Shown: piece after piece, positions 1 through 64,000 of the stretch
Layout of the letters: every line of letters begins with the position of its first letter
How positions within the stretch are numbered: the stretch's first letter is position 1
Source of the DNA: Minisyncoccota bacterium
Lineage (GTDB): Bacteria > Patescibacteriota > Minisyncoccia > Phycocordibacterales > PALSA-1337
Length of the DNA stretch: 64,000 bases
Direction of reading: 5' to 3'
Assembly (NCBI GenBank): GCA_028713005.1
Contig: JAQTPC010000001.1
Coordinates: 33,414-97,413, forward strand
Notes under the pieces: model-generated
Told to the model about the DNA's origin: nothing
Seen by the model: only the letters and a program-made list of their open reading frames with translations
Databases searched by the model: none
Translations under genes and position numbers: made by a program

Positions 1-1283
1 TTTTGATTGAAACGCAAAGTAACCTTGTAAGAGCTAATACCATTTTTGATGGTCTCTGAAGGACTAACAAGGTATACAGAAGCAGGGAAAATAGCACCTG
101 ATCCATATGCATCAAAAGTGATGGTGGCAGGATTTCCTGGATTCATTGAGCCAATAGTGTTCTGAGGTACATATACCTCGATGTTGTAGAGATTCGTATT
201 GATAATGCCAATATTTTCTCCTGCAGATATGCCAGGCACTACTACCTCACCAACTTTCATATTCACATCGGTGATTGTTCCATCAAAAGGAGCCAAGATG
301 TATGTCTGAGATAATGCACTTCGATATGCTTCAACTTGTGCAGATGCCTTTGCCAAGAGAGCAGATTGTGATTGAAGATCTTCGTTTCGAGTACCTGCAT
401 TTTCAAGAGTGAGACTACCGTGTGCACTGCTCCAAGCCGCGTCAGATGCAGTAAATGTATTTGATGCAGCGGTGACTTGCTGTTGAGCTCCGTTCACTGC
501 TGTCATTGCAGTATTTATCATTGACTGAGTCATGCCTGAATTTCCAACTGAAAGGGCGTTAGTGATAGCGCTCAGATGCGTGAGAAATGTTTGGGCAGAT
601 GAAAGGCCGTTACGTGTCATTGCACGTGCAGTGTCTATCGAAGTAGTTGCATTGGTTATGTTTGAAAGAGCAGTTTTCCATGCATCGAGCTTGTCTTTCA
701 CATTTACACGCTCAGCATCGATAGTCATTTGCTGGGTCAAATTTTCGGTACGGATATTGATAGTTGGATTGACGGTGTTTCCATTAAGAAAAAGTGAGTC
801 GGATTTGTTTGTCAAAGCATCAACTGTCTGAAGGTAGGCATTGTTCATCGCTACAGTAAGTGCTGATGAACTATCAGTGTATTTTTGACTGTAGAGGGCT
901 AGTTCTTCAGGTCGGGCGCCACTTTCAAGCTTACTCAACTGTGATTCACTCGCAGAAAGATCAGCGAGCGCTCCATCAAGTTGCGCTTGAATCGTGCCAG
1001 AATCGAGGTGAGCCAAAATATCTCCTTTGTGCACCACATCACCTGAATGTACTCGAACTTCAACGATTTTTCCTTGTGTACTAAAAGAAAGCTCTGATTC
1101 TTGTTCAGCTACGACGCTTCCTGAAGCACGCACAATCTGTGTGATATTACGTCGTGCAACTGGTGCTGTGCTATAGGTTGGCGCATGGCGAGAAAGTACA
1201 TACGTAGTTACGCCGACTGCTACCGCAACCACTGCAATACCGATGCCGAGCCATAATTTGAGTTTTTGATCGTTAGTCTTCAT
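1..1283 (-). CDS. HlyD-family efflux adaptor (membrane fusion protein); C-terminus runs off the window start
   Basis: Reverse strand translates from ATG at 1283 as MKTNDQKLKLWLGIGIAVVAV... (N-terminal TM), then coiled-coil and beta-barrel/lipoyl-like segments typical of periplasmic adaptor subunits (…VHSGDVVHKGDILAHLD…). No stop before position 1. The ORF track lists no ORF here, so this is my own translation and the partial extent is my inference. Confidence 0.55.
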   Translation of the reverse strand, partial: MKTNDQKLKLWLGIGIAVVAVAVGVTTYVLSRHAPTYSTAPVARRNITQIVRASGSVVAEQESELSFSTQGKIVEVRVHSGDVVHKGDILAHLDSGTIQAQLDGALADLSASESQLSKLESGARPEELALYSQKYTDSSSALTVAMNNAYLQTVDALTNKSDSLFLNGNTVNPTINIRTENLTQQMTIDAERVNVKDKLDAWKTALSNITNATTSIDTARAMTRNGLSSAQTFLTHLSAITNALSVGNSGMTQSMINTAMTAVNGAQQQVTAASNTFTASDAAWSSAHGSLTLENAGTRNEDLQSQSALLAKASAQVEAYRSALSQTYILAPFDGTITDVNMKVGEVVVPGISAGENIGIINTNLYNIEVYVPQNTIGSMNPGNPATITFDAYGSGAIFPASVYLVSPSETIKNGISSYKVTLRFNQ

Positions 1284-1290
1284 AAGATAT

Positions 1291-1728
1291 TTATTGATTA
1301 TTTTGTAATTTACTCAGTATCCGTGTCAGTTCGATCTGTTCTTCATCTGATAAGACAGAGGCTCGTTGATTGAATGCTTCATAAATCGCTGAGCGGTTCT
1401 TCTCAAATGTTTTCTTGCCTTGAGTAGTGAGTTCTATACGTGTGACTCGACGGTCATCTACATCTTCGTAGCGAGTGACGTCTTTGCTCTCAACGAGACG
1501 ATCGATGATGGCTGTCACTGCAGGGGAGGATATGCCAAGCTCGTCCGCGATATATTTCATCGAAGGATTTTTTTGCTCATACGCAATAGTCATGGTCTTC
1601 ATTTCAAGAAAAGAACATGCGGGGGCCACTGATCGCATTGTCTTGTACATTGAACGAGTGAGTGACACCAGCAATGAAGCAATGTCTGTTGTGCTTGATG
1701 CGCGTTTCGATTTTATGGCTGTAGACAT
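1291..1728 (-). CDS. MarR-family transcriptional regulator
   Basis: 145 aa with a winged-HTH MarR signature (…ADELGISSPAVTAIIDRLVESKDVTRYEDVDDRRVTRIELTTQGKK…). Sits immediately upstream of the efflux adaptor gene. Confidence 0.8.
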   Translation of the reverse strand: MSTAIKSKRASSTTDIASLLVSLTRSMYKTMRSVAPACSFLEMKTMTIAYEQKNPSMKYIADELGISSPAVTAIIDRLVESKDVTRYEDVDDRRVTRIELTTQGKKTFEKNRSAIYEAFNQRASVLSDEEQIELTRILSKLQNNQ

Positions 1729-1796
1729 AGTTATTATGGTGAATAGTTAAGTATGTGAAGTATTATATCACACCACAAACTAGATGCAACTACTCC

Positions 1797-1826
1797 CAGG
1801 TCCGACCTAGTTCTAGGTCGGACCTG
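1797..1826. repeat. Family-1 palindromic element caggtccgacctag-tt-ctaggtcggacctg
   Basis: Perfect 14-bp inverted repeat with a 2-nt centre. The same unit recurs at 5584-5667, 10347-10379 and 14793-14880. Confidence 0.8.
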
Positions 1827-1829
1827 TAA

Positions 1830-2348
1830 CTACAGACGGTACATCGGACGAAAATAGAGCAGGATTATATTTGCAATGCCAAAAACAAGTGAGAGTAGCC
1901 ACGTACCTATACTCACGTTACTAGAGATAACTAGAGCGAATGCTATTACACATAAAATAACGCCGGCTGAATCAATCTTTATCTTTTTTATAAGTAGTTG
2001 TGGGTAAGATATCTTTCCCCAGAGTAAAACGTATTTTGTAACCGCAAGAATAAAAAGACCCGTGACAGTAAGCATGAAAACGAATGGATTATTAAAGTTA
2101 AAAGCAAGAAATAGATACAAGATTACTAAAATAATATCGACAGAATCTTGTAGAAAGTTATGTGCACCCGCGATTGTCGTGAAAAGCCTCATTGAATAGT
2201 ATGTATTGAGTGTAATCGAAGCGTAAAAAATAATAAGAGGCAGAGCAGTTAAAAAATCACTCACAGAAAAGATCAACCCAACAATTCCAGCCAAACTGAG
2301 TAGTACGGTTACACCAACTGTCTTTATGTGTGGGCTAATTTTATTCAT
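1830..2348 (-). CDS. polytopic membrane protein, function unknown (adjacent to a glycosyltransferase pair)
   Basis: 172 aa, about five hydrophobic helices and no recognisable catalytic motif. Confidence 0.4.
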   Translation of the reverse strand: MNKISPHIKTVGVTVLLSLAGIVGLIFSVSDFLTALPLIIFYASITLNTYYSMRLFTTIAGAHNFLQDSVDIILVILYLFLAFNFNNPFVFMLTVTGLFILAVTKYVLLWGKISYPQLLIKKIKIDSAGVILCVIAFALVISSNVSIGTWLLSLVFGIANIILLYFRPMYRL

Positions 2349-2352
2349 AGTA

Positions 2353-3087
2353 CTATTTGTTCGTTCGAGACAATTTACGAATATCGGTTGATTTTTTGGT
2401 GAACGGTCGTTTAAAAAGTATTGGCCATAAAAAATTGAGCGCGTACGTGATGTTTGTTTTGATCAATCCCTCTTCACTAAATCGACGGCTCGAGGAATGA
2501 ATAAAGAAACTCATATCAAAAACCACTTTACCGTGTTTGCTCAAACGTCGTGCTATGTCTGTATCCTCACCATAAAAATCAATGCTCTGATCAAAGCCGC
2601 CCATGGCGAGTAGTGCATCTTTGCGAGCGACAAAATTGCCGCCGAGTACCATATAACCAACAATGCGGTATGTAAAAGGTGCAGTTAGCCACCACACTAA
2701 ATGCATGACATTATTTTTCCATTTGATACCGTCATGATAACGGTAAGGACCACTAAGACAAACAGTATTGGGTTGCTCGTTAAATATCTTTTCTACTTTT
2801 GATACCCAATGAGGTGGTAAAAGGGTATCTGCATCGATATAAGCTATGATATCTCCTGTGGATGCTTCGAGGCCACACTGTCGGGCTCTGGTCAGACCCT
2901 TCTTTGATTCATGTACAACTTTTACTCCGGAAACACTCAGTGCGTATTCTCTTGTTTTATCGGTACTCGCATTGTCTACAACAATGATTTCATGAAATTT
3001 TCCATCTGAATGTTTGATGGCAGATTCAAGACATTTCTTGATACATAGCTCTTCATTATATGCAGGTATGATGAGTGAGATTTTCAT
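2353..3087 (-). CDS. family-2 glycosyltransferase
   Basis: N-terminal LIIPAYNEE…VVDNASTDKT…DADT motifs characteristic of the GT-A fold GT2. Confidence 0.8.
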   Translation of the reverse strand: MKISLIIPAYNEELCIKKCLESAIKHSDGKFHEIIVVDNASTDKTREYALSVSGVKVVHESKKGLTRARQCGLEASTGDIIAYIDADTLLPPHWVSKVEKIFNEQPNTVCLSGPYRYHDGIKWKNNVMHLVWWLTAPFTYRIVGYMVLGGNFVARKDALLAMGGFDQSIDFYGEDTDIARRLSKHGKVVFDMSFFIHSSSRRFSEEGLIKTNITYALNFLWPILFKRPFTKKSTDIRKLSRTNK

Positions 3088-3091
3088 GTAA

Positions 3092-3832
3092 TTATTTGGC
3101 CTGATCAGATGTTTTTTCCCACCATCGTTCCCAGTTTTTTGCTTTTGCAGTACCGAAAACCATCAGCCAAAAGCTATTCACCATCCAAATTGATAGTAAC
3201 TTCGGCCAACCAAGGGCATGTGCACGACGTCCGCTATGTATAACAACCAATTCGGAATCGTATAATGTTCGACCAATTTTAGATAAACGATGAAAGAGGT
3301 CAGCATCTTCACGGGTGACGAGATCCTCGCGAAATCCGCGTATTTTTTCAAAAGCTTCTCGAGTAACCATTTGAAATTTGCCTGCTGCTTCGCCAGTACG
3401 AAGAATATTATTCTTAATAAAATGTGTGCTATTAAATATAAAATACATTAGCCGGTCGCCCCACGTGCGTGTTTCAGGGTATACGTTGAGTTTGGCGGTC
3501 AATCCAACAAGATTAGGTATAGACCTAAAATCATCAAGTGCACAGGTGAAGAATGCATCAGGATTCTCGATCAAACAACTACTGTCGATGAATACCAAAA
3601 AATCTCCCTGAGCAATTTTTGCTCCTGCATTTCTATTTGCTGCTATCGTCGTGTGCTTTTCACTTGGCACGAGCACATTTTTTGTATACTTTCGAGCAAT
3701 AGAAACTGTATTATCAATACTTTTATCGTCAGTTACAATTATCTCGTGAGGAATCTTCAACAATGAAAGATTTTCTAAGGTTTTTCCCAGATATTTTTCT
3801 TCATTATATGTAGGTATGATAATTGAAATCAT
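3092..3832 (-). CDS. family-2 glycosyltransferase
   Basis: IIIPTYNEEKYL…VTDDKSIDNT…FIDSS motifs. Tandem with the preceding GT2, separated by a 4-nt gap. Confidence 0.8.
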   Translation of the reverse strand: MISIIIPTYNEEKYLGKTLENLSLLKIPHEIIVTDDKSIDNTVSIARKYTKNVLVPSEKHTTIAANRNAGAKIAQGDFLVFIDSSCLIENPDAFFTCALDDFRSIPNLVGLTAKLNVYPETRTWGDRLMYFIFNSTHFIKNNILRTGEAAGKFQMVTREAFEKIRGFREDLVTREDADLFHRLSKIGRTLYDSELVVIHSGRRAHALGWPKLLSIWMVNSFWLMVFGTAKAKNWERWWEKTSDQAK

Positions 3833-3848
3833 GTTTATGAGATATAGC

Positions 3849-4484
3849 TTACAATGACTGTGCTTTGTTTTTTAATTTTTTGAAATATCGATAACCAATA
3901 TATGCGAGAACGAGCAAGCCGACTGTTAGTGTAATCTTCCCAAGAACATTATCGATGGTGACATATAGATTACTAAAGAAATATCCAGCGCCGAGGAGGA
4001 AACCAGTCCATATGAGTTGACCGATCATGTTTACCAGGATATATCTTCCAAAAGGAATTTTAACCATACCTGCTGTCATCAGAGTGACAATGGCAAAACC
4101 AAGTCCGTTTGATATTTTCGAAAGAAAGAGGACGACATGTTTATGCTTATGAAATAGTCGCGTCATACGCTCTACGCCAGCCTCAGTGATACTGAAACGA
4201 TGTCCATGCTTTCCGATAAATGAATGACCGTACCTACGGCCAATGTAATACCAGATCACATCACCTACGAGATCGCCAATCATAAGTGCGATGTATATAG
4301 GCCAGAAGAAAAAGAAACCGAGACGGAGCAGAACACCGAGAATAAGAGATATCCATGGACCTTCGGCACATGCAATCACTGCAACGGCAATATAGACGAG
4401 ATAATCATGAGTCACACCGAAACCAATAATCCAGTTTGCTATGTCGGGTAGGGACTGATTCATGTGTAATTCAGATTGTACCAC
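3849..4484 (-). CDS. DedA/VTT-family membrane protein
   Basis: …GDLVGDVIWYYIGRRYG… motif and multi-TM profile of the DedA/SNARE-associated family. The start could instead be the internal Met at 4463. Confidence 0.6.
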   Translation of the reverse strand: MVQSELHMNQSLPDIANWIIGFGVTHDYLVYIAVAVIACAEGPWISLILGVLLRLGFFFFWPIYIALMIGDLVGDVIWYYIGRRYGHSFIGKHGHRFSITEAGVERMTRLFHKHKHVVLFLSKISNGLGFAIVTLMTAGMVKIPFGRYILVNMIGQLIWTGFLLGAGYFFSNLYVTIDNVLGKITLTVGLLVLAYIGYRYFKKLKNKAQSL

Positions 4485-4516
4485 GATTTTATGCCCATTT
4501 ATGTTATATTGTTTTT

Positions 4517-5587
4517 ATGTATAAAAAACTCCTTAAGCCGATTTTATTCCGTTTTGACCCAGAAACGGTGCACGACTTCTTTACGTGGACAGGAGAATTG
4601 CTCGGTAGGTCCGCTTTAACACGTTTTGTGGTAGCAAAGGTGTACGGTTACACTGGAAAAAATATTTCAAAAACAGTTGATGGTGTCACCTATAAAACAC
4701 CAATTCTTCTTTCTGCAGGCTTTGACTACAATGGCCGACTTGCGCAGATTTTGCCTCATATTAGTTTTGGTGGAGAAGAGGTGGGCTCAGTCACGGCGAG
4801 ACCATGTGAGGGAAATCCAAAGCCTCGTTTGACTCGATTGCCTCAGTCAAAGAGTATTATTGTGAACAAAGGATTGAGGAATGAGGGAGTCGATAAAGTA
4901 ATTGAGCGCTTAAAACAGAGAATTCCGAGATTTAATAACCAAGTAACAATAACCAATGATCAAAAAAAGGTAGATTTTGTAGTCGGTATCTCTATCGCAC
5001 GAACGAATGATGAGAAATCAGCTGCGTCAGTGCAGGCAGGCACTGATGATTACGTATATTCGTTTAAGAGGCTCAATGAGGAAAATGTCGGTGACTATTA
5101 TACGATCAATATATCGTGCCCGAATGCTTTTGGTGGCGAAACGTTTGCTAAACCTGAGCTGTTGGGCCAGCTTTTGCCTGCACTCATGAAGATTCCGTGC
5201 ACAAAGCCTGTATACGTGAAGATGCCCATCAATATTCCGTGGGATCATTTTGCACAACTCCTCAAAATAATTGATGAAAATAAATTGCACGGTGTTGTCA
5301 TTGGTAACTTAAATAAAGACTATAGCTGGCTTGATGTTCGTGAAGAGGCTCCAAAAGAATACGTTGGTGGACTTTCTGGTAAGCCTTGCACCCACCCTTC
5401 GACTGACTTAATCAGAAAAACAAAAGAAGTATATGGAGATCGATTCACCATCATCGGTGTAGGAGGCATCATGTCTCCAGAGACTGCTCGGGAGAAGTTT
5501 GAAGCTGGTGCAGATCTGATACAGCTCATCACGGGTATGATCTATGAGGGGCCAGGGTTGGTAAGGAAAATTGCGAAAAGTTGCTAG
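4517..5587 (+). CDS. pyrD: dihydroorotate dehydrogenase (class 2-like)
   Basis: FDPETVH, GFDYNG, GSVTARPCEGNPKPRLTRL and NKGLRNEGV motifs of PyrD. The ORF-track start at 4436 overlaps the divergent dedA-like gene, so I placed the start at MYKKLL (4517). Confidence 0.8.
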   Translation: MYKKLLKPILFRFDPETVHDFFTWTGELLGRSALTRFVVAKVYGYTGKNISKTVDGVTYKTPILLSAGFDYNGRLAQILPHISFGGEEVGSVTARPCEGNPKPRLTRLPQSKSIIVNKGLRNEGVDKVIERLKQRIPRFNNQVTITNDQKKVDFVVGISIARTNDEKSAASVQAGTDDYVYSFKRLNEENVGDYYTINISCPNAFGGETFAKPELLGQLLPALMKIPCTKPVYVKMPINIPWDHFAQLLKIIDENKLHGVVIGNLNKDYSWLDVREEAPKEYVGGLSGKPCTHPSTDLIRKTKEVYGDRFTIIGVGGIMSPETAREKFEAGADLIQLITGMIYEGPGLVRKIAKSC

Positions 5588-5667
5588 GTCCGACCTGTAA
5601 GCAACGTGTTTACTTAACGAAATGATGATTTTTTTAACAGGTCCGACCTGGTTCTAGGTCGGACCTG
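5584..5667. repeat. Family-1 composite element (single arm + 36-nt spacer + full palindrome)
   Basis: ctaggtccgacctg at 5584-5597, then a spacer, then caggtccgacctggttctaggtcggacctg at 5638-5667. The spacer is the reverse complement of the spacer in the 14793-14880 copy. Confidence 0.8.
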
Positions 5668-5675
5668 TTAAAAAA

Positions 5676-5700
5676 GCGACCACGTGGTGAAGGTGGTCGC
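5676..5700 (-). terminator. intrinsic terminator of the 5725-6225 gene
   Basis: gcgaccac-N9-gtggtcgc hairpin, followed on the minus strand by a T-run. Confidence 0.6.
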
Positions 5701-5724
5701 GATTGTGTGTTGATGTATGAAAAC

Positions 5725-6225
5725 TTAGTGATGATTGCACTGATGATGATCAGGGCGACGATAACGCTCGCTTCGTTGTTGTGTGCGCAAGAGGCGTTTC
5801 TCAAGCTTAAGACCGTTGCGGTGAGCGTGGCCCTGGAGCTTACGCTTGAAACGATGGAGCGACGTCTTGAGATAGGTTGTTATTTTCCGGAACAGTTCAC
5901 CCATAGTTTGGCCGTGGTAGATTTTGATGGAGTGAATTTGTTTTCCTCTCCATGAGGCCAAAGAATCCCTGTCAGCAAACTGCGTGTAGATAGCCATCTT
6001 GGTGCTCTCGACTCGCAGGGGCACAAACTCCTCTTTACCACCTTCTTCGAGAGTCACCAGAAAGGTGATTCCAGACTTGCGCTTCATGCGAGCCGCGGCT
6101 GCTGCGAACCCTTTGAAGGGAATATTGAGTTTCTCACTCATATTCTTGATGTGGTTCAACATGTTTTCAACCACGTATATGGGCTCCATGCGCGGATCGA
6201 TAACTTCATCTAATGTGATTTCCAT
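5725..6225 (-). CDS. hypothetical protein (basic low-complexity C-terminus)
   Basis: 166-aa ORF with a terminator downstream. No recognisable domain, and the 3' third is low complexity. Confidence 0.4.
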   Translation of the reverse strand: MEITLDEVIDPRMEPIYVVENMLNHIKNMSEKLNIPFKGFAAAAARMKRKSGITFLVTLEEGGKEEFVPLRVESTKMAIYTQFADRDSLASWRGKQIHSIKIYHGQTMGELFRKITTYLKTSLHRFKRKLQGHAHRNGLKLEKRLLRTQQRSERYRRPDHHQCNHH

Positions 6226-6375
6226 TTCGAACTCCTTTTGTTAGTTGTTTGCAGAACTTACTCCGAATTTGATTATTCTCCTTTATTGTTGAAATGTAAA
6301 GGGTGGCTGTGCATATCATTATGATATACTAGAGCACGTAATCCTTACCCATTAAATTCATTCACTTTTTATCAC

Positions 6376-7407
6376 ATGAAAAAAATCCGCGTCGCTATCA
6401 ATGGTTTCGGTCGCATCGGTCGTGCTTTCGCCAAAATCGCTAAAAACCGCGATGAGATCGAGCTCGTCGCTATCAATGATCTTGGTAGTATCAAAAATTT
6501 TGCGTATCTCCTCAAATACGACACAGCGTACGGTGTCAGTCCATTCGATGTCACTGCTGATGAGACAAAAGGCATACTCAGTATCGATGGTCATGATGTT
6601 CAGTACATCTCTGAAAAGGATCCAACCAAGCTTCCATGGAAATCAATGGATATTGATGTAGTTATCGAGTGTACAGGCCTCTTCACCTCTGCTGAAAAGG
6701 CTCAAGCTCATATCAATGCTGGCGCAAAGCGCGTAGTTGTTTCAGCTCCTATAAAGGATGAGGCAGGTTCAGCGTACAAGGGTGAGACTATTCTGATGGC
6801 AATGAATGAAAACAAGCTTGAGACATGCACGGTATCATCAAATGCCTCATGTACGACAAACGCTTCAAGTCCACTTATCGCTATTCTCGATGAAACTATT
6901 GGTATTCACAAAGCTATTTTGAATACGGTTCATGCGTATACTGCTTCACAAGCTCTCGTTGATGGTCCAAGCAAGAAAGACCTCCGTGAAGGCCGTGCGG
7001 CAGCTCAGAACATCGTTCCTTCTTCGACCGGTGCGGCCATCGCTGTCACCAAGGTTGCCACACAGCTTGAAAATAAGTTTGACGGTATCTCTATCCGTGT
7101 ACCAGTCGTTACCGGATCTATTGTGGACGTGACATTTGTTGCAAAGAGAAAGACGTCAGCTGAGGAAGTAAACTCAATTCTCAAGAAAGCAGCTGCGGAA
7201 GCACGCTGGAATGGTATTTTTGCGGTGACTGAAGAACCTCTTGTATCACATGACATTGTCGGCAACCGTCATGCATCTATAGCTGACCTTGAGATGACAC
7301 GTGTTGTTGATGGAGATCTCGTGAAGGTGCTGGCGTGGTATGACAATGAGACAGGGTATACGTATACGTTGGTTGATCATGTGATCAAGGCAGGGAGGTT
7401 GGTTTAA
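6376..7407 (+). CDS. gap: glyceraldehyde-3-phosphate dehydrogenase
   Basis: INGFGRIGR Rossmann motif and catalytic SNASCTTN. Confidence 0.92.
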   Translation: MKKIRVAINGFGRIGRAFAKIAKNRDEIELVAINDLGSIKNFAYLLKYDTAYGVSPFDVTADETKGILSIDGHDVQYISEKDPTKLPWKSMDIDVVIECTGLFTSAEKAQAHINAGAKRVVVSAPIKDEAGSAYKGETILMAMNENKLETCTVSSNASCTTNASSPLIAILDETIGIHKAILNTVHAYTASQALVDGPSKKDLREGRAAAQNIVPSSTGAAIAVTKVATQLENKFDGISIRVPVVTGSIVDVTFVAKRKTSAEEVNSILKKAAAEARWNGIFAVTEEPLVSHDIVGNRHASIADLEMTRVVDGDLVKVLAWYDNETGYTYTLVDHVIKAGRLV

Positions 7408-7416
7408 ATCAAAACA

Positions 7417-7848
7417 ATGAATAAAATATATTTACTTATTTGCGTAGTTATCGTACTAATTTTAGTTGGCAGCTGCTTTCTTTATCAAAACTATTCATCT
7501 GACTGGAAAAATTATTTTGAAAATGGAATGAAGACAAATATTGTTTATCCTGCTGGATGGCAGGTAATTGGTGTGACCACATTCGCTTCGCCAACATCCA
7601 CTAGAGAAGCATATACAGCATTTTTACCACCCCACCACACAGCGATAGATATCGATACCGTATTCATGCTTTTCGCTCATGACTGTACGGTTATTAAGTC
7701 ACCAGTAAAATGTACTGGCGGCAGGAGCATGGAAGACAAAAATTCAGGTAGTAACGTCTTTTATACCTACAGTAACAATAAAGACATATTGGATATGTTT
7801 GACTCTATTGTTTCAAAAAATAAACTTAGTCAAGTATTTGAGAACTAA
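7417..7848 (+). CDS. hypothetical secreted/membrane-anchored protein
   Basis: N-terminal hydrophobic segment; no known motifs. Confidence 0.4.
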   Translation: MNKIYLLICVVIVLILVGSCFLYQNYSSDWKNYFENGMKTNIVYPAGWQVIGVTTFASPTSTREAYTAFLPPHHTAIDIDTVFMLFAHDCTVIKSPVKCTGGRSMEDKNSGSNVFYTYSNNKDILDMFDSIVSKNKLSQVFEN

Positions 7849-7862
7849 AATCAATTTGTTCT

Positions 7863-8192
7863 ATGGTCCCCTCAAACAAACCTATCATCAAATACGCCTT
7901 CATAAATGCCTCATTGATGTCTTTGTACGTCATTGTTATAGGCAGTTTCTTTCACTTTGCACCGGTGATATTTGGTGGGCAAAATAAACCTGACACGGTA
8001 TTTATCCCTATTGCCATGCTCCTGTTGTTTGTCTTTTCAGCAACACTCAGTGGCACCATCGTCCTCGGCAGACCAATACTTTGGTATCTCGACGGTAAAA
8101 AGAAAGAGGCTGTGATGCTCTTTTCTTACACACTATCATTACTTTTTGTCGCCATGAGCCTTGTATTCATTGTAATGGCACTATTTAGATAA
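7863..8192 (+). CDS. hypothetical integral membrane protein
   Basis: 109 aa with three predicted TM helices. Confidence 0.4.
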   Translation: MVPSNKPIIKYAFINASLMSLYVIVIGSFFHFAPVIFGGQNKPDTVFIPIAMLLLFVFSATLSGTIVLGRPILWYLDGKKKEAVMLFSYTLSLLFVAMSLVFIVMALFR

Positions 8193-8213
8193 TTAGTCAG
8201 ATAATACATTTCA

Positions 8214-8516
8214 ATGGCTTCATACAACAAACTTGTTCGAGATAAGATACCTGAGATACTCGACAAAAAGGGTGTCTCGTATGAAAAGAGGATAGCTGAT
8301 GATGCTGAATTCAAGGCTGAGCTTATAAAAAAGCTCACCGAAGAATGTGCTGAATTTGCGGAAGCAGGTGACCTTAATGAACTTGCTGATGTACTCGAAG
8401 TCATCAGCGCACTCAAAACCTTACCTGAATATACAGATGTTCTGGATGTACAAGATAAAAAACGCCTTGAACGTGGAGGTTTCGCACAAAAGATTATTTT
8501 GAAAGGGGAAAAATAG
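8214..8516 (+). CDS. MazG-like all-alpha NTP pyrophosphohydrolase (small house-cleaning type)
   Basis: KLVRDKIPEI…EE..E…EL.D. pattern of the PRA-PH/MazG-like superfamily, about 100 aa. Confidence 0.55.
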   Translation: MASYNKLVRDKIPEILDKKGVSYEKRIADDAEFKAELIKKLTEECAEFAEAGDLNELADVLEVISALKTLPEYTDVLDVQDKKRLERGGFAQKIILKGEK

Positions 8517-8603
8517 TGTTTTAGGGTTTCTTGAGAAATTCTTCATCATTTCTTTATCTCGGTCTGATACACTTGTTGCATTAGAATTTTAGGAATACAA
8601 TAA

Positions 8604-9161
8604 ATGCACACGATGACCACTTCAAACTACAATTTTGTCACCCAAGATGAGTTCAATGCCCACTCATTTCATGTTGATCAGAAATTCAACGATCTGACTG
8701 AGATCATGCTGGGTGAATTTGATAAGATGCATGAGAGATTTGAGCGAAATGACACCAAATTTACTTCTGTTGAAATTCAATTTAAGGCAATTGATAAAAG
8801 ATTTGTTGGTATCGAAGGTCACTTTACAGGTATTGATGCGCGACTCGATTCGATTGATACGAAGATTGGTACTTTAGAAAAAGATATGAAGGATGTGAAG
8901 CTTCACATGAAAAATACAAATAAGAGACTTACTTCTCTTGAGGATAAGTTTGAAGTTCTGGACCAGAAAATGGATACCGTCTTCGATAAACTCAGTAACC
9001 ACGATGAGAAATTTGATCAGATGATGTCTAGATTGAGCAAGCATGACGAGAAATTTAATCAAATAATGCTAGAACTGAGTAGTCACGATAAGAAATTCAG
9101 TCAAATAATGACAAAGCTCGATACACACAGCAAGCAATTAGATGCTATAATCGCAAAATGA
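8604..9161 (+). CDS. coiled-coil protein with three tandem 14-aa repeats
   Basis: Heptad-rich sequence. The C-terminus carries 3 x 42-nt repeats (8997-9122) encoding xHDEKF(D/N/S)Q(M/I)M..L(S/D). Confidence 0.5.
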   Translation: MHTMTTSNYNFVTQDEFNAHSFHVDQKFNDLTEIMLGEFDKMHERFERNDTKFTSVEIQFKAIDKRFVGIEGHFTGIDARLDSIDTKIGTLEKDMKDVKLHMKNTNKRLTSLEDKFEVLDQKMDTVFDKLSNHDEKFDQMMSRLSKHDEKFNQIMLELSSHDKKFSQIMTKLDTHSKQLDAIIAK

Positions 9162-9619
9162 AAACTCACCCTATTATTTTGGCCGCTGATCATGCTGGCT
9201 ACAAGCTCAAAGAAGAGATAAAGGTCTTTTTACAGGCAAAAGGATTCAAGATTGACGATATGGGCGCACATGCCTTTGTTGAAGACGATGATTATCCATA
9301 CTTCATGACTCAAGCAGCGCTTCGTATCGCTCAGGATTCCAGCGGTTTTGCTCGTGCCATCATCTTTGGCAAGTCTGGCCAAGGTGAGGCTATGGTCGCT
9401 AACCGTTTTCCGGGTGTTCGCGCAGCAGTGTACTACGGCGGCCCTCACGATATTTTGAAGCTCTCTCGTGAACATAACAATGCCAACATTCTCTCTATCG
9501 GTGCCGGCTTTGTCAGTGAGACAGAGGCGCAAGAGGCTATCATCCAGTGGTTAGAAACCCCATTTTCACATGAAGAAAAGCACCAGCGTCGTATCATCGA
9601 GATCGATTCGATAGAATAG
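9158..9619 (+). CDS. rpiB: ribose-5-phosphate isomerase B
   Basis: RpiB/LacAB-family signature MKTHPIILAADHAGYKLKEE… The start overlaps the previous stop (ATGA). Confidence 0.85.
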   Translation: MKTHPIILAADHAGYKLKEEIKVFLQAKGFKIDDMGAHAFVEDDDYPYFMTQAALRIAQDSSGFARAIIFGKSGQGEAMVANRFPGVRAAVYYGGPHDILKLSREHNNANILSIGAGFVSETEAQEAIIQWLETPFSHEEKHQRRIIEIDSIE

Positions 9620-9646
9620 TTCGTCGATCCATGCTACATTTTTGAT

Positions 9647-10324
9647 ATGAATAAAATAGAAATCATCCCCGCTATCCTCGTCGACGATTTTGAGGAGCTC
9701 CAAGACAAGATCGAGCTTATCAAGCTGAATACCAAACGTATACAGATCGATATTTGTGATGGTCAATTCACTCCGAGTGCCACGTGGCCATATAGAAAAC
9801 CTGACAATAACTTCGAGATGCTCATTCGTGAAGATCAGTCACTGCCTGGCTGGGAAAAGATCGACTACGAGTTCGACCTTATGCTCAACAAACCAGAAGA
9901 AGTCGTTGATGATTGGGTATCTGTCGGCGCAACTCGTATTGTTTTGCACGCTGAGTCAAAAGGAGACATAAAAGCTGCGATTGAAAAATTGCAAGGTAGA
10001 GTAGAAATTGGTTTGGCTTTGAATATTGATACACCAATCTCAATGATCAATGACGCAATAACCAATAACCAAATTCAATTCGTCCAGCTCATGGGTATTG
10101 ATCATATCGGTTTTCAAGGACAAGATTTTGATGCAAAAGTTTTGGAAAAGATACAAGAAGTCAAAAAGCTCTATCCGGATATACCCGTTTCTATCGATGG
10201 GGGAGTTAGTCTTGAGACAGCACAAGATCTCATTGATGCAGGCGCAGATAGGTTGGTCATCGGTTCAGCTATTTTGAATGCAGAGAGTCCGCTCAATGCT
10301 CTCGAGGAGTTTCAGAGTTTATAA
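9647..10324 (+). CDS. rpe: ribulose-phosphate 3-epimerase
   Basis: …IQIDICDGQFTPSATWP… TIM-barrel RPE motifs. Confidence 0.85.
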   Translation: MNKIEIIPAILVDDFEELQDKIELIKLNTKRIQIDICDGQFTPSATWPYRKPDNNFEMLIREDQSLPGWEKIDYEFDLMLNKPEEVVDDWVSVGATRIVLHAESKGDIKAAIEKLQGRVEIGLALNIDTPISMINDAITNNQIQFVQLMGIDHIGFQGQDFDAKVLEKIQEVKKLYPDIPVSIDGGVSLETAQDLIDAGADRLVIGSAILNAESPLNALEEFQSL

Positions 10325-10346
10325 TTTCATCAGTAATCTAAGATAC

Positions 10347-10379
10347 CCACACCTGCTAGGTCGGACCTAGCAGGTGTGG
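10347..10379. repeat. Family-1 variant palindrome
   Basis: ccacacctg-ctaggtcggacctag-caggtgtgg. The same core unit flanked by a different inverted pair, downstream of rpe. Confidence 0.7.
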
Positions 10380-10405
10380 AGTATTTCGTATGATATACTA
10401 TTCCT

Positions 10406-11254
10406 ATGTCATTGACCGATGAAAAAGTAAAGCTCCTCGAAGCAAAAGCCCTCGACATCCGTCGTTCGCTCATCGAATCTCTCATTGAAGCAAAATCAGG
10501 TCATACCGCTGGTCCGCTCGATATGGCCGACATCTTCACCTATCTCTATTTCCACGCGCTCAAGCACGATCCAAAGAAACCCGCGTGGCCATATCGCGAC
10601 CGTCTCATCCTCTCAAACGGCCACATCTGTCCGGTGCTCTACTCAACCATGGCGCATGCAGGGTATTTTCCTGTATCTGAACTCAAAACACTCCGCAAGT
10701 TTGGCTCACGTCTCCAAGGGCACCCACATCGTGAGTGGCTACCTATGCTCGAAAACTCTTCTGGTCCGCTCGGTTCAGGACTTTCCCAAGCTGTCGGCAT
10801 GGCAATGGCTGACAAGATCGACAACGGCAAGACATCAGGAAAATATTTCTACTGCTTGCTCGGTGATGGTGAGCTTGATGAAGGAAACAATTGGGAAGCC
10901 ATTATGTTCGCGGCGCGAGAAAAGCTTCATAATGTGATTGCTATAGTTGATCGTAACAATATCCAGATAGATGGGTTCACCGAGGATGTCATGCCACTCA
11001 ATCCGCTCACTGACAAATGGAAAGCGTTTAATTGGCATGTCATCGAGGTTGATGGACACAATTTCCGTGATATCGACCGTGCGGTTGGTGAGGCACAGGC
11101 TGTCTTCGACAAACCATCAGTCATCATCGCAAATACGATTGCCTCAAAGGGTATTCCGGCTTTTGAACGTAAGTTTGAATGGCATGGTAAGCCACCGGGT
11201 ACGCCAGAGGAGATAAAGACGGCTAGGGAAGCGTTGGGGATTAATAAAAATTAA
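10406..11254 (+). CDS. transketolase, N-terminal (TPP-binding) subunit
   Basis: GHTAGPLDMADIF, LSNGH and GDGELDEGNNWEA motifs. A split transketolase. Confidence 0.88.
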   Translation: MSLTDEKVKLLEAKALDIRRSLIESLIEAKSGHTAGPLDMADIFTYLYFHALKHDPKKPAWPYRDRLILSNGHICPVLYSTMAHAGYFPVSELKTLRKFGSRLQGHPHREWLPMLENSSGPLGSGLSQAVGMAMADKIDNGKTSGKYFYCLLGDGELDEGNNWEAIMFAAREKLHNVIAIVDRNNIQIDGFTEDVMPLNPLTDKWKAFNWHVIEVDGHNFRDIDRAVGEAQAVFDKPSVIIANTIASKGIPAFERKFEWHGKPPGTPEEIKTAREALGINKN

Positions 11255-11255
11255 T

Positions 11256-11474
11256 ATGAATTTCATTGCGATTCCATTTATTACATTAAGTTTACTTCTG
11301 CCAATTATAATTTTGATTGCGCTTATTTATGCAACAATTGTGCTCAGAAAACAGAAAAGATACTTTCTATTAATATTTTTGTATATTTTAACTATATTCA
11401 TAATTTATTCAGCTGGTGATAAGATATTTTATACTTTTATTGAATTAATTCATGGACAAAATATTTACCCTTAA
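11256..11474 (+). CDS. small hydrophobic protein (72 aa) in an AT-rich insert between the transketolase halves
   Basis: Two predicted TM helices in a very AT-rich stretch. The gene may be spurious. Confidence 0.3.
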   Translation: MNFIAIPFITLSLLLPIIILIALIYATIVLRKQKRYFLLIFLYILTIFIIYSAGDKIFYTFIELIHGQNIYP

Positions 11475-11492
11475 TAAATAATAAAAACTAAC

Positions 11493-11744
11493 ATGAGAAC
11501 AATCGAAACAATCTTAAAACTATCTTTCCTTGGACTTTCTATTTATTTCTTGAGTACACAAGCAGTGTTGTCTCCTTTATTTAACTTACTTCTTCTCGTA
11601 AGTATCGTTCTTGGCATGGTCCTCATGTTCAATCATGAAGCCAGTTACCATTTCAAGCAGACAAAGAAGGATTTGAATATCCGTAAAATAGAGGGTGGGG
11701 TACTCATATTCTTTGCTGCGATCGTAAGTAGTTTGGGATTGTAA
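11493..11744 (+). CDS. small hydrophobic protein (83 aa) in the same AT-rich insert
   Basis: Two or three predicted TM helices in AT-rich sequence. Confidence 0.3.
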   Translation: MRTIETILKLSFLGLSIYFLSTQAVLSPLFNLLLLVSIVLGMVLMFNHEASYHFKQTKKDLNIRKIEGGVLIFFAAIVSSLGL

Positions 11745-11753
11745 TTTATTTTA

Positions 11754-12767
11754 ATGCTTAACCCTCACCAAAAACTTAACCCGCACCTCTTCGACAAGGA
11801 CGTCGAACAAGTTCCTATACGCAAAGGATTTGGTGAGGGACTCCTCCAAGCAGCCGAAGCAGACAAGCGCATCGTCGGCCTCTGTGCAGACCTGACTGAG
11901 TCGACGCACATGCTCGCTTTCAAGCAAAAGTTCCCAGAACGATTCGTAGAGATGGGCATCGCTGAACAAAATCTCGCCGCATTAGCTTCAGGTATGGCCG
12001 CTATGGGCAAAGTTCCATTCATCACCTCATATGCGATGTTTAGTCCTGGTCGTAATTGGGAACAAATACGTACGACCATCGCGTATAATAATAGACCGGT
12101 AAAAATCGCCGGTTCACATGCTGGTATATCAGTCGGCCCAGATGGAGGCACACACCAAGCTATCGAAGATATCGCCATCACTCGTGTCATACCTCGTATG
12201 GTCGTCATCGCACCCTGTGACTCTATCGAAGCGCGCAAGGCAACTATCGCTTCAAGCAAGACAGACTCGCCAACCTATATCCGCCTTGCACGTGAGAAAA
12301 CTCCAGTCATAACTACTGACGAGACGCCGTTTGAGATAGGGAAAGCTCAAGTGGTATTTGACTCACGTGTCTCAAGTGATTCACATAAAAGAGATCTCGA
12401 TGTAGGTATCATCGCTACTGGTGCTCTCCTCTACAAAGCACTCAAAGCTGCTCGTAAACTCAATCAAGAAGGGAAAAATGTGGCAGTGGTTAACCTTTCA
12501 ACGATCAAGCCACTCGATGAAGATACGATCATCAAAGTCGCTCATGACGCTGGTGCTATCGTCACCGTTGAAGAGCATCAGATCGCGGGAGGTATGGGTT
12601 CAGTTGTAGCTGAATGCCTCGCGAAGCATTTCCCAGTACCGATCGAGTTTGTCGGAGTAAAAGATCTGTTCGGCCAATCAGGTACTCCTGATGAGCTCAT
12701 TGCGCACTATGGTATGGATGAAAAAGATATTCATCAAGCCGTATTGAAAGTGCTGTTGAGAAAGTAA
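11754..12767 (+). CDS. transketolase, C-terminal (pyrimidine-binding + C-terminal domain) subunit
   Basis: …FVEMGIAEQNLAALASGMA…SHAGISVGPDGGTHQAIEDIA… motifs. Confidence 0.88.
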   Translation: MLNPHQKLNPHLFDKDVEQVPIRKGFGEGLLQAAEADKRIVGLCADLTESTHMLAFKQKFPERFVEMGIAEQNLAALASGMAAMGKVPFITSYAMFSPGRNWEQIRTTIAYNNRPVKIAGSHAGISVGPDGGTHQAIEDIAITRVIPRMVVIAPCDSIEARKATIASSKTDSPTYIRLAREKTPVITTDETPFEIGKAQVVFDSRVSSDSHKRDLDVGIIATGALLYKALKAARKLNQEGKNVAVVNLSTIKPLDEDTIIKVAHDAGAIVTVEEHQIAGGMGSVVAECLAKHFPVPIEFVGVKDLFGQSGTPDELIAHYGMDEKDIHQAVLKVLLRK

Positions 12768-12789
12768 ATCCCCGAGGGTAGGCCTCGGG

Positions 12790-12818
12790 TTGACACTTAT
12801 ATATAATAAGAGTATAAT
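12790..12818 (+). promoter_or_regulatory. consensus sigma70-type promoter (TTGACA-17-TATAAT)
   Basis: ttgaca at 12790-12795, a 17-nt spacer, then tataat at 12813-12818. A hairpin (ccccgagg/cctcggg) lies just upstream. Confidence 0.6.
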
Positions 12819-12882
12819 ATTACTCAAAGTTCACAAGGCACGTGTTTGTTTTTACAAATACGAGCACAACATAAAGGCACAA

Positions 12883-13350
12883 ATGAAAGATAATCTATCA
12901 CTTGTGTTAACCAAACCAGAAGGAACGGGTTTTTTGGATACTGCTCGGGTGGAATTGCCACACGTAGGCAAAGTGGTCCTGGAAAAATCGGTGACAATTA
13001 CCGAAGAAATGCTTCGTGTCATGTATCCGAACGACACTGACGAGGAACGGAGCGTTAACCACCCACACATGCTCGGTAAAACGTGCGTGGTGTTTGTCCT
13101 TGAAGGACAGAACATTGTCAACGACCTCTTCGTCTTTGTTGGTAAAGATCGAAATCCTGAGATGTGTGATCCGCGTTCACTGCGCTATCGAGTATGGAAT
13201 TCGGGTTTTTTCCCACTTCCAGTCCTCATGCCCAGTAACAAGGAATACTACTTCAATGGTTTTCATCGGGTCAAAACGGCTGAAGAATTCCACCTGCAAG
13301 CACCCATCATCCTCAATGGTAGTTACGACGTTTTGGTTAATACTCAATAA
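12883..13350 (+). CDS. divergent nucleoside-diphosphate-kinase-like protein
   Basis: LSLVLTKPEG…, …HMLGKTCVVFVLEGQNIVND…GKDRNPEMCDPRSLRY… and …NGFHRV… are colinear with NDK motifs but weakly conserved. I chose this start because the upstream ORF extension would overlap the promoter. Confidence 0.4.
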   Translation: MKDNLSLVLTKPEGTGFLDTARVELPHVGKVVLEKSVTITEEMLRVMYPNDTDEERSVNHPHMLGKTCVVFVLEGQNIVNDLFVFVGKDRNPEMCDPRSLRYRVWNSGFFPLPVLMPSNKEYYFNGFHRVKTAEEFHLQAPIILNGSYDVLVNTQ

Positions 13351-13388
13351 GAGCGGCAGGTTCTAAACCAGCCGCTCTTTCTTTTACC
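13351..13388 (+). terminator. intrinsic terminator
   Basis: gagcggc-N13-gccgctc, then tttcttttac. Confidence 0.7.
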
Positions 13389-13399
13389 CAAAACTGCAC

Positions 13400-14209
13400 C
13401 CTTAAGTTATACACAACCCCCTTGCGCGCCAGAATATTAGTGCTAAGATTATATCTATGAACATCGTGATTACAAAGTTTACCTCTCCTTCAAACCTCGC
13501 GTCTAAGACGCAGGTTGTTGGAAGTCGGACTTTGTAACAAATTCTCCTCAATTGGTTACAACATCGGGCTCCCAACGAAAAGGGAGTCCGTTTTGCATAT
13601 CCACCCGCTTGAGCGGACTGGAACGAGTGCAAAAGCAGTTCATTTGAAAGCTCAAAAGACTATGAATACCGAGAATCACGCAACCAATGGTGTGCCTCTT
13701 GCCTTAACATCAACAATTGATTTGTTTGCAACGAGGCGGACACGCAGCAAATATGCTGCCAAAATGCAGGGTCGGATCGGCTGGTGGCACCCTCCCGGCA
13801 AAAAAGCGACAGCCTATTGGTGGTCCGAAAAGCTGGAGCGATGGAACTTGGTTCAAACCAATCCACGCAAAGATAAAGCAACTCGCTTGATGCGAACACC
13901 CCAAGTCAGTCCCGCCTCGTCTCACGTTGGCTGGGAAGCAGGTATCAAATCTCCCATTTTGCCCGGTGAATCTTCCGGCGATCCGGAATTTGAACATGGT
14001 AATGGTGATTAATTCAATTTGTAGACCAGATGTGTATGACGCTGTGTCACATCACTCTGATGTGCTGCCTACAGCATGTCTGGTCTCCACGATTTTGGGC
14101 ACCGATCGGCAAACGCCTAGATAAAGTTATCCTGAGAGAAACCTCTAGTGCGTCGCTCGGTTCAAGCTCATAAGCGCACGGTCTATACTGTGCGCTTTTT
14201 TATTTTTTG
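13400..14209 (+). ncRNA. candidate large structured ncRNA (unidentified); boundaries approximate
   Basis: About 800 bp with no credible ORF in any frame; the longest is a composition-poor 165 aa. GC is visibly higher than the flanks. Many extended hairpins are present, for example gggctccc/gggagtcc, agtccg/cggact, ttccgg/ccggaa, and a long stem around 14014-14088. It ends in a strong terminator. Confidence 0.3.
14175..14209 (+). terminator. intrinsic terminator
   Basis: gcgcac-N10-gtgcgc, then ttttttatttttt. Confidence 0.75.
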
Positions 14210-14282
14210 AGTCATCTACTTCTTCGGTTGACATGCATATATCAACGTAATAGAGTTGGATTAAAGAAAGGAGACTTGCACC

Positions 14283-14747
14283 ATGAAAACAACTGAAAGA
14301 ATACTCGTTCGGGTTATGCCCGAAGCAATGTCGCGTCTCGTGTGGATCATGCGTCAGTTGCTTTCAACTCACGCAAAAATACTTCACAAGCGCGTAGTGA
14401 ACCTCGACACTGACACAGTCAATGCACTTCATCCAACCGCAAACGGTCAGGTGAAGGCAGAGATTCTGCAGCGTCTCAAGGGTCAGCAGATCGGCCTGTT
14501 TCTTCTTGAAGGTGAAAATGTGGTTGAACACATCACACGACTGGTTGGAACAGATAATAAGCAGTATTTGTGGACGATAAACACATTGCAGGGTCAATTA
14601 CTCGTGGAGTTCTACCTCCGTATCAATCGCTCATACGCGGATAGCGTCTACCACTACCACTTCATCGAGTGTGTAACCGACCCTGACGAAATCAAGCGTC
14701 AATACGCTCTTCTGACAGATAAATCACTCTACTCAAAAACGTTTTGA
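14283..14747 (+). CDS. hypothetical protein (154 aa)
   Basis: Strong Shine-Dalgarno (aaaggag) 8 nt upstream; no recognisable domain. Confidence 0.5.
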   Translation: MKTTERILVRVMPEAMSRLVWIMRQLLSTHAKILHKRVVNLDTDTVNALHPTANGQVKAEILQRLKGQQIGLFLLEGENVVEHITRLVGTDNKQYLWTINTLQGQLLVEFYLRINRSYADSVYHYHFIECVTDPDEIKRQYALLTDKSLYSKTF

Positions 14748-14755
14748 TCACATTC

Positions 14756-14788
14756 AGCGCATCCTTCACTGGTATGCGCTGTTTTTTT
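14756..14788 (+). terminator. intrinsic terminator
   Basis: agcgcat-N11-atgcgct, then gtttttttg. Confidence 0.65.
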
Positions 14789-14792
14789 GATT

Positions 14793-14880
14793 CGACAGGT
14801 CCGACCTAGTTCTAGGTCGGACCTGTCGGGAAAACTATCATTTTGTTAAGTAAACTCGTTGCTTACAGGTCGGACCTGGC
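14793..14880. repeat. Family-1 composite element (full palindrome + spacer + single arm), inverted relative to the 5584-5667 copy
   Basis: cgacaggtccgacctagttctaggtcggacctgtcg at 14793-14828, then a spacer similar to the reverse complement of 5600-5640, then acaggtcggacctgg at 14865-14879. Confidence 0.8.
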
Positions 14881-14926
14881 AAAACATCCTTTAAATACCT
14901 CTACTTTTGTGTTATAAAGTAAGCCT

Positions 14927-17002
14927 ATGTCCGCCAAACCCCTCTTTCAACTCGCGACACCATATAAACCAGCAGGTGACCAACCAAAGGCTATTTCAGG
15001 GCTCGTAGAAGGGCTCAAGAAGGGTTTTACCAAGCAAACCTTGCTCGGAGTCACAGGCTCAGGTAAGACCTTTACCGCGGCTAATGTCATCACTCAGTTC
15101 AACAAGCCGACCCTTGTCATTGCTCATAATAAAACCCTTGCCGCACAGCTTGCCCAGGAGTATCGTGAATTTTTCCCGCACAATGCAGTGCACTATTTCG
15201 TCTCATACTATGACTACTATCAGCCAGAGGCATATATTCCATCGAGTGATACATACATCGAAAAAGAAGCCATGATCAATGAAGAGATCGAGCGTCTCCG
15301 TCACGCATCGACGCAAGCACTTCTTACGCGTAAGGATGTAATTATAGTTGCGTCAGTTTCTTGTATATACGGTTTGGGTAGTCCTGAAGAATATGAAAAG
15401 GTGAATCTCAAACTCAAAGTCGGCATGGAACTATCGCGCGCAGAGCTCATCCGCAAATTGATCGACATTCACTTTGAACGCACACTGGCTGATCTGAAGT
15501 CTGGTCAATTCCGCGCAACAGGCAATATGCTCGAAGTCATGCCCGTCAACGAAAAGACTATTTATCGTATCGAGTACGACACCAACGACAAAGGTGAGGC
15601 GGTCATCTCACTCATCACCGAGCTTGATCCCGTCAGTCGTTCCGTGCGTGCCAGTCATGAGGCTATCTTCATTTTCCCAGCAAAGCACTTCATCTCATCT
15701 GATGAGCAGAGTGCCAAAGCGTACAAGACCATCCAAGCTGAGCTCGTCGATAGACTCAAAGTGCTCGAAAAGGGAGGCAAGATGCTCGAAGCAGAACGTC
15801 TCAAGCGTCGCGTCAAGTATGATCTCTCTATGATCAAGGAGATCGGGTATACGAACGGCATTGAGAACTATTCACGTCACTTCAGTGGGCACATGCCCGG
15901 TGAAGCGCCTGATACACTCCTCGCATACTTTCCAAAAGACAAAGATGGCAATCCAGACTTCCTGACCATCATCGATGAGTCGCATGTCACCATCCCACAG
16001 TTGAACGGTATGTATGCCGGCGATGCCTCACGCAAAGAGACGCTGATCGAGCACGGTTTCCGTTTGCCGTCTGCCAAGGACAATAGACCGCTCAAATTCC
16101 CGGAGTTCCTCGAACGTGTGGGCCCCATGATCTATACCTCAGCGACGCCAGGTAAATATGAAGTAGCCGAATCACAAAATGTCGTCGAGCAAGTCATCCG
16201 TCCAACTGGCCTCATTGATCCGGTGGTTGATATCAAGCCAATCAGGGAAAATGCGTCGAGTGGCTACAAGGGTCAAATATTTGATTTCATTGAGGAAGCA
16301 GAGAAGACTATCAAGAGCGGTTTCCGTGTCATCGCCACCACTCTGACCAAAAAGATGGCTGAGGATCTGTCTGAATTCCTCAAGGAAAAGAAGATCAAAG
16401 CGGCATATCTCCACAGCGATATCAAAACCATTGAGCGCATCAATATCCTCACTGACTTCCGCAGAGGGAAGTACGATATCGTCGTGGGCGTCAACCTCCT
16501 CCGTGAAGGACTGGATCTCCCTGAAGTGTCCCTCATCGGCATCCTCGATGCTGACAAAGAAGGCTTCCTCCGCAGTGAGACCTCTCTCATCCAGACTATC
16601 GGCCGTGCGGCGCGCAACTCTGCTGGTCGCGTCATCCTCTATGCCGACACCATGACCGACTCCATGAAGAATGCCATCCGCGAAACTGATCGCCGTCGCG
16701 CCATCCAGGTCGCATACAATACCGAGCATGGCATCACCCCAACCACCATCATCAAGGCTATCCATGACATCACCGACCAGTTGCGCACTGAGCATGATAA
16801 GGCGGTGAATGCACTTGTGAAGATCGATGAGGAATTGGCGCGCACTGACCCCAAGAAGCTCTACCGCATGAAGGAGGAAGCTATGGCCGAGGCTGTGCAA
16901 GCGCTCGACTTTGAGACTGCGGCACTCATACGCGATGAGCTTTTCAAGTTGGAGGAAAAGATGGGTGTGCCGGGGAGGAAGGGTAATAAATTATATGAAT
17001 AA
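14927..17002 (+). CDS. uvrB: excinuclease ABC subunit B
   Basis: Walker A GVTGSGKTFT, the UvrB beta-hairpin region, helicase motifs, and a C-terminal UVR domain (ALDFETAALIRDELFKLEE). Confidence 0.92.
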   Translation: MSAKPLFQLATPYKPAGDQPKAISGLVEGLKKGFTKQTLLGVTGSGKTFTAANVITQFNKPTLVIAHNKTLAAQLAQEYREFFPHNAVHYFVSYYDYYQPEAYIPSSDTYIEKEAMINEEIERLRHASTQALLTRKDVIIVASVSCIYGLGSPEEYEKVNLKLKVGMELSRAELIRKLIDIHFERTLADLKSGQFRATGNMLEVMPVNEKTIYRIEYDTNDKGEAVISLITELDPVSRSVRASHEAIFIFPAKHFISSDEQSAKAYKTIQAELVDRLKVLEKGGKMLEAERLKRRVKYDLSMIKEIGYTNGIENYSRHFSGHMPGEAPDTLLAYFPKDKDGNPDFLTIIDESHVTIPQLNGMYAGDASRKETLIEHGFRLPSAKDNRPLKFPEFLERVGPMIYTSATPGKYEVAESQNVVEQVIRPTGLIDPVVDIKPIRENASSGYKGQIFDFIEEAEKTIKSGFRVIATTLTKKMAEDLSEFLKEKKIKAAYLHSDIKTIERINILTDFRRGKYDIVVGVNLLREGLDLPEVSLIGILDADKEGFLRSETSLIQTIGRAARNSAGRVILYADTMTDSMKNAIRETDRRRAIQVAYNTEHGITPTTIIKAIHDITDQLRTEHDKAVNALVKIDEELARTDPKKLYRMKEEAMAEAVQALDFETAALIRDELFKLEEKMGVPGRKGNKLYE

Positions 17003-18017
17003 ATTTGATGACATCAGTAAGTATATTTCTAAAAATCTCAACGAAAATACTTTGCAAGTAGCTGTGCGCGAAGGTATAAGCTTAGAGTTTAAAGAAAATT
17101 ACGATTGGTCAAATAAAGATGACTATGCGAAAACTATCGCATCATTCGCTAATAATCGCGGTGGTTACCTTATATTTGGAATTACAAACGCACCCAGAAT
17201 ACTGAAAGGTTTATCAAGTAATAATTTCGAGAATCAAGATGATGCTATTATTACTTCCTACTTGAACAGTGTATTTTCTCCTGAAATTAATTACGAAAAA
17301 TATGAAAAAATAGTAGTAGATAAAAGGATTGGGGTTATCTATGTTCATCAGTCACAGCAAAAACCAATTGTTGCAATTAAAAATGATAAAGGAATCAAGG
17401 AAGCAGAAATCTACTACAGATACAAAGCGAGAAGTGAGAAAATTAAATTTCCTGAGCTTAAAAGTATTTTCGATAATATACGCGAAAAAGAGAGAGATAA
17501 TTGGATGAATTTATTTGAAAAAATATCAAAAATTGGTCCAGAAAATGTGGGGGTTATGGATACGGTTAGAGGCACCTTAGAGGGAAAAGGCGGGTCACTT
17601 CTTATTGATAGTAAACTCGTTCCTAAGCTTAAATTTATTAAGGATGGTCATTTCAGTGAAAATGGAAAGATTGCCCTTAAGTTGATTGGTGACATCAAAC
17701 CTGTTTCTGTTGCAAGTTACGGTAAAATAGGGAGCGCATCCATAAGAATTACGGATGATCCAACAGCTTTTGCAATTAGTGAAGAAACTATTCTTAAACA
17801 GTACCCCTTAGATTATTTTGATTTGATTAAAGCGTTACGAACTAGATTTCCTAGCCTCAAAATTAACCCTGAATTCCATAAAATCAAGGATATATTAATT
17901 AAAAATCCAAAGTACTGCATAACACGCTATCTCGATCCAAATAAAAAGAAAGGTAGTCAAAAGTCATTTTATAGTAATTCAATTATTAAAGAGTTTGATA
18001 AACATTATAAAAAATGA
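16995..18017 (+). CDS. AlbA_2 (Schlafen-like 'divergent AAA' DNA-binding) domain protein
   Basis: N-terminal …ISLEFKENYDW…AKTIASFANNRGGYLIFGITNAPRILKG… matches the E.LEFK…AFAN..GG.i.fGv signature; the C-terminal 200 aa are unassigned. The start overlaps the uvrB stop by 8 nt, and the gene is much more AT-rich than uvrB. Confidence 0.6.
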   Translation: MNKFDDISKYISKNLNENTLQVAVREGISLEFKENYDWSNKDDYAKTIASFANNRGGYLIFGITNAPRILKGLSSNNFENQDDAIITSYLNSVFSPEINYEKYEKIVVDKRIGVIYVHQSQQKPIVAIKNDKGIKEAEIYYRYKARSEKIKFPELKSIFDNIREKERDNWMNLFEKISKIGPENVGVMDTVRGTLEGKGGSLLIDSKLVPKLKFIKDGHFSENGKIALKLIGDIKPVSVASYGKIGSASIRITDDPTAFAISEETILKQYPLDYFDLIKALRTRFPSLKINPEFHKIKDILIKNPKYCITRYLDPNKKKGSQKSFYSNSIIKEFDKHYKK

Positions 18018-18640
18018 ATCGAAAATACTACAGAAGTAAACGACAAAGCCCACTTGATACATTTCTTGACGAACTCTTTGATTTCATAGTTTTTATTTTT
18101 GTTACACTTTTTAGATACTGTTGGAAATTAATCAAAAATACTCGTACGACAAGACCAAATCTAAAATTGAACATAGAAATACCCTCTGTGCCAAATGTAA
18201 ATAATAGTTTAGCTGATGACAGTAAAGTAACTACTTCAGAATCTCGTTATATCTTAAAAGAAAGTTTGGTGACAAATGCTGAAAAGGAATTCTTGAAAGT
18301 TTTAGAGACTGTAGTTGGCAATAGTTATCGTATCGAATCACAGGTTCCACTATCTGGAATAGTTAAACCAATCGATTCAAGTGATCATTGGACTAACTAT
18401 CGTGATTTTAATCCGATTAAGTCAAAGTCGATTGATTTCGTCTTATATGACAAGGATTACAAACCATATTTGGCTATTGAACTGGATGATCGTTCACATT
18501 CAAGATGGGATAGAATTAAGAGAGACCAGATCGTAAACGAGATAATGAAGAGTGTGGGATTGCGCATCGTTCATATACCATTTTCCTATCGCTATAATCC
18601 TGAGAAATTAAAGAGTGAGATATTTATCGAGAATGCTTAG
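18014..18640 (+). CDS. membrane-anchored Vsr/DUF559/DUF2726-like (restriction-endonuclease-fold) protein
   Basis: N-terminal TM helix. The C-terminal …IDFVLYDKDYKPYLAIELDDRSHSRWDRIKRDQIVNEIMKSVGLRIVHIPF… matches the …DF.l….aIE.DG..H…..rD..r…L…G..v.R signature. A 4-nt ATGA overlap joins it to the previous gene. Confidence 0.5.
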   Translation: MNRKYYRSKRQSPLDTFLDELFDFIVFIFVTLFRYCWKLIKNTRTTRPNLKLNIEIPSVPNVNNSLADDSKVTTSESRYILKESLVTNAEKEFLKVLETVVGNSYRIESQVPLSGIVKPIDSSDHWTNYRDFNPIKSKSIDFVLYDKDYKPYLAIELDDRSHSRWDRIKRDQIVNEIMKSVGLRIVHIPFSYRYNPEKLKSEIFIENA

Positions 18641-18710
18641 TGATTTTTAATTTTTGAGATTAAAGTATAAGAGCTTGTAATTTTTATTAACAGATATATA
18701 GTAAGTAAAT

Positions 18711-19541
18711 ATGCAAACAATTTCTGCTCCACAATCTATAGACATGGTTCAATTTAGTAGAGATCTTTTTTCTCAAATTGCAACAGTGAATGCTACATAC
18801 CTAGCAATTTCAGTATCTATAATACTTGGTTCTGGTATAGGTATTACTATCTTAATGTATTTTTTAAATTATAAGCCGACTAAAGAGAACTTAGACAAAC
18901 AGGCAGCAGATATTGATTTGATAAAGAAAGAGACTGAATTGAAGGTTGGGGAGTTGAGAACTTCACAGTTAGAAGTATCAAATTCTATGCAATATCTTAA
19001 GGACGAGAACAATAGAATACTTGAAAATTTAAAGATTGTCAGTGAAGAGGAAGTCACAACAATTAAGAAACTCTTTGAAGAAAAACAAAAAGATTTTGAT
19101 ACTAAAATAAAGGCCGAGATGGAACTGCGAATTAATGAGATTGGCGTAAAAATGTCAGCTATTGAAAAAACGGCAATTGAAAAAGCAAAAATTTTGGAGG
19201 AAAAAAATAGAGCTCTTGATATTAGCTCGACGTGGGATATGCATTATGTCTGGCAGGTACAAAAAATTCCAGTGAATACTTTGTCATCGCTTGTTACTAC
19301 TTTAGAAAAAACGATTGAGTCACTAAAAGTTTCTAATTATAATGAAGCCTTTATTGGTCTTTGTCTGAAGGAATTACCTAAAACAATTGATGAAGTAACT
19401 AATGACCATCCAAAAATATTTACAAATCTGCCAAATACTATTGAAAGACTTGAAATTTGTCTTACATTAATCAAAGGAAGCGAAGTCGAGAAGGGTGTTG
19501 TAACAGCCAAGATTCAATTACTACGGAATGCTTTAAGTTAA
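18711..19541 (+). CDS. TM + coiled-coil protein (276 aa), function unknown
   Basis: One N-terminal TM helix followed by long heptad-rich sequence. AT-rich like the two preceding genes. Confidence 0.45.
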
Positions 19542-19585
19542 GCAAATACGCTATAATAAGTCCATTAATCACCTCACAAACCCCC

Positions 19586-20344
19586 ATGCCAATCACAGCC
19601 ATCATCATAGTCCTCGTCATCTTGCTCGCTATGTCACTCCGCGTCGTCAAAGAGTATGACCGTGGCGTTATCTTCTTCCTGGGCAAATGTACTGGCGTCA
19701 GAGGTCCTGGACTCATCATCCTCATTCCTATCTTGGAAAAGATGACCAAGGTCACTCTCCGTACGATCACCATGAATATCCCTTCACAGAAGATCATCAC
19801 CAAAGATAACGTCTCAATCGACATTGCGGCAGTGGCGTACTATCACATCGCTGATGCAAAGAAATCAGTTCTAGCCATCGAGAACGTCTATGACGCAGTC
19901 AACCAGATCAGTCAGACGACCGTCCGAAACATTGTGGGCAAATTCTCGCTTGATCAGCTCCTCTCACAAACGGGCGATATCAATGTCCAGATCAAGGATG
20001 TCATCGACGCACATACGGAGCCGTGGGGCGCAGAGGTGACGGCTGTGGAGATCAAAGACATCGTTCTCCCCGACAACATGCAACGCGCTATGGCCAAGGA
20101 AGCCGAAGCAGAACGTGAGCGCCGTGCAAAGATAGTGGCAGCCGAAGGCGAATTCCAAGCATCCGTCAAACTCGGTGAAGCTGCTGATATCATCGCTATG
20201 CACCCTGTCGCTCTCCAGTTGCGCACCCTCCAGACCATGTCAGAGATCGCCACTGAAAAGAATTCAACGATCATTTTCCCCGCACAATTCATGACGACCG
20301 TTCAGGAAGCTATTGCCACGATAAAAGGGGATTCAAAGAAGTAA
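19586..20344 (+). CDS. SPFH/band-7 (stomatin/prohibitin-like) membrane protein
   Basis: N-terminal TM, then …[15 protein letters not shown]… and SPFH-domain motifs, with a charged EA-rich C-terminal helix. The ORF-track start at 19457 overlaps the previous gene and crosses a sharp GC shift, so I preferred 19586. Confidence 0.8.
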
Positions 20345-20358
20345 ATTTATTAAAAAGA

Positions 20359-20390
20359 AAAGCCCCACCAGTAGTGTGGGGCTTTTCTTG
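20359..20390 (+). terminator. intrinsic terminator
   Basis: agccccacc-N8-gtggggct, then tttctt. Confidence 0.75.
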
Positions 20391-20548
20391 ACAAAAGTGT
20401 ATTTTACGTTATATCATAATATTGAACAGTATGGGCAACCATATTGAAACCGCTAGTGAGGCTGTCTCGGCCTTTCACCATGGACTCTCGAAACAATTTG
20501 AGAGAATGGTACATACAGTTGGTGGTTATTTCCTGAAAGGAGATCAAA

Positions 20549-21019
20549 ATGAGAAATGCATGGAACGAAGATCCGCAGTATATTGTCAACCTAACTAGAA
20601 ACTTGATTGGAGAAAAAACCCTCTCAAGTATCATCAAAGAAAATCCAGAAGCTGATCCTCAGCGGATACGAAGCTATGTCTGGCTCACATTGCCGAAACT
20701 TCAGGTGATGCGCGCTGATACTTTGGGATACATCTGTGCCTACGCCTCCGCAAGCGGAGCTCATTGTGGCAAACATTCACGTGGAATGGTGGCACCGAAG
20801 TTCATCAACAGCACAGGGCTCATTGATGTGTTTCCTAGCAGTCAACGTGAAGAAGTTTTTTGTTCCAAACAGCCCGGCGAATTGCAGGTGTATATCGCTT
20901 TGGGTGTGCTGATTTCAGTCGTTACTGACATGATCAGACAGACTGAATGGCAAGCCCAGTGGCCTACCTGGGAATTGACTGAAGTCGAAGAAAAGTGGCT
21001 CCGCGATCATCCCGAGTAA
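20549..21019 (+). CDS. hypothetical protein (156 aa)
   Basis: Good Shine-Dalgarno (aaaggag); a TTGACA promoter candidate at 20386; no known domain. Confidence 0.45.
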   Translation: MRNAWNEDPQYIVNLTRNLIGEKTLSSIIKENPEADPQRIRSYVWLTLPKLQVMRADTLGYICAYASASGAHCGKHSRGMVAPKFINSTGLIDVFPSSQREEVFCSKQPGELQVYIALGVLISVVTDMIRQTEWQAQWPTWELTEVEEKWLRDHPE

Positions 21020-21047
21020 TAACTATTAGAATTGTTTTGAATCATCT

Positions 21048-21086
21048 GACCCCCTTAAGCGAAATGCTTTTGGGGGTCTTTTTAGT
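21048..21086 (+). terminator. intrinsic terminator
   Basis: gaccccc-N18-gggggtc, then tttttag. Confidence 0.7.
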
Positions 21087-21163
21087 TTATTTATTTTTTA
21101 ATAAAAAATCACGCAAACCACCGAAGTGATTTGCGCGATTGTGATAGAAAACTCAGATTTGCA

Positions 21164-21844
21164 TTAAACCGCGACCCTCATGTAACAAACTTGAAGCATT
21201 TTGTCGAGAACTTCCTGTTTGGTCATAAAGGTCGAGTCAATGAAGACTGCTTCAGGCAGGCGTATGAGAGGCGACTCGGGCCGGGTAGTATCCTCCATGT
21301 CACGTGCCCGTAATTCATTCCGAACTTGGTCGAGCGTGCCTGCATATGCAGGATCTTTTTCACGATACTGATCAAACCGGCGCAATGCGCGAATAGAGGG
21401 ATCCGCTGTCATAAAGATTTTGACCCGCGCTTCGGGGAAGATGACTGAACCGATATCCCGCCCTTCAGCTATGATATCGAGCCTGTCTTCCGCACCAAAA
21501 CTTCGTTGGAGAGGAACGACCAACTTTCTGACTGCCGGAATTTTGGCGATATGATGGACAAGCGCGCTGATCTGGGGCGTGCGAATCTCATCTCGAACAG
21601 GCTGCCCACTGAAGATCAGCTGATTGTTCCAAAATGATATGCACCCCAAATTGCATTTGATCAAACGCGCCACGGATTCCACATCATGCGGATCAATCTG
21701 TGACCGGAGAACGAGCAACGTGAGCGTCCGATAGATTGCGCCCGAATCTAGCAGCGCATATCCAAGCCGTTTTGCCACTTCGGCACATACTGATTTGCCA
21801 GCTGCGCCTGGTCCGTCAACCGCAATAACGTCTCTTTCTTTCAT
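21164..21844 (-). CDS. cmk: cytidylate kinase
   Basis: IAVDGPGAAGKS P-loop and …LLDSGAIYR… CMP-binding motifs. Confidence 0.88.
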   Translation of the reverse strand: MKERDVIAVDGPGAAGKSVCAEVAKRLGYALLDSGAIYRTLTLLVLRSQIDPHDVESVARLIKCNLGCISFWNNQLIFSGQPVRDEIRTPQISALVHHIAKIPAVRKLVVPLQRSFGAEDRLDIIAEGRDIGSVIFPEARVKIFMTADPSIRALRRFDQYREKDPAYAGTLDQVRNELRARDMEDTTRPESPLIRLPEAVFIDSTFMTKQEVLDKMLQVCYMRVAV

Positions 21845-21974
21845 AGATTTCCTTTTGGTTAAGGTTATTTCAATAGTTCAAAAACTGTGATATTTCTAAC
21901 ACATGGCTCTGACATTGTAAATTCAGGGGAAAACATTTTGCTTGTAATATATATTACTATGCTAAAATATACGC

Positions 21975-22775
21975 ATGTCAAAGACCTCAACAAAAAAAGA
22001 AAAGATCCTCATCATCGAGGGCGATGCAGGCCTCGGTGAAAAATTATCAAATGCGCTCAAGACCGAAGGGTATGTCACCTTCCTTATCAAAGATGGCACC
22101 GAAGGTCTCAAAGCGATCTACGATACCTTGCCACAGCTCGTCATCATCGACCTCGTCATCTCAGGTACTGATGCCTACGATATCTTGGCAAAGAAAAACG
22201 CCGAGGTTATGTTGAGTAAAATTCCCGTCTTCATCCTTTCAACACAAGGTGTACCTATAAATATGCGCAGTGTGCCAGAGAACAGTGTTGCAGACTATAT
22301 CGTATCTCTCCAGCCTGATCCTGCTGACCTCGTAAACCGCGTCAATACATTCTTTGGTCACATAGATCCAAATGCGCCAACTGAAAAGACAACTGTACCG
22401 ACGGGAACAGGCAAAAACGTCCTTTGGGTAGAAGATGACAAGCTTATCGGCTCTATTCTCGCAAAAAAACTCATTTCATCTGGCTTCAATCTCTTTCATG
22501 CAAAAAATGGCGAGGAAGCCATGACTCACCTCAAAGACAACGTTCCTGATATCATCATTCTCGACCTCATGTTGCCGGGCATGGATGGTTTTGAAATCCT
22601 CCAAAAGACGCGCATGGAAGAACGCCTCAAAAAGGTTCCAACGATGATACTCTCGAACCTGAGCAAGCCAAGCGATCTCGAAAAAGCAAAGCTCCTTGGT
22701 GCTTCAAAGTTCATGGTCAAAGCATCATCATCGCTCGATCAGATCGTGGCTGAAGTCAAAGCTCTGGCAAAATAA
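21975..22775 (+). CDS. response regulator with two tandem receiver (REC) domains and no output domain
   Basis: Two CheY-like domains (…LVIIDLVISGTDAYD… and …IIILDLMLPGMDGFE…KVPTMILSN…). No histidine kinase lies adjacent. Confidence 0.75.
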   Translation: MSKTSTKKEKILIIEGDAGLGEKLSNALKTEGYVTFLIKDGTEGLKAIYDTLPQLVIIDLVISGTDAYDILAKKNAEVMLSKIPVFILSTQGVPINMRSVPENSVADYIVSLQPDPADLVNRVNTFFGHIDPNAPTEKTTVPTGTGKNVLWVEDDKLIGSILAKKLISSGFNLFHAKNGEEAMTHLKDNVPDIIILDLMLPGMDGFEILQKTRMEERLKKVPTMILSNLSKPSDLEKAKLLGASKFMVKASSSLDQIVAEVKALAK

Positions 22776-22800
22776 CAAAAGTTTACTATTTCTTCATTAA

Positions 22801-22828
22801 AACTTCAGCATTAGTTGAAGTTTTTTTG
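22801..22828 (+). terminator. intrinsic terminator
   Basis: aacttca-N8-tgaagtt, then ttttttg. Confidence 0.6.
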
Positions 22829-22885
22829 ATAAAAAATTTATCTAAGAAGAATATACTGCTCTCATTAGCAATATAATATTTTCTT

Positions 22886-23137
22886 ATGTCACTAGAATCA
22901 AAAGACCTTGAATTAATCGAGCGTGTAATTTATAAAAATGGCGATGATATAGCAGTCTCTATTGGCAGGAGTTTTGAGCGTCTCGAAGAACGCATTGATG
23001 CTGCTGAATCGCGCATCTATGGCCGATTGGCTGAGATAGAAGACAAGATTGAGTCGAGCAGACAGGATATATTTGATTATCTGGGCGAGATGAAAGAAGA
23101 GATCCGCGAAATACGAAGATTATCAGCAGACAACTAG
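22886..23137 (+). CDS. small hypothetical coiled-coil protein (83 aa)
   Basis: Charged helical sequence with a tataat at 22868. Confidence 0.35.
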   Translation: MSLESKDLELIERVIYKNGDDIAVSIGRSFERLEERIDAAESRIYGRLAEIEDKIESSRQDIFDYLGEMKEEIREIRRLSADN

Positions 23138-23138
23138 C

Positions 23139-24569
23139 TTAGCGAGTAATGATCGAAAAACCACTTTCACCATCGATCACATCAAAGCCACGTTCTTGTA
23201 TCTCTGTACGAAGCGCATCAGCCTTTGCCCATTCTTTAGTTTTACGTGCATCTTCACGAGCTTCAGCGAGAACTGTAATCTCAAGTGGTATATCCTTGGT
23301 ATCAGCTACTGGCAACTCGACATGCGGCACGGATTCGATATTGAGACCAAGAACACGATCAAAATCAAGTATAGTTGCACGCTTATCAGCAGGACTGACT
23401 TTCGCATCTTTGATGAGCTCCCAAACAAGCGCTACTGCCTGAGGTATATCCAAATCATCATTGATAAAAGCCCAGAAACGTTCTTTATAGGTCGAGACCA
23501 CTGTACCACCATCTGGATAACCACTAACAATAGAAAGGAGACGTATAAGAGCTTTTTGAGCACCCTGAACAGCAGTTCCTGTGAAGTTCACCGTTGAACG
23601 ATAGTGACCAGTGAGTAACCAATAGCGATAAGCGAGAGGGGAGATATGCTCGAGCTCAAGCGTATCGAGAGTGAGAAAATTACCTTCTGACTTTGCCATC
23701 TTAGCTTTCTTGATGGTTATAAATGCATTATGCATCCAGTAGTTGGCGAGACTGGTGCCATATGCAGCTTCAGACTGTGCAATCTCATTGTTGTGGTGGA
23801 CAGAGATGTGATCGATACCGCCAGTATGTATATCAAACGGCTGACCGAGGATCATGCGCGACATAGCCGAACATTCAATATGCCAACCAGGAAAACCTTT
23901 GCCCCACGGACTATCCCAACCGATCAAGACACTCTCTTCACCCACATTTTGTTTTGCTGATAGTTTCCAAACTGCAAAATCACGATGATTTTTCTTATCA
24001 GTATTCTGAGCGATGCGCGCATGAACATCCGCCTCATCTGCGATGAGGTCCTGTCCGCCGAGCTTACCGTAGTGAGGAAATTTGCCAGTATCAAAATACA
24101 CCCCATCACTCAGCTGATAAACAAAACCATTTTTCTCAAGTTGTTTGATAAGCTCTATATCTTCGGTAATCGTGTCGCTGGCTCGAGGAAATGCCTGCGG
24201 TAGCTCGATATGAAGTTCTTTCAGATTTTCTACAAAAGCATCAAAGTATTTTGTGCCGACTTCACGCATTGCATTCAACGTGAGCGGCATATTCTCACGG
24301 ATAAGGGCTTTGGTCATCTTGTCTTCACCAGCATCTGCATCACTCGTGAGATGTCCAACATCAGTAATATTGATAACTTGATTTACCTGGTAACTGTTAT
24401 ATTCAAACATCCTGCGCAACGTATCAGCGAAGACATATGCACGAAGATTACCTATATGGGCGTGATCATATACGGTCGGTCCACAATGATACATGCCAAC
24501 AACGCCAGGTTTGAGTGGCTTAAAAGTCTCTTTATTTTTACTGAGCGTATTGTATATCTTTATATCCAT
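23139..24569 (-). CDS. cysS: cysteinyl-tRNA synthetase
   Basis: HIGN class-I motif (HCGPTVYDHAHIGNLR), KMAKSEGN (KMSKS), and a zinc-binding Cys. Confidence 0.92.
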   Translation of the reverse strand: MDIKIYNTLSKNKETFKPLKPGVVGMYHCGPTVYDHAHIGNLRAYVFADTLRRMFEYNSYQVNQVINITDVGHLTSDADAGEDKMTKALIRENMPLTLNAMREVGTKYFDAFVENLKELHIELPQAFPRASDTITEDIELIKQLEKNGFVYQLSDGVYFDTGKFPHYGKLGGQDLIADEADVHARIAQNTDKKNHRDFAVWKLSAKQNVGEESVLIGWDSPWGKGFPGWHIECSAMSRMILGQPFDIHTGGIDHISVHHNNEIAQSEAAYGTSLANYWMHNAFITIKKAKMAKSEGNFLTLDTLELEHISPLAYRYWLLTGHYRSTVNFTGTAVQGAQKALIRLLSIVSGYPDGGTVVSTYKERFWAFINDDLDIPQAVALVWELIKDAKVSPADKRATILDFDRVLGLNIESVPHVELPVADTKDIPLEITVLAEAREDARKTKEWAKADALRTEIQERGFDVIDGESGFSIITR

Positions 24570-24599
24570 TATATTTATGCGTAGGGTAGACCTACGCAA

Positions 24600-25532
24600 T
24601 TACACCCACTTCTTTTTCTTAAAGAAGAACCAAATACCTGCCGCAAGGGCAATCATGAGCAATGTCATAGTAATCCAACTAAATGTACCATGTGATTCTT
24701 CGACAAGAGCAACATCTACAGCCGGTATAGTAAAGAATGCTGCAATGAATGTAAGCGGGTAGAAAATAAAAGCGATGAGCGTCAGGTCCTTGATAATCTC
24801 ATTTTGTTTCGTATTCAGCAAGGAGTCATTGGTCTCACGAAGATCAGCGAGCAATTCACGTGCATTGACGATGAGTTCATGGATATGGGTGAAGTCAGTT
24901 TTGAGATCATCAACATACGGTGCAAAGTCAGAGTTGAAAACACTCTTATCAGTATGCTCACTCAGGTTCGCCCAGATATCATGATGAATACGTGCGGTCT
25001 GTTTGAAATCTATCAATTCACGGTTGAGGTTTGAAAGATGTCTAACCATATGTTTTTCGCCACCCTTGAATATGCCATTTTCCGCAGAGACGATAGCGTC
25101 ACGAATATTTTCGAGATCATTTCTCATGCCCGCATAGAGACGTTTGACCATAAAATAAAAGATATGGCCCGCATGGTCAATCTTCTCCTCTTTACCAAGA
25201 ATCTCATTTGCTTCAAATATCTTTGCAAAATACTCGATCTGTTCGATAGCTTCAAAGCGAGAGGTGATAAGGAAATTTTTACCGATGACGAAGTCGACTT
25301 CGCGGTCAACGACTACATATGAATCATTGTGACGTGTGCGAATAGGGAGTGTAAGAACAACAAATGTATAATCTTTGTACACATCTATCTTCGCTAGTGA
25401 CGATGAACTTTTAAGCTCTTCGCCAACGAGTGGATGAAGATCATAACGTTTGACGAGACTGCTAATCTCATTTTCATCAGGCGACTCAAGGTCGATCCAA
25501 ACTATGCCACGATAGGTATGAGTTGTTGTCAT
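24600..25532 (-). CDS. CorA-family divalent cation transporter homologue lacking the GMN motif
   Basis: CorA-like cytoplasmic domain and two C-terminal TM helices (…FIFYPLTFIAAFFTIPAV…KKKKWV). The position of GMN reads F-T-I. Confidence 0.55.
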   Translation of the reverse strand: MTTTHTYRGIVWIDLESPDENEISSLVKRYDLHPLVGEELKSSSSLAKIDVYKDYTFVVLTLPIRTRHNDSYVVVDREVDFVIGKNFLITSRFEAIEQIEYFAKIFEANEILGKEEKIDHAGHIFYFMVKRLYAGMRNDLENIRDAIVSAENGIFKGGEKHMVRHLSNLNRELIDFKQTARIHHDIWANLSEHTDKSVFNSDFAPYVDDLKTDFTHIHELIVNARELLADLRETNDSLLNTKQNEIIKDLTLIAFIFYPLTFIAAFFTIPAVDVALVEESHGTFSWITMTLLMIALAAGIWFFFKKKKWV

Positions 25533-25624
25533 GAAGATATTATAGCGTCAAGTGAGGACGTGTGGCAACGTGTTGATACAATGTCCGAACGCAGACGTTA
25601 TATGAGCACAGCGAATATAGTTAG

Positions 25625-25659
25625 TATCGATGCAAATTACAAATGATCGCGAATGATGC
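25625..25659. repeat. Family-3 33-bp direct repeat, copy 1 (upstream of ctpA)
   Basis: atcgatgcaaattacaaatgatcgcgaatga(t/c)gc also occurs at 27020-27053. Clustered attcgcat/atgcgaat half-sites follow it. Confidence 0.75.
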
Positions 25660-25776
25660 AAATCAAAAAACTGGGCAATGGTTTTTATTCGCATCATTCG
25701 CATGTGTCTTTGCGCTATTCGCATCGCATTTTGTTATTTGATATGAGATAATAGCTCAACAACTAATCAATATATT

Positions 25777-26988
25777 ATGGATTTCAATTTTAAAAATAAG
25801 TACATTCCTGTCATCGTTATTGGCGTGTGTGTGATGGTCTCAGTTTTTTATATCGGTTACTTTGCTGGTAGAGAAAAAGCACTCTACACCATCAATGCTC
25901 ATCTGACTGATACTTCTATCATTTCACAAGATGAGTTCGCTCCATTCTGGAAAGTATGGACTATTCTCGATCAAAAATACGTTAAGTCAGCGAGCAGCAC
26001 GTCCCAAGACAAAGTATGGGGTGCTATACAAGGGTTAGCAAACTCTTTCAATGATCCTTATACCGTTTTCTTCCCGCCAGTACAGTCAAAGATGTTCCAA
26101 GATGACATAGCAGGGAACTTTGGCGGTGTCGGTATGGAGATTGGTATCAAAAACAACCAACTCCTCGTCGTTGCACCACTCAAAGACAGTCCTGCAAGCA
26201 AAGCTGGAGTCAAAGCAGGAGATTTTATTCTCAAAATTGAAGCAACCTCGACTCAAGGCGTGCCTGTCGACAAAGCAGTCAACATGATTCGTGGACCAAA
26301 GGGAAGTACAGTTACTATTACTTTCCTTCCTGTAGGTGCAACTGCGCCAGTTATCAAGAAAATCATCCGTGATACGATTAATATCCCTACCCTCGATACA
26401 GAACAGCGTCCTGGAGGCATCTTTATCATCAAGCTTTACAGCTTCACCGCTCAGTCACCTGACCTTTTCCGTAATGCCCTCCGTCAATTTATTCTCTCTG
26501 GCGACCACAAACTCATCCTTGATCTTCGTGGCAACCCTGGTGGTTATCTCGATGCTGCCTGGGATATGGCTTCATACTTCTTGCCAGCAGGAGCAACAGT
26601 GGTAACCGAAGACTTTGGTACCAAGGGTGAGCCTAACGTATTCAAGAGTAAAGGTTACAATATCTTCAATAACAATCTCAAAATGCTCATCCTCGTCGAC
26701 GGTGGTTCTGCATCGGCGTCAGAGATTCTTGCAGGAGCGCTCTCAGAGCAAGGCGTAGCAAAGCTTGTTGGCTCAAAGACCTTTGGAAAGGGAGTGGTTC
26801 AGGAGTTGATACCAATCACTGCTGACACATCACTCAAGGTCACTGTAGCTCGTTGGATGACGCCAAAATGGCACAATCTATCAGAGAATGGTCTCGAACC
26901 AGAATATTCAGTATCATCAGCATCTTCAACACCCGAAAACGATTTAGTAACAAATAAAGCTATTCAGCTCTTGAACCAGCAACCATAA
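25777..26988 (+). CDS. carboxyl-terminal processing protease (S41, with PDZ)
   Basis: N-terminal TM, a PDZ region, and …LDLRGNPGGYLDAAWDMASYFL…SASASEILAGAL…KTFGKGVVQ… S41 motifs. Confidence 0.82.
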   Translation: MDFNFKNKYIPVIVIGVCVMVSVFYIGYFAGREKALYTINAHLTDTSIISQDEFAPFWKVWTILDQKYVKSASSTSQDKVWGAIQGLANSFNDPYTVFFPPVQSKMFQDDIAGNFGGVGMEIGIKNNQLLVVAPLKDSPASKAGVKAGDFILKIEATSTQGVPVDKAVNMIRGPKGSTVTITFLPVGATAPVIKKIIRDTINIPTLDTEQRPGGIFIIKLYSFTAQSPDLFRNALRQFILSGDHKLILDLRGNPGGYLDAAWDMASYFLPAGATVVTEDFGTKGEPNVFKSKGYNIFNNNLKMLILVDGGSASASEILAGALSEQGVAKLVGSKTFGKGVVQELIPITADTSLKVTVARWMTPKWHNLSENGLEPEYSVSSASSTPENDLVTNKAIQLLNQQP

Positions 26989-27019
26989 TAGTGTAGATTC
27001 ATATCACGCACATGAGTGA

Positions 27020-27053
27020 ATCGATGCAAATTACAAATGATCGCGAATGACGC
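27020..27053. repeat. Family-3 33-bp direct repeat, copy 2 (in the rplI leader)
   Basis: Differs from copy 1 by 1 nt. Confidence 0.75.
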
Positions 27054-27069
27054 GAATAAACCCAAAATC

Positions 27070-27513
27070 ATGAAAATAATCCTTTTGAAAGACATAAAGA
27101 ACGTTGGAAAGAAATTCGATATCAAAGATGTTAACGATGGCCATGCACTCAACATGCTTATCCCTCGTGGCCTCGCTATCCCTGCCACTGCATCCGCTAT
27201 AAAGCGCGTGGAGGCCGACAAAGCACAGATTGCTGGTGAGATGAAGGTTCAGCATGAACTCCTCGTACAAAACATCAAGGCCATCGAAGCGACTACACTT
27301 ACTATCTCAGGTAAAGCCAATGAAAAAGGCCATCTCTTTGCTGGTATTCATGGTGATGTTATCGTCAAAGAACTCCATGCCCAGGCACGTATTGAGATCG
27401 ATCCTTCGTTTATTCAACTCGAACATCCACTCAAGACGGTTGGTGAACATGTTGTCACTATCGAGGCAGAGGGGAAGAAGGCTGAGTTGAAGGTAGTCAT
27501 CAAGGCGTTGTAA
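27070..27513 (+). CDS. rplI: 50S ribosomal protein L9
   Basis: MKIILLKDIKNVGKKFDIKDVNDGHALNMLIPRGLA… The ORF-track start at 27016 adds 18 non-conserved residues, so I placed the start at MKIIL. Confidence 0.85.
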   Translation: MKIILLKDIKNVGKKFDIKDVNDGHALNMLIPRGLAIPATASAIKRVEADKAQIAGEMKVQHELLVQNIKAIEATTLTISGKANEKGHLFAGIHGDVIVKELHAQARIEIDPSFIQLEHPLKTVGEHVVTIEAEGKKAELKVVIKAL

Positions 27514-27540
27514 TTAAAAGTTATTCATTTGCAGATATAA

Positions 27541-27572
27541 AAATCCCCTCGACTTTATCGAGGGGATTTTGC
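27541..27572. terminator. bidirectional intrinsic terminator
   Basis: aaaatcccctcg-N8-cgaggggatttt, with flanking A-run and T-run. Confidence 0.75.
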
Positions 27573-27586
27573 TAGGGCTTGGCAGA

Positions 27587-27931
27587 TTATATCTGCTTAA
27601 TTTCGCCTACTGGTGCCGCAGTGTGCAGCATAAAAATGAAACAAGCTTCAACAGATTTCGGATATCCATGTTCACGGAACCAATCAAAAGCTTTTTCTGA
27701 CTTCTTTTTTAGTTCGAAGAGTGCAACTGATTGCAAAACGGCATAAGAAGGCTCGCACTTAACCTTCTTACCGTCGATAATCGTCACTGTGTGTCCACCA
27801 GAGGCTATGCCAGCGATAGGTAGAACGAGTCCTACCCACTCCTGGCGGACTGACATTGGAACATCAATATTGCATTGGTCACCTAAGCTATGCACTTTTA
27901 TCCGACCTGAACACTTAATGAACATTTCCAT
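27587..27931 (-). CDS. hypothetical Cys-containing protein, paralogue 1 (about 115 aa)
   Basis: Shares …VR..WVGL.LP..G… and …F.W..E…P..VE.CF.F with the adjacent gene. I chose the start at MEMFIKC because the longer ORF would read through the terminator at 27977-28020. Confidence 0.45.
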   Translation of the reverse strand: MEMFIKCSGRIKVHSLGDQCNIDVPMSVRQEWVGLVLPIAGIASGGHTVTIIDGKKVKCEPSYAVLQSVALFELKKKSEKAFDWFREHGYPKSVEACFIFMLHTAAPVGEIKQI

Positions 27932-27976
27932 ATTGATCCTTTCTTTATTATCGATTAAATCACATCCATCAATTTT

Positions 27977-28020
27977 TGCAATCAAAAAAGACCCCGCGGG
28001 AATATCCAAGGGGTCTTTTG
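27977..28020 (-). terminator. intrinsic terminator of paralogue 2
   Basis: aaaagacccc-N24-ggggtctttt, with a T-run on the minus strand. Confidence 0.7.
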
Positions 28021-28041
28021 ATTTTAATGCTACTGACAATT

Positions 28042-28404
28042 CTAAAACGTGTGATATAGGGTGAATCCCGGATCAACAGGAGCTTGTTGCCGGCCAATCA
28101 ACATGAGAGGCTCGACGATCCTGGCTTGCTTTACCTTGAAACCAAAGCAATCTTCGACTCCATGAGGGAATTTATTTTCGCACCACCACTGGGATGCACG
28201 ACGCGATTCAAGCCGAAGAAAAGCGGCAGTTTGCTTTACAACATAAACAGGACAATCTTCAATGCCAGTATGAGTTCCATCACACGCAAAGACACCCACG
28301 ACAGGTAATGTAAGGCCGACCCACACTTTCCGAACCCACTCAGGCACCTTGTCACCATCGGGAATGTCGAGAATTTTAATACTACCCGTGCAATATATCA
28401 TCAT
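28042..28404 (-). CDS. hypothetical Cys-containing protein, paralogue 2 (120 aa)
   Basis: Colinear similarity to 27587-27931; no known domain. Confidence 0.45.
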   Translation of the reverse strand: MMIYCTGSIKILDIPDGDKVPEWVRKVWVGLTLPVVGVFACDGTHTGIEDCPVYVVKQTAAFLRLESRRASQWWCENKFPHGVEDCFGFKVKQARIVEPLMLIGRQQAPVDPGFTLYHTF

Positions 28405-28442
28405 ATAATAAAGATCCTTTCGGAGACCATTAAAGCAACTAC

Positions 28443-28500
28443 ACAGAAAAATCGCAAGGGCAGGCTTGCGATTTTTCTGTTTACTGATTACCGTTTACTG
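28443..28500. repeat. Family-2 long hairpin element (downstream of rpmA)
   Basis: cagaaaaatcgcaag-N6-cttgcgatttttctg, followed by tttactgattaccgtttactg. A near-copy lies at 33172-33242. Confidence 0.75.
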
Positions 28501-28773
28501 TTATCTAACATGAACAATCTTCTTGCGAGTGATTGAGTTGTTGAAAGATGTCTTGCGCTTTGTAGAGAATACGACAACGCCATTTTTCATAGCAAAGAGA
28601 GTGTCATCCTTGGCACGAGAAACATTGTCACCTGGGAGAACGTTTGTACCGCGCTGACGAACAATGATCTGACCAGTTGTGATGGTTTGACCATGGTTTA
28701 TCTTGACCCCGAGATACTGAGGATTTGAATCGCGACCGTTTTTTGACGAACCTGCTGCTTTTTTATGTGCCAT
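28501..28773 (-). CDS. rpmA: 50S ribosomal protein L27
   Basis: [24 protein letters not shown]…IIVRQRGT… No rplU lies upstream. Confidence 0.88.
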
Positions 28774-29125
28774 AGGAGTTAGTAAATGGGGCTTTTAATT
28801 AGTTAATTTGTTGTCCAAGGAGTGTAACATAGGGCTGTATTACTTGCAAATATCATCCCATACAGGTTTGCTTGAGCTGATTTCCAGGTCAAAAGTAGCT
28901 CAAAATTGGCAAGGGAAGTTTGGAGTAACCATAGTAGCTACCTAGCTAGACGAAAGACTGTATACATGGCTTATTGTATATTTTGTGGCTCAAAATAAGG
29001 GTTATTAAACCTTTCAAAGACTATGCCTGTCAAAAACGACATTGATTCCCCTAGAATGGCTCAAAATAAGGATATTTTGGGTGTAAAATATGGCCTTGTT
29101 GAGCCATATAATCAGTGTAAGGGTC

Positions 29126-29154
29126 TTGACTTTATTGCCTAGGGGTGCTAATAT
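29126..29154 (+). promoter_or_regulatory. sigma70-type promoter (TTGACT-17-TAATAT)
   Basis: ttgact at 29126-29131 and taatat at 29149-29154, about 58 nt upstream of the 29213 start. Confidence 0.5.
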
Positions 29155-29212
29155 GTAACGACAAATGAGCTACGGTAAATCTCATGGTTTACTTTAACTC
29201 GTTTTTTAATTT

Positions 29213-29680
29213 ATGATTGAACTTACAACAGGTATAGCGTTTCTCATGTCGTCTTTGTACGGTGGAGCACAAGCTCAGGCCAATACATCGGTAGATATAG
29301 GAACATCTTCGCCAGTAATCGAGCAAAATACTCATACTGAGGCAAGTTTCATCAATTCAAAGGCAGTCGAGGCTTATGTTAAGACTCAGTACGCCGATGA
29401 ACCACTTCTCATCGAAATCGCACGTTGTGAATCGACATTCCGTCAGTTCGACTCAACCGGTAATATTATCCGTGGTAAGGTCAACAACAAGGACGTCGGT
29501 GTCATGCAGATCAATGAAAGATATCACGCAGAGGACTCCGCAAAGCTCGGGTATAACATCTATACCACAGAGGGTAACGTAGCCTTCGGTAGATACCTTT
29601 ACAAGAAGTATGGATCACAACCTTGGATATCATCATCACCATGTTGGTCTTCAGGAACGCAGTTAGCGATAGCAAAGTAA
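29213..29680 (+). CDS. secreted lysozyme-like/lytic-transglycosylase (GH23 SLT-domain) protein
   Basis: Signal peptide, then …IARCESTFRQFDSTGNIIRGKVNNKDVGVMQINERYH… (catalytic Glu-Ser and the G.MQIN motif). Confidence 0.6.
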   Translation: MIELTTGIAFLMSSLYGGAQAQANTSVDIGTSSPVIEQNTHTEASFINSKAVEAYVKTQYADEPLLIEIARCESTFRQFDSTGNIIRGKVNNKDVGVMQINERYHAEDSAKLGYNIYTTEGNVAFGRYLYKKYGSQPWISSSPCWSSGTQLAIAK

Positions 29681-29711
29681 GCTAACGTAACAATTAAAAA
29701 CTCTTAAGAAG

Positions 29712-29748
29712 AACTCCGGGGCAGAAATGCTTCGGAGTTTTTCTTTTG
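29712..29748 (+). terminator. intrinsic terminator
   Basis: aactccg-N14-cggagtt, then tttcttttg. Confidence 0.7.
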
Positions 29749-29968
29749 CGCCACAAATAATTTTACAAAATTTTTATGAGTTGAGCAGGATGATATGAGG
29801 GAAGAGTGCTGAATAAGAACAAATCTGACCGAGCTGTATGCAGGGCGCAATATACTATGCATGTCGCACAATATATCTTTTTTCATTATCATATATACAA
29901 TTCAAGCACTGTATACGGATAAAGAAAAACGCACTGTGTTGAGTGCGCTTCCTTCTTACTTCTTTCTT

Positions 29969-30289
29969 CTAATTTGGTATCGGTACTGGGTTCGGTAGCT
30001 TTGGTGAACTTGTCTGTACATTGGTCGGCTCGCTATTTTTGATCTTGGTCAGGTTGTCTATAGCTGGTTCCCAGATAAGGTTTATAAAGATATCCTTATA
30101 GAGATATGTTGCAGGATTCTTGAGATACTTGTCCCAGACACTGACTGTAGAGGTTGCGACGTAATGTATGTTGTCTTGAGTGACTGGAGAGTCAACCAAA
30201 GTGCGGAGACTGAAGCCATAGTAGCTGAGGACGAGAAGCGCAATGACGATGATGATGATCCACTTGATGAATCCCCTATTGGTAGTCAT
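29969..30289 (-). CDS. small membrane-anchored protein with a Pro-rich C-terminus
   Basis: 106 aa with one TM helix. Confidence 0.35.
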   Translation of the reverse strand: MTTNRGFIKWIIIIVIALLVLSYYGFSLRTLVDSPVTQDNIHYVATSTVSVWDKYLKNPATYLYKDIFINLIWEPAIDNLTKIKNSEPTNVQTSSPKLPNPVPIPN

Positions 30290-30356
30290 GAGAATAATTT
30301 AGTAGGTAGTAATAGATTTATTATATCACAAGAATATTCAGTATTAGAGGTTCAAC

Positions 30357-31679
30357 CTATAGATACGATAGTGGGTTAAGGTATGCGCTGAAGTCTGCGA
30401 GTGGAATCGTAGCACCACGACAGTTCTTACTGTTGGTAAACTTAGTAATAGCTACACCAGCAGTCGCGTAGACACCGAAGTGTAGATGAGGGCCAGTCGA
30501 ATATCCCGTATTACCACTATAGCCGATAACTGAACCAGTACCCACAACATCTCCTATACGCACATTTTGAACTGAAAGATGAGCATAGAGCGTCGATAGG
30601 CCGTTGGCATGCTTGATCATGATCCATTTACCATATGATTGACAGCCTCGGTATAGATCTGTATTCGCTACTCCTACAACTTCACCGCTTAGTGCAGCTT
30701 TGATTGGTGTGCCGATAGAGACACCGAAGTCGACACCTGTGTGACCCTTACCATTATATATCTGCGGGTTCTTTGTTGAAAAAGCTGTATTGCCAAAATA
30801 CTGTGTGATACGAACCACATCGACCGGATATGAAAGAATATTTTTTCCTGAACTTGGCAACTGGCTACCAGTCACAGTCAGATGTAGAGAATTTTCAAAG
30901 TCCATCATCTCTTGTTCAAAGGCATCTTTTTGAGCTTTCTTTTGATTAAGTATTTTCTGATACTCGGACTGAGATTGTTTAGTATCTTTAAGTAGTTCAT
31001 TTTTTTCTGCAACGGCTGATGCGATTGCACTTTGCTGACCATTTAATTGAGCCTTGAGAGCAGTCAGATCAGCTTGTGCTTGTTGCTTGACCGTTTTGCG
31101 AGTACTCAATGTATCTTTTGTTTTTTTGAGATGTGAAATGTCTGTGAGTAAGCCATCCGTCAAAATACCAAGTTTATTGAGCGAGTCCCATGTTTCAGAG
31201 ATAGAACTTTTAGCCAAAATGATTTCAGGCAAGCTCTGGTCACTGTGCTGATTGAGTACACTAAATGCGCTACTGATCGCACGTCGATCAGCTGAAACAG
31301 TCAGTTCTGTATCTGATATCTGAGAATTTAACCCTTGTATGGCAATATTTGCGGCAGTGATCTTGTCCTCAGTGAGCTTAATCTGCGCTGAGAGCTTCTT
31401 TTTTGTGAGATCAAGAGATTTAATTGTCGAGCTGAGCGAACTTGCCTGTGTACTCAGTGAATTGAGTTGACTTTCATATTGAGCAATCTCTTTTTCAAGG
31501 GCTTTGATATCCGCTCCACGTTGATCAATCTTGGTCTGCAGTTCGAGGACCTTTGGGTCTACCGTGGGAGCAGGAGTATCGCCTGGCTCGGCATACGCGA
31601 CTGAGCCAAAAGCTATCACCAGGATGGCGTACAGGAATAGATTGAGTGAAAATAGACGGAATATTTTCATATTATCCAT
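30357..31679 (-). CDS. M23 peptidase with N-terminal coiled coil (EnvC-like but with an intact HxH active site)
   Basis: Signal peptide, about 250 aa of coiled coil, then …HTGVDFGVSIGTPIKA…GYSGNTGYSTGPHLHFGVY…. Confidence 0.8.
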   Translation of the reverse strand: MDNMKIFRLFSLNLFLYAILVIAFGSVAYAEPGDTPAPTVDPKVLELQTKIDQRGADIKALEKEIAQYESQLNSLSTQASSLSSTIKSLDLTKKKLSAQIKLTEDKITAANIAIQGLNSQISDTELTVSADRRAISSAFSVLNQHSDQSLPEIILAKSSISETWDSLNKLGILTDGLLTDISHLKKTKDTLSTRKTVKQQAQADLTALKAQLNGQQSAIASAVAEKNELLKDTKQSQSEYQKILNQKKAQKDAFEQEMMDFENSLHLTVTGSQLPSSGKNILSYPVDVVRITQYFGNTAFSTKNPQIYNGKGHTGVDFGVSIGTPIKAALSGEVVGVANTDLYRGCQSYGKWIMIKHANGLSTLYAHLSVQNVRIGDVVGTGSVIGYSGNTGYSTGPHLHFGVYATAGVAITKFTNSKNCRGATIPLADFSAYLNPLSYL

Positions 31680-31684
31680 ACATG

Positions 31685-33160
31685 TTACTGAGACGGCGTA
31701 TTTAGTTTTTCAAGTGCAACAGATAGACGTTTTAACGATTCATCTTTGCCAAGAATATATGAAGATACAAATGGATCTGGTGATTTTTCCTTGCCCGTAA
31801 CAGCGACACGGAATGGCCATAAAACATCACCTTTACCATTGGCTTCAACATATGGCCATACGGCATTTTTTATTCCTTCAGCAGTAAATAAATCAGTAGA
31901 AATAGAGTTGAGCTGTGAGTGGATCTCGGCAATATGTTTTTTTGTTATTTCTTTATCAGGATTTTTCTTCCATAAAAGTTGACTAGCAGGGTAGTCTGAT
32001 AGCGCTTTCACAAAACTCAACTCCCCTTCCCCATCGAACAGTTTTGGTGCGTCACCAAGAGTGACGATTTTTTCTTTAATGAGCGGTAACGTACGTTCAT
32101 CTACTAAACTCTTTTGAGCAGAATCTAAAAATGACTCGAGACGTATAAGCAGTTCTTGATCAGACATTTTTGCTATATGTTCTCGGTTGAACCAGCCTAG
32201 CTTTTCTTCATTGAATACTCCCCCACTCTTTTGTACTTTAGCGACATCAAAAACTGACTTGAGCTCTGTCATAGTGAATACTTCTTGCTCAGTGCCCGGA
32301 TTCCAACCAATCAAGGCAAGTATATTGAGCATGGCCTCTGGCAAATATCCTTCAGCTTTGTATTCGAGTATGTCTTTTGCGCCATCACGCTTGCCAAGTT
32401 TCTTGGTCTTATCATCACGCAGGATAGGTGGCAGTGTAGCAAAGATAGGTGGCATAAGGCCAAGCGCTTCATATAAGCTCAGGTATTTTGGTGTACTCGA
32501 AATGAACTCTTCTCCACGAAGTATATGCGTCACGCCCATCTCATGATCGTCGATGATGTGAGCGAAATTATATGTGGGATATCCATCACTCTTCATGATG
32601 ATAAAATCATCTTGAGCTTCTTCTCCAGCTTGGAGATCACCACGAACCACATCATGCCAGTGTGAACGTGCGATAGTTGGCGTCTTGAGACGAAGCGGTT
32701 TGGTGCCATCCCATGGGGCTTTCATAAGCTCATCACTTGGACGATGGTTACGGTATAGGAAAGGTCTCTTTGCCATGTCAGCCTCGGCACGAAAAGCGGC
32801 AAGCTCTTCTGCTGTGTATGGATCAGGATATGCAAGGCCTTTTGCGACTAACTCGAGTGCGTATTTTTTGTATATTGAAAGTCGCTCAGACTGTATACAT
32901 GAACCAAAAGGGCCTGGTTTATCTGGTCCAAAATCCCACTCAATACCCAACCATGAAAGCGAATCTTGGATATGTTTGACTGAACCCGCAACTTCACGTT
33001 CTTTGTCGGTATCTTCTATGCGCAATATGAATGTGCCCTTGTTTTTACGTGCTAAAAGATAGGCAAAAAGAGCTGTGCGAACGCCACCAATATGCATAAA
33101 ACCAGTTGGTGAAGGAGCGAAACGCGTAACAATAGGTTTTGAACTGGATTCAGGGGTCAT
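31685..33160 (-). CDS. gltX: glutamyl-tRNA synthetase
   Basis: …RFAPSPTGFMHIGGVRTALF… HIGH-class motif and KLGKRDGA (KMSKS). Confidence 0.9.
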   Translation of the reverse strand: MTPESSSKPIVTRFAPSPTGFMHIGGVRTALFAYLLARKNKGTFILRIEDTDKEREVAGSVKHIQDSLSWLGIEWDFGPDKPGPFGSCIQSERLSIYKKYALELVAKGLAYPDPYTAEELAAFRAEADMAKRPFLYRNHRPSDELMKAPWDGTKPLRLKTPTIARSHWHDVVRGDLQAGEEAQDDFIIMKSDGYPTYNFAHIIDDHEMGVTHILRGEEFISSTPKYLSLYEALGLMPPIFATLPPILRDDKTKKLGKRDGAKDILEYKAEGYLPEAMLNILALIGWNPGTEQEVFTMTELKSVFDVAKVQKSGGVFNEEKLGWFNREHIAKMSDQELLIRLESFLDSAQKSLVDERTLPLIKEKIVTLGDAPKLFDGEGELSFVKALSDYPASQLLWKKNPDKEITKKHIAEIHSQLNSISTDLFTAEGIKNAVWPYVEANGKGDVLWPFRVAVTGKEKSPDPFVSSYILGKDESLKRLSVALEKLNTPSQ

Positions 33161-33171
33161 TTACTAATTGT

Positions 33172-33242
33172 AAACGGTAAACAGTAATTAGTAAACAGAA
33201 AATCGCAAGGTTCGCTTGCGATTTTCTGTTTACTGTTTACCG
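33172..33242. repeat. Family-2 long hairpin element, extended palindrome
   Basis: aaacggtaaacag…cagaaaatcgcaag-N5-cttgcgattttctg-tttactgtttaccg. Confidence 0.75.
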
Positions 33243-33256
33243 ATCTCTATCTACTA

Positions 33257-33763
33257 CTACCCCTTGATCTGAGCTCCTGCAGCTGATGAAGCGTGGAAAA
33301 CCTTCATAATGATATTTCCGTTTGCATCCTTGAGAGGAAGATCAAGCGTTGCATCAAACTTTTTATCACCATTATCAGAATGCATCATAGCGTAATATGT
33401 CACTCCATCAACCATTGGCTGTGTGAGGGTGATCTTGCCTGGACTAATACCAGCTACAAAATACATCTGTCCAATAATCTTACCTGGTGTACCTGCATTG
33501 TCTGCATGGATAACTACCCAACCTGGATTCTCAAACTGTGCTGAGTTGAGATAAACGACATTACCTGGATACTGATCACCCATAACAACACGATTGAGTG
33601 CGCCTGGTGTGTTTGAAGTATCATCTGTTGCGATAGCGTTTTGATCTGAAGGCAAAGAAGCACTCTTGCCACCAAATACCCAGATACCGATGATAATAAG
33701 GACAATGATAACCACTACTGTAACTACCCACTGCCATGTCTTGATACCGCTTTGAGGTTGCAT
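33257..33763 (-). CDS. hypothetical membrane-anchored exported protein (168 aa)
   Basis: N-terminal TM helix and a Gly/Asn-rich extracytoplasmic domain. Confidence 0.45.
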   Translation of the reverse strand: MQPQSGIKTWQWVVTVVVIIVLIIIGIWVFGGKSASLPSDQNAIATDDTSNTPGALNRVVMGDQYPGNVVYLNSAQFENPGWVVIHADNAGTPGKIIGQMYFVAGISPGKITLTQPMVDGVTYYAMMHSDNGDKKFDATLDLPLKDANGNIIMKVFHASSAAGAQIKG

Positions 33764-33872
33764 ATTAGTATTAATTAAATTTATACGTTAATAAAATTCG
33801 ACTGTGTTTAGACTCATATTCTACACCCGCACCACCCTAAGTACAAGGTTTACAAAAGACTTAAAGTAAGCC

Positions 33873-35009
33873 CTACTTTTCATGTTCAAGGCCTATACTG
33901 AGTATGGCTTCTGCTATAAGTGATGCACTATCAAGCCGTGAGAAAGCCTTAGCTCTTTCACTCATTGTTTTACTGATAGCCTGGGATCCAACTATACGGT
34001 TGATCTCACCAATGAGTACATGTGGTGTAAGGTTATTTTCTTCGACAACAGAGGCAGCTCCTGTTGAAGCATAGGCAAATGCGTTGGCCGTTTGATCATG
34101 ACTGATAGAGCTTGGCAAAGGGATAATTATCGATGGCACACCCCATGAAGCAATTTCAAATATTGTTGACCCAGCTCTTGATACGATAATCGTAGCCGCT
34201 CCAGTCGACATACGCAGCGCTAGCTCATCAAGATAATCAAAAGGATGATATCGGTAACTGTACGGATGATCCTTGAGCGTTATGTTTGTGGTTGACTGTA
34301 TCTCTGCTAGATTTGCTCGTCCAGTCTGATGGATGATCTGGTATTTATTGAGAAGTTCAGGTAAGGCCTGAAGTATGACATCATTGATGTTTTGTGAACC
34401 TTGAGAACCACCGAGAACAAGAATAACAGGTATATTTTGCTCAAGATTTAAAAATTCAAATGCACCATTTTTGAGTGGCTGAGCAATCTCTGCACGGATA
34501 GGATTGCCGGTATATGCAATACGAGTTTTATCCTTTATTTTGAAAAAATCAGTAGCAGATGGGTACGACAAGGCTATGCGTCTCGCAAATTTCCCTGCCC
34601 ATAGATTTGCTCTACCGGGATGACTATCTGATTCATGCACCACTACAGGAATACCGAGAATACGTGCAGCCAAGAGTGGCGGGAAGCTCGTATAGCCACC
34701 CTTACTGAACACCACGTCAGGATAGATAGAAAACATCTTTATGAGTGCTATAAAACAACCAGATACTGTTTTGAAAGCATCAGTAAAATTGAGTACAGAA
34801 AAATAACGACGAATCTTTCCTGCAGGTACATACACATACTCGATCTCATTATCAAATAAAGCTCGGGGGTTGTACTTGGCTGGCGCCATAAAGAAAAACT
34901 GTGGCGGTAAAACCTTCTTTTCTTTTGCATGCTCACGAATGGCTTGTGCTACAGCGATGATCGGGTAAAAGTGGCCTCCTGTGCCTCCGCCAGTAAATAG
35001 GATTTTCAT
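33873..35009 (-). CDS. murG: UDP-GlcNAc:undecaprenyl-PP-MurNAc-pentapeptide GlcNAc transferase
   Basis: MKILFTGGGTGGHFYPIIAV… and GT28 C-terminal motifs. Follows ftsW, as in dcw clusters. Confidence 0.85.
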   Translation of the reverse strand: MKILFTGGGTGGHFYPIIAVAQAIREHAKEKKVLPPQFFFMAPAKYNPRALFDNEIEYVYVPAGKIRRYFSVLNFTDAFKTVSGCFIALIKMFSIYPDVVFSKGGYTSFPPLLAARILGIPVVVHESDSHPGRANLWAGKFARRIALSYPSATDFFKIKDKTRIAYTGNPIRAEIAQPLKNGAFEFLNLEQNIPVILVLGGSQGSQNINDVILQALPELLNKYQIIHQTGRANLAEIQSTTNITLKDHPYSYRYHPFDYLDELALRMSTGAATIIVSRAGSTIFEIASWGVPSIIIPLPSSISHDQTANAFAYASTGAASVVEENNLTPHVLIGEINRIVGSQAISKTMSERAKAFSRLDSASLIAEAILSIGLEHEK

Positions 35010-35055
35010 GGGATTATTTTAACATAATTTACTACATTCGTTGATTCGCAACATA

Positions 35056-36156
35056 TTATCCTTTTGCGTATCTCGATACATTTGCCAGAACCCCTGCTGC
35101 AGCAAGGATAATAATAAGCGCTGTACCACCATGGGATACGAACAATAGTGGTACACCAGAAAGCGGCACAATGCCGAGCATTGCTGACATATTCAAAAAT
35201 GATTCAGTGATAATGAGTACACCGATACCAACTGCAATCATACTTCCAAAAAGATCAGGTGCTTTGCCTGCAATTCGAAATGCACTTGCAATAATGAGCA
35301 GATAGAGACCGACGAGTAATGTGCTACCAATGAAACCGAATTCTTCACTTGCAACCGCAAAAATTGAGTCGTCAGTCGGTTGTGGTAGATATCCGAACTT
35401 TTGAATACTTTGTCCGAATCCTCGCCCTGTTATCTCTCCTGAGCCAATAGCAATGAGTGATTGGTTGATCTGATATCCCGCTCCTCTCGTATCACTACCA
35501 CCGGTAAAGAATGTTTGCACGCGTTGATACGCATACGGGCGCAAAAGAACTACAGAGACAACTACAAGTGCAAGCACTCCTCCTGCCATAGCCATATGTT
35601 TTATAGGCATACCAGCGATCAACAGCATAACTACGCCAGTAAAAGCAATAATGAGAAACGTATCAGTATCAGACTGAGCAAGTAATAATCCTCCAAGAAT
35701 AGCAGTAATCACTAAATAGGGCGCGAGACCAAACTTTAATGTCGATATCTTATCTTTTGCAAACTGTATCCAGGCAGCTAGATATATGATAAATGCAATC
35801 TTCAAAAATTCTGACGGCTGGAATGAAAGTGGGCCAATATTGATCCAGCGCGCAGCACCACCGTGAAATAGACTCAAGCTTGGGATAAATAGAAGCAGGT
35901 TAATAGCTATTGCACCAAGAAATATAAATAAAGCAGTTTTTCGTAGATATGTATACTTGAGTCGAGAGAAGAAAAAGAATGCTGTAATACCAATAACCAA
36001 ACTTATGATTTGCTTTGTAGCTACAGTAACAAAACTCACTCCGTCTTGTGTGAGCAATCCAAGAGAAGCGGAAAGGAATATGACAAAACCAACCAGAGTG
36101 AGAGCTCCTATAGATAAAAGAAAGAAACGGTCTATGTGTCCAACACGCGATAACAT
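35056..36156 (-). CDS. ftsW: SEDS-family peptidoglycan polymerase (FtsW/RodA)
   Basis: About 10 TM helices and …SDTDTFLIIAF… family motifs, upstream of murG. Confidence 0.75.
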   Translation of the reverse strand: MLSRVGHIDRFFLLSIGALTLVGFVIFLSASLGLLTQDGVSFVTVATKQIISLVIGITAFFFFSRLKYTYLRKTALFIFLGAIAINLLLFIPSLSLFHGGAARWINIGPLSFQPSEFLKIAFIIYLAAWIQFAKDKISTLKFGLAPYLVITAILGGLLLAQSDTDTFLIIAFTGVVMLLIAGMPIKHMAMAGGVLALVVVSVVLLRPYAYQRVQTFFTGGSDTRGAGYQINQSLIAIGSGEITGRGFGQSIQKFGYLPQPTDDSIFAVASEEFGFIGSTLLVGLYLLIIASAFRIAGKAPDLFGSMIAVGIGVLIITESFLNMSAMLGIVPLSGVPLLFVSHGGTALIIILAAAGVLANVSRYAKG

Positions 36157-36812
36157 TATGCTCCTATTGTAGCACCGTTTAATGCAGGTTCAGTATCTGT
36201 GGATTGCTGAGTTTCAGTGTTCTGAGCTGGTTCTGCAGTCTGATTCTTGAATGACTCAATATCTGCTCGAACTTTTTCATATTCAGGCAATTCTTCTATT
36301 TTTGAAATACCGAGATGAGCGAGGAGATCCAAAGTAGTTTTGTAAAGAAAACTACGAGCATCTTTTGGATTATCGACACGTTCAACAAGACCACGGATAA
36401 GGAGGTTACGGACGATGAACTGAGAATTGACACCACGGATATAGTCTATGTCTGCACGCGAGATTGGCCCTTGGTAGAGGATGATTGAAAGGGTTTCAAG
36501 ACCAGCTTTGCCAAGGTCACGAGTAAGCTCTTCTTTGGTGAGCTTTTCGATGAGTGGCGAGAGTTCCTTGGCTGTACCAAGCATAACTTCAGTGTCAGTT
36601 TGCACAAGGGAAAGTCCCCTGCCCTGTAGTGTTTTTTCTAGCTCTATGAGGCCAACTTTTATTTGTTCTTCAGTTACTTTTACACCTTCAGTTGTGCCTG
36701 CCTGCGCAGGCAGGTCGGTTTTTTCTATTGAAAGTAATTGTGCTAGTTTTTTGAACGTAACTGGTTCGGCTTTCCAAAAAAGGATAGCTTCGAGTTGTTG
36801 AGAAAGATTCAT
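36156..36812 (-). CDS. scpB: segregation and condensation protein B
   Basis: …LEAILFWKAEPVT… and tandem winged-helix ScpB motifs. Confidence 0.8.
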   Translation of the reverse strand: MNLSQQLEAILFWKAEPVTFKKLAQLLSIEKTDLPAQAGTTEGVKVTEEQIKVGLIELEKTLQGRGLSLVQTDTEVMLGTAKELSPLIEKLTKEELTRDLGKAGLETLSIILYQGPISRADIDYIRGVNSQFIVRNLLIRGLVERVDNPKDARSFLYKTTLDLLAHLGISKIEELPEYEKVRADIESFKNQTAEPAQNTETQQSTDTEPALNGATIGA

Positions 36813-36886
36813 GAGTTGTATTTTAACACTTTTTACACATAAAAAAAGCCAGACTCTACGTCTGACTTTGCGAAACCCATAATTAA

Positions 36887-37198
36887 TTACAGTTGTGCGA
36901 TTCTTGAGGGTTCCTTTCGGATCGCTTCGGCAATACGATGAATAGTGTATTGATTAGAGTGACACCAAAATCTTTTACCCATTTCATTTTGTAAAAGCAT
37001 CACATAGACGCACAAATGGCGCGGTGCAACTTCATCTGATAGTGCCCACCCGATAACTTTCCATCCACTTTCAAAATCGTGCATTCTAGTAAGAGTGTCG
37101 ATGCTCACATCTAACTCTCTTGCACATGTCTCAAGGGTAAAATGAACTGGTTTTATACGTGGAATGACCGCTTCGTCTTTTGCTTCAGCACGTCTCAT
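36887..37198 (-). CDS. hypothetical protein (103 aa, possible HTH) inserted between scpA and scpB
   Basis: …LDVSIDTLTRMHDFESGW…, with a weak terminator-like hairpin downstream. Confidence 0.4.
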   Translation of the reverse strand: MRRAEAKDEAVIPRIKPVHFTLETCARELDVSIDTLTRMHDFESGWKVIGWALSDEVAPRHLCVYVMLLQNEMGKRFWCHSNQYTIHRIAEAIRKEPSRIAQL

Positions 37199-37272
37199 AA
37201 AATAATCTCCTTTCAGACATTATAAAAGCAAATTATTTAGCTTATGTCAATATACACCTAAAAATAACAAAT

Positions 37273-38019
37273 CTAATACCTCGGCACGCCAACTTCTTTT
37301 GTCTCCATTTGTATATCAGAAAAAGCAGACTCCTGAGTGACATGCACTATTCCCTGCTTGACGAGCTCAAGCATAGCGAGAAAGCTCACAATAAAGTTAA
37401 CCTTATTTTCTCTATGTTCACCCGCAAAGCTCTTGAAACTCATCCTCAATTGCCCTTGAATACGCTGGGTCAGAGTGCCAATCATATCTTCGAGACTAAT
37501 AACTTTTTGCACAACAACCTGGGGCAACTTTTCTTTCTTTGGTAAACGACCGATCAAATCTTTCAAAAGTGATAAGCTTTTCTCGAGAGTGAATTCGGTA
37601 TCAGGTGCGAAAACAGGAGTCACTGGTCGGGCATGAGACTGTGAAAAAATAGCATTACCGCCAAACAAGGCCTGTACACCCTTACTTGCTTCTTTTATCC
37701 TTTGGTATATCTTGAGGCGTGTTTCAAGATGATGAATATCGCCTTTTTCTTCCTCTGTAAGATTGAGTTCTGGTAAAAGTGACTTTGACTTGATCAAAAG
37801 TAGCGTCGAAGCAATCAAGATAAAATGCGCCGACTCACCCATGGGCATATTTTCAAACTGCTGGATATGTGCGATAAAATCATCAGTTACTTTTGCGAGA
37901 GAAATATCGTTTATAAAAAGCTTCCTCTTTTCTATGAGATCAAGAAGGAGGTCGAGGGGCCCTTCAAAAGTTTGGGTTTTTATCTTGAACTGATCATTGT
38001 TCATTGTGTTATTGATCAT
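37273..38019 (-). CDS. scpA: segregation and condensation protein A
   Basis: …FEGPLDLLLDLIEKRKL… ScpA N-terminal motif. Confidence 0.8.
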   Translation of the reverse strand: MINNTMNNDQFKIKTQTFEGPLDLLLDLIEKRKLFINDISLAKVTDDFIAHIQQFENMPMGESAHFILIASTLLLIKSKSLLPELNLTEEEKGDIHHLETRLKIYQRIKEASKGVQALFGGNAIFSQSHARPVTPVFAPDTEFTLEKSLSLLKDLIGRLPKKEKLPQVVVQKVISLEDMIGTLTQRIQGQLRMSFKSFAGEHRENKVNFIVSFLAMLELVKQGIVHVTQESAFSDIQMETKEVGVPRY

Positions 38020-39008
38020 TACAAAACTCCTATTGCCTGTTTTACTTCCACCAATTTCTTATCAGCAATTTTTCCTGCTTGCTTAGCACCCTTTTCAAGT
38101 ATCTTCATGACTTTCTTTGGTTTCTTTACTAACTCTGCTCTACGTTCGCGCATAGGTTTGATGAAAGCGTCTATATCTTCAACAAGAGCGTCTTTCAAGG
38201 CTTTGTACTTGCCTTTATTCATATCATAGAGCTCGCGCAGTTTTTCTTCACTTTTGAAGAGCTTGTGAATGTTATATACGTTCATCGGCTTACCTCCATC
38301 TTCTGGTTTACCAGAGTCGGTGACAATAGACATGACTGCTTTGGTGATCTCTTCACGTGTAGCAAATAGTGGAATGGTATTACCGTAGCTCTTTGACATC
38401 TTACGACCGTCAACACCAGGTACAACAGCTACGTTTTCGAGTATGAGCGGTTCAGGGAGCTTGAAAATAAGATCCTCATATTCAGCGACATTCTTTGGTC
38501 CAAAAATATGATTGAACTTGAGAGCGATATCGCGAGCGTACTCTATGTGCTGTTTTTGATCCTGACCAACAGGCACAACATCAGTATTATATAAAAGGAT
38601 ATCCGCCGCCATGAGCACTGGGTAGTTGAATGTACCAACGTTAATCTCTTTGTCTTTTACTTCAGCGTCCTTGAAAGCATGAGCACGCTCGAGGTATGGA
38701 ACTGTGACAATAGTATCAAAAATCCATGCGAGTTCAGTATGAGCGGATATATCTGACTGTTTGAAAATAACAATCTTCTTTGGATCGAGTCCGACTGCGA
38801 GATAGTCGAGAGCGAGCTCAAAGGTAAGCTTTTTCATCTCATCCTTATTTTGGATAAAATTCAGTGCGTGATAGTCAGCGATCATGATAAGACATGAATA
38901 ATTGCCAGTGTTTTGCAAATCAACCATTTGCTTCATTGCACCAAAGTAATTGCCTATATGGGCTGAACCGGTAGGTTTGACCCCTGAGAGAAGGATTTTT
39001 TGTGACAT
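38019..39008 (-). CDS. trpS: tryptophanyl-tRNA synthetase
   Basis: …GVKPTGSAHIGNY… (HIGH) and KMSKSYGN. Confidence 0.92.
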   Translation of the reverse strand: MSQKILLSGVKPTGSAHIGNYFGAMKQMVDLQNTGNYSCLIMIADYHALNFIQNKDEMKKLTFELALDYLAVGLDPKKIVIFKQSDISAHTELAWIFDTIVTVPYLERAHAFKDAEVKDKEINVGTFNYPVLMAADILLYNTDVVPVGQDQKQHIEYARDIALKFNHIFGPKNVAEYEDLIFKLPEPLILENVAVVPGVDGRKMSKSYGNTIPLFATREEITKAVMSIVTDSGKPEDGGKPMNVYNIHKLFKSEEKLRELYDMNKGKYKALKDALVEDIDAFIKPMRERRAELVKKPKKVMKILEKGAKQAGKIADKKLVEVKQAIGVL

Positions 39009-39095
39009 AGTGCTTATACTATAGCAAATTATCCTCTATAAAAAAATGGACACAGGATGTTCTGTATCCACTATAATCAGCTGATTTTAAAGTAA

Positions 39096-39815
39096 TTAAA
39101 TTGATGAAATCTGACTGGCTGAAAGTATACCTGTATAAATCTTAACGTCATCAATCATGCCATCAAAACCACGCGTATCATCCCAAGGACTATTACCTAT
39201 ACCGACTTCTGTACCAGAAACAGGTGTACCAGCGTTCCCCTGTACATTCAATGATCCATTTATGTAAATTGAAACGTCCCCTGATTCAGTGCGGGCAACA
39301 CAGATATGATTCCAACTTCCCGGAACTATTGTGCCGGTAGTTGAAACTGAATTAGTGCCTCCATCATTTGAGACAGTAAAATTGCCAGATACATTGAGTG
39401 AAACTGAAAATGCATTGTTACTGATGAGCACTACCCCTGCAGGAGTTGAGTTGACGTTATACTCTGCACATACAGTTACAGAACCAGTACCAATCACATC
39501 ATTTGGAATGAGAGCACGGTTATCTCCTCCGTCAAACGAGATTGCAGAACCCGAAATTCCAGGTGCCCAAACAGAATCATCGGACAATATTGCATCGTTG
39601 CTATTACCTGAACTATCATGGGAGATCAGTGATTCGATTTCATCAAATGAAAGTTCCACTATGAGGGATCCATCAGCAAGGACCGGTGCTGTATATACAA
39701 AAGGCTCAATGTCAGCAGTTGTATAATCAGCATGAGCATAAGCGGCAAAGCCAGCAAAGACTGAAATAAGCGCACATAAAAGGCTTTTGTTGAGGATAGA
39801 TAAATTGAAATTCAT
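39096..39815 (-). CDS. secreted LamG/concanavalin-A-like lectin-fold protein
   Basis: Signal peptide, then …GNSNDAIL…ISGSAISFDGGDN…WNHICVARTESGDVSIYINGSL…FDGMIDDVKIY… LamG_3-like pattern. Confidence 0.6.
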   Translation of the reverse strand: MNFNLSILNKSLLCALISVFAGFAAYAHADYTTADIEPFVYTAPVLADGSLIVELSFDEIESLISHDSSGNSNDAILSDDSVWAPGISGSAISFDGGDNRALIPNDVIGTGSVTVCAEYNVNSTPAGVVLISNNAFSVSLNVSGNFTVSNDGGTNSVSTTGTIVPGSWNHICVARTESGDVSIYINGSLNVQGNAGTPVSGTEVGIGNSPWDDTRGFDGMIDDVKIYTGILSASQISSI

Positions 39816-39885
39816 ACTATCCTTTTATCATGGATAGTATGAATTGTCAATGTAACTTATTAACTTGTGAGCAACTAAAATCGAA

Positions 39886-40344
39886 CTATTTCTTTACAGG
39901 AGTCTTGACAGATGTAGTTGTAGTAGCCTTCTGAAGAACTGGCTGTTGCTGGTTTTCAAGAGGAGCTGCCTGACTTTCTGTAGTAAGAGGTATAACAGCG
40001 ACAATCTTGTTTGTTGTTGCACGATACAAGATTGCTTGCATAGCAGAAGCGTAAACAAGAAGAATATCTCCGTTTTCAACATTCTTGAAGAATGGCTGAT
40101 TTACAAGACTGTCCTTGTTTGTGACTATAGAAATATTTGGTGTTTCGTTTTGTGGAACAACAATGAGCTTTTGAACATTGTTTATGATCTCAAGTGCTTT
40201 CTGTTGTGCTGCTGCGTTTGGATCTTTTACGAGATCAGCGTATTTGTTGTGATAATAGTATCCCATCGAATATCCTCCAGCAACGATAGCTACGAGAACT
40301 ACAATGAGAATTATTTTTACAAAAGAAGGGATTTTGGCGAGCAT
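39886..40344 (-). CDS. hypothetical membrane-anchored protein (152 aa)
   Basis: N-terminal TM helix. Confidence 0.4.
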   Translation of the reverse strand: MLAKIPSFVKIILIVVLVAIVAGGYSMGYYYHNKYADLVKDPNAAAQQKALEIINNVQKLIVVPQNETPNISIVTNKDSLVNQPFFKNVENGDILLVYASAMQAILYRATTNKIVAVIPLTTESQAAPLENQQQPVLQKATTTTSVKTPVKK

Positions 40345-40462
40345 AAAGATAAATTAGATAATTATTAAAGTCACTACAATAATGGGTAATGTGTCAGACT
40401 ATTATATCACAAGGAGAAAAAAATTCGTTCAAACACACGTGTGCATAAATCAATAATCCCCT

Positions 40463-43400
40463 TTAAAATGAACTTGGAAAATCAATTACTGGCACAACTA
40501 TTGGCTTTGGTGTAGTTGTAGTCTTTACTGGAGGCGTTACTGTTTTTGTTGGCGCAACTACTTTTACTGGACTCGAAACTGGTTGAACTGTTGGCGCTGC
40601 AACTCCAGTCAAAGCTGCTCGTGTACGAGGCCCAGTTGCTCCGTAACCATTTGTTGCGGGGCTGCCAGAACACACGCTTATTGTTGCACATTGGAATCTT
40701 TTGACAGCAGCATCAGTCGCTGGGCCGAAATAGGTAGTTTCAAAACCACTTGAACCATTTCCATAACTTGCAACTGTGTACCCTTTTGCATTCAAAAGTT
40801 TTTGAAGAGTTTTGACTTGCTGACCTGTAACACCAAGCGAAAGGTATGATGTCAGTGCTGTGCCACTAATCATATTTGTGACAGCTGGTATTGGTACCAT
40901 AGGAGTTATAGCACTAGTAACTATAGGAACGAGGAGTGGTGTGAGTGCTCCGTTCAAAACATCACGTGTGCGAGGTCCTGTTGCTCCATAGCCATTGGTT
41001 GTAGCACTACCATAACAAATTGAAAGAACTGCGCACTGGAATTTTTTGAGTGCAACCTCAGTTGCGGGACCAAAATACGTCGTTTCGTTTCCTGGTGTAC
41101 CAAGTCCTGAAGTTGCTATGTAATATTTATTTGCATTAAGGAATTCTTGAAGCGCTTTGACATCGAGACCAAGAGATCCGGCAGAGAGAGTTCGTGTGAA
41201 CTGAAACTTTCCAGCATTGACGAATGGTTTTATCGCAAGAGTTGCTGTAGCAACTTTTGGCGGTGTGATATACAGTAAACCACCACCTCCTCCGCCACCG
41301 CCCGAAGAACCGCCAGGTGAACCTCCCCCACTACTTGGAATACTGATTGTAACTGACCCTGATGAGCTAGCGGATATATTGCCTGCAGCGTCCTTTGCCC
41401 AAGCATATAGAGTCTTTGTGCCTTCAGTGCCAAAAACGTATGCAGTAGGTGCCGTACCAACCCAGCCGGTATCATTCACCGATGGTAAACTTATTGATTC
41501 ATTTAACAAATAGCTTGTCACAGCCACGTTATCTGTTGCTACAAATGTAGTGATCGGAACTGTCAGTGAACTTGCAGTAGTCGGAATAGAAAATCCAGTG
41601 ATAACTGGTGCGGTAGTATCAGGTATAACAACCTGTAGTGTAGTTGTTGAAAGTATAGTGCCTGTAGTCGTACCCAGTGCACTCACTGCATATGCTCGAA
41701 AATAGTAAACGGTATTTGGGGTCAGGCTAATAAGATTTTGTGTGAAATCGCCTGTGCCACTGAAAGCACCAAGTGACGTGGTAGCAATCACCGTTGAAAG
41801 GTTTGCAGATGTACCATACGCAAATCCATGTTGAGTTGCATTATTTCCACCCGTACTGCTAACGTTCGCATTTAAAGTCAACGTTGAAGTAGATACCGAG
41901 CTTGGAGCTGATGTGGTGAGAGCATAAGGATATATGATAGCCGTCTGAGCCCTGAATGCGACCGACCCCATCGCCCAGTATGGGCTAGAATTTCCACTCA
42001 TCTCAACAGAATACGTACCGGGTGCATTTATAATTTGATATTCAGTAGCACTCATTTGAACAGGCTCTTCGTTCAATACAGTAAAACCTAATCCCGGAGA
42101 TACAGGTGAACCACCGCCAGACTCATCAGAAAGACCCACAAAGATAAGACCTGCTGGGTCAGTCAGTGTCAGATCACCAGTAGACCACAACGCACCTGCA
42201 TTCGCACCAGTTGACGAAGCTACAAATGGATCTGTGGTATCTAATCCTGACCATTCAGAGATATGGAAACCAAGGTCATCATACCCACCCGTAAGACTCA
42301 CCGTAACAGTATCAGGTCCACCTATAATATTTTTTGCGTAATATAGATACACTTTTGAGTTATTTCCAGAATCTTTTTCCGATACTTTCACAAAGGTATT
42401 GCTACTCGAATCTTGAATCGTAACATCACCCGCTCCGGCATTTATATAGCTACTTACTGCAACCACAATCAAGTTGCCAGCTGTCGTGTTACTCGTAAAT
42501 GAAAGGCCAGTTGGACCTTTTCCTGTCGGATATACTGAGCGATTCTGCACAAGCGCAGGTGTACCGAGGAGTACCTGCGTCGGTGTTGTAGTAGAAAGAA
42601 TCGCACCAGTTGATGTACCCGCAGAGTTTACTGCGTAGGCACGAAAATAATAGGTGGTATTTTGCGTAAGACCAGTGATATTTTGAGAAAAATTGCCAGT
42701 GCCACTAAAAGCACCGAGTGATGTAGTGGCAATCACCGTTGAGAGATTTGCTGATGTACCGTAAGTAAATCCGCGTTGAGTTGCATCTTCTCCCCCAGTT
42801 GCACTGATATTTGCATTAAGTGTGAGGGCTGACGGCGTTACTGAACTTGGTGCTGAGGTAGTAAGAGTTGGAATAAAAACTGACTGTGCTGAAGTGGTGA
42901 ATGTTTGATCAGTTGTCGTAGCTGTACCCGCAGAATTAGTTGCGAATGCCCGGTAGTGATAGAGAGTTGACGGAGTAAGACCGCTGATTGATTTTGAAAA
43001 TGTTCCAGCGCCAAATGAACCCGTCGTTGATGCTGTAGAGCCATATGAAGTCGTTAAACCGTAATTAAAACCTACGTCAGTCGAAGCATCACCACCGTCA
43101 GCAGTAATTGTTGCATTCAAAGTAACGCTAGACGAAGTCAGTGAGGTCGGCGAAGATGTGGCGAGCGTTGGCACAGTTGCCGAACCAGTCGTTCTGAAAG
43201 TTAAATCAGTAGTTGTTGAGGTTGACGAAGCAGTATCAACAGAAACAATCTGAAAATGATAGGTCTGTGCCGAACTGAGACCAGTGATAGAAACACTGTG
43301 TGTAAGTGTCTTAGCTGATGTATATGTTGAAGAAGATGTATAAGATGCTGTGGCTCCATAATTAACCAATGTATCGGCTGACCTATCAGTGTTCCAGGTG

Positions 43401-46024
43401 ATAGTAGCACTTGTTGCACCAGTAGACGATGCGATTGATGAAATAATAGTTGGCGCATATCCCTCAGCAATATTTGCTACATTTGTGGCGAGTAAAGCGT
43501 GACCAGCACGGTTTGGATGGATATATTCTATCTCATAGGTTGTTGGTCCAAACTGATTGACTGCACCGAAAATATTTCCAATATTAAAATAATATACTTT
43601 GCTATCAGACGGATAAGCAGCTTGATATGCAGCTAGACCTGCCTGAATCTCGGTAGTAAATTCAGAATTAACGTTTAAGTCATTAAGGGACAGAAAAGAT
43701 GGCATCAAAAATATTTTTGTATTTGGTCCGAGTTGAGTACGAGATAGCGTAAGAAGCTCTTTCACCGATGTCGTAATATCTGTCTGATAATCATTTGCAC
43801 CTTGAGCGATGACAAAATAGTCGAGATCAGATGGAAGTGGTTGAGCGTGCTGAGAGTCAACATAATCGAACGTGGCAGTCACATATGGTCCTGCTCCTAT
43901 CGTTCTATATCCTTGTCCACTATAGGCTTTGATACCCACTTCAGCATCGAGCTTTTGTCCGAATAACATACCCCAACTATCTTGAACATATGTCTGCCCA
44001 GTTGTCGTATGATCGACACCACTTGCGTCTGCCTCAGCCGAGTATCCACGTGTGATAGAGTCTCCCAGTATCATCATGCGTTTTGGTCTCAAACCATCTG
44101 CATACGTAGGGGTTGAAATTGATTTTCCTGCTTCAATCTCCCATCCGGTAATCTTTACCAATGAATTTGCTGGCCAACTATCTTCAACGCCACCCTGTTC
44201 ATAATAAACTTGGGCCGAATGACTTCCGCTTGATAAACCGGTAGCAAGAGTCATCACTTGTGTACTGACACCTGATTCTGGTTGAAGTTGTGCTCGCTGC
44301 CACGCACCACCGTCAATTTTCCAGTTGATGAATGGATAATTTGAAAATGCAGCACCAGAACGAATCAGTGTACTGAGGTCCGCATCAAGCTTGAGTGTAC
44401 TACCTGTAAAAACAAATTTTGCTGAACTACCAGTATGCATCATCTGTACACCAGAACCACTATCATACGTATTGCCTGGAGAATAGATCACACGGCTGTC
44501 ATTCGCTGCGACTACATCTGTAGCTAATACAACGTTCAGTGTTGTTGATGTCGCATTGCTTGGGTCACTAATTGTCAACGTACCTGTAGATGGACCAGTA
44601 GCTATAGTGATGGACGCATGTGTTGCATCTGTAACGGTTTGTGATGATATGGAGGCACCACTCACACCAGAAACAGTAAACGTAGGACTACCTGGAGTAC
44701 CAGAAGTCCAACCTGTTGCATTACCGGTAAGCTGTACGACAGTCGAAGCTGATGTAGGAATCCTTGTTTTATTTGCTACTGATCCACCTGAACAAGGTAG
44801 TGTTGTGAAATACGTACTTGATGCAGTACCGCTACCGTTAGCATTGGTAGCGTAAGCTCGATAAAAATATGTCGAATTACACGTAAGTCCGCCGATGCTC
44901 TGGCTATATGCACCTGCAGTAAATGTGCCCGCAGTAGATGCGTCTAAACCATATGACGTGCTTGTACCGTAACTAAAACCCTTAACGGTGGTTGAATATT
45001 GAAAAGCGAAATCATTTGAAATAACCCCATTGAGCGTTGCGCCTGTCGCAGTGATACTAGTAACACTTTGATTTACTATTGCAGGAACAGGTACATACGC
45101 TAAACCGGAACTATAGTACCCCTTTGATCCATCTGGTGCATACCATAGTCTCCACTGTCCTCCTCCGCCACCCTGATACCAACTTCTACCTGCATCATCT
45201 GAGTAATATAGCGCTACATTTCCTAAAGCAAAAATATGAATACCATCATTCGACATTGCGAGATCATCCCAATTATTCATGCCTGCAAATTTTAACGCTG
45301 TCCAGTTCGCACCGTAATCAATTGATTTGTATATATAACTATCTCTCGTACCCACATACATAACACCACTATCACCTACTACAACCGAACTTCCCTTAGC
45401 AGTTACACTTGAAACCGTATTCCATGTTGCACCAGAATCCGAAGAAACATGGATACTTCCATCATTGCCAAAATCATTAATGGAAACCATTGTCGCTCCA
45501 TCAGGTGATATAGCAACAGATCCACCACCAGTACCGTTGAGCACAGTAGTCCACGTAGCACCAGAACTTGTAGAGACAAGTGTAGATCCCCCTGTTTGTA
45601 AAATGAGATTTGCTCCACTAGCTGATGAAGCGATCCTTTGCCAAGAGATACCTGCACCAAGTACAGTTGAACTTGCCCAAGTTGTTCCTCCGTCAGTCGA
45701 ATAATAGACATAATCAATACATTGAGACGAACAGGTCGTTGCCCATACTTTTTGCCCATCTGCTGATGCTGCTATGGCATGCGAGTACACATTCCAAGCT
45801 CTTGAACCACCACCAGTAAGTGACGTCCAGGTTTTTCCTGTATCAATTGATTTTTCGAGATAGCCAGAGTTACCGAAACTAAGCGTATTTCGATACATCA
45901 CCAACTCACTCGTTGCTGAAGTCAAACTGCTCGCCGAGACAAAAGTATTGTTAGCATGAGCGAACTGCGTACCAATAGCTGTAACAGCAAAAGTAAAAAT
46001 GAGATATGGGTAGAGCCTCTTCAT
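40463..46024 (-). CDS. giant secreted protein, family A
   Basis: 1853 aa. Order: signal peptide; BNR/Asp-box (S-x-D-x-G-x-T-W) beta-propeller; Fn3-like domains; SGNH/GDSL hydrolase (…MMILGDSITRGY…GANDYQTD…IHPNRAGH); more Fn3 domains; Gly-rich linker; two PG_binding_1 repeats (…FQCAVLS…); Pro/Thr/Lys tail ending …KPIVVPVIDFPSSF. Confidence 0.75.
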   Translation of the reverse strand: MKRLYPYLIFTFAVTAIGTQFAHANNTFVSASSLTSATSELVMYRNTLSFGNSGYLEKSIDTGKTWTSLTGGGSRAWNVYSHAIAASADGQKVWATTCSSQCIDYVYYSTDGGTTWASSTVLGAGISWQRIASSASGANLILQTGGSTLVSTSSGATWTTVLNGTGGGSVAISPDGATMVSINDFGNDGSIHVSSDSGATWNTVSSVTAKGSSVVVGDSGVMYVGTRDSYIYKSIDYGANWTALKFAGMNNWDDLAMSNDGIHIFALGNVALYYSDDAGRSWYQGGGGGQWRLWYAPDGSKGYYSSGLAYVPVPAIVNQSVTSITATGATLNGVISNDFAFQYSTTVKGFSYGTSTSYGLDASTAGTFTAGAYSQSIGGLTCNSTYFYRAYATNANGSGTASSTYFTTLPCSGGSVANKTRIPTSASTVVQLTGNATGWTSGTPGSPTFTVSGVSGASISSQTVTDATHASITIATGPSTGTLTISDPSNATSTTLNVVLATDVVAANDSRVIYSPGNTYDSGSGVQMMHTGSSAKFVFTGSTLKLDADLSTLIRSGAAFSNYPFINWKIDGGAWQRAQLQPESGVSTQVMTLATGLSSGSHSAQVYYEQGGVEDSWPANSLVKITGWEIEAGKSISTPTYADGLRPKRMMILGDSITRGYSAEADASGVDHTTTGQTYVQDSWGMLFGQKLDAEVGIKAYSGQGYRTIGAGPYVTATFDYVDSQHAQPLPSDLDYFVIAQGANDYQTDITTSVKELLTLSRTQLGPNTKIFLMPSFLSLNDLNVNSEFTTEIQAGLAAYQAAYPSDSKVYYFNIGNIFGAVNQFGPTTYEIEYIHPNRAGHALLATNVANIAEGYAPTIISSIASSTGATSATITWNTDRSADTLVNYGATASYTSSSTYTSAKTLTHSVSITGLSSAQTYHFQIVSVDTASSTSTTTDLTFRTTGSATVPTLATSSPTSLTSSSVTLNATITADGGDASTDVGFNYGLTTSYGSTASTTGSFGAGTFSKSISGLTPSTLYHYRAFATNSAGTATTTDQTFTTSAQSVFIPTLTTSAPSSVTPSALTLNANISATGGEDATQRGFTYGTSANLSTVIATTSLGAFSGTGNFSQNITGLTQNTTYYFRAYAVNSAGTSTGAILSTTTPTQVLLGTPALVQNRSVYPTGKGPTGLSFTSNTTAGNLIVVAVSSYINAGAGDVTIQDSSSNTFVKVSEKDSGNNSKVYLYYAKNIIGGPDTVTVSLTGGYDDLGFHISEWSGLDTTDPFVASSTGANAGALWSTGDLTLTDPAGLIFVGLSDESGGGSPVSPGLGFTVLNEEPVQMSATEYQIINAPGTYSVEMSGNSSPYWAMGSVAFRAQTAIIYPYALTTSAPSSVSTSTLTLNANVSSTGGNNATQHGFAYGTSANLSTVIATTSLGAFSGTGDFTQNLISLTPNTVYYFRAYAVSALGTTTGTILSTTTLQVVIPDTTAPVITGFSIPTTASSLTVPITTFVATDNVAVTSYLLNESISLPSVNDTGWVGTAPTAYVFGTEGTKTLYAWAKDAAGNISASSSGSVTISIPSSGGGSPGGSSGGGGGGGGLLYITPPKVATATLAIKPFVNAGKFQFTRTLSAGSLGLDVKALQEFLNANKYYIATSGLGTPGNETTYFGPATEVALKKFQCAVLSICYGSATTNGYGATGPRTRDVLNGALTPLLVPIVTSAITPMVPIPAVTNMISGTALTSYLSLGVTGQQVKTLQKLLNAKGYTVASYGNGSSGFETTYFGPATDAAVKRFQCATISVCSGSPATNGYGATGPRTRAALTGVAAPTVQPVSSPVKVVAPTKTVTPPVKTTTTPKPIVVPVIDFPSSF

Positions 46025-46081
46025 TACCCTTCATTATAACTTATGATAAGACTAAAACAACCGATATTTAAAATGTTTCCC

Positions 46082-49000
46082 TTAGAAATTGAAATTGATA
46101 CTTGGTACAACCACTGGCTTTACAGTTGTTGTTTTAACAGGCACCGTTGCTGTAGTCGGAGTTTTTGTTGGAGTAGGTACACTAGCTGGAGTAACGGTAT
46201 TTGTCTGAGTGACTGGCGCAGTCGTACCACCCAATGCTGCACGAGTACGAGGACCTGTCGCACCATAACCAGTTGTCAGCGGTGAACCTGAACATACAGA
46301 AAGTACTGCACACTGGAATTTCTGAAGCGCTACCTGTGTAGATGGACCAAAATATGTAGACTCATTTCCAACTGACCCATTACCTGATGTGGCTATAGTG
46401 TATCCTTTAGCATTCAAAATCTTTTGTAGTGTTTTAACTTGTTGACCAGTTGTGCCCAAGAACAGATATGAAGTAAGTGCACTACCCGAAGAAGTGGTTG
46501 TTACGGACCCTGTCGCACTAACATTAGAACGACTCGCACGATATTGAGCTACAGCATTTGCTGTTAACTGACCGTAGTAGCCAGTAGCATAAACTGAAGA
46601 CAGGTAGCCACCTGCTATGAGATATTTTTGCAATGTGAGTACAGCAGTTGAGCGAGAACCGAATTCAAGGTTGAGGTATGCAGTCGGGATAGAACCAGTT
46701 GTTGGCGGAACAATTGTTGTTGTTACTGGTGCTGAAATATTTTGTATAACAGTATTCGCACTGCCTGCGTCGAATTTTGCAAAAACAGACATTGAGGATG
46801 ACAAGGTAACGGTACAAGTTGATGTGGCAAACGATGCGCAACCGCTCCATGATGTTAGATGTGAATATTTGTCTGGAATAGCAGTCAAAGTAATCTTTGA
46901 ACCGGCATAGAATGCCGAAGTACACTTTGAGCTACAGAGTATACCTGAAGGGTTTGAAGTTGTAGTACCATGACCTGTTCCGGTAGTTTGGATAGTAAGA
47001 CTATAGTATGTTCCCCCGCCCCCTCCGCCACCACCGCTATAGACGACAGGGTTACCTCCGCTCGTACTACAAGCAGATGTGGTAAATGTTCCATCACTTG
47101 TAACTCCAGTTCCTGAGAAATTTATTGCATATGCTTGGTAATGGTAAGTAGTGCCACACGTGAGGCCGGTGAGTGTTTTTGAGAATGCCCCTGTATTGAA
47201 ATGTCCCGAAGTAGATGATGTTGCAGAATAATCCACCGTTGCACCGTACCTGAAACCAAGTTCAGTCACACTGCTACCACCTGTAGTGTCCACATTTGCA
47301 TTAAGATCAGCACCTGTCTGAGTTATTGTCCCAATCGTTGATACTGAAACAGTAGGAGGAACAACACTTACACAGTCAGTTGTATTAAATGTTTGATCTG
47401 AGCTTGATGCAGTCCGTTGTACATAACTACCAGTTGCACCATCAAAATTGCGAGCATAGAACATATAATGATATGTAGTGCCACATGACAAATCATTGAT
47501 AGTTGCCGTCACCGCTGCATCAGTATTATTTAAACTTGCATCAAGAGTTCCTGAGAAATCAGTTGAACTTGCATATGCTGTGTCAGTGCCATATTTGAAA
47601 CCACGCTGATTGATGAAACTTCCTCCTGTATAGAGAACTGAAGCGTTAAATGTTACATCTGACGCTGTTATACCTGTGGCTGTAGGTGTTGATATTGTTG
47701 GGGCAACGACTGGCACACTCGAAGAAGCGTATATCATTTTAATATACTGTTTTTCCGCTGTATTAAACCAAGAATTAAACAATGTGACGCTACCGTGTCT
47801 GACCGCATTTACCAGCTCCCAGTAATGATCCACGAGTTCAGGAGTGACTTCGTTGTTTGAGTTGACTGCAACCGCAGCCTCGGGGTAAATATCACCGATA
47901 TTACCTATCGTTCCAGGCCCACCATAAAATCCCTGAAGTCGTGTGTACTTGAATGGTATACCAACGGTATACTCAAGAAGTGTCGTGTTCTCAGGCATGA
48001 GCAATACATCGGGGATATCCTGGTGAACCTGAATCATGTCAGTTCCCGCAATCCAATCGGTACTATCGATATAGAATATGGTAACACCCCATCGACTCTT
48101 GGCATAGTTAATCTTATCCTTGAGTAACTGAATGCGAGCCGCAGTATCAGTCACATACTGCTGACTTGGGCGCACGCCGTAAATGCCATATAGTCCACCC
48201 CCACCACAACCAAGATTTGCATCACCGGGATCATATACGATTTGATCTGGACGTATTGTAATACCTGCTCTGAGTCCATTATCAAGTATCTTATGGAAAG
48301 CTGCATCAATAACATTCATTGAGGTACTCGAATAATTTGCACTTGGATTCGTAGTACTCGAATACACGTAGTTAACTTGCGTATCCCATTCAGGTGCAAA
48401 ACGAGGATCTTCAGCGTAGCGAGGATCACCTATGTATGATGTACAATGCGGCCAACGTTGTCCTTCGAGATCCCACAAGATGACACCTTGACCATTAACT
48501 TCTTTTACATTTGCAATATCCGCATCAATGCGTGCCAGCATCTGTGTCGCCCAGGCTTGTCTACCTTCTGGTGTAGTCACGTCGACACTTCCCGGATCAA
48601 TGCCATTCGAGAACCAACCATTCATATTTTTTGAAAAATCAGATGCGCAACCATTTACAATTGGACAAGGTGGTGAAGACAAGAAATCAGTACCTATAGG
48701 TCGGCGATCTGACCAAAAATTTTGCATCGGATACTGTGCTGTCCATGCTGAAATCACTTCGGGTACAGCCTCAAGTAGACTGGTACCGAGTGGGTAAAAC
48801 TTGATTGCATTTGTAGCAGTAACAGTCGTACCATGTGGCACACTTCCTATGGAAGTCGAGAGTAGGCACCATGGTGTTGGGCTGCCACAGTCACCTGTGA
48901 CTTTATTCGTATTTACTAAAAAGAGTTCACCAAAAGTAGTATTAAAACCCCAAATGTTAGGGTAATCTCCCGCTTGGCTTGTCGGCAATGAATCACCTGT

Positions 49001-49501
49001 ATAACCTGTTATATTTAAGCCGCCCATATGGAATGACAGGTAACCAATATCAGTCGCAGTATTATTGGTAACTGAAACGTGTATATCAATACTTGGACCA
49101 TTTTGCACAAACTGCAGTGATGCGTTTCCTTGGCTATAGTTGAATGTAAGTGTGTTGGTCTGAGAATCAAATACAGTTCCTTGATCTGAACCAAGAGACA
49201 TGCTGCCGCCACTAGTATTTTGTATTTCTCGAATATTGATACATGTATTTTGTCCCGGGTCTTTAAAATCACCTCCATTATATGTGAGACTTGTAAACAT
49301 ATATCCACAACTTACTGGACCAATAGTAAATGATGGACTATTTAGTGCATACGTACTCTGAATATTCGCAAGAAGACTTGTGGTGAACGTGATTGCTATA
49401 AGAATGAATGTAACCCAGTGTGTTACCTCAGACAATGGATGCTCATGCCAAAGTCGATAGAGTGGAAATTTTCTTGATAAGTGTGAGTGTAAAAAGTCCA
49501 T
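46082..49501 (-). CDS. giant secreted protein, family B
   Basis: 1139 aa. Order: conserved N-terminal LYRLWHEHPLSEVTHW followed by a TM helix; beta-sandwich region; about 450-aa conserved TIM-barrel-like central domain (…VILWDLEGQRWPHCTSYIGDPRYAEDPRFAPEWDT…WGVTIFYIDSTDWIAGTD…); Fn3-like domains; Gly8 linker; divergent InlB-B repeat; two PG-binding repeats; tail …KPVVVPSINFNF. Confidence 0.7.
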   Translation of the reverse strand: MDFLHSHLSRKFPLYRLWHEHPLSEVTHWVTFILIAITFTTSLLANIQSTYALNSPSFTIGPVSCGYMFTSLTYNGGDFKDPGQNTCINIREIQNTSGGSMSLGSDQGTVFDSQTNTLTFNYSQGNASLQFVQNGPSIDIHVSVTNNTATDIGYLSFHMGGLNITGYTGDSLPTSQAGDYPNIWGFNTTFGELFLVNTNKVTGDCGSPTPWCLLSTSIGSVPHGTTVTATNAIKFYPLGTSLLEAVPEVISAWTAQYPMQNFWSDRRPIGTDFLSSPPCPIVNGCASDFSKNMNGWFSNGIDPGSVDVTTPEGRQAWATQMLARIDADIANVKEVNGQGVILWDLEGQRWPHCTSYIGDPRYAEDPRFAPEWDTQVNYVYSSTTNPSANYSSTSMNVIDAAFHKILDNGLRAGITIRPDQIVYDPGDANLGCGGGGLYGIYGVRPSQQYVTDTAARIQLLKDKINYAKSRWGVTIFYIDSTDWIAGTDMIQVHQDIPDVLLMPENTTLLEYTVGIPFKYTRLQGFYGGPGTIGNIGDIYPEAAVAVNSNNEVTPELVDHYWELVNAVRHGSVTLFNSWFNTAEKQYIKMIYASSSVPVVAPTISTPTATGITASDVTFNASVLYTGGSFINQRGFKYGTDTAYASSTDFSGTLDASLNNTDAAVTATINDLSCGTTYHYMFYARNFDGATGSYVQRTASSSDQTFNTTDCVSVVPPTVSVSTIGTITQTGADLNANVDTTGGSSVTELGFRYGATVDYSATSSTSGHFNTGAFSKTLTGLTCGTTYHYQAYAINFSGTGVTSDGTFTTSACSTSGGNPVVYSGGGGGGGGTYYSLTIQTTGTGHGTTTSNPSGILCSSKCTSAFYAGSKITLTAIPDKYSHLTSWSGCASFATSTCTVTLSSSMSVFAKFDAGSANTVIQNISAPVTTTIVPPTTGSIPTAYLNLEFGSRSTAVLTLQKYLIAGGYLSSVYATGYYGQLTANAVAQYRASRSNVSATGSVTTTSSGSALTSYLFLGTTGQQVKTLQKILNAKGYTIATSGNGSVGNESTYFGPSTQVALQKFQCAVLSVCSGSPLTTGYGATGPRTRAALGGTTAPVTQTNTVTPASVPTPTKTPTTATVPVKTTTVKPVVVPSINFNF

Positions 49502-49514
49502 ATGAGTATATTAC

Positions 49515-50390
49515 TTATCGTGTCGTCACGGTCACCATACGTGAATTTGAGGCAGTTACTACGCATGATTTTCCTGACATACTTTCACATCCTTTCCAAA
49601 TTAAAATACTTTGTGCATCATCCTGAGTGGCAGTCAATATAACTTTGGTGCCGAACGTAAACTTATGCGAACAAATTGCTCCACAAGAAATACCGGTTGG
49701 ATTTGAATTGATTTCAATATTTTCTTTGGTAAACACAAAAATTGGGTACGTAACATATTCCGTTTCCTTACTTCCAGATGGAACCACTAAACCGTCGTTA
49801 AGTGAAATAATTTTAGGTAAAACTTTTGGTACCACATCATCAATCTTAGCAATTATTTTATCTTCTGTCTTTGTAGTTGAAGCAACGTCAGGATTAATGG
49901 CTACATTTTCAGTAGTAACTGAACTTGATGATGCTGTATGTTCAGAAGTGATACCGCCGATGATTGGTGATGGCACTGGAGTTTCCGTGCTTGATGTATT
50001 TGTATCAGTAGTAGTTGCGACACTATCTGTACTCGTAGCAGCTGGTACAACAACAGAAACTGCTGTGTCTGTTGTATTTGTTTGAGTCGAGCTCGCTTGA
50101 TCTATTGTTTCAGCAGGGACAGCTACAGTACTCGTACTTTCAGTATTTATTAGTGGACTATTATCAGTAGTTTGCTCCGTCACTATTGTGTTGTCCTCTG
50201 TAGTAGAAGCATTTCCATCAACTGTTTGTGCATAGCTATTTACTGCAAATAATAGATTTGCCGTAAGTACACAACTGATTGCCATAAATGAAACCCAGTG
50301 GGTGGTTCCGGCAAGTGGATGCTTATGCCAACTATAATATGCTGGAACAGTGCGAGATAGGAAGTCGTGGAGACTTTTCATAAGCAACAT
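49515..50390 (-). CDS. family-B-related short protein
   Basis: 291 aa. Carries the same N-terminal …YYSWHKHPLAGTTHW… segment and TM, a Thr/Ser-rich linker, and a C-terminal divergent InlB-B repeat (…ISCGAICSHKFTFGTKVILTATQDDAQSILIWKGCESMSGKSCVVTASNSRMVTVT…). Confidence 0.55.
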   Translation of the reverse strand: MLLMKSLHDFLSRTVPAYYSWHKHPLAGTTHWVSFMAISCVLTANLLFAVNSYAQTVDGNASTTEDNTIVTEQTTDNSPLINTESTSTVAVPAETIDQASSTQTNTTDTAVSVVVPAATSTDSVATTTDTNTSSTETPVPSPIIGGITSEHTASSSSVTTENVAINPDVASTTKTEDKIIAKIDDVVPKVLPKIISLNDGLVVPSGSKETEYVTYPIFVFTKENIEINSNPTGISCGAICSHKFTFGTKVILTATQDDAQSILIWKGCESMSGKSCVVTASNSRMVTVTTR

Positions 50391-50421
50391 AGTAACACGA
50401 AATGAAACTAATGCCTATAAT

Positions 50422-53391
50422 TTACTTTTTACCTCCTCCACGAATATTGAACTTAATTGAAGCGGTTTTTGCAGCAGAGATATTGCCTGCAGCATCTTTT
50501 GCCCATGCGTAAAGTGTTCGTGATCCTGTGGTCATTTTGAATGTATACGATGTAAGTGGTGCAGTTTTCCATGAAGCACTCGTCACTGATGGAATAGTTG
50601 ATGATTCACTTACAAGATAACCTGTAACTCCAACATTATCAGTTGCACTATATGCAGTGATTGGTACAGTTGCTGTTATTGATGTTGAAGGAATAGTAAA
50701 TACTGTAACGACTGGTGAAGTAGTATCCCCTCCCGTTGTAGTATTTTGAGTGAACGATGCAGTGACAGTGATATCTCTAGATACATTGTTATCTGTGCGA
50801 GGATTTGCAGTTATTCCGTCTGACCAGCTTACGAAATGGAATCCACTATTTGCAACCGCAGTTACCGAAGAACCATTTGCCCCTGCTGTGACACTTTGTG
50901 GTGATGTGCCTGTAATAGAGCCGTCAGGTCCAGCAGTGTAAGTGAGAATATATGTAGTTGGTGCAACAACAATATTTATGACAACAGTTGCACTCTTGCT
51001 TGCAGATATATTTCCTGCAGCATCCATGACCCATGCATACAATGTCTTTGATCCCGAACTACCAAATGTATATGATGTTGGAACTGAACCTGACCATGCA
51101 GTATCACCCAAGGAAGGTACCGTTGATGTTTCTTTGATAAGGTATGCGGCAACGCCAACATTATCAACAGCAGTGAATGTAACCGGAACAGTGAGGCTCG
51201 CTGATGTAGAAGGAATAGCGAATGAAGTAATAGACGGACCTGTCGTATCAGAAGAGGGTGGAGGATTCGTTGTACCGCAACCAGTTCCTGTTGTCGTGAA
51301 TGTTTGATCAGCACCATATCCTGTGAGTTCGGTATGCAGACCGGTTCCTCCTGAAAAATTCTTTGCGAAGGCACGATAGTGGTACGTAGTTCCACAGGTA
51401 AGACCCGTAACACTTAGATTGAAATTTGCATCTATATTGTTTAGGTTCACATCAAACGCTCCGTCTGCCTTAACAGAAGAGCCGTATGAGGTCGTTGGAC
51501 CATATTCAAATCCACGAGTAATCACATATGTACCGCCTGTTGCACTAACTATACCGTTCAACGTTGCATTTGTATCACCTACAGCACTTGCTCCCGTTGA
51601 TACTGTGGGTGCTACGACCGGAAGCGCAGCTGCTGCATATACCATCTTTATATATGGCTTTTCAGATCCGTTATACCACGAGTTAAACAAACTTAAACTA
51701 CCATTTCTAATTGCATCTACAAGCTCCCAGTAATGGTTAACAAATTCATTCTGTTCATTATTTGCATTAAGTGCTGCTCCTGCACGTGGATATATATCAC
51801 CGATATTACCTATCTTTCCTGGTCCACCATAGAACCCTTGTTTATTTGTATATTTGAATGGCAAACCAACTGAATACTCGAGCAAAGTTGTATTTTCAGG
51901 AATGAGAAGTACATCTGGGATGTCTTTGTGCAACTTAATCATATCAGTACCAGCAATCCAATCAGTACTGTCAATATAGAAGATGGTGACACCCCAACGA
52001 TTCTTTGCAAAATTGATCTTATCCTCAAGCAACTTTATACGAGCATTCGTATCGGTAAGATATTTTTGACTTGGACGAATGCCAAATATGCCATATGTTC
52101 CTCCTCCACCACAACCGAGATCAGCGTTATTTGGATCATACGTTATCTCATCTGGACGAATGGTAATACCGGACTTGAGTCCATTATCTCGAATCTTGTG
52201 AAAGACAACATCGATAACATTCATTGAAGAACTTGAGAAACCACTACCAGGATCGGAGTAAGCTATCTTTGTATCCCACTCAGGCGCAAAACGAGGGTCT
52301 TCTGCATAGCGAGGGTCGCCAATATATGACGTACAGTGTGGCCAGCGTTGACCTTCGAGATCCCACAAGATGACACCTTGACCATTAACTTCTTTAACAT
52401 TTGCTATGTCTGCATCAATACGAGCGAGCATCTGTGTAGCCCACGCTTGTCTACCAGCAGAAGTTGTCACATCAACATTTCCTGGATCAGAACCATTTGA
52501 GAACCAGCCGTTCATATTTTTTGAAAAATCAACAGAACAACCGTAAATAGGACATGGTGGTGAAGAAAGGAAGTCAGTTCCGATAGGTCGACGATCTGAC
52601 CAAAAATTTTGCATCGGATACTGTGCTTTCCATGCAGCTATGACTTCAGGAACAGCTTCGAGTAGACTAGTTCCGAGTGGATAAAACTTAATAGCATTTG
52701 TAGCAGTAACAGTTGTGCCGTGAGGTATGTTACTGATCGAAGTTGACATCAAGCACCATGGCGATGGATTACCACAATCACCGGTGACTTTATTTGTATT
52801 AACAAAGAAAATTTCACCGTAGGTTGTGTTTACACCCCAAATATTAGGATAATCTCCTCCCTGACTCATTGGCAACGAATCTCCCGTATAACCAGTTATA
52901 TTGAGACCTCCTACATGGAAAGCGAGATAACCAATATCAGCAGACGTATTGTTTGTAACTGAAAGGCGCATATCTACACTTGGACCATTTTGGATGAACT
53001 GTATTGACGCACTACCTTGACTAAACTTCAAGGTCACCGTATTGCTTTGAGGGTCAAATAAAGTACCCTGATCTGCACCGAGAGATATTCTGTTTCCATT
53101 TGTATCTTGTATTTCTCGTATATTGATACACTGGTTTTGTGCCGGATCAGCAAAACTTGCTCCGTTGTACGATAGAGCAGTAAGCGCATAACCACAACCA
53201 ACCTGACTAACAGTAAATGATGATGGCGTGTATCCTGCAAACGATTTTTGAATGTTAGCAAGAAGACCCGTGGTGACAGAGAGAGATATGAGTATAAAAG
53301 CAAACCAATGTGTTGCCTCAGACAATGAATGCTCGTGCCACAAGCGATATAGAGGAACTTCCTTACATAGCTTGGCGTGAATTTTTCTCAT
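50422..53391 (-). CDS. giant secreted protein, family B paralogue
   Basis: 989 aa. N-terminal LYRLWHEHSLSEATHW plus TM. Its central domain is about 85-90% identical in nucleotide sequence over long stretches to 46082-49501. Fn3/Ig-like repeats follow. Confidence 0.7.
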   Translation of the reverse strand: MRKIHAKLCKEVPLYRLWHEHSLSEATHWFAFILISLSVTTGLLANIQKSFAGYTPSSFTVSQVGCGYALTALSYNGASFADPAQNQCINIREIQDTNGNRISLGADQGTLFDPQSNTVTLKFSQGSASIQFIQNGPSVDMRLSVTNNTSADIGYLAFHVGGLNITGYTGDSLPMSQGGDYPNIWGVNTTYGEIFFVNTNKVTGDCGNPSPWCLMSTSISNIPHGTTVTATNAIKFYPLGTSLLEAVPEVIAAWKAQYPMQNFWSDRRPIGTDFLSSPPCPIYGCSVDFSKNMNGWFSNGSDPGNVDVTTSAGRQAWATQMLARIDADIANVKEVNGQGVILWDLEGQRWPHCTSYIGDPRYAEDPRFAPEWDTKIAYSDPGSGFSSSSMNVIDVVFHKIRDNGLKSGITIRPDEITYDPNNADLGCGGGGTYGIFGIRPSQKYLTDTNARIKLLEDKINFAKNRWGVTIFYIDSTDWIAGTDMIKLHKDIPDVLLIPENTTLLEYSVGLPFKYTNKQGFYGGPGKIGNIGDIYPRAGAALNANNEQNEFVNHYWELVDAIRNGSLSLFNSWYNGSEKPYIKMVYAAAALPVVAPTVSTGASAVGDTNATLNGIVSATGGTYVITRGFEYGPTTSYGSSVKADGAFDVNLNNIDANFNLSVTGLTCGTTYHYRAFAKNFSGGTGLHTELTGYGADQTFTTTGTGCGTTNPPPSSDTTGPSITSFAIPSTSASLTVPVTFTAVDNVGVAAYLIKETSTVPSLGDTAWSGSVPTSYTFGSSGSKTLYAWVMDAAGNISASKSATVVINIVVAPTTYILTYTAGPDGSITGTSPQSVTAGANGSSVTAVANSGFHFVSWSDGITANPRTDNNVSRDITVTASFTQNTTTGGDTTSPVVTVFTIPSTSITATVPITAYSATDNVGVTGYLVSESSTIPSVTSASWKTAPLTSYTFKMTTGSRTLYAWAKDAAGNISAAKTASIKFNIRGGGKK

Positions 53392-53482
53392 GAAATTGGA
53401 TAGATTATATTAATTGATAATATAATACCTCATTTTATGTAAATGCACCGTGGATAACTCTATTCAACAATGCGGTTTTTCG

Positions 53483-54394
53483 CTAAATTCCCTCCTTTTT
53501 GAGCTCTTCGATTGCTTTTTGTGCTGTCTTTGAAAGCTTTCTCGGCATTTCTACGTGAGTGACGAGGAGGATATCGCCACGACGTCCGTCGATACCGCGT
53601 TCAGTCATCGGTACACCTTTACCTTTGATGCGGAGGATCTCTCCGTGTGAAGTGCCCTGAGGAACTTTGAGTTCTATCTTTCCATCTAATGTATCTATTT
53701 CGATAGCGCCACCAAGAAGTGCTGTTGAAAGTTTGAGTGAAAGATCCATGATGAGGTTAAATCCTTCTTTACGAAATATCGAGCCCTCTTCAACCCAGAC
53801 ACGGGCGATGAGGTCACCCCGACCAGCCTCACCGTCCTCACCGCGGCCTGATATGCGCAAGCCCTGACCATTTTCCATTCCTGCAGGGATTTTGACTGAA
53901 AATTTTTCCTTACCCGTCGAGATCTCACGTTCTACACCAAAGATTGATTCTTTAAAAGTGACTTGTAAATCAATTGTTATATTCTTGCCTTTGCGTGCAC
54001 GACGTCCGCCACCAAAAAATTCACCAAATATGTCACCGAGGTCAAACTCCACATGTTGACCATTGAAATTGCCACCGAAGCCTCCTTGCTGAAATTGTGA
54101 AAAATCAAAACCGCCGAAACCTCCTTGTCCGCCCCCAAAACCACCAGCACCTGGATTGAAACCGCCACCGCCCATATTTGCACCCGCTGCACCAAAGCGG
54201 TCATAGTTGACGCGCTTGTTTACATCGGACAATGTTGAATACGCCTCACTGGCTTCTTTGAATTTCTTTTCAGCGTCAGCGTTGCCCTTGTTCTTGTCAG
54301 GATGATGTTCATGTGCGAGTTTACGGAACGCCTTCTTGATGTCGTCTTGTGAGGCGGTTTTTTCGACTCCGAGGATTTTGTAGTAGTCTTTCAT
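53483..54394 (-). CDS. dnaJ: J-domain co-chaperone (DnaJ/CbpA-like, type II, no zinc finger)
   Basis: [10 protein letters not shown]…HPDK J-domain, a G/F-rich region and C-terminal substrate-binding domains. No CxxCxGxG repeats. Confidence 0.75.
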
Positions 54395-54481
54395 GGTTTT
54401 GATTTAATATGAGGAATAGACCCTCGTGTATTCCCCCAAGAAATCTTAGGGGAATTTTACGAAGATCCTTCTGTAATTTTA

Positions 54482-56422
54482 CTACTTCTTCTCCTTAAAC
54501 TCCGCATCCTTTACATCCCCTTCAGGAGCTTTTCCGTCAGCGCCGCCAGTTGAACCAGCTGTACCTTGCGCGCCAGCTTGACCAGCACTCGCAGTAGCAT
54601 TCGCTTTTGCAAGAATCTCACCAATCTTTGAAATCTCACTTGAGAGAGCCTCTGACGCACTCTTGATAGCAGCCACATCAGCTGGCTGTGCCTCCTTTGC
54701 CGTCTTCAAAGTTTTAATTTTTTCTTCAATCGAAGCAGTGACATCTGCAGGAATCTTTTCCTTATTTTCTTTAAGAGCCTTCTCAGACGTATAGATCATC
54801 TGCTCAGCCACATTGCGGACTTCAACTTCTTCTTGCTTCTTCTTATCATCTGCTTCATGAGCAGCGGCCTCCTGTTTCATCTTTTCAACTTCTTCTTTTG
54901 AGAGACCTGACGATGCAGTGATCTTGATACTATTCACCTTACCTGTCGTTTTGTCCTTTGCACTGACATTCAAGATACCGTTGGCATCGAGGTCAAATGA
55001 CACTTCGATCTGTGGCACGCCACGTGGTGATGGAGCGATACCATCGAGAATGAAGCGGCCGAGAGATTTGTTGTCTGCCGCCATAGCGCGCTCACCTTGC
55101 GTGATATGAATCTCTACAGATGGCTGATTGTCAGTTGCTGTTGAGAATACCTGCGAACGTTGTGTAGGGATGGTTGTATTCTTTTCGATGACCTTTGTAG
55201 CAACGCCACCCATCGTTTCAATACCGAGTGAGAGTGGAGTAACATCGAGCAAGAGCACGTCTTTGACATCACCACCGAGGATACCGCCTTGGATGGCAGC
55301 ACCGATAGCCACGACTTCATCGGGATTTACACTCATGTTTGGTTCACGACCAAAGAGAGCTTTAACAGCATTCTGGAGAGCGGGCATGCGTGTCTGACCA
55401 CCAACGAGGATAACCTCATTGATCTCACTGACTTTGAATGGTGAAGCAGCGATAGCGCGCTTACTGATCTCGATAGCACGATCAACGAACTCCTGTGTGA
55501 GCTGTTCGAGCTGTGCACGAGTGAGCGTTACGAGGAGATGCTTTGGTCCATCAGCACCAGAAGTGATGAAAGGAATATTGATCTCTGTTGAAACTGCTGT
55601 TGAAAGCTCGATCTTTGCTTTTTCCGCAGCTTCATCCAAACGCTGGAGTGAGAGCGAGTCTTTGCGGAGATCAATACCGTTTTCTTTTGCAAAGGTGTCT
55701 GCAAGCCAACCAACAATCTTTGAGTCGATATCGCGACCGCCGAGGTGAGAGTCACCGTCAGTAGATTTTACTTCGATTGATCCTTCACCTTCATCACTGG
55801 TACCGACTTCGAGAATAGAGATATCGAATGTACCTCCACCAAAGTCAAAGACTGCGATCTTTTCATTTTTCTTTTTGTTAAATCCGTAAGCGAGAGCGGC
55901 CGCTGTTGGTTCATTGATGATACGTTTTACATCCAAGCCAGCGATCTGACCTGCATCCTTTGTAGCTTGGCGCTGTGAGTCGTTGAAGTATGCAGGAACC
56001 GTGATGACTGCTTCAGTGATCTTTTCACCGAGACGTGCTTCTGCGTCATTCTTGATCTTGGTGAGGATCATGGCTGAGACCTCTTCTGGGCGCATCCACT
56101 TGCCCGCCATGTTGACCTCGACGCCACCGTTGGCTGACTTGCGAGTTTCAAATGGTACGTTCTTGGTATCCTTTTGAACGCCATCTTCATCGAATGTATG
56201 GCCAATGAAGCGCTTGATCTGGAAGATCGTATTTTTTGGGTTCGTGACCGCCTGGCGCTTTGCCAAGAGACCGACGAGACGTTCACCTGTTTTTGATTGG
56301 GCGACAATCGAAGGTGTTGTACGCGCACCTTCTGCGTTTTCGAGGACCTTTGGTGAGCCAGCTTCCATGACGGCGACAGCTGAGAATGTGGTACCAAGGT
56401 CAATTCCTATTATCTTACTCAT
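54482..56422 (-). CDS. dnaK: molecular chaperone DnaK (Hsp70)
   Basis: [14 protein letters not shown]… and DLGGGTFD motifs with an EEVD-less acidic C-terminus. Confidence 0.95.
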
Positions 56423-56500
56423 AGTGGTTTATTTAAGTTAGTTATTAAGTGACACGAATCTACTAATAATTACAATGTTTTTAGGGTTATTTTAGGGTAC

Positions 56501-56530
56501 TTGACAATTAGGCAATTAATATGCTAAAAT
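56501..56530 (+). promoter_or_regulatory. sigma70-type promoter (TTGACA-18-TAAAAT)
   Basis: ttgaca at 56501-56506 and taaaat at 56525-56530, upstream of the 56539 gene and divergent from dnaK. Confidence 0.5.
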
Positions 56531-56538
56531 GGTAGTAG

Positions 56539-56787
56539 ATGAAAAAATACCATGTTTACTGTAGCGGTATTTTTGGGGATAAGGATGAACAGAAGCATTT
56601 CTCAGGTTTCTTGTTCAGCCTGCCTCTCACCAACTTTGGTGAGATTGAAGCAGCAGAGAAGGTAATTGCAGAAGTTGAAAAGTTTGAACTACAGACATCA
56701 ATCCATGATGTCCGTATCTTGAGCTTTTCAAGTATACCCTTCAAGGGTAAGATGCTAAAACCAACATTTGTGCTTCATCAAAGATAA
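56539..56787 (+). CDS. small hypothetical protein (82 aa)
   Basis: Promoter upstream and a terminator downstream. Confidence 0.4.
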   Translation: MKKYHVYCSGIFGDKDEQKHFSGFLFSLPLTNFGEIEAAEKVIAEVEKFELQTSIHDVRILSFSSIPFKGKMLKPTFVLHQR

Positions 56788-56803
56788 CTGAAAGACGGAT
56801 TCA

Positions 56804-56838
56804 GGGCGTCCAACTTAAATGTTGGCGCCTTTTCTTTT
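56804..56838 (+). terminator. intrinsic terminator
   Basis: ggcgtccaac-N6-gttggcgcc, then ttttctttt. Confidence 0.65.
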
Positions 56839-56959
56839 ACCCGACTTTCATATCACATACCTAATTGTTAAAGAACCACGAAACAATGACGCAATAACCA
56901 AGATACAATAACCAAAAAATCGCAGTGTGCTAATTTGGTAATTGGTTTTTGATTATTGG

Positions 56960-57298
56960 TTATTTTGAACTCGGTGCTCTCGTAGGTTGACTAGTAAAGA
57001 AAAGAAGTGAAGTAAATGGAGAAACTTCAGGAGTAAAATCAAAAACGTATGCAGTGTCAGCTGAAACTTTTGCAAATGAACCTTCTATGAGAAAAACTCC
57101 TACCTTACCAACTGATCCCTTATTTGAATATCCTGATGCGAGCTTTGGAGTTGGGGCCGAGATAACCTGGGCACTAATAACTTTCGCCTTCACTTCCCCA
57201 TTGACGAGAGTAACCAAAAACACAACACGATACTGCTCACCAGTCTGTGAGGTTATGATTCTTTCTATGAATTTTGAGGGATTTAGTGGCTTTAACAT
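56960..57298 (-). CDS. hypothetical protein (112 aa)
   Basis: ORF only; weak support. Confidence 0.3.
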   Translation of the reverse strand: MLKPLNPSKFIERIITSQTGEQYRVVFLVTLVNGEVKAKVISAQVISAPTPKLASGYSNKGSVGKVGVFLIEGSFAKVSADTAYVFDFTPEVSPFTSLLFFTSQPTRAPSSK

Positions 57299-57393
57299 AG
57301 AAATATATCCAAACTATTGGATTCTTATTATAGCAACACGAAGCCTCCAGTCAAGATATTCCTTTTGACAAAACACTCAAAACAATGTAATTT

Positions 57394-57825
57394 ATGGATA
57401 AAGAAAGGATCTTTATCATGAAAGAAATAGAATATTTCAGAATCCCTTTTGCACGGAACATGCTCAACGAATCGGACGTCAGGCAAATACTCATCACAAC
57501 ACCCAAGCTGAAGATCACGGAGGAAGAAGTGGACTCGCGAATATGTCCAATCGAGTTTGTGCCAGTAGAAGCTTTTAAAAAACACCCGACTATCATCGCC
57601 AAATCAAACATGGGTGGACTCGTCGAATTTAAGCTCGAAGGCAAACGCAAAGTCGAGATCCGTAAATTCTTTCAGACAGGCACAGTTGTAGCGATCTATG
57701 TCGTTGTTCCTGGAACCGAACGCAAAAAGCGGACTGAACCAAAAACGAAAGGCTCGGCAGCATATCAGTCCATTCTCGCTGAAATACAGGCCGCAGGCAA
57801 AGATGGCACGCTCACTCAACTGTAA
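57394..57825 (+). CDS. hypothetical protein (143 aa)
   Basis: ORF with a terminator downstream. Confidence 0.4.
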   Translation: MDKERIFIMKEIEYFRIPFARNMLNESDVRQILITTPKLKITEEEVDSRICPIEFVPVEAFKKHPTIIAKSNMGGLVEFKLEGKRKVEIRKFFQTGTVVAIYVVVPGTERKKRTEPKTKGSAAYQSILAEIQAAGKDGTLTQL

Positions 57826-57837
57826 AAAATCGCTTCA

Positions 57838-57872
57838 CGAAACCGTTTCGCACTAGAAGCGGTTTTCTTTTA
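57838..57872 (+). terminator. intrinsic terminator
   Basis: cgaaaccg-N13-cggttttc, then ttttat. Confidence 0.65.
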
Positions 57873-57916
57873 TATGATTGCCACACGCATAATAGTATGT
57901 TTATATACATCCAGAT

Positions 57917-58435
57917 ATGAATACTCCTTCTCACACGAGCATTGATCCAGAACATGAGTGGTCGCTTAAAAAGCGATTGAATCTCATTGAAAAGATAGCG
58001 GCAGGCATGGTCGACAAACGATATTTCACCATACCCAAAGCGGCGCGAAAAGCACTGATAGATATCTCGGATATCGCGACTCAGCCTGCAGCTGAATTAG
58101 CAGCTCAGGCGCAAAAGATCCTCAGTCGCGAATATACGAATTTCGGTATCTTGTCTTTTCTCAAGGCAGGACAACAGCGCTTCATCATGAGCACGACGCA
58201 TCCGCTGCAGCTCATTGATGGGTCAGAGCTGCAGCTTGAACGTGCGGTTTGGTGCAGCCTTGTGCCAGGCACTCACAAGTTCGAACGGATTCAGAACCCA
58301 TGGCCGCGAACTGATTCCGACTTCCTGGTTCTCAGGGGCACTCAGATCGGTCTCGCTGAATCCTATTTGGAACATCTTTCAGAAGAGCAGTTCAACGGCC
58401 AACAAATCACCTTCACAGAAGATACTGAAGCGTGA
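57917..58435 (+). CDS. hypothetical protein (172 aa)
   Basis: ORF with a terminator downstream. Confidence 0.4.
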   Translation: MNTPSHTSIDPEHEWSLKKRLNLIEKIAAGMVDKRYFTIPKAARKALIDISDIATQPAAELAAQAQKILSREYTNFGILSFLKAGQQRFIMSTTHPLQLIDGSELQLERAVWCSLVPGTHKFERIQNPWPRTDSDFLVLRGTQIGLAESYLEHLSEEQFNGQQITFTEDTEA

Positions 58436-58450
58436 ACTGTGCCCTCATTC

Positions 58451-58480
58451 AAAAAACCGCCCATATGGAGCGGTTTTCTT
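58451..58480. terminator. bidirectional intrinsic terminator
   Basis: aaaaaaccgc-N9-gcggtttt, then cttttatttttt. Confidence 0.65.
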
Positions 58481-59095
58481 TTATTTTTTGAATTCGCCTA
58501 CCTTGACCTTTGGCGGACGCATCTGCTTTTTATTCAACGAATACCCTTTTTGTATAACCTGAGTGATGATATGGTCCTGGTTCTCTTCCGTCACTGGCAG
58601 ATACTCTGCTGCTTCATCACGTGCAGGATCAAATTTTAAGCCGATAGGATTTACCTCTTCTAAACCACTTTCATTCAACGTTTTTTTGAGCTGAGAATAG
58701 ATATACTCAACGCCCATACGCCAGTTCTTGTCTACTTTTTCCCATGTCTCTTTATTTGCCATAGCGAGATCAAAGCTTTCGAGAACCGGAATAAGGCTTT
58801 CGATCAAACGCTCATTTGAGAACTTGATGAACTCTTTTCGCTCTTCTTCGTCACGCTTGCGGGCATTCACAAAATCAGCTTTGGCTCTCTGCCAACCAGT
58901 GAGGTACTCCTGCGCATCAGCCTGAGATTTTTTGAGCTTGGCACGGAGCTTCTTGATCGTCTCTGCCATATTTTCTTCAGCGATGACGCTATCATCGAGC
59001 GTATCGTCTGACTCGATAGTGACATCATCAGCATCTAAATCAAGTACTTTTTCAGTGTCAGGGTTATTTGTGTCTTTATTTTCATCTGTATTCAT
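58481..59095 (-). CDS. grpE: nucleotide exchange factor GrpE
   Basis: Acidic N-terminus, a long coiled coil, and …DFVNARKR…E… GrpE motifs. Confidence 0.85.
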   Translation of the reverse strand: MNTDENKDTNNPDTEKVLDLDADDVTIESDDTLDDSVIAEENMAETIKKLRAKLKKSQADAQEYLTGWQRAKADFVNARKRDEEERKEFIKFSNERLIESLIPVLESFDLAMANKETWEKVDKNWRMGVEYIYSQLKKTLNESGLEEVNPIGLKFDPARDEAAEYLPVTEENQDHIITQVIQKGYSLNKKQMRPPKVKVGEFKK

Positions 59096-59155
59096 GTAAC
59101 AAGTATATATAAAAAACCAGTTCCCTGCAAAGAGAACCGGTTGTGAGTGCCGCAG

Positions 59156-59644
59156 TTAGACCATCTTGCCACCATGATGAAGGAGTTGTAACTTGTCGAG
59201 CGCATTATACAACGTTAACCATTGCATGCGAGCAACTGTATCATCTTTGATATGTTTTTTAGCATATGTTTCTTGCGACTGCAGAGCCACATGCCCGAGA
59301 TCCTTCTTTGATTTTAAGCCAAACTCAATCGAGGCGAGGTTGAACTCTTTCATACGCTGCGTTATTTCAAGCACAAGACTGAGTGGGTCCGTGTGCCCAT
59401 CCCGTAAGCGTCGGAGATAGCTGTATACCTCGGCTTTCGCACGGCGCCGGGAATGCCATTTATCCAAACGTTTATGGTAATAAATGGACTGAAACCAATG
59501 CAAAATTCGAAGTGGTATTGTCAACATATGAAAACCTTTCTTTTTTGTTTGTGATGTTTCTGTCACCAGACTACACCACACAGAATGAGAAAACAAGAAA
59601 AAAGCGCCACCATATAGTATGGTGACGCTGCAATAAAACCGCAA
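59156..59644 (-). CDS. hypothetical protein (up to 162 aa; internal start MLTIPL possible)
   Basis: ORF only; basic. Confidence 0.35.
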   Translation of the reverse strand: MRFYCSVTILYGGAFFLFSHSVWCSLVTETSQTKKKGFHMLTIPLRILHWFQSIYYHKRLDKWHSRRRAKAEVYSYLRRLRDGHTDPLSLVLEITQRMKEFNLASIEFGLKSKKDLGHVALQSQETYAKKHIKDDTVARMQWLTLYNALDKLQLLHHGGKMV

Positions 59645-60106
59645 TTAGAGAGCAAGCGACTGGAGTGTTGTTTTTTGATTGCCAAGATATTTCAACGCGC
59701 TTGGCAGTTCTATACGTGGTTGAGGTGCGGCATTTGCTGTATTTCGTGCATCAACAGACACAACATACTTGAGATGCACAGCCCTGCGTTCGAGTGCATT
59801 AATAGCGACCATACGGCACGCATCTAAATCCGGACAGCCGCGTGGATACTCCTTCGACTTAAACAACCGTGTCGACAGACGATACTGATTTACTCCATCC
59901 ATTATTGTTAAAAATGACTTGAGGCCATCATCTGTTCCTTCATCTGTAATGAGCGTATCCCAAACAAGCAGGAGCTCCTTAATACGTTTGTCCTTTCGCT
60001 TATGCCGCAGTGCGAATAATTCCCAGATAACCATCTCTGTAATAAGCAGAGCAAACCCCCAGGCGACATATCTCCATGAATGATATAAATCAAAGTTCCC
60101 TGACAT
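59645..60106 (-). CDS. hypothetical protein with N-terminal TM (153 aa)
   Basis: ORF abutting the previous gene, with a 1-nt spacing. Confidence 0.35.
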   Translation of the reverse strand: MSGNFDLYHSWRYVAWGFALLITEMVIWELFALRHKRKDKRIKELLLVWDTLITDEGTDDGLKSFLTIMDGVNQYRLSTRLFKSKEYPRGCPDLDACRMVAINALERRAVHLKYVVSVDARNTANAAPQPRIELPSALKYLGNQKTTLQSLAL

Positions 60107-60182
60107 ACTATCTCCTTTTGTTATATTGTTGTCCGCAAAAATTGTTCCTCGATTAATTTACAGTACAAGTAGAATAAATACA

Positions 60183-60217
60183 AGAAAAAACGCTACTGTT
60201 TTTTGAACAGTAGCGTT
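60183..60217 (-). terminator. intrinsic terminator
   Basis: aacgctactgtt-N5-aacagtagcgtt, with a T-run on the minus strand. Confidence 0.7.
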
Positions 60218-60231
60218 GTGTAGAAATAACA

Positions 60232-60606
60232 TTACGCACAGATGCGAATTGGTGGTCGCACCTTAGATTCAACAAGCGGAACCTTTACCGGTGGCGGGTT
60301 CATCGCAAGAAGATACTCTTCCTCGGTTTTCCTTTTGCGCTCCTGTGCACGAGCCAGAGAACATAATGCCCTCTGAGATAAGTCTTCGCTATTGATTAAA
60401 TCGAGCTCTTGGTGCGTCACTTTATAATGCTCGCATAGATGTTCGATTCTCTGACGCTTAGCTTCGGAACTGTCGCAGCCGTATTTATCTTCAATGAGAA
60501 ATATCAACTGCAATGCCTCCGCTTTTGCTTGTTGATATTTCAAGGCTACAAATGCTGAATGAATGCGAAATGGAATGAAGAGGAGGATCTTTAGAAAGAA
60601 TTTCAT
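60232..60606 (-). CDS. hypothetical protein (124 aa)
   Basis: ORF with a terminator downstream. Confidence 0.35.
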   Translation of the reverse strand: MKFFLKILLFIPFRIHSAFVALKYQQAKAEALQLIFLIEDKYGCDSSEAKRQRIEHLCEHYKVTHQELDLINSEDLSQRALCSLARAQERKRKTEEEYLLAMNPPPVKVPLVESKVRPPIRICA

Positions 60607-60741
60607 AACTTTTCTATGTAGTTGTGGGTTGAATGTGAAAAAACAGTTTAACTTAATCTACATCATTTTTGAAAAATGTGCCACAAAGCACAATCCGCTG
60701 GAAAAGCGGATTGAACTGGAAACAAACACTATGTTTGAGTT

Positions 60742-63700
60742 TTACTTTGGCTGGGTTCTAAACGTAGAGACTGCTGATGTTGACTGTGTTCCACTGACCG
60801 AATCAACTGCCGTAATCTTGAAATAATATTTCGTACTCTTTGTGAGACCAGAGATAGTCAGCACATGTAAAGTAGATAGATTGGTATCATTTGCAACTGA
60901 GCCAGTTGCTTTGTTGGTGAGACCATATGAGATATTGCCTGTAGATGGTACATTTGTATTCCATTTGATCGTCGCTGTTGTAGCGGTCTTCTGAGAAACT
61001 GAGAACGAAGTTATCGCCACCGGTGTTGGACCAGTAACAATAGGTTGAGGAACCGTAACAGAAACGGTATTACTCTGCGCAGAGAGATTTCCCGCAGCAT
61101 CAGAAGCGACGACGGTGTAGCTATACGTACCTGGAACAACACTATTATCTGTATATGATGTTGACGGAGCAGTAGCGATTGTTTGACCATTACGGAGGAT
61201 GGCATAACCTGTTATACCGACATTATCTACCGAAGCAAACCACGTAAGTTTAACTGAGCTTGAGTTAGGTGCAATTGCAGTGAGATTTGTCGGTGGTGTA
61301 GGTGCTGTAGTATCCGGAACAACTACTACAACATCTTTTTCAAATTGAGCTGTAACACTAACATTGCTTGAAACCGACACATCAGTTCTTGGGTTAGCCG
61401 TAGAGCCATCAGACCAATTTAGGAAATGGTACCCCGTATTAGCTACAGCGGTGACAGAACTCCCATTGGCACCGGAGTTAATAGTTTGCGTAAGTGACCC
61501 AGTAATATTACCGTTTGCACCTGCTGTATACGTAAGCGTATATGTGGTTGTTGTAGGTGGTTCAACAGGAGGCGTCACACCAGAAACATATTGACTAGCA
61601 ATTTCAACTATCTTTGAAGCCAATAATGCGTGGCCAGGCTTATTTGGATGAATTGCGTCATTTGTATATGTCATTGGGCCATAGGGGTTTGCTGCACCGA
61701 ATATATTTCCGATACTAAAGAAATAGACACGACTATCTGATGGATTAGTGGCTTTGTACGCAGCGAGACCAGCCTGTATTTGTGAAGTTACTTCTGGGTT
61801 ACCATTTATATTATTGAGAGTAAGGAATGAAGGCATCAGGAAGATATAGGTATTCGGACCAACCTGAGCACGAGCCATCCTCAACAGCTCTTTTACAGAA
61901 GTGGTGACATCCGTCTGATAATCATTTGCACCCTCAGCAATGATGAGATAATCGACGCCATATGGTAATGGTTGCGCATGGATATAGTCGAGATGATCAA
62001 ATGTTGCAGTAACTGATGGGCCGGAGCCATATTTTCTGTACCCTGCACCACTGTATGCCTTGATACCCACCTCAGCATCGAGCGCTTGTCCGACAAGCAT
62101 AGCCCAACTATCTTGTACAAATGTACTGCCTGTACCTGTATGATCTACTCCGCTCGAATCAGCTTCTGCATTATATCCACGTGAAATAGAGTCACCCAAA
62201 ACAATCATGCGCTTTGAACGTAAACCTGTTGCAGCAGTCGGAGCTGATATTGTCTTTCCAACATCCACCTCCCAGCCCGTGACATTGACCGCGGAACGTG
62301 CGTACCATGTATCTTCAAATCCGCCTTGCTCGTAGTACACCTGAACCGAGTGGTCACTATCTGCCAAACCACTCGCTAAAACTACCGTCTGTGTGCTTTT
62401 ACCTGTATCAGGACGGAACTGGGCGCGTTGCCATGCGCCATTATCGATCTTCCAGTTGACATACGGGTACTTTGAGAAAGCTACACTATCTTCTAACCAC
62501 AAACTAAGATCCACATCCATCTTGAGGAAGCTACCAGTAAAACCAAATTTTGCTGAAGTGCCTGTTTGGTTTACCTGCACATATGTACCTCCATTATAGA
62601 CATTACCTGGTGTGTAAAATATACGTGTGTCATTTGGTGCAATCAAAGTTGAAGGTTCAGCAGATGGAGTTCCTGGTGATCCGGCGCACAGCGAGGTTGT
62701 GAAATATCCACCCTTTCCATATCCAGTGCCATTTGCATTTGTCGCATAGGGACGGAAGAAATACGTAGTACCACACGTAAGGCCACTAATATTTTGAGAG
62801 TATGATCCAGCGGTGAATGTGCCGTTCATGACAACTCTTGACCCATATGCATTTGTTGTACCGTATTCAAAACCGCGAACAGATGTCGAATACTGGAATG
62901 CAAAATCATTAGCAACTGACGCATTGAGCGTTGCTCCTGTCGAAGTGATGTTTGTAGCACCCATACTTGTGACTAGTGGTATTGGCACATAGGCTGAGCC
63001 GCCACTAAAATACGCTTTTGAACCATCTGCGGCGACCCACAATCGCCACATACCACCGCCTGGACCTTGGGTCCAATTTGCTCCAGCAGAATCAGAATAA
63101 AAGAGTGCCACGTTTCCTAATGCGAGAATATGTACACCGTCATCTGAAATCGCAAGGTTTTGCCAATGATTCATGCCAGCAGAGGTGAGCGCTGTCCATG
63201 TTGCCCCATAATTTGTAGATTTATAAATATAAGTATCACTTATACCAACATACATGACACCATTGGCACCGACAGCGACTGAGGCTGCTTTGCCAGGAAT
63301 GCTCGTAACTTTACTCCATGTTGTGCCTGCATTTGTAGATATGTTGATACTCCCATCACTGTCTGGATTATTCAAAGAAACCATTGTTGCCCCATCAGGT
63401 GAAATAGCGACTGTACCACGACCCACTCCATCAAGTGTAGTTTTCCATGTAGCACCCGCATCAGTTGAAACCATGGTCGCCCCCATACTTTGCAAAATAA
63501 GAGTATTCCCACTTGCAGATGAAGCTATTTTCCACCACGATAAACTTGGTCCCAGCACAGTAGAGCTTGCCCATGTCGTACCTCCATCAGTTGAAAAATA
63601 CACATAATCAACGCACTGCGAAGCACATGTTGTTGCCCAGACTTTCTGACCGTCAGCAGAAGCTGCAATTGCTCCCTGAAACACATTCCATGCCTTTGAG

Positions 63701-63960
63701 CCGGAGCCCGTCAAGCTTATCCATGTTTTTCCAGTATCAATAGATTTTTCGAGATAGCCAGATGTGCCGAAATTAAGGGTATTACGGTACATGACTAGTT
63801 CACGTGATGAAGGAGCAAGATTAGCAGCATTGACCCACACATTGTTACCTGAACCTACACCAGCATTTGCTTGCTGACTTGTCATCATAGTTGCCAAACC
63901 GAGTGCCATAGCTATCACAAAACTTGAGAGAATAAAGAGGTGGGATTTTTTAATTTTCAT
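60742..63960 (-). CDS. giant secreted protein, family A paralogue
   Basis: 1072 aa. Order: signal peptide; BNR/Asp-box propeller about 75% identical to the N-terminus of 40463-46024; SGNH hydrolase (…MIVLGDSISRGY…GANDYQTD…IHPNKPGH); C-terminal Fn3-like domains. Confidence 0.75.
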   Translation of the reverse strand: MKIKKSHLFILSSFVIAMALGLATMMTSQQANAGVGSGNNVWVNAANLAPSSRELVMYRNTLNFGTSGYLEKSIDTGKTWISLTGSGSKAWNVFQGAIAASADGQKVWATTCASQCVDYVYFSTDGGTTWASSTVLGPSLSWWKIASSASGNTLILQSMGATMVSTDAGATWKTTLDGVGRGTVAISPDGATMVSLNNPDSDGSINISTNAGTTWSKVTSIPGKAASVAVGANGVMYVGISDTYIYKSTNYGATWTALTSAGMNHWQNLAISDDGVHILALGNVALFYSDSAGANWTQGPGGGMWRLWVAADGSKAYFSGGSAYVPIPLVTSMGATNITSTGATLNASVANDFAFQYSTSVRGFEYGTTNAYGSRVVMNGTFTAGSYSQNISGLTCGTTYFFRPYATNANGTGYGKGGYFTTSLCAGSPGTPSAEPSTLIAPNDTRIFYTPGNVYNGGTYVQVNQTGTSAKFGFTGSFLKMDVDLSLWLEDSVAFSKYPYVNWKIDNGAWQRAQFRPDTGKSTQTVVLASGLADSDHSVQVYYEQGGFEDTWYARSAVNVTGWEVDVGKTISAPTAATGLRSKRMIVLGDSISRGYNAEADSSGVDHTGTGSTFVQDSWAMLVGQALDAEVGIKAYSGAGYRKYGSGPSVTATFDHLDYIHAQPLPYGVDYLIIAEGANDYQTDVTTSVKELLRMARAQVGPNTYIFLMPSFLTLNNINGNPEVTSQIQAGLAAYKATNPSDSRVYFFSIGNIFGAANPYGPMTYTNDAIHPNKPGHALLASKIVEIASQYVSGVTPPVEPPTTTTYTLTYTAGANGNITGSLTQTINSGANGSSVTAVANTGYHFLNWSDGSTANPRTDVSVSSNVSVTAQFEKDVVVVVPDTTAPTPPTNLTAIAPNSSSVKLTWFASVDNVGITGYAILRNGQTIATAPSTSYTDNSVVPGTYSYTVVASDAAGNLSAQSNTVSVTVPQPIVTGPTPVAITSFSVSQKTATTATIKWNTNVPSTGNISYGLTNKATGSVANDTNLSTLHVLTISGLTKSTKYYFKITAVDSVSGTQSTSAVSTFRTQPK

Positions 63961-64000
63961 AAATATATACTATTATCGTGATTTGACACCAATATAATCA

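Follow-up and report, generated by a model that had tools for sequence, protein, structure and literature searches.

REP/REPIN-like hairpin repeats of Patescibacteria and their linkage to a RAYT-like Y1 transposase

The window analyzed here, a 64,000-nt stretch of the genome of a Minisyncoccota bacterium, carries nine copies of the near-palindrome AGGTC[C/G]GACCT, distributed over four intergenic sites. These sites are probably non-autonomous elements of the REP/REPIN type that belong to a Patescibacteria-wide family and are mobilized by a RAYT-like enzyme. Since members of the family flank a RAYT-type transposase gene, their appearance is that of mobile DNA and not of hairpins dedicated to termination. 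The initial annotation had proposed a REP/MITE-like character, which is borne out in that, elsewhere in the Patescibacteria, the motif family is tied to a RAYT-like Y1 transposase. The family is large and apparently undescribed in these ultra-small bacteria (CPR): searches of the literature on Patescibacteria combined with palindromes, uptake sequences or RAYT returned nothing relevant, and the literal repeat sequence was found just in unrelated primers and in FadR/LldR operators.

The repeat unit is itself palindromic (AGGTC-S-GACCT). With at most one mismatch allowed, GGTCCGACCTAG matches the window nine times within positions 1799–14823, against an expectation of 0.14, and nine or more matches were obtained in none of 100 shuffles. 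All units are confined to the first 15 kb; the remaining 49 kb holds none. The coordinates of the four sites had been given correctly, as had their position just after stop codons, the distance from stop codon to site being 0–46 nt in all four cases. All are extragenic, and one overlaps the stop codon. The repeat had been described, however, as a 14-bp arm that forms perfect hairpins. Such arms are present, but the basic unit is an 11-nt palindrome that occupies the hairpin tip, not the arm, in three places (10347–10379, 5580–5605 and 14860–14882). Perfect arms of 14, 17 and 16 nt are found at 1797–1810/1813–1826, 14793–14809/14812–14828 and 10347–10362/10364–10379, respectively, whereas the stem of the doublet at 5638–5667 contains one G-T mismatch. 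Single-stranded DNA folding of the four sites yields −14.9 to −27.6 kcal/mol, with z values of −6.7 to −9.7 relative to shuffled sequences. Rfam covariance models gave no hit at gathering score anywhere in the window, no DnaA box adjoins the window copies, and the viral contigs scanned for the doublet contained no match.

The sites comprise singlets, head-to-head doublets and a three-unit composite; the doublets may be likened to REPINs and the composite to a BIME. Individual hairpins are given here without strand. The doublet at 1797–1826 consists of units 1798–1808 (centre C) and 1815–1825 (centre G) in a 14-bp perfect hairpin (−14.9 kcal/mol, z −6.7). It lies 3 nt past the stop of the reverse-strand ORF 1830–2348, and a MarR-family gene on the same strand (1291–1728) begins 69 nt downstream. 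Over 1798–6428, the window is matched at 100% identity by an independent Logan assembly of SRR22315508; its contig L208 terminates inside this doublet, which flags the repeats as a source of contig breaks in MAGs. A perfect 33-bp palindrome (10347–10379; −19.8 kcal/mol, z −8.8) carries the single unit 10358–10368 at its tip; it is separated from the preceding rpe stop by 23 nt and from the following tktN start by 27 nt.

The other two sites are composites. Composite A (5581–5668, reverse strand when drawn to match copy B; −27.2 kcal/mol, z −9.7) joins a single-unit hairpin to a doublet hairpin through a 32-nt spacer. Its single-unit hairpin (5580–5605) has the stem GTTGCT/AGCAAC around unit 5586–5596 and supplies the final codon and the stop TAG (5585–5587) of pyrD, the product of which ends in KSC here, versus KSL with a TAA stop in the element-free relative L209. 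Its doublet hairpin (5638–5667, units 5639–5649 and 5656–5666) has a stem lengthened by the A/T flanks 5630–5637 and 5668–5675. Composite B (14795–14882, forward strand; −27.6 kcal/mol, z −7.0) comprises the doublet hairpin (14793–14828, units 14797–14807 and 14814–14824, 17-bp perfect stem), followed by the spacer and a single-unit hairpin (14860–14882, with unit 14867–14877 within the stem TTGC/GCAA), and is placed between the terminator of ORF 14283–14747 and a short uvrB leader. Two composites of about 85 bp, oppositely oriented and some 9 kb apart, had been anticipated; they are in fact 88 nt each, inverted and 86% complementary, with a longest unbroken identity of 21 nt and 9126 nt between them. 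No homology was detected between the ORFs beside composite A and those beside composite B, so the duplication is limited to the element of about 88 nt. No target-site duplication was found at the borders of either composite. The segment that they flank, initially listed as gap, pentose-phosphate, transketolase and ndk genes, does hold gap, rpiB, rpe, tktN and tktC, but ndk could not be confirmed. No trace of an inversion of this 9-kb segment, which the paired composites had been thought able to mediate, was seen: the gene order pyrD>gap>...>uvrB is kept in every relative that has the cluster, none of which has the inverted pair.

Presence and absence of the elements differ between genomes, orthologous spacers being occupied in one and vacant in another. 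The rpe-tktN spacer, which holds the 10347–10379 site in the window, is vacant in relatives L111, L201, L205 and L209 and contains other REP units in L210; the site 3' of rpe differs even between two assemblies with 97.8% identity. The region upstream of uvrB is free of units in four relatives, where only about 30–40 nt separate the T-run from the uvrB ATG. Similarly, L209 and L211 keep the MarR gene and show no unit across 9–20 kb. The ORF at 5725–6225, next to composite A, is fast-evolving, with 61% amino-acid identity to its nearest relative.

The placement of all four window sites shortly after stop codons would also suit hairpins that serve chiefly as transcription terminators or as stability elements of mRNA 3' ends, with their sequence similarity being incidental. 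Like intrinsic (Rho-independent) terminators, they are G+C-rich hairpins just past a stop, and 10347–10379 passes a simple terminator scan, albeit weakly. Among the 120 related loci listed, many copies lie 4–30 nt past a stop, and the frequency at which a T-run follows the hairpin is a little above background (17% and 13%, versus 11%). Stabilization of upstream mRNA is, moreover, well established for the REPs of E. coli (PMC3733652). Yet the three doublets of the window lack a T-run and fail the scan, and most of the family is likewise without one. Both composites adjoin canonical terminator-like hairpins that lie outside the element: one on the reverse strand at 5670–5700 (GCGACCAC...GTGGTCGC, then T6), which serves ORF 5725–6225 on that strand, beside composite A, and one on the forward strand at 14756–14788 (CAGCGCAT...ATGCGCTG, then T7), which serves ORF 14283–14747, beside composite B. 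Unlike in intrinsic terminators, sequence is conserved and not structure alone, and termination needs no exact 11-nt core common to CPR lineages. Nor does it fit the roughly one third of copies that lie in frame within genes, the 19 of 60 classified intergenic copies that are flanked by divergent gene pairs, or the absence of the elements from orthologous spacers of relatives. A chiefly terminating role is thus improbable, and the suggestion in the initial annotation that the copies double as terminators found no support, 10347–10379 alone being flagged as terminator-like; the window repeats are mostly not canonical terminators. For REP-like elements, effects at mRNA 3' ends, such as exonuclease block or attenuation of readthrough into tktN or uvrB, would be incidental.

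Beyond the window, the pattern AGGTCCGACCT-N2-12-AGGTCGGACCT occurs at a minimum of 120 loci in a species-representative genome collection. Among the 120 loci listed, 79 carry the names of CPR lineages, namely Saccharibacteria, Kaiser-, Taylor-, Moran-, Nealson-, Yonath-, Giovannoni-, Woese-, Gottesman-, Collier-, Chisholm- and Levyibacteria and WWE3; 29 others are labelled only as "bacterium" and 12 stand under other labels. Paired units are inverted, with centre C followed by centre G, at a spacing of 2 to 12 nt. Spacers and flanks differ between copies yet remain complementary, while single units cap variable stems. In the MAG bin-405, at least 13 copies of a 78-nt palindromic element are based on the core. 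Among the matches listed in related genomes, 38–54 of 122 copies lie inside ORFs, and about one third of all copies sit within genes in frame; intergenic copies also use the spacers of convergent genes. The in-frame copies occupy all three reading phases and were found in genes for GatA, a class I aminoacyl-tRNA synthetase, UvrB, an AddA/AddB-like (UvrD-type) helicase-nuclease and glycosyltransferases. REPs lying within repair genes had already been described from other species (PMC3733652). At the hairpin foot, position frequencies over 273 units revealed only a weak bias at −1 (R, 85%) and +1 (Y, 85%), with less than 0.2 bit at other flank positions and no GTAG, GTGG or CGTC tag.

An all-against-all comparison of neighbouring ORFs revealed a single recurrent neighbour, a gene for a Y1/HUH transposase of about 230 residues. 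The protein scores 28–38 bits against Pfam Y1_Tnp (cut-off 23). Its best NCBIfam match is the REP-associated tyrosine transposase model NF047646 (E 2.5e-11, 33–44 bits), below the 80-bit equivalog cut-off, so it represents a distant relative rather than an equivalog. The HUH motif NHFH and the tyrosine of YIHLNP are invariant in the transposase family. A PDB search with the transposase profile was marginal on sequence alone (E 0.11), and an AlphaFold (AF2) model with a pLDDT of 81.7 ranked 4ER8_A first in the PDB (E 1.7e-5, probability 1.0) and the TnpA proteins of IS608 and ISDra2 next. The structure 4ER8 is the E. coli REP-associated tyrosine transposase (YafM) bound to a REP hairpin. The gene is present at 10 of the 120 motif loci listed, always next to units, and these lie on both of its sides if the locus includes both flanks; the other 110 contain no transposase gene within the locus (up to 8 kb).

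The linkage was also observed in reverse, when loci were picked by protein similarity only and their flanks were then inspected for repeats. The upstream and downstream flanks have a common word of at least 9 nt at 67 of 69 loci, which in 54 of those 67 contains AGG-N5-CCT. The same N5 occurs on both sides at 50 of 76 protein-selected loci (30 inverted, 20 direct), and the median distances are 34 nt from the end of the upstream element to the start codon and 22 nt from the stop to the downstream element. The transposase relatives are bracketed by lineage-specific palindromes of the form stem-AGG-N5-CCT-stem. The TCSGA variant was found at just 1 of 80 such loci, and many sister N5 variants exist in other genomes. 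No correspondence was detected between the N5 variants and the transposase tree, so a specific pairing of enzyme and tip is unsupported. A homologous upstream neighbour is common to 13 of 68 loci, which suggests a fixed chromosomal place for the transposase gene. Within the window itself, tblastn and profile searches found no Y1/RAYT gene, so the host genome is linked to the transposase through the repeat family; presumably, it carries a RAYT-like gene of its own.

The doublets could alternatively be minimal MITEs, consisting of two terminal inverted repeats set back to back and mobilized by a DDE-type insertion sequence, or the ends or PATEs of ordinary multi-copy IS200/IS605 elements rather than of a domesticated RAYT. 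The inverted arrangement of the units and the amplification of longer palindromic elements in particular lineages agree with such an origin, and the associated protein falls in Pfam Y1_Tnp, with IS608 and ISDra2 TnpA structurally close. However, neither target-site duplications at the composites nor a DDE transposase recurring beside the units was observed, and against the IS200 version, RAYT is both the best profile match and the best fold match. Furthermore, the 10 gene-bearing loci are spread over 10 different MAGs, the shared upstream neighbours point to a fixed position, and no TnpB-like partner was noted. We therefore assign this origin only a small probability.

It is very unlikely that the 11-bp palindrome AGGTC-N-GACCT serves as operator for a GntR/FadR- or MarR-type dimeric winged-helix regulator, with the sites forming a regulon. 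The core does contain a perfect GGT-N3-ACC dyad as used by FadR-like regulators, GGTCCGACC appears in FadR and LldR operator papers, and the first doublet and composite B precede the MarR-family gene and uvrB, respectively. Yet both the MarR gene and uvrB are found in relatives without any unit nearby, the spacing of paired units is not constant, copies also lie within coding regions and between convergent genes, and the sole neighbour that recurs encodes a transposase instead of a regulator. Patescibacteria commonly possess competence genes, and the uptake sequences of Neisseria and Haemophilus also occur as inverted pairs after genes. A DNA uptake sequence in this style is nevertheless scarcely credible: the motif is common to many lineages of one group and lies both within genes and as inverted pairs after them, but 104 of the 120 loci listed (up to 8 kb) hold the selecting pair alone, with about one extra unit per 28 kb, and the window has nine units in 64 kb, all inside 13 kb, against an expected density of about one per kb for uptake sequences; other genomes, moreover, carry many sister N5 variants, and the transposase linkage, too, speaks against it. 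A superphylum-wide regulatory motif, a parS-like centromere and a recombinase core site were dropped in view of the variable spacing, intragenic copies, many N5 variants and transposase linkage. Canonical parS matches in the window are at chance level, and the LexA motif of Patescibacteria, cited as a direct repeat, is not this palindromic element.

In the preferred explanation, that of REP/REPIN-like elements mobilized by a RAYT-like enzyme, the functional core would be a short hairpin with the tip AGG-N5-CCT, where N5 is TC[C/G]GA in the window, borne by a stem whose sequence varies. If E. coli TnpA-REP and IS200/IS605 TnpA are a guide, the enzyme would bind the hairpin on single-stranded DNA, for example at replication forks, and would then cut and rejoin the strand, so that hairpins or groups of hairpins are excised and copied to new sites without target duplications. 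Catalysis on these hairpins is likewise presumed from the related enzymes. Insertions would be tolerated in spacers right after stop codons and in flexible protein loops. The window copies would be passengers, with the enzyme gene located elsewhere in the host genome.

A more far-reaching version, which we regard as possible though rather doubtful, is that the Patescibacteria as a group harbour an old, undescribed branch of RAYT/REP systems in which the enzyme reads the tip AGG-N5-CCT, not a GTAG foot, and which is self-regulated, coupled to replication and kept as beneficial to the host rather than parasitic. Its elements would also have settled in loops of essential proteins, although these genomes are otherwise noted for their extreme streamlining. 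Self-regulation is suggested by the hairpin fixed about 34 nt before the transposase start codon, and coupling to replication by the DnaA-box 9-mer TTATCCACA, which often accompanies hairpins of the family. More than 7,500 protein clusters are now annotated merely as "transposase", and thousands of such generic genes could be renamed.

Taken alone, the window is of modest significance, comprising four passenger repeats without established effect on the adjoining sugar-phosphate and repair genes. The wider family represents a sister REP/RAYT system in streamlined genomes of about 1 Mb, in which such repeats survive despite scarce non-coding DNA. It also offers a candidate for an alternative recognition rule, the hairpin tip AGG-N5-CCT, and accounts for short inserted peptides (for example ...RSDL...GRT...) in GatA, aminoacyl-tRNA synthetases and UvrB.

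Palindromes in frame in housekeeping genes, adding short tolerated peptide segments, are a feature shared with the Rickettsia palindromic elements. The latter are about 100–150 bp long and inserted in frame into housekeeping genes, and no dedicated transposase is known for them. In contrast, a Y1 transposase gene is linked to the Patescibacterial elements, which measure 11–35 bp. With IS200/IS605 elements such as IS608 and ISDra2, and with their palindrome-associated derivatives, the system shares the enzyme superfamily, the recognition of hairpin ends, an expected single-strand mechanism and the lack of target duplications. However, an identical palindrome stands on both flanks here, instead of distinct left and right ends, there is no sign of multiple gene copies, and some gene synteny is conserved.

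The closest counterparts are the REP/REPIN and RAYT (TnpA-REP) systems of Proteobacteria, as in E. coli (REP/BIME with YafM) and Pseudomonas fluorescens (REPINs). Work on REP/RAYT systems has dealt almost wholly with Proteobacteria, and their status as domesticated or selfish is still debated; coverage of hosts such as Patescibacteria, with genomes of about 1 Mb, was not found in the surveys examined. Both kinds of system include hairpin singlets, inverted doublets and mosaics, a Y1/HUH gene bracketed by repeats, gene-free copies that far outnumber the gene, and no target duplications (PMC5581495, PMC3733652, PMC6006769). In both, many copies stand just past genes and some lie inside them. Several differences are nonetheless present. 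The Patescibacterial hairpins lack the unpaired GTAG/GTGG/CGTC tag at the foot, their conserved part being the tip, and the C-terminus of the protein extends about 80 residues further. Whereas REPs have been called species-specific (PMC6006769), one tip variant is common here to many deep lineages, and about one third of the copies are intragenic. The four window sites, hairpin-forming elements of the REP kind, are one variant of this large family.

The repeat in the window is built from an 11-nt unit, AGGTC-[C/G]-GACCT, which is a palindrome in itself. A window scan for GGTCCGACCTAG with at most one mismatch yielded nine occurrences, all within 1799–14823, against an expectation of 0.14, and none of 100 shuffles attained nine matches. 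An inverted-repeat search gave perfect hairpin arms at 1797–1810/1813–1826, 14793–14809/14812–14828, and 10347–10362/10364–10379, as well as an 88-nt inverted pair of composites (5581–5668, minus strand; 14795–14882, plus strand) with 86% complementarity. These results bear out the sequence description in the initial annotation. In every window doublet, the two arms are units with a central C and then a central G, whereas a single unit forms the tip of a stem of unrelated sequence at 10347–10379, 5580–5605, and 14860–14882. Folded as single-stranded DNA, four window sites reached −14.9 to −27.6 kcal/mol, i.e., 6.7 to 9.7 SD below shuffles. An Rfam scan of the whole window returned no match. 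In an independent Logan assembly of SRR22315508, one contig matches window 1798–6428 at 100% identity and ends exactly within the 1797–1826 doublet; assemblers typically break at multi-copy repeats.

Other repeats are also present in the window. An unrelated palindromic family on CTTGCGATTTT(T)CTGTTTAC occurs at 28440–28483 and 33165–33259 (90% complementary, 4.7 kb apart). A 41-nt direct repeat (ATCGATGCAAATTACAAATGATCGCGAATGA..., 93% identity) lies at 25626–25666 and 27020–27060, 1.4 kb apart, and one copy adjoins a 20-nt inverted repeat at 25649–25701. The 41300–64000 region contains long diverged direct repeats of 72–84% identity (e.g., 47727–49470 vs. 51635–53360; 44949–45909 vs. 62843–63803), which suggests large tandemly duplicated genes with internal repeats.

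The window genes identified comprise a MarR-family regulator (1291–1728, minus strand), two GT2 glycosyltransferases, a VTT-domain protein, pyrD (ending at 5587), gap (6376–7407), rpiB, rpe, and a split transketolase (9158–12767), and uvrB (14927–17002). Of the gap-PPP-tkt-ndk segment initially proposed, the ORF scan did not recover ndk. The UvrB encoded in the window matches, at 100% identity, a protein on a 113,562-nt contig of a Candidatus Pacebacteria MAG. The nucleotide identity of uvrB to four relatives (L201, L203, L205, and L207) is 81–88%, that of adjacent genes merely 67–76%, and uvrB follows either the transketolase cluster or dnaE/RNase HII; this suggests transfer or an unusual constraint. 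As noted initially, the repeats lie just after stop codons (0–46 nt at all window sites), and the last codon and stop of pyrD derive from the element (C-terminus ...KSC-TAG in the window, ...KSL-TAA in a relative). Their proposed role as terminators is not supported by their anatomy: separate terminator-like hairpins with T-runs directly adjoin the composites (5670–5700, minus strand; 14756–14788, plus strand), no T-run follows the window doublets themselves, and a terminator scan detects only 10347–10379 among the window sites. An effect on mRNA ends as a by-product is possible; the anatomy does not indicate one.

A one-genome-per-species scan for AGGTCCGACCT-N2-12-AGGTCGGACCT found at least 120 loci. 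Among the 120 listed, 79 record titles name CPR lineages (Saccharibacteria, many Parcubacteria and Microgenomates groups, and WWE3), and the others read "bacterium" (29), Gammaproteobacteria (10), or other labels (2). The titles of the ten "uncultured Gammaproteobacteria" MAGs (L019, L022, L047, L054, L060, L065, L090, L094, L097, and L102) are probably wrong; L019 has two adjacent genes in common with the Patescibacteria MAG L070. In the listed loci, paired units are separated by 2 to 12 nt, the flanks change between sites yet keep complementarity, and isolated units are the tips of variable stems. Density is low, with only the selecting pair present in 104 of these loci (up to 8 kb). Approximately one-third of the copies lie within long ORFs, in all three phases and with the reading frame intact; the host genes include those for GatA (at one shared position in four genomes), a class I aminoacyl-tRNA synthetase (likewise, in three genomes), and UvrB (at two distinct positions), and also those for an AddA/AddB-like (UvrD-type) helicase-nuclease, glycosyltransferases, and TPR proteins. 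Of the intergenic copies that were classified, 19 lie between divergent genes, 29 between tandem genes, and 12 between convergent genes. T-run rates after the hairpin are 17% and 13%, versus a background of 11%. This distribution (density, intragenic copies, gene orientations, and T-run rates) is unsuited to a dedicated terminator, operator, or uptake sequence.

All-against-all comparison of adjacent ORFs revealed one recurrent neighbor of the units, a 200–270-aa protein with a Pfam Y1_Tnp (IS200-like) match above cut-off. Its best NCBIfam match, "REP-associated tyrosine transposase" (RAYT), has an E-value of 2.5e-11 and 44 bits, below the cut-off of 80. The NHFH (HUH) motif is invariant, and the tyrosine lies in YIHLNP. 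The AlphaFold model (pLDDT 81.7, pTM 0.83) best matches PDB 4ER8 (E 1.7e-5), the E. coli RAYT in complex with a REP hairpin, followed by the IS608 and ISDra2 TnpA structures. The gene is present in 10 of the 120 listed loci, and units adjoin it, on both sides wherever both flanks were retrieved. Units also occur within the transposase gene: a variable loop (encoding ...QGRT...) holds a single unit at comparable positions in L080 (784), L066 (1714), and L045 (3027), and a doublet in L027 (3566–3599). The family comprises at least 7,536 clusters at E ≤ 1e-10, named, where named, just "transposase", in Patescibacteria, Pacebacteria/Paceibacterota, and Nomurabacteria.

In the reverse direction, 80 metagenome loci were picked solely on protein similarity. 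AGGTCSGACCT occurs in only one of them (L191), and nearly all have their own palindrome flanking the gene on both sides. A word of at least 9 nt is common to both flanks in 67 of 69 loci, and AGG-N5-CCT lies within 54 of those 67 words; thus, the common denominator is stem-AGG-N5-CCT-stem, of which the window element is the TCSGA variant. N5 is identical on both sides in 50 of 76 loci, and the median distances are 34 nt from the upstream hairpin end to the start codon and 22 nt from the stop to the downstream hairpin. N5 variants reappear on unrelated branches of the neighbor-joining protein tree. Beyond the 11-mer, the only preferences are weak ones for R at −1 and Y at +1. No GTAG, GTGG, or CGTC tag stands beside the unit; such a tag is given as a common feature of known REPs (PMC6006769, PMC3733652). 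In the relative L210, AGGTCSGACCT and AGGTTSAACCT occur together (136–146 and 3542–3552); therefore, one genome can contain mixed hairpin types. Two more window hairpins obey the tip rule with N5 = GTAGG or GTAGA (12771–12789 and 24578–24598; ccccgAGGGTAGGCCTcggg, tgcgtAGGGTAGACCTacgca) and may represent another variant of this type of repeat in this genome.

Exact DnaA-box 9-mers (TTATCCACA) number 26 in 396 kb of the protein-selected loci (e.g., L124 4800–5800; L143; L171), against approximately 3 expected, and 14 of these are no more than 40 nt (mostly 0–12 nt) from an AGG-N5-CCT hairpin foot close to the transposase gene. Such 9-mers were also noted in L010, L030, L060, and L066, and none was seen beside the window copies. 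Where the transposase gene adjoins mraZ (L009 1620–1800; L104 468–605), the spacer carries repeated TTATCCCCA/TTATCCAC motifs resembling MraZ-box arrays; therefore, not every such 9-mer should be taken as a DnaA box.

Copies differ between relatives. In L111, a doublet occupies the spacer before rpe, which is empty in the window; conversely, the rpe-tktN spacer is empty in L111 and contains a hairpin in the window. The relatives L201, L205/L206, and L209, with the same gene order and 67–88% nucleotide identity, have no units at the window's sites; the L201 doublet is located between a response regulator gene and uvrA. Over 10 kb, L209 and L210 share 97.8% identity, but a stretch of approximately 45 nt is replaced directly past the rpe stop, where only L210 has AGGTCCGACCT beside AGGTTCAACCT. 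No target-site duplication was found at the two window composites. The suggestion that the inverted copies could mediate inversion is unsupported: the longest exact identity between the composites is 21 nt, and every cluster-bearing relative has the gene order of the window. The gene-order comparison covers relatives, none of which has the inverted composite pair.

Collectively, a REP/REPIN-type system is the most economical reading of the window repeats. In such a system, a RAYT-like Y1 enzyme that works on single-stranded DNA would disseminate the hairpin elements, and the window copies would be non-autonomous. The data establish the repeat family, the architecture of its hairpins, its linkage to the gene, the fold match, and the turnover of copies. 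We infer catalysis by this enzyme on these hairpins and, as no Y1/RAYT gene was found in the 64-kb window, also the presence of the gene in this genome. No description of RAYT or REP in Patescibacteria was found in the literature searched, whose incomplete coverage makes this absence of evidence only. The architecture of the repeats and gene matches that of REP/RAYT systems (PMC5581495, PMC3733652, PMC6006769). Yet, several differences are present: the hosts are Patescibacteria, the elements conserve the hairpin tip and lack a foot tag, the transposase is longer, many copies are intragenic, and one tip variant is dispersed over deep lineages.

What the first reader, a model, noticed from the sequence alone, without database searches (positions are those of the whole stretch)
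13400..14209. 800-bp ORF-free, GC-elevated, hairpin-rich locus ending in a strong terminator: candidate large unidentified ncRNA
Between the ndk-like gene's terminator (13351-13388) and a strong intrinsic terminator (14175-14209) there is no plausible ORF. The only long frame (165 aa) has non-protein-like composition. The stretch is visibly more GC-rich than the flanking genes and contains many extended inverted repeats, for example:

- gggctccc…gggagtcc
- agtccg…cggact
- ttccggcgatccggaa
- a roughly 70-nt imperfect stem at 14014-14088

I looked for tmRNA (tag reading frame, T-arm/CCA end), RNase P RNA (GGAAAGUCCGG / ACAGAAnCCGGCUUA), SRP RNA, and TPP and cobalamin boxes. I found none of them. 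A gene-sized transcribed but non-coding unit in a compact genome is unusual. It could be a large structured RNA of the OLE/GOLLD/ROOL size class, or a recently pseudogenised foreign gene.
Basis: seen in the sequence. Interest (0 to 1): 0.7.

Follow-up and report, generated by a model that had tools for sequence, protein, structure and literature searches.

The report
Small protein gene with structured leader
The supposed 800-base "gene-free RNA locus" is a small, previously uncharacterised protein gene from a Paceibacterota-like (candidate phyla radiation) bacterium, and its untranslated ends, above all a pseudoknotted 5' leader that matches no Rfam family, are more conserved than the protein and probably control its expression.

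Summary
The locus is real, but it is not an ORF-free large ncRNA. It is under purifying selection: 25 of 33 differences from the nearest relative fall at third codon positions, and dN/dS is 0.08-0.13. It belongs to a small family (16 clusters among 1.84 billion representatives) with no Pfam, NCBIfam, PHROG or PDB match.

The unusual part is the rest of the transcript. A promoter conserved in ten lineages drives a leader of about 205 nt (13457-13661). The leader is 89% identical to a relative whose coding sequence is only 58% identical. Its core (13514-13645) has three hairpins plus a pseudoknot. 96.6% of pair cells are paired, 17 of 34 pairs change on both sides, and the pseudoknot covaries independently of the model. 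The leader occurs only upstream of this gene family, in three genomic contexts, and has no second copy in the window. No Rfam family matches.

The 3' UTR (14013-14209) holds two more structured modules, found only in the closest relatives, and a terminator.

Best reading: a one-gene unit with a new cis-regulatory leader, most likely an operator for feedback by its own basic protein. Rivals are a riboswitch, leader-peptide attenuation and a pure stability role.

The parts
13351..13388 (+). Intrinsic terminator of the upstream NDK-like gene (12883-13350). It marks the 5' boundary of the unit.
   Evidence: GAGCGGCaGG...CCaGCCGCTC followed by TTTCTTTT, read from the sequence. Also present in L003.
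13422..13449 (+). Promoter: -35 TTGCGC (13422-27), a 16-nt spacer, then an extended -10 TGCTAAGAT (13441-49). The predicted transcription start is about 13456-13457.
   Evidence: The extended -10 TGnTAnnAT, with a TTG -35 at the right spacing, is conserved in 10 lineages. The transcription start is inferred, not measured.
13457..13537 (+). Possible leaderless upstream ORF of 26 codons. Its ATG is at the predicted transcription start and its TAA lies inside the P2 stem. This stretch also holds a variable hairpin and the 5' strand of the alternative P1 pairing (13467-79 with 13528-39).
   Evidence: An ATG sits 6-7 nt after the -10 in all 6 long-form lineages, the frame is open for 23-27 codons, and one indel is 3 nt long. 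This is weak evidence: the other frames also have few stops and the peptide is poorly conserved. P1 is 96% paired in 5 lineages.
13514..13645 (+). Conserved leader RNA core. Pseudoknot: 13516-21 (UGUUGG) with 13572-77 (CCAACG). Hairpin P2: 13534-43 with 13550-59. Hairpin H3: 13565-73 with 13582-90. Hairpin H4: 13591-13634 (outer helix 13591-98 with 13627-34; inner helices 13600-03 with 13619-22 and 13605-08 with 13613-16; a 1 x 4 nt internal loop). Conserved tail AGUUCAUU: 13637-44.
   Evidence: Model R1 scores 168 bits here and 43-169 bits directly upstream of the gene in 7 other lineages. 96.6% of cells are paired and 17 of 34 pairs change on both sides, against 32-46% paired in slid controls. 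The pseudoknot is 95.8% paired, with 3 of 6 pairs covarying, and was not part of the model. Fold z = -5.0.
13646..13661 (+). A-rich stretch just before the start codon, predicted to be weakly structured, with no Shine-Dalgarno sequence.
   Evidence: Read from the sequence. The equivalent stretch is A/C-rich and lacks a Shine-Dalgarno sequence in most relatives, except L023, which has AAGGAG. The small hairpin predicted here is only 57% paired across lineages.
13662..14012 (+). Protein-coding gene of 116 aa plus stop. The product has a basic core (pI about 11) predicted as a three-stranded beta-meander, and an acidic, disordered C-terminal tail ending in GNGD.
   Evidence: Window vs L003: differences by codon position are 4/4/25 and dN/dS is 0.08. 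L001 vs L003: dN/dS 0.13. Homologues P0001 (94%) and P0002 (65%). 16 clusters in the exhaustive search. Family alignment A4. AlphaFold pLDDT is 90-95 for residues 10-65. pI values.
14019..14092 (+). 3' UTR module 1: a long imperfect hairpin that follows the conserved TTCAATTT directly after the stop codon.
   Evidence: It is kept as a hairpin in the window, L001, L003 and L018 (z = -3.1, -4.6, -4.5, -6.0), although the sequence is only 45% identical between the window and L001.
14096..14170 (+). 3' UTR module 2: a sequence-conserved irregular hairpin (GGGCACCGAUCGGCAAACGC...CGUCGCUCGGUUCAAGCUC) with the apical motif UAUCCUGAGAGAA.
   Evidence: 79-84% identical across the three closest lineages, against 58% for the CDS. 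The middle stem covaries: CUAGA/UCUAG, CUCGA/UCGAG, GUAGA/UCUAC. It occurs once in the window. It is absent from more distant relatives.
14172..14209 (+). Intrinsic terminator of the unit: an 11-bp stem, a 4-nt loop and a T-run.
   Evidence: Terminator scan. All pairs but the loop-closing one are kept in all three close lineages.

Best explanation
The locus is a self-contained, one-gene transcription unit (promoter at about 13422-49, terminator at 14172-14209). It encodes a 116-aa basic protein of an uncharacterised family found in Paceibacterota-like candidate-phyla-radiation bacteria. The mRNA has a leader of about 205 nt whose core folds into a pseudoknot plus three hairpins (P2, H3, H4). 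H4 ends about 27 nt before a start codon that lacks a Shine-Dalgarno sequence.

Proposed mechanism: the leader is a cis-acting operator. When the basic protein accumulates, it binds the H4/pseudoknot core of its own mRNA, and possibly the related UAUCC...GAGAG apex in the 3' UTR. Binding blocks ribosome loading on the unstructured A-rich stretch before the AUG, which gives negative feedback. This would work like ribosomal-protein leaders or the phage T4 gene 32 pseudoknot operator.

Shown here: the gene is coding; the promoter is conserved; the leader structure and pseudoknot are supported by covariation; the leader is linked one-to-one with this gene.

Inferred: the transcription start site; that the leader regulates anything; that the effector is the protein itself.

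My confidence by step: about 0.95 for a protein gene with a selected, structured leader; about 0.7 that the leader is regulatory; about 0.35-0.4 for autoregulation specifically.
For: - Coding: third-position bias of 25 in 33 differences and dN/dS of 0.08-0.13; a family of 16 clusters.
- The leader is under stronger constraint than the CDS: 89% against 58% identity between the window and L001, with synonymous sites saturated. Leader indels are not multiples of three.
- Structure: 96.6% of cells paired, 17 of 34 pairs covarying, slid controls 32-46%. The pseudoknot is 95.8% paired with GC to AU, GC to CG/UA and UA to GC changes, and lay outside the fitted model.
- Exclusive association: across 117 kb (the window plus 11 loci), R1 matches only directly upstream of family genes. 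This includes two other contexts: RNase III/SMC in L018 and a DUF6166 neighbour in L023. There is no second copy of the leader or of H4 in the 64-kb window and only one family member.
- In 10 of 12 lineages the H4 segment folds on its own into the same H4-type hairpin.
- The protein looks like a nucleic-acid binder: core pI of 10.7-11.5, a confident small beta-sheet and an acidic disordered tail.
- Most lineages lack a Shine-Dalgarno sequence before this gene, although the neighbouring NDK-like gene has AAAGGAG.
Against: - Only 8 long-form lineages are available, and the main pair count was made on an alignment fitted to the model, which favours the structure.
- Many invariant unpaired nucleotides and a pseudoknot are just as typical of metabolite-binding aptamers.
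- Homology of the short-form hairpins to H4 is not statistically secure: 9.9-16.7 bits with R2 and 22 bits with R1.
- The similarity between the 5' junction and the 3' apex is my own reading of the sequence and was not tested.
- Transcription of the unit has not been observed.
Confidence: 0.4

Rival explanations
1. Metabolite or ion riboswitch. The pseudoknotted core (13514-13640) is an aptamer, and ligand binding remodels P1/P2 or H4 to change translation or transcription of the small protein gene.
For: The core has covarying helices and a pseudoknot alongside many invariant unpaired nucleotides: UGUUGGAAGUCGG, the CCAAC loop, and the UAUC and GAAYGA junctions. Two mutually exclusive pairings of UUGUAAC, P1 (96% paired) and P2 (94% paired), are both conserved in 5 lineages. 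H3 followed by a U-run resembles a terminator.
Against: The motif is tied to one gene family, with no other copy in the window or loci. The regulated gene is a small basic protein, not a transporter or enzyme. The U-run after H3 is the 5' strand of the H4 outer helix, and it covaries and is absent in L024, so H3 is probably not a terminator. Four lineages do without the pseudoknot, P2 and H3 altogether. P1 is missing in L023 and L024.
Confidence: 0.2
2. Leader-peptide (upstream ORF) attenuation. A leaderless 23-27 codon ORF starts at the transcription start and stops inside P2. Ribosomes translating it unwind the pseudoknot, P1 and P2, which couples expression of the main gene to translation status.
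For: The ATG lies 6-7 nt after the extended -10 in all six long-form lineages. The frame stays open to a stop within or just before P2, and one indel between lineages is 3 nt long.
Against: The other frames of the same stretch have only 0-3 stops, so the open frame is not significant. Peptide conservation is low, and conservation of the C-terminal residues is explained by the RNA motif they overlap. There are no runs of regulatory codons. L024 and the short forms have no such ORF. The conserved 5' AUGAAC could instead pair with the tail GUUCAU (88% paired).
Confidence: 0.12
3. No switch at all. The structured ends are RNA stability and processing elements: a 5' stabiliser, protective 3' hairpins and perhaps a small RNA derived from the 3' UTR. 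They set a constitutive expression level.
For: 3' module 1 keeps its shape but not its sequence, as expected of a protective or RNase III-type hairpin. The 3' modules are confined to one clade and are dispensable in other lineages.
Against: Near-invariance of about 60 unpaired and paired leader positions, plus a covarying pseudoknot, is much more constraint than a stabilising hairpin needs. 3' module 2 is conserved in sequence (79-84%).
Confidence: 0.2
4. One reading: the whole 800 nt is one large non-coding RNA of the OLE/GOLLD/ROOL size class, or a decayed pseudogene.
For: There is no Pfam hit for the frame, and the flanks are structured.
Against: The substitution pattern is that of a coding sequence, with dN/dS 0.08-0.13. 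The protein family is conserved and the frame is intact everywhere. There is no excess folding in 13600-13975. No Rfam family reaches its gathering score in the window, and the permissive scan of 13300-14300 gives only chance-level hits. The same holds for six relatives.
Confidence: 0.02

Closest known systems
Autoregulatory mRNA leaders bound by their own product (ribosomal-protein leaders such as the L20 and S15 pseudoknots; the phage T4 gene 32 pseudoknot operator)
   Same: A structured, partly pseudoknotted 5' UTR tied to a single gene, lying just upstream of an unstructured translation-initiation region. The product is small and basic. (The comparison with these systems rests on my own knowledge; the features of this locus come.)
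   Different: There is no sequence or structure match to any Rfam leader. The best hit, the L20 leader, scores 16.7 bits against a gathering score of 58.7, lies on the other strand and covers the upstream terminator. The protein is not a known ribosomal or single-strand-binding protein. Binding has not been tested.
Pseudoknotted riboswitch aptamers
   Same: A compact core with covarying helices, a loop-to-5'-segment pseudoknot and invariant junction nucleotides, sitting in a 5' UTR.
   Different: There is no Rfam match. The element is associated with one gene family of non-metabolic appearance. Some lineages lack the pseudoknot half altogether. No clear expression platform is visible.
Large bacterial ncRNAs (OLE, GOLLD, ROOL), tmRNA and RNase P RNA
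   Same: Only the overall size of the gap between the neighbouring genes and its many hairpins.
   Different: The centre of the locus is a translated gene. No Rfam or ARAGORN match was found.
Leader-peptide attenuators (trp- or erm-type)
   Same: A short ORF at the 5' end of the leader overlaps alternative pairings P1 and P2.
   Different: The ORF would have to be leaderless. It has no regulatory codon runs, no secure terminator follows it, and its conservation is not significant.

Membership tests
Rfam large ncRNAs (OLE, GOLLD, ROOL, HEARO, raiA and others) | Match to the family covariance model at or above its gathering score | tested here: not met
   0 matches in the 64-kb window at gathering thresholds. 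At E <= 10 over 13300-14300 only terminator-type chance hits appear. Nothing recurs in 6 relatives.
Large stand-alone ncRNA (generic) | No translated ORF; conservation explained by RNA structure along the whole length | tested here: not met
   13662-14012 shows coding-type substitutions, with dN/dS 0.08-0.13, and no excess folding.
tmRNA | tRNA-like domain plus a tag reading frame | tested here: not met
   ARAGORN finds no tmRNA or tRNA in the window. No Rfam tmRNA hit.
RNase P RNA | Match to the bacterial RNase P models with the conserved P4 regions | tested here: not met
   No Rfam hit, even at E <= 10.
Riboswitch (generic) | Conserved aptamer with covarying helices and invariant junction nucleotides in a 5' UTR | tested here: met
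Riboswitch (generic) | Association with several functionally coherent gene families, or several copies per genome | tested here: not met
   The element is found only upstream of this one family across 117 kb, with one copy in the window. The search space was small, because no whole-metagenome covariance-model search was possible.
Riboswitch (generic) | Direct, selective ligand binding that changes the RNA structure | not testable with these tools
   This needs in-line probing, ITC or reporter assays.
Riboswitch (generic) | Expression platform (terminator/antiterminator, or sequestration of the ribosome-binding site) | tested here: inconclusive
   The alternative P1 and P2 pairings are conserved in 5 lineages. 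However, the U-run after H3 belongs to the covarying H4 helix and is absent in L024.
Autoregulatory protein-binding leader | One-to-one linkage of the leader with the gene for the binding protein, across genomic contexts | tested here: met
   The leader accompanies the gene in the transketolase/uvrB, RNase III/SMC and DUF6166 contexts.
Autoregulatory protein-binding leader | The gene product binds the leader and represses its own synthesis | not testable with these tools
   There is only indirect support: a basic beta-sheet core with pI 10.7-11.5.
Leader-peptide attenuator | A conserved, translated short ORF whose translation controls alternative RNA pairings | tested here: inconclusive
   The ATG position and the open frame are conserved in 6 lineages, but the other frames are nearly as open.
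Known protein families (Pfam, NCBIfam, PHROGs, PDB) | Significant profile or fold match | tested here: not met

The most novel reading that the evidence does not exclude
The leader core (pseudoknot, P2, H3 and H4) is a new riboswitch or RNA sensor class specific to Paceibacterota-like candidate-phyla-radiation bacteria. It would control a new family of small basic nucleic-acid-binding proteins. The related motifs in the 5' and 3' UTRs would form a protein-RNA feedback circuit with no described counterpart.
Probability: 0.2. Interest if true: 0.7.

Novelty: new member of a known kind. Interest (0 to 1): 0.42.

Why it matters
Candidate-phyla-radiation bacteria have tiny genomes, are largely uncultured, and little is known about how they regulate genes. 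This locus offers a compact, testable case: an unannotated RNA motif with good covariation support, a pseudoknot and a conserved promoter, locked to a small protein family of unknown function. If the protein binds its own leader, that would give a first function (RNA binding) to an orphan protein family and add a new autoregulatory RNA-protein pair. If the leader binds a metabolite, it would be a new riboswitch class in a lineage where I know of few. For the genome scan, the practical lesson is that 'ORF-free and hairpin-rich' can mean a short, compositionally odd gene with long structured UTRs.

Tried and rejected
- **Rfam.** The gathering scan of the whole window, the permissive scan of the region and the permissive scan of six relatives all gave nothing.
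- **tRNA/tmRNA.** ARAGORN found none.
- **TTG at 13593 as an earlier in-frame start behind a GGGAG.** Rejected, because relatives have 1-nt and 2-nt indels between it and the ATG at 13662.
- **Minus-strand ORFs (13710-13997 and others).** No family hits, and the codon-position pattern fits the plus strand.
- **H3 as an attenuator terminator.** Rejected as the main reading, because its U-run is the covarying 5' strand of H4 and is absent in L024.
- **The UCUCCUC loop of P2 as an anti-Shine-Dalgarno sequence.** Not conserved in L018, L008 or L020.
- **Upstream CGGAC pairing with GUCCG.** Not conserved in L003, L018 or L008.
- **Kink-turn reading of the H4 internal loop.** The non-bulged strand lacks the required GA, so I did not claim it.
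- **Genome scan.** The species-genome scan found only the known Paceibacterota MAG.
- **Metagenome scans.** The second gave only one new locus.
- **H4-only model.** It could not statistically recover the short-form hairpins.
- **Literature.** Two searches found nothing relevant.

Full report
**1. The observation**

The region lies between two weak NDK-like genes, 12883-13350 and 14283-14747 (Pfam NDK E of about 1e-3, below the curated cutoff). The C-terminal half of a split transketolase is upstream and uvrB is downstream.

- Excess folding is real but confined to the flanks. 13457-13661 gives z = -5.0 and 14013-14205 gives z = -4.6. 150-nt windows inside 13600-13975 give z of about -0.3 to -1.0.
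- GC is 0.475. The two neighbouring genes are 0.453 and 0.462, the transketolase C-half and uvrB are 0.48-0.50, and the window mean is 0.426. The 'GC-elevated' remark therefore holds only against the window average.
- No Rfam family reaches its gathering score anywhere in the 64 kb, and there is no tRNA or tmRNA. A permissive Rfam scan of the region returns only terminator-like chance hits.

**2. There is a gene**

A search with the 165-aa frame returned two proteins of 116 and 108 aa, both beginning at the internal ATG at 13662. One is annotated as a hypothetical protein of a Candidatus Paceibacterota MAG.

Codon-aware comparison shows coding-type evolution:

| Comparison | Differences by codon position (1/2/3) | dN/dS |
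|---|---|---|
| Window vs L003 | 4 / 4 / 25 | 0.08 |
| L001 vs L003 | 24 / 32 / 56 | 0.13 |

The gaps between the window and L001 CDSs total 24 nt, so the frame is kept. An exhaustive profile search of 1.84 billion representatives found 16 clusters at E <= 1e-3. The family alignment shows a conserved core: TLPA..LF..KR.R, G.IGW.R, YYWS....W.LVKPNP, RL.RG...PAS, and in many members a C-terminal GN-GD.

**3. The untranslated parts are the unusual feature**

Between the window and L001, the CDS is 58% identical at the nucleotide level and synonymous sites are saturated. The leader 13457-13661 is 89% identical (94% for 13514-13661), and the distal 3' UTR 14093-14209 is 79% identical. True intergenic DNA on either side is about 50% identical. 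Leader indels are not multiples of three. This also rules out an earlier in-frame TTG start at 13593.

**4. Promoter**

An extended -10 (TGnTAnnAT) with a TTG -35 at the right spacing is conserved in ten lineages. In the window these are TTGCGC at 13422-27 and TGCTAAGAT at 13441-49. This places the transcription start at about 13456-57. That position is an inference.

**5. Leader anatomy and covariation**

I obtained relatives' DNA through the look-up of encoding contigs and one metagenome scan.

- **Long-form leaders** (197-218 nt from the -10 to the gene's ATG) occur in the window, L001, L003, L008, L018 and L023. L020 carries the same leader core but its contig is cut at the 5' end. L024 is recognised by model R1 at 42.7 bits, E = 6e-9, which shows that its called start codon is too early.
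- **Model R1**, built on 13514-13664, scores 101-169 bits on the seven close long forms. It hits nothing else in 117 kb except the same hairpins read on the opposite strand, plus weak hits (22 bits) at the right position in two short-form loci.
- **Pair counts** on the 8-lineage alignment: 96.6% of pair cells are standard pairs, 17 of 34 pairs change on both sides and 32 cells are compensatory. Slid controls give 32-46% paired and 1-5 such pairs. The caveat is that this alignment was fitted to the model. An earlier MAFFT-only alignment of six lineages gave 93.1% paired and 12 covarying pairs.
- **Helices in window coordinates:** P2 is 13534-43 with 13550-59. H3 is 13565-73 with 13582-90. The H4 outer helix is 13591-98 with 13627-34, and the H4 inner helices are 13600-03 with 13619-22 and 13605-08 with 13613-16.
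- **Pseudoknot.** The invariant 5' segment UGUUGG (13516-21) pairs with the H3 loop CCAACG (13572-77). This pairing was not in the model. It is 95.8% paired, against 17-58% for slid controls, and it covaries: GC to AU, GC to CG or UA, and UA to GC. In L023 the partners read UAUUCGG and CCGAAUA, and in L024 GAUUUG and CAAAUC. It overlaps the top two base pairs of H3.
- **Alternative pairing P1.** 13467-79 with 13528-39 competes with P2 and is 96% paired in five lineages. It has no counterpart in L023 or L024.
- **H3 is probably not a terminator.** The U-run after H3, which made it look like one, is the 5' strand of the H4 outer helix, and it covaries (L024 has UGUACUCAU there).

**6. Short forms**

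L009, L013, L017 and L022 have only 63-79 nt between the -10 and the ATG. That stretch holds a single hairpin followed by a conserved tail (AAUUGAACCUUC). Folded independently, 10 of 12 lineages give the same H4 architecture: an outer helix of 6-8 bp with unrelated sequences, a 1-nt bulge on the 5' side, an inner helix closed by U-A and C-G pairs, and a 4-nt AYGA loop on the 3' side. The H4-only model R2 scores the short forms at noise level, so their homology to H4 is plausible but not proven.

**7. Association**

In most lineages examined the gene sits between the transketolase C-half and uvrB, with variable NDK-like and other neighbours. In L018 it lies between RNase III and SMC, and in L023 next to a divergent DUF6166 gene. 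In both cases the full leader comes with it. Neither R1 nor R2 finds another copy in the window.

**8. The 3' UTR**

After a conserved TTCAATTT there is a long hairpin (14019-14092). Its sequence diverges (45% identity) but its fold is kept in four lineages, with z from -3.1 to -6.0.

Next comes a sequence-conserved irregular hairpin (14096-14170). Its middle stem covaries (CUAGA/UCUAG, CUCGA/UCGAG, GUAGA/UCUAC) and its apex reads UAUCCUGAGAGAA. The unit ends with the terminator at 14172-14209.

More distant relatives have only a terminator after the stop codon. L018 carries a CCUGAGAG apex inside its single long hairpin.

**9. Interpretation**

The unit is a small-protein mRNA with a strongly selected, pseudoknotted leader. 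Several features favour an operator for feedback by the gene's own product, analogous to ribosomal-protein leaders or the T4 gene 32 pseudoknot (that comparison rests on my own knowledge):

- The link to one gene family is exclusive and one-to-one.
- The product is basic.
- Most lineages lack a Shine-Dalgarno sequence.
- An H4-type hairpin next to the initiation region folds independently in 10 of the 12 lineages.

I put this at about 0.4. The rivals are:

- **Riboswitch, about 0.2.** The pseudoknot and invariant junction nucleotides favour it. The single-family association and the loss of the pseudoknot, P2 and H3 in the short-form lineages count against it.
- **Stability or processing elements only, about 0.2.**
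- **Leaderless leader-peptide attenuation, about 0.12.** An ATG sits 6-7 nt after the -10 in all six long forms, with a 23-27 codon frame ending in or just before P2, but the open frame is not statistically distinctive.
- **Large ncRNA or pseudogene, about 0.02 together.**

**10. Novelty**

The gene is already called as a hypothetical protein in public annotation of a relative. The leader and the 3' modules match nothing in Rfam 15, and two literature searches found no description. I class this as a new member of a known kind: a structured cis-regulatory mRNA leader attached to an orphan protein family. Interest is moderate. Covariation support and the pseudoknot are good, but the distribution is narrow and the function is unknown.

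Noticed in passing
window 14797-14830 (and about 14866-14880): A near-perfect 34-nt palindrome, GACAGGTCCGACCTAGTTCTAGGTCGGACCTGTC, lies just after the second NDK-like gene, and a further CAGGTCGGACCTG copy lies about 40 nt downstream. The 150-nt window 14725-14874 gives a fold z of -8.2, the strongest value among the windows scanned (12400-15474).
   Followed up: no
window 11255-11753: A 500-bp stretch with GC of 0.26-0.27 and no ORF of 90 aa or more separates the N- and C-terminal halves of the split transketolase. In relatives the same gap holds one to three small genes of 83-144 aa.
   Followed up: no
window 12883-13350 and 14283-14747: Two divergent NDK-like paralogues flank the unit (Pfam NDK E = 0.0065 and 0.0015, below the gathering score). 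L001 lacks the first one. In L022 a weak NDK-like gene lies directly upstream of the family gene.
   Followed up: partly
L024 577-720: The called gene start (682) of the most distant family member is probably too early. The leader model aligns up to an ATG at 718, and the leader match begins 28 nt before the called end of the upstream gene.
   Followed up: partly
window 13600-13626 and 14129-14141; L018 about 3374-3390: The H4 junction (UAUCC...GGAACGAG), the apex of 3' module 2 (UAUCCUGAGAGAA) and the apex of the L018 3' hairpin (GACCUGAGAGUUGGC) share a UAUCC/YGAGAG-like motif. This could be a repeated binding site. It is my own reading of the sequence and was not tested statistically.
   Followed up: no
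protein residues 100-116 (window 13959-14009) and alignment A4: The very C-terminal motif (S/E)G..(K/E)(W/F)..GN-GD is shared by distant family members (P0006, P0009, P0010, P0014), even though the tail before it is disordered and variable. It looks like a docking peptide.
   Followed up: no
whole window 1-64000: There is not a single tRNA, tmRNA or Rfam family at gathering score in 64 kb.
   Followed up: no

Follow-up and report, generated by a model that had tools for sequence, protein, structure and literature searches.

The analysed window, a 64-kb stretch of DNA from a Paceibacteria (CPR) genome, contains three AT-rich genes, here called genes 1-3, between uvrB and a gene for an SPFH/Band_7 protein (Table 1). 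The GC content is 0.319 over positions 16995-19545, compared with a mean of 0.427 (sd 0.019, minimum 0.385) in the other 2.55-kb segments of the 64-kb sequence, which corresponds to a z-score of -5.7 for the island. In 100-nt bins, the GC content drops from 0.53 to 0.30 at the left border (around 16990) and rises from 0.35 to 0.49 at the right border (around 19548), and both steps are less than 100 nt wide. The GC3 values are 0.25-0.29 in genes 1-3, while uvrB has 0.58 and the SPFH gene 0.55, and these three genes have the lowest GC content among the 62 ORFs in the window. An earlier, sequence-only reading had described a sharp-edged AT-rich island abutting uvrB and had taken its foreign base composition to mean that the segment was acquired, and both claims agree with these values.

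Gene 1 begins at an ATG 8 nt within uvrB, as previously noted, and the island supplies the stop codon and the last few codons of uvrB. The left junction was placed by aligning the 3' ends of three uvrB genes at the DNA level, by blastn end points and by the 100-nt GC bins. The similarity of uvrB to the sister loci L083 and L085 (95% protein and 86-87% nucleotide identity) ends at window positions 16982-16984. On the right side, a nucleotide identity of 87.7% to L085 extends over 19549-20354, and the homology restarts at 19549 with GCTATAAT, upstream of the SPFH gene. The SPFH gene, which likely starts at the ATG at 19587, is located outside the island here and is missing at the equivalent locus of L082. 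Consistent with the claim that integrases and transposases are absent, the ORF list contains no recombinase-sized ORF in the island besides genes 1-3, and no recombinase family is present among the best 25 of 42 Pfam families in the rest of the window. That part is filled with housekeeping genes and has no PADLOC match at E 1e-10.

Table 1. Genes, motifs and junctions at the uvrB-SPFH locus (window positions)
Feature	Position	Strand	Basis or content
uvrB, conserved left flank	14927..17002	+	Pfam UvrB, UvrB_inter, Helicase_C, ResIII
Left junction	16982..16994	.	sister-genome homology ends; GC 0.53 to 0.30
Gene 1, prokaryotic Schlafen (pSlfn), 340 aa	16995..18017	+	PF04326 match
Ex4ExK motif codons, E26-G-I-S-L-E31-F-K33	17070..17093	+	homologue alignment
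Gene 1 C-terminal module, residues ~220-340	17652..18014	+	common to DUF3644 (HEPN) proteins
Gene 2, 208 aa, membrane-anchored DUF2726 (Vsr-like PD-(D/E)xK) nuclease	18014..18640	+	PF10881
Gene 2 hydrophobic anchor helix, residues ~14-44	18053..18145	+	AF2 helix 13-44; hydropathy
Spacer before gene 3, 70 nt	18641..18710	+	promoter-like site 18675-18702
Gene 3, 276 aa, orphan membrane protein	18711..19541	+	hydrophobic anchor and charged helical region
Right junction	19542..19548	.	L085 homology starts again at 19549
SPFH/Band_7 gene, right flank	19587..20344	+	PF01145, E 1.9e-38

The product of gene 1 starts with a Slfn/AlbA_2 domain of the RNase type. This domain is followed by a connecting helix, by a beta region that was modelled weakly and, at the C-terminus, by a conserved module. 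Residues 26-150 match PF04326 (SLFN_AlbA_2) with an E-value of 1.6e-19 and 71 bits (cut-off 25.3), so that the AlbA_2 assignment made from the sequence is significant. All 118 aligned homologues agree with gene 1 at E26, E31 and K33, which constitute the Ex4ExK motif, defined as the catalytic motif of Schlafen RNases (PMC13056530). While the domain had been taken for the DNA-sensing part, the invariant motif of the Schlafen tRNases suggests that it is likely an RNase effector and not a DNA sensor, and the Slfn domain is the effector in published bacterial Schlafens (PMC13056530). In eukaryotic Schlafens, the active site has a third carboxylate, provided by the second D of GVDD. Gene 1 has an N at the corresponding residue 65 (among 120 homologues, 73 have D and 46 have N), and because of this substitution its catalytic competence is not certain. 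Judged by its sequence, gene 1 is a bacterial Schlafen-type RNase of the recently described phage-defence class. Defence and tRNase activity of bacterial Schlafens have been published (PMC13056530, PMC13552941, PMC13462974), and of seven tested, only two were protective in E. coli (PMC13056530).

The C-terminal module is presumed to be the regulatory or sensing part of gene 1. Aligned by hhalign, the gene-1 and DUF3644 families are similar in this part only (probability 100, E 1e-39, 124 columns), the latter family being identified by its NCBI names, and the PADLOC profile PDC-S19 matches residues 246-340 only (E 2.4e-27). The secondary-structure order in the AF2 model is H-H-H-b-b-H over residues 263-340. 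The module is about as conserved as the nuclease domain (0.66 vs 0.73), in contrast to the sensor of pSlfn5, which is reported to be fast-evolving. The commonest among the 135 immediate neighbours of gene-1 family members in 80 genomes are type I R-M subunits, other methylases and recombinases. Relatives that are 35-43% identical are embedded in type I R-M operons (hsdM-hsdS-hsdR) on the same strand, and the close CPR relatives adjoin Ser/Tyr recombinases and ParB-methylases. The database names for gene 1 are 'ATP-binding protein' and 'putative DNA-binding domain'.

Gene 2 overlaps gene 1 by ATGA. Residues 83-203 of its product match PF10881 (DUF2726) with an E-value of 2.3e-27 and 95.7 bits (cut-off 24.7). 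Of the Vsr/DUF559/DUF2726-like endonuclease proposed earlier, the DUF2726 part thus stands, but PF04480/DUF559 gave no match in the Pfam search, and REase_MTES_1575 was under its cut-off. E90, Q110, D141, E156, D158, H162, R167, R170 and D171 are invariant in 32 homologues, and the AF2 model (pLDDT 83) has Foldseek matches to BstEII, TnsA and BsaXI. The N-terminal transmembrane helix, also proposed earlier, is recovered as a hydrophobic anchor. K/R residues are located on either side of this helix, and the membrane topology is ambiguous by hydropathy and charge counts in 71 homologues. Within the family, the linker from the anchor to the nuclease is variable in length (mean about 53 aa) and rich in K/E/N/S/T. 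If the nuclease domain faces outward, DNA scavenging or uptake would be more likely than defence. No demonstrated function of DUF2726 proteins was found in the literature searched. In other CPR genomes, genes of the TM-DUF2726 type are isolated and surrounded by housekeeping genes, and elsewhere a DUF2726 gene adjoins a recombinase and a Rep gene.

In the spacer before gene 3, the promoter-like site is a hint only, since a consensus scan found no more such sites than the shuffled expectation. Gene 3 has no family match in Pfam, PADLOC or NCBIfam, and only five homologues were found, with 54-60% identity and in unrelated contexts. It had been described as a transmembrane protein with a long coiled coil. 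The hydrophobic segment is present at residues 28-53 and is followed by a charged stretch of about 110 residues poor in Pro/Gly, but a crude heptad check was positive for residues 56-110 only. A partnership with the SPFH protein, which had also been considered, is not supported, as the L085 homology restarts only past gene 3 and none of the five homologues adjoins an SPFH gene.

Sister genomes with a 95% identical UvrB (L085, L083/L082 and L258) carry other genes at this position, and all variants are AT-rich. The cargo between uvrB and the SPFH gene in L085 consists of a TIR/NDT-like gene, a DUF2726 gene and PDC-S06. In L083/L082, the order is a 174-aa gene, a uvrB' remnant, DnaJ, a zincin-like gene, DUF2726 and DRT2, and in L258 it is a zincin-like gene, DUF2726 and a pair of 248 and 179 aa. 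Thus, the sister genomes keep gene 2, while a TIR/NDT-like or zincin-like gene takes the place of gene 1 and the slot of gene 3 is occupied by PDC-S06, DRT2 or the 248+179-aa pair. The four locus variants differ in both flanking slots, the break points being located where gene 2 begins and ends. In three of them, gene 2 directly adjoins a differing 300-340-aa gene of the same strand, at a spacing of -4 to +27 nt. The nucleotide identity of gene 2 to L083 is 87.8%, about the same as that of uvrB, and extends exactly over 18017-18625. Gene 2 is a conserved resident of a hotspot with variable cassette slots on either side. The sister-genome DRT2 reverse transcriptase (PADLOC Drt2, E 3.8e-98), PDC-S06 ATPase (PADLOC, E 2.2e-69) and TIR/NDT-like protein support the earlier claim that the locus is defence-related. 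For gene 3, we infer a defence-related role solely from its location in such a slot.

These results suggest that 16995-19548 is probably the cargo of a strain-variable hotspot and contains three independently distributed genes instead of one multi-gene system. Gene 1 would act as a single-protein prokaryotic Schlafen, the N-terminal domain being a latent RNase that most likely targets tRNA and is held off by the C-terminal part until an infection cue. Its activation would shut down translation and abort or slow phage growth. Gene 2 would act alone and cut DNA at the membrane. If uvrB, gene 2 and the SPFH side served as arms for homologous recombination, this would account for cassette borders that coincide with the ends of gene 2.

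The sequence-only reading had proposed a single acquired system for defence or abortive infection, made up of genes 1 and 2 and perhaps gene 3, in which AlbA_2 senses foreign nucleic acid and DUF2726 executes, but this is quite unlikely. Genes 1 and 2 do share strand and an ATGA overlap in a compositionally uniform island, and both domains are each found in defence contexts. However, the Ex4ExK motif fits an effector and not a sensor (PMC13056530), and no DUF2726 gene occurs in 83 loci with gene-1 relatives (786 kb), where the sole DUF2726 HMM match is marginal (E 0.0013) and falls on a 54-aa frame inside a Schlafen gene. The 172 DUF2726 loci (1.22 Mb) include one Schlafen-domain gene, which is separated from the DUF2726 gene by an unrelated gene, and none of the 135 neighbours described above is a DUF2726 protein. 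The five gene-3 homologues are never accompanied by gene 1 or gene 2. Since the two families are not operonic neighbours in the 83 and 172 loci, an obligate AlbA_2-plus-nuclease system is unsupported, and the sister genomes have gene 2 together with other upstream genes. The ATGA overlap indicates that genes 1 and 2 are surely co-transcribed, so some functional coupling is possible.

That gene 2 is instead a shared component of whichever cassette is adjacent, as a common effector or a cassette-exchange nuclease, would make the locus an integron-like defence platform. This is suggested by its retention while both slots change, by the differing genes that abut it and by a nucleotide divergence equal to that of uvrB, but it is very improbable because each upstream partner has an effector-type domain of its own (Slfn, TIR/NDT-like, zincin-like), family members occur alone in other CPR genomes and plain homologous recombination would also give break points at the edges of conserved genes. 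In addition, DRT2 works as a single gene. A role outside defence is unlikely as well: gene 1 would be a nucleic-acid-binding regulator of the AlbA_2 plus winged-helix type, gene 2 would serve DNA uptake or nucleotide scavenging as a nuclease at the surface or membrane, and the low GC would reflect no more than an old horizontal acquisition. CPR bacteria depend on DNA uptake and nucleotide scavenging, 30% of pSlfn genes have no defence gene nearby (PMC13056530), and the database names, the H-H-H-b-b order in gene 1, the variable linker and ambiguous topology of gene 2 and its relatives among housekeeping genes in several CPR genomes would fit. On the other hand, Ex4ExK is invariant, the neighbours of the gene-1 family are mostly R-M systems and recombinases, DRT2, PDC-S06 and the TIR-like gene occupy the same slots in sister strains, and housekeeping genes would not be exchanged so rapidly among genomes whose UvrB is 95% identical.

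Hotspot cargo thus remains the preferred reading. Defence hotspots flanked by core genes and without mobility genes of their own have been reported in Pseudomonas and E. coli. The locus resembles these in its fixed core flanks, sharp borders, foreign composition, strain-differing defence cargo and lack of an integrase, but differs in its position at the 3' end of uvrB, in the CPR lineage and in the internal conserved gene 2 that splits two cassette slots.

The closest known systems to gene 1 are the pSlfn nucleases RorSlfn5 and EcoSlfn7 (Perez Taboada et al., Nat Microbiol 2026, PMC13056530). Like these, it combines an N-terminal Slfn/AlbA_2 domain, Ex4(E/D)xK and a non-catalytic accessory region in one protein, and its family is found in defence islands and on mobile elements. 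While the accessory domains of the tested pSlfn proteins are Ig-like, DUF262 and HisKinase, gene 1 has the 120-aa module shared with DUF3644-HEPN proteins, and it differs from them also in its CPR host. The accessory region is not Csx15 (the Cash sensor), and gene 1 can be likened to the E. lactis Schlafen (PMC13552941), which has a C-terminus without known domain. PDC-S19, a PADLOC candidate of which no mention was found in the literature searched, is apparently the DUF3644/EC042_2821 HEPN family of Anantharaman et al. 2013 (PMC3710099). It shares with gene 1 the C-terminal module (about 120 aa), a similar length (330-345 aa), the single-gene organisation and the association with R-M operons. 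However, the N-terminal folds are unrelated, that of gene 1 being a Schlafen with Ex4ExK and that of PDC-S19 a HEPN domain with an invariant R-x4-H. The anticodon nucleases PrrC/RloC are also putative latent RNases in type I R-M loci, where the 35-43% identical gene-1 relatives occupy the prrC position, but the PrrC fold is ABC-ATPase plus HEPN, and since the window has no R-M system, the guard-of-R-M mechanism is inapplicable to this copy of gene 1. Gene 2 belongs by PF10881 to the Vsr/DUF559/DUF2726 branch of the PD-(D/E)xK nucleases (Steczkiewicz et al. 2012, PMC3424549), with which it shares the IDF...IELDD..H...R..RD pattern and a restriction-endonuclease-like predicted fold, but it differs from this branch in its N-terminal membrane anchor and linker, a short anchored form that is found mainly in CPR genomes.

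The AT-rich island between uvrB and the SPFH gene stands out sharply from its surroundings, as the sequence-only reading had proposed. The GC content is 0.319 at 16995-19545, compared with a mean of 0.427 in the other 2.55-kb windows (sd 0.019, minimum 0.385), which corresponds to a z-score of -5.7. At the left border, near 16990, GC drops from 0.53 to 0.30 within one 100-nt bin, and at the right border, near 19548, it rises from 0.35 to 0.49, also within one 100-nt bin. The three genes of the island have GC3 values of 0.25-0.29, compared with 0.58 for uvrB and 0.55 for the SPFH gene, and they are the three lowest-GC ORFs among the 62 in the window. ORF calls reproduced the gene coordinates that had been proposed, and the source names of identical proteins assign the window to a metagenome-assembled genome of Candidatus Pacebacteria (CPR). 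The remainder of the window consists of housekeeping genes (Hsp70, aminoacyl-tRNA synthetases, transketolase, GAPDH and others), with no PADLOC match at E 1e-10 outside the island, and neither an Rfam family at the gathering score nor a tRNA gene was identified in the whole 64-kb window. Promoter and terminator scans for operon signals gave no more sites than the shuffled expectation.

Features of the island in window coordinates, with segments of comparison loci in the coordinates of those loci
Feature	Position	Length	Remark
uvrB	14927-17002
Gene 1 (pSlfn)	16995-18017	340 aa	ATG 8 nt inside uvrB
C-terminal module of gene 1	17652-18014	~120 aa	common to DUF3644 family proteins P0214-P0345 (alignment A7)
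Gene 2 (membrane-anchored DUF2726)	18014-18640	208 aa	ATGA overlap with gene 1
Gene 3 (orphan)	18711-19541	276 aa
Intergenic segment similar to L085	14069-14207	139 nt	5' of a 154-aa ORF (14283-14747); L085 1548-1685
uvrB 3'-end copies in L083	2698-2792 and 3411-3504	~94 nt	87% identical to window 16886-16979
Loci noted in L082	1290-2531 (-) and 2952-4061		DRT2-type reverse transcriptase in the slot 3' of gene 2
Gene-1 homolog 3' of uvrB in L021	3094-7017
Both domains in L136	725-3662

The sister genomes, which were reached via close homologs of gene 2, have uvrB genes with 95% protein and 86-87% nucleotide identity to that of the window. Their homology to the window ends at 16982-16990 in every case, which means that the island provides the last codons of uvrB; the conserved uvrB end sequence is GGTGTGCCGGGGAGGAAGG. 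In the sister genome L085, the homology restarts at 19549, which is GCTATAAT 5' of the SPFH gene. The interval 16500-20000 contains no direct repeat of the uvrB 3' end, no att-type repeats are present at the island borders, and the island contains no recombinase-sized ORF besides genes 1-3. In agreement with the earlier statement that integrases and transposases are absent, the island has neither the recombinase gene nor the flanking att-type direct repeats of an integrase-bearing mobile element.

Cargo on the two sides of the DUF2726 gene in the window and in the sister genomes
Genome	Upstream slot	Resident gene	Downstream slot
This window	pSlfn (gene 1)	DUF2726	gene 3
L085	306-aa TIR/nucleoside-deoxyribosyltransferase-like (PADLOC TIR effector, E 7.6e-9)	DUF2726	768-aa AAA_13 ATPase, PDC-S06 (E 2.2e-69)
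L083/L082	174-aa gene, 94-nt uvrB 3'-end duplicate, DnaJ-domain gene, DUF3267 zincin-like gene	DUF2726	convergent DRT2 reverse transcriptase (E 3.8e-98)
L258	zincin-like gene	DUF2726	248-aa + 179-aa pair

The genes on both sides of the DUF2726 gene differ between the sister genomes, and the cargo is AT-rich in every variant (GC 0.29-0.39). Gene 2 itself is 87.8% identical in DNA to its counterpart in L083 over exactly 18017-18625, a divergence close to that of uvrB. The 248-aa and 179-aa pair in L258 takes the place of the DRT2 cassette exactly from the 3' end of gene 2, and blastp revealed no similarity among the alternative upstream genes (gene 1, the 306-aa gene of L085 and a 300-aa gene of L083). 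Since the cargo varies around a nearly constant gene 2, the locus appears to be a hotspot with two cassette slots that flank a conserved resident gene. The interpretation of the island as a defence island is supported and strengthened by the DRT2, PDC-S06 and TIR-like genes in the slots of the sister genomes. The SPFH gene is itself dispensable at this locus, as it is absent from L082, where homology to the window restarts only at 20399.

In L083, uvrB ends in a stretch of ~94 nt that occurs a second time, and the two copies enclose an insert of ~615 bp, whose 174-aa product begins with a signal-like sequence. Although no integrase is nearby, this arrangement resembles a scar from an insertion event that either targeted this end of uvrB or copied it. 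Outside the island, an intergenic segment of the window is 87% identical to one in L085, with no detectable conservation in the DNA around it; it has no Rfam match, and the adjoining region 13400-14280 contains no convincing ORF.

Gene 1 matches SLFN_AlbA_2 (PF04326, E 1.6e-19) with a Schlafen fold, in agreement with the domain assignment made from the sequence alone. The family comprises 364 detected homologs of ~345 aa, and the profile built from it matches SLFN8/5/11/14 and the CRISPR-associated Schlafen CbCash in the PDB. Eukaryotic Schlafens carry an additional, third carboxylate; as a caveat to catalytic competence, the corresponding position in gene 1 is N65, and in the family it is D in 73 and N in 46 sequences. 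The motif Ex4(E/D)xK is present as E26-x4-E31-F-K33 and is identical in 118/118 aligned homologs. This is the catalytic motif of Schlafen tRNases, and the bacterial Schlafens, tRNases with fused sensor domains, are activated by phage; 2/7 of them defended E. coli (PMC13056530). A Schlafen with an unannotated C-terminus protects Enterococcus (PMC13552941). The AlbA_2 domain had been taken for a DNA sensor, but it is best read as an RNase effector, because the catalytic motif is invariant and the published bacterial Schlafens are tRNases. As in the pSlfn class, in which the accessory region exceeds 40 aa, ~190 aa follow the Slfn domain in gene 1, and a defence-island or mobile-element setting is found both among the neighbors of the gene-1 family and in the cargo of the sister strains.

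In the C-terminal part of gene 1, residues 263-340 were modelled as H-H-H-b-b-H with a pLDDT of ~90. When residues 176-340 were searched with phmmer against 1.84 billion representative proteins, 680 matches resulted; among the best 148 of these, 67 were at least 270 aa long, 29 with and 38 without a Slfn N-terminal domain. The 38 non-Slfn proteins form a family of ~330 aa with an invariant R124-x4-H129 and the NCBI name 'DUF3644 domain-containing protein'. The DUF3644/EC042_2821 proteins are HEPN RNases that have been described in fusion to wHTH and in R-M operons (PMC3710099). In hhalign, the gene-1 and DUF3644 families align over the C-terminal 124 columns only (probability 100, E 1e-39), and no PDB relatives of the DUF3644 family were found by sequence. 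The PADLOC family PDC-S19 likewise matches only residues 246-340 of gene 1, at profile positions 231-327 of 330. Gene 1 was considered as a full member of PDC-S19 and rejected, as this match is C-terminal only and the N-terminal halves are unaligned in hhalign. From the profile coordinates, the NCBI names and the R-x4-H motif, we infer that the DUF3644 family probably corresponds to PDC-S19. Because two unrelated RNase folds, Schlafen and HEPN, carry one and the same module, it may be a regulatory or sensing part. There is apparently one regulatory module with swapped RNase effectors.

Across 80 genomes of many phyla, no neighbor of the gene-1 family is conserved. The most common of the 135 immediate neighbors are N6_Mtase (8), Methylase_S (7) and HSDR_N (6), followed by other methylases, resolvases and integrases. 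Close relatives in CPR genomes adjoin Ser/Tyr recombinases and ParB-methylases, and members of the family are usually below their surroundings in GC. Relatives with 35-43% identity are located on the same strand within type I R-M operons (loci L037, L041, L054, L080, L010, L061 and others), in the order M-Slfn-S-R or M-S-Slfn-R. L021, a high-GC MAG with the label Alphaproteobacteria, contains a homolog of gene 1 with 42% identity that lies 18 nt 3' of uvrB and has a GC of 0.52, compared with 0.63 around it. This placing could be due to chance or to a recurrent insertion site; ~0.08 cases are expected among the 80 loci.

The nuclease-like assignment of gene 2 was confirmed by its match to PF10881 over residues 83-203 (E 2.3e-27; 95.7 bits compared with a gathering score of 24.7). 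DUF2726 has been placed alongside Vsr and DUF559 within the PD-(D/E)xK superfamily, and its fusions to AbiJ N-terminal domains have marked it as a putative effector of defence (PMC3424549, PMC3710099). The AF2 model has pLDDT values mostly of 87-97 over residues 81-200, with 77 at 121-130, and the order a-b-b-b-a-b; Foldseek returned BstEII, TnsA and BsaXI at modest E-values of 1e-3 to 3e-2. Nine residues are invariant in 32 sequences (E90, Q110, D141, E156, D158, H162, R167, R170 and D171), and the model is consistent with a restriction-endonuclease-like fold with conserved acidic and His residues. No PDB relatives of gene 2 were identified by sequence, and we found no reported activity or experimental function for any DUF2726 protein in the searchable literature. 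In the family members, mainly from CPR genomes, a basic N-terminus is followed by a single hydrophobic helix, a linker of variable length and the DUF2726 domain. K/R residues on both sides of the anchor make the topology ambiguous by the positive-inside rule, and our preferred reading is a cytoplasmic, membrane-tethered putative DNase. The gene is solitary among housekeeping genes in three loci (L087, L250, L252) and adjoins a serine recombinase and a Rep gene in L251. Many IMG/VR contigs of ~10-13 kb (L171-L212) also contain a DUF2726 gene, 35-40% identical over residues ~54-180 of gene 2, and these viral-classified contigs could be satellites or small integrated elements.

The proposal that genes 1 and 2 form a sensor and nuclease pair is not borne out by the comparison loci. 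Searches with tblastn gave no matches to genes 2 and 3 in 80 gene-1 loci, and none to genes 1 and 3 in 168 DUF2726 loci. HMM searches identified one marginal and no credible DUF2726 match in 83 gene-1 loci, and, in the reverse direction, a single, non-adjacent Slfn gene in 172 DUF2726 loci. Given this lack of co-occurrence and the exchange of gene 1 in the sister genomes, an obligate two-gene system of AlbA_2 and DUF2726 is not supported. The only locus with both domains, L136, encodes a 458-aa Slfn-domain protein, a 207-aa beta-rich protein with a signal peptide and a TM-DUF2726 protein that bears a C-terminal topoisomerase-type zinc ribbon.

Gene 3 had alternatively been suggested to partner the adjacent SPFH protein. 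No family was found for it beyond noise in Pfam, PADLOC, NCBIfam or PHROGs, and it has only five homologs, with 54-60% identity. Some of these adjoin genes for a nucleoside deoxyribosyltransferase, a His-phosphatase and an MmeI-like methylase, and others an M23 peptidase gene, while gene 1, gene 2 and the SPFH gene are absent near all five. The contexts of the homologs and the position of the border, which separates gene 3 from the SPFH gene, argue against such a partnership. The sole hint to its function is the slot, which is occupied by DRT2 or PDC-S06 in the sister strains. We conclude that the candidate defence hotspot holds genes 2 and 3 as solitary, uncharacterised genes. A broader scheme seems to us improbable, in which the DUF2726 nuclease would be the functional core of a two-slot cassette platform that CPR bacteria carry at the 3' end of uvrB, either serving the neighboring cassettes as a common effector or partner or driving their exchange, and the 120-aa module would be a portable infection-sensing RNase switch.

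To our knowledge, few experiments have addressed phage defence in CPR bacteria. The locus offers a candidate defence hotspot in these bacteria at the uvrB 3' end, with borders defined to the base and four documented cargo variants (pSlfn, TIR-like, PDC-S06 and DRT2) alongside several genes without a known function. By their location alone, gene 3 and the 248-aa and 179-aa pair are cheap candidates for testing. The apparent swap of effectors on one C-terminal module, Schlafen or HEPN RNase, suggests that regulation resides in the module. A new two-gene sensor-nuclease system is not the reading to pursue.

Among known systems, the M-Slfn-S-R and M-S-Slfn-R placing of the R-M-embedded relatives is that of prrC, the gene for the PrrC anticodon nuclease. 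Gene 1 differs from a PrrC-like guard of type I R-M in that adjacency to hsdM, hsdS and hsdR is seen only in its distant relatives and not in the window, where the 25 Pfam families listed, of 42 in total, include no R-M family. By its sequence, gene 1 adds a predicted member to the pSlfn class, which was described recently. The two-slot layout around gene 2 and the module common to Schlafen and HEPN RNases go beyond the published work.
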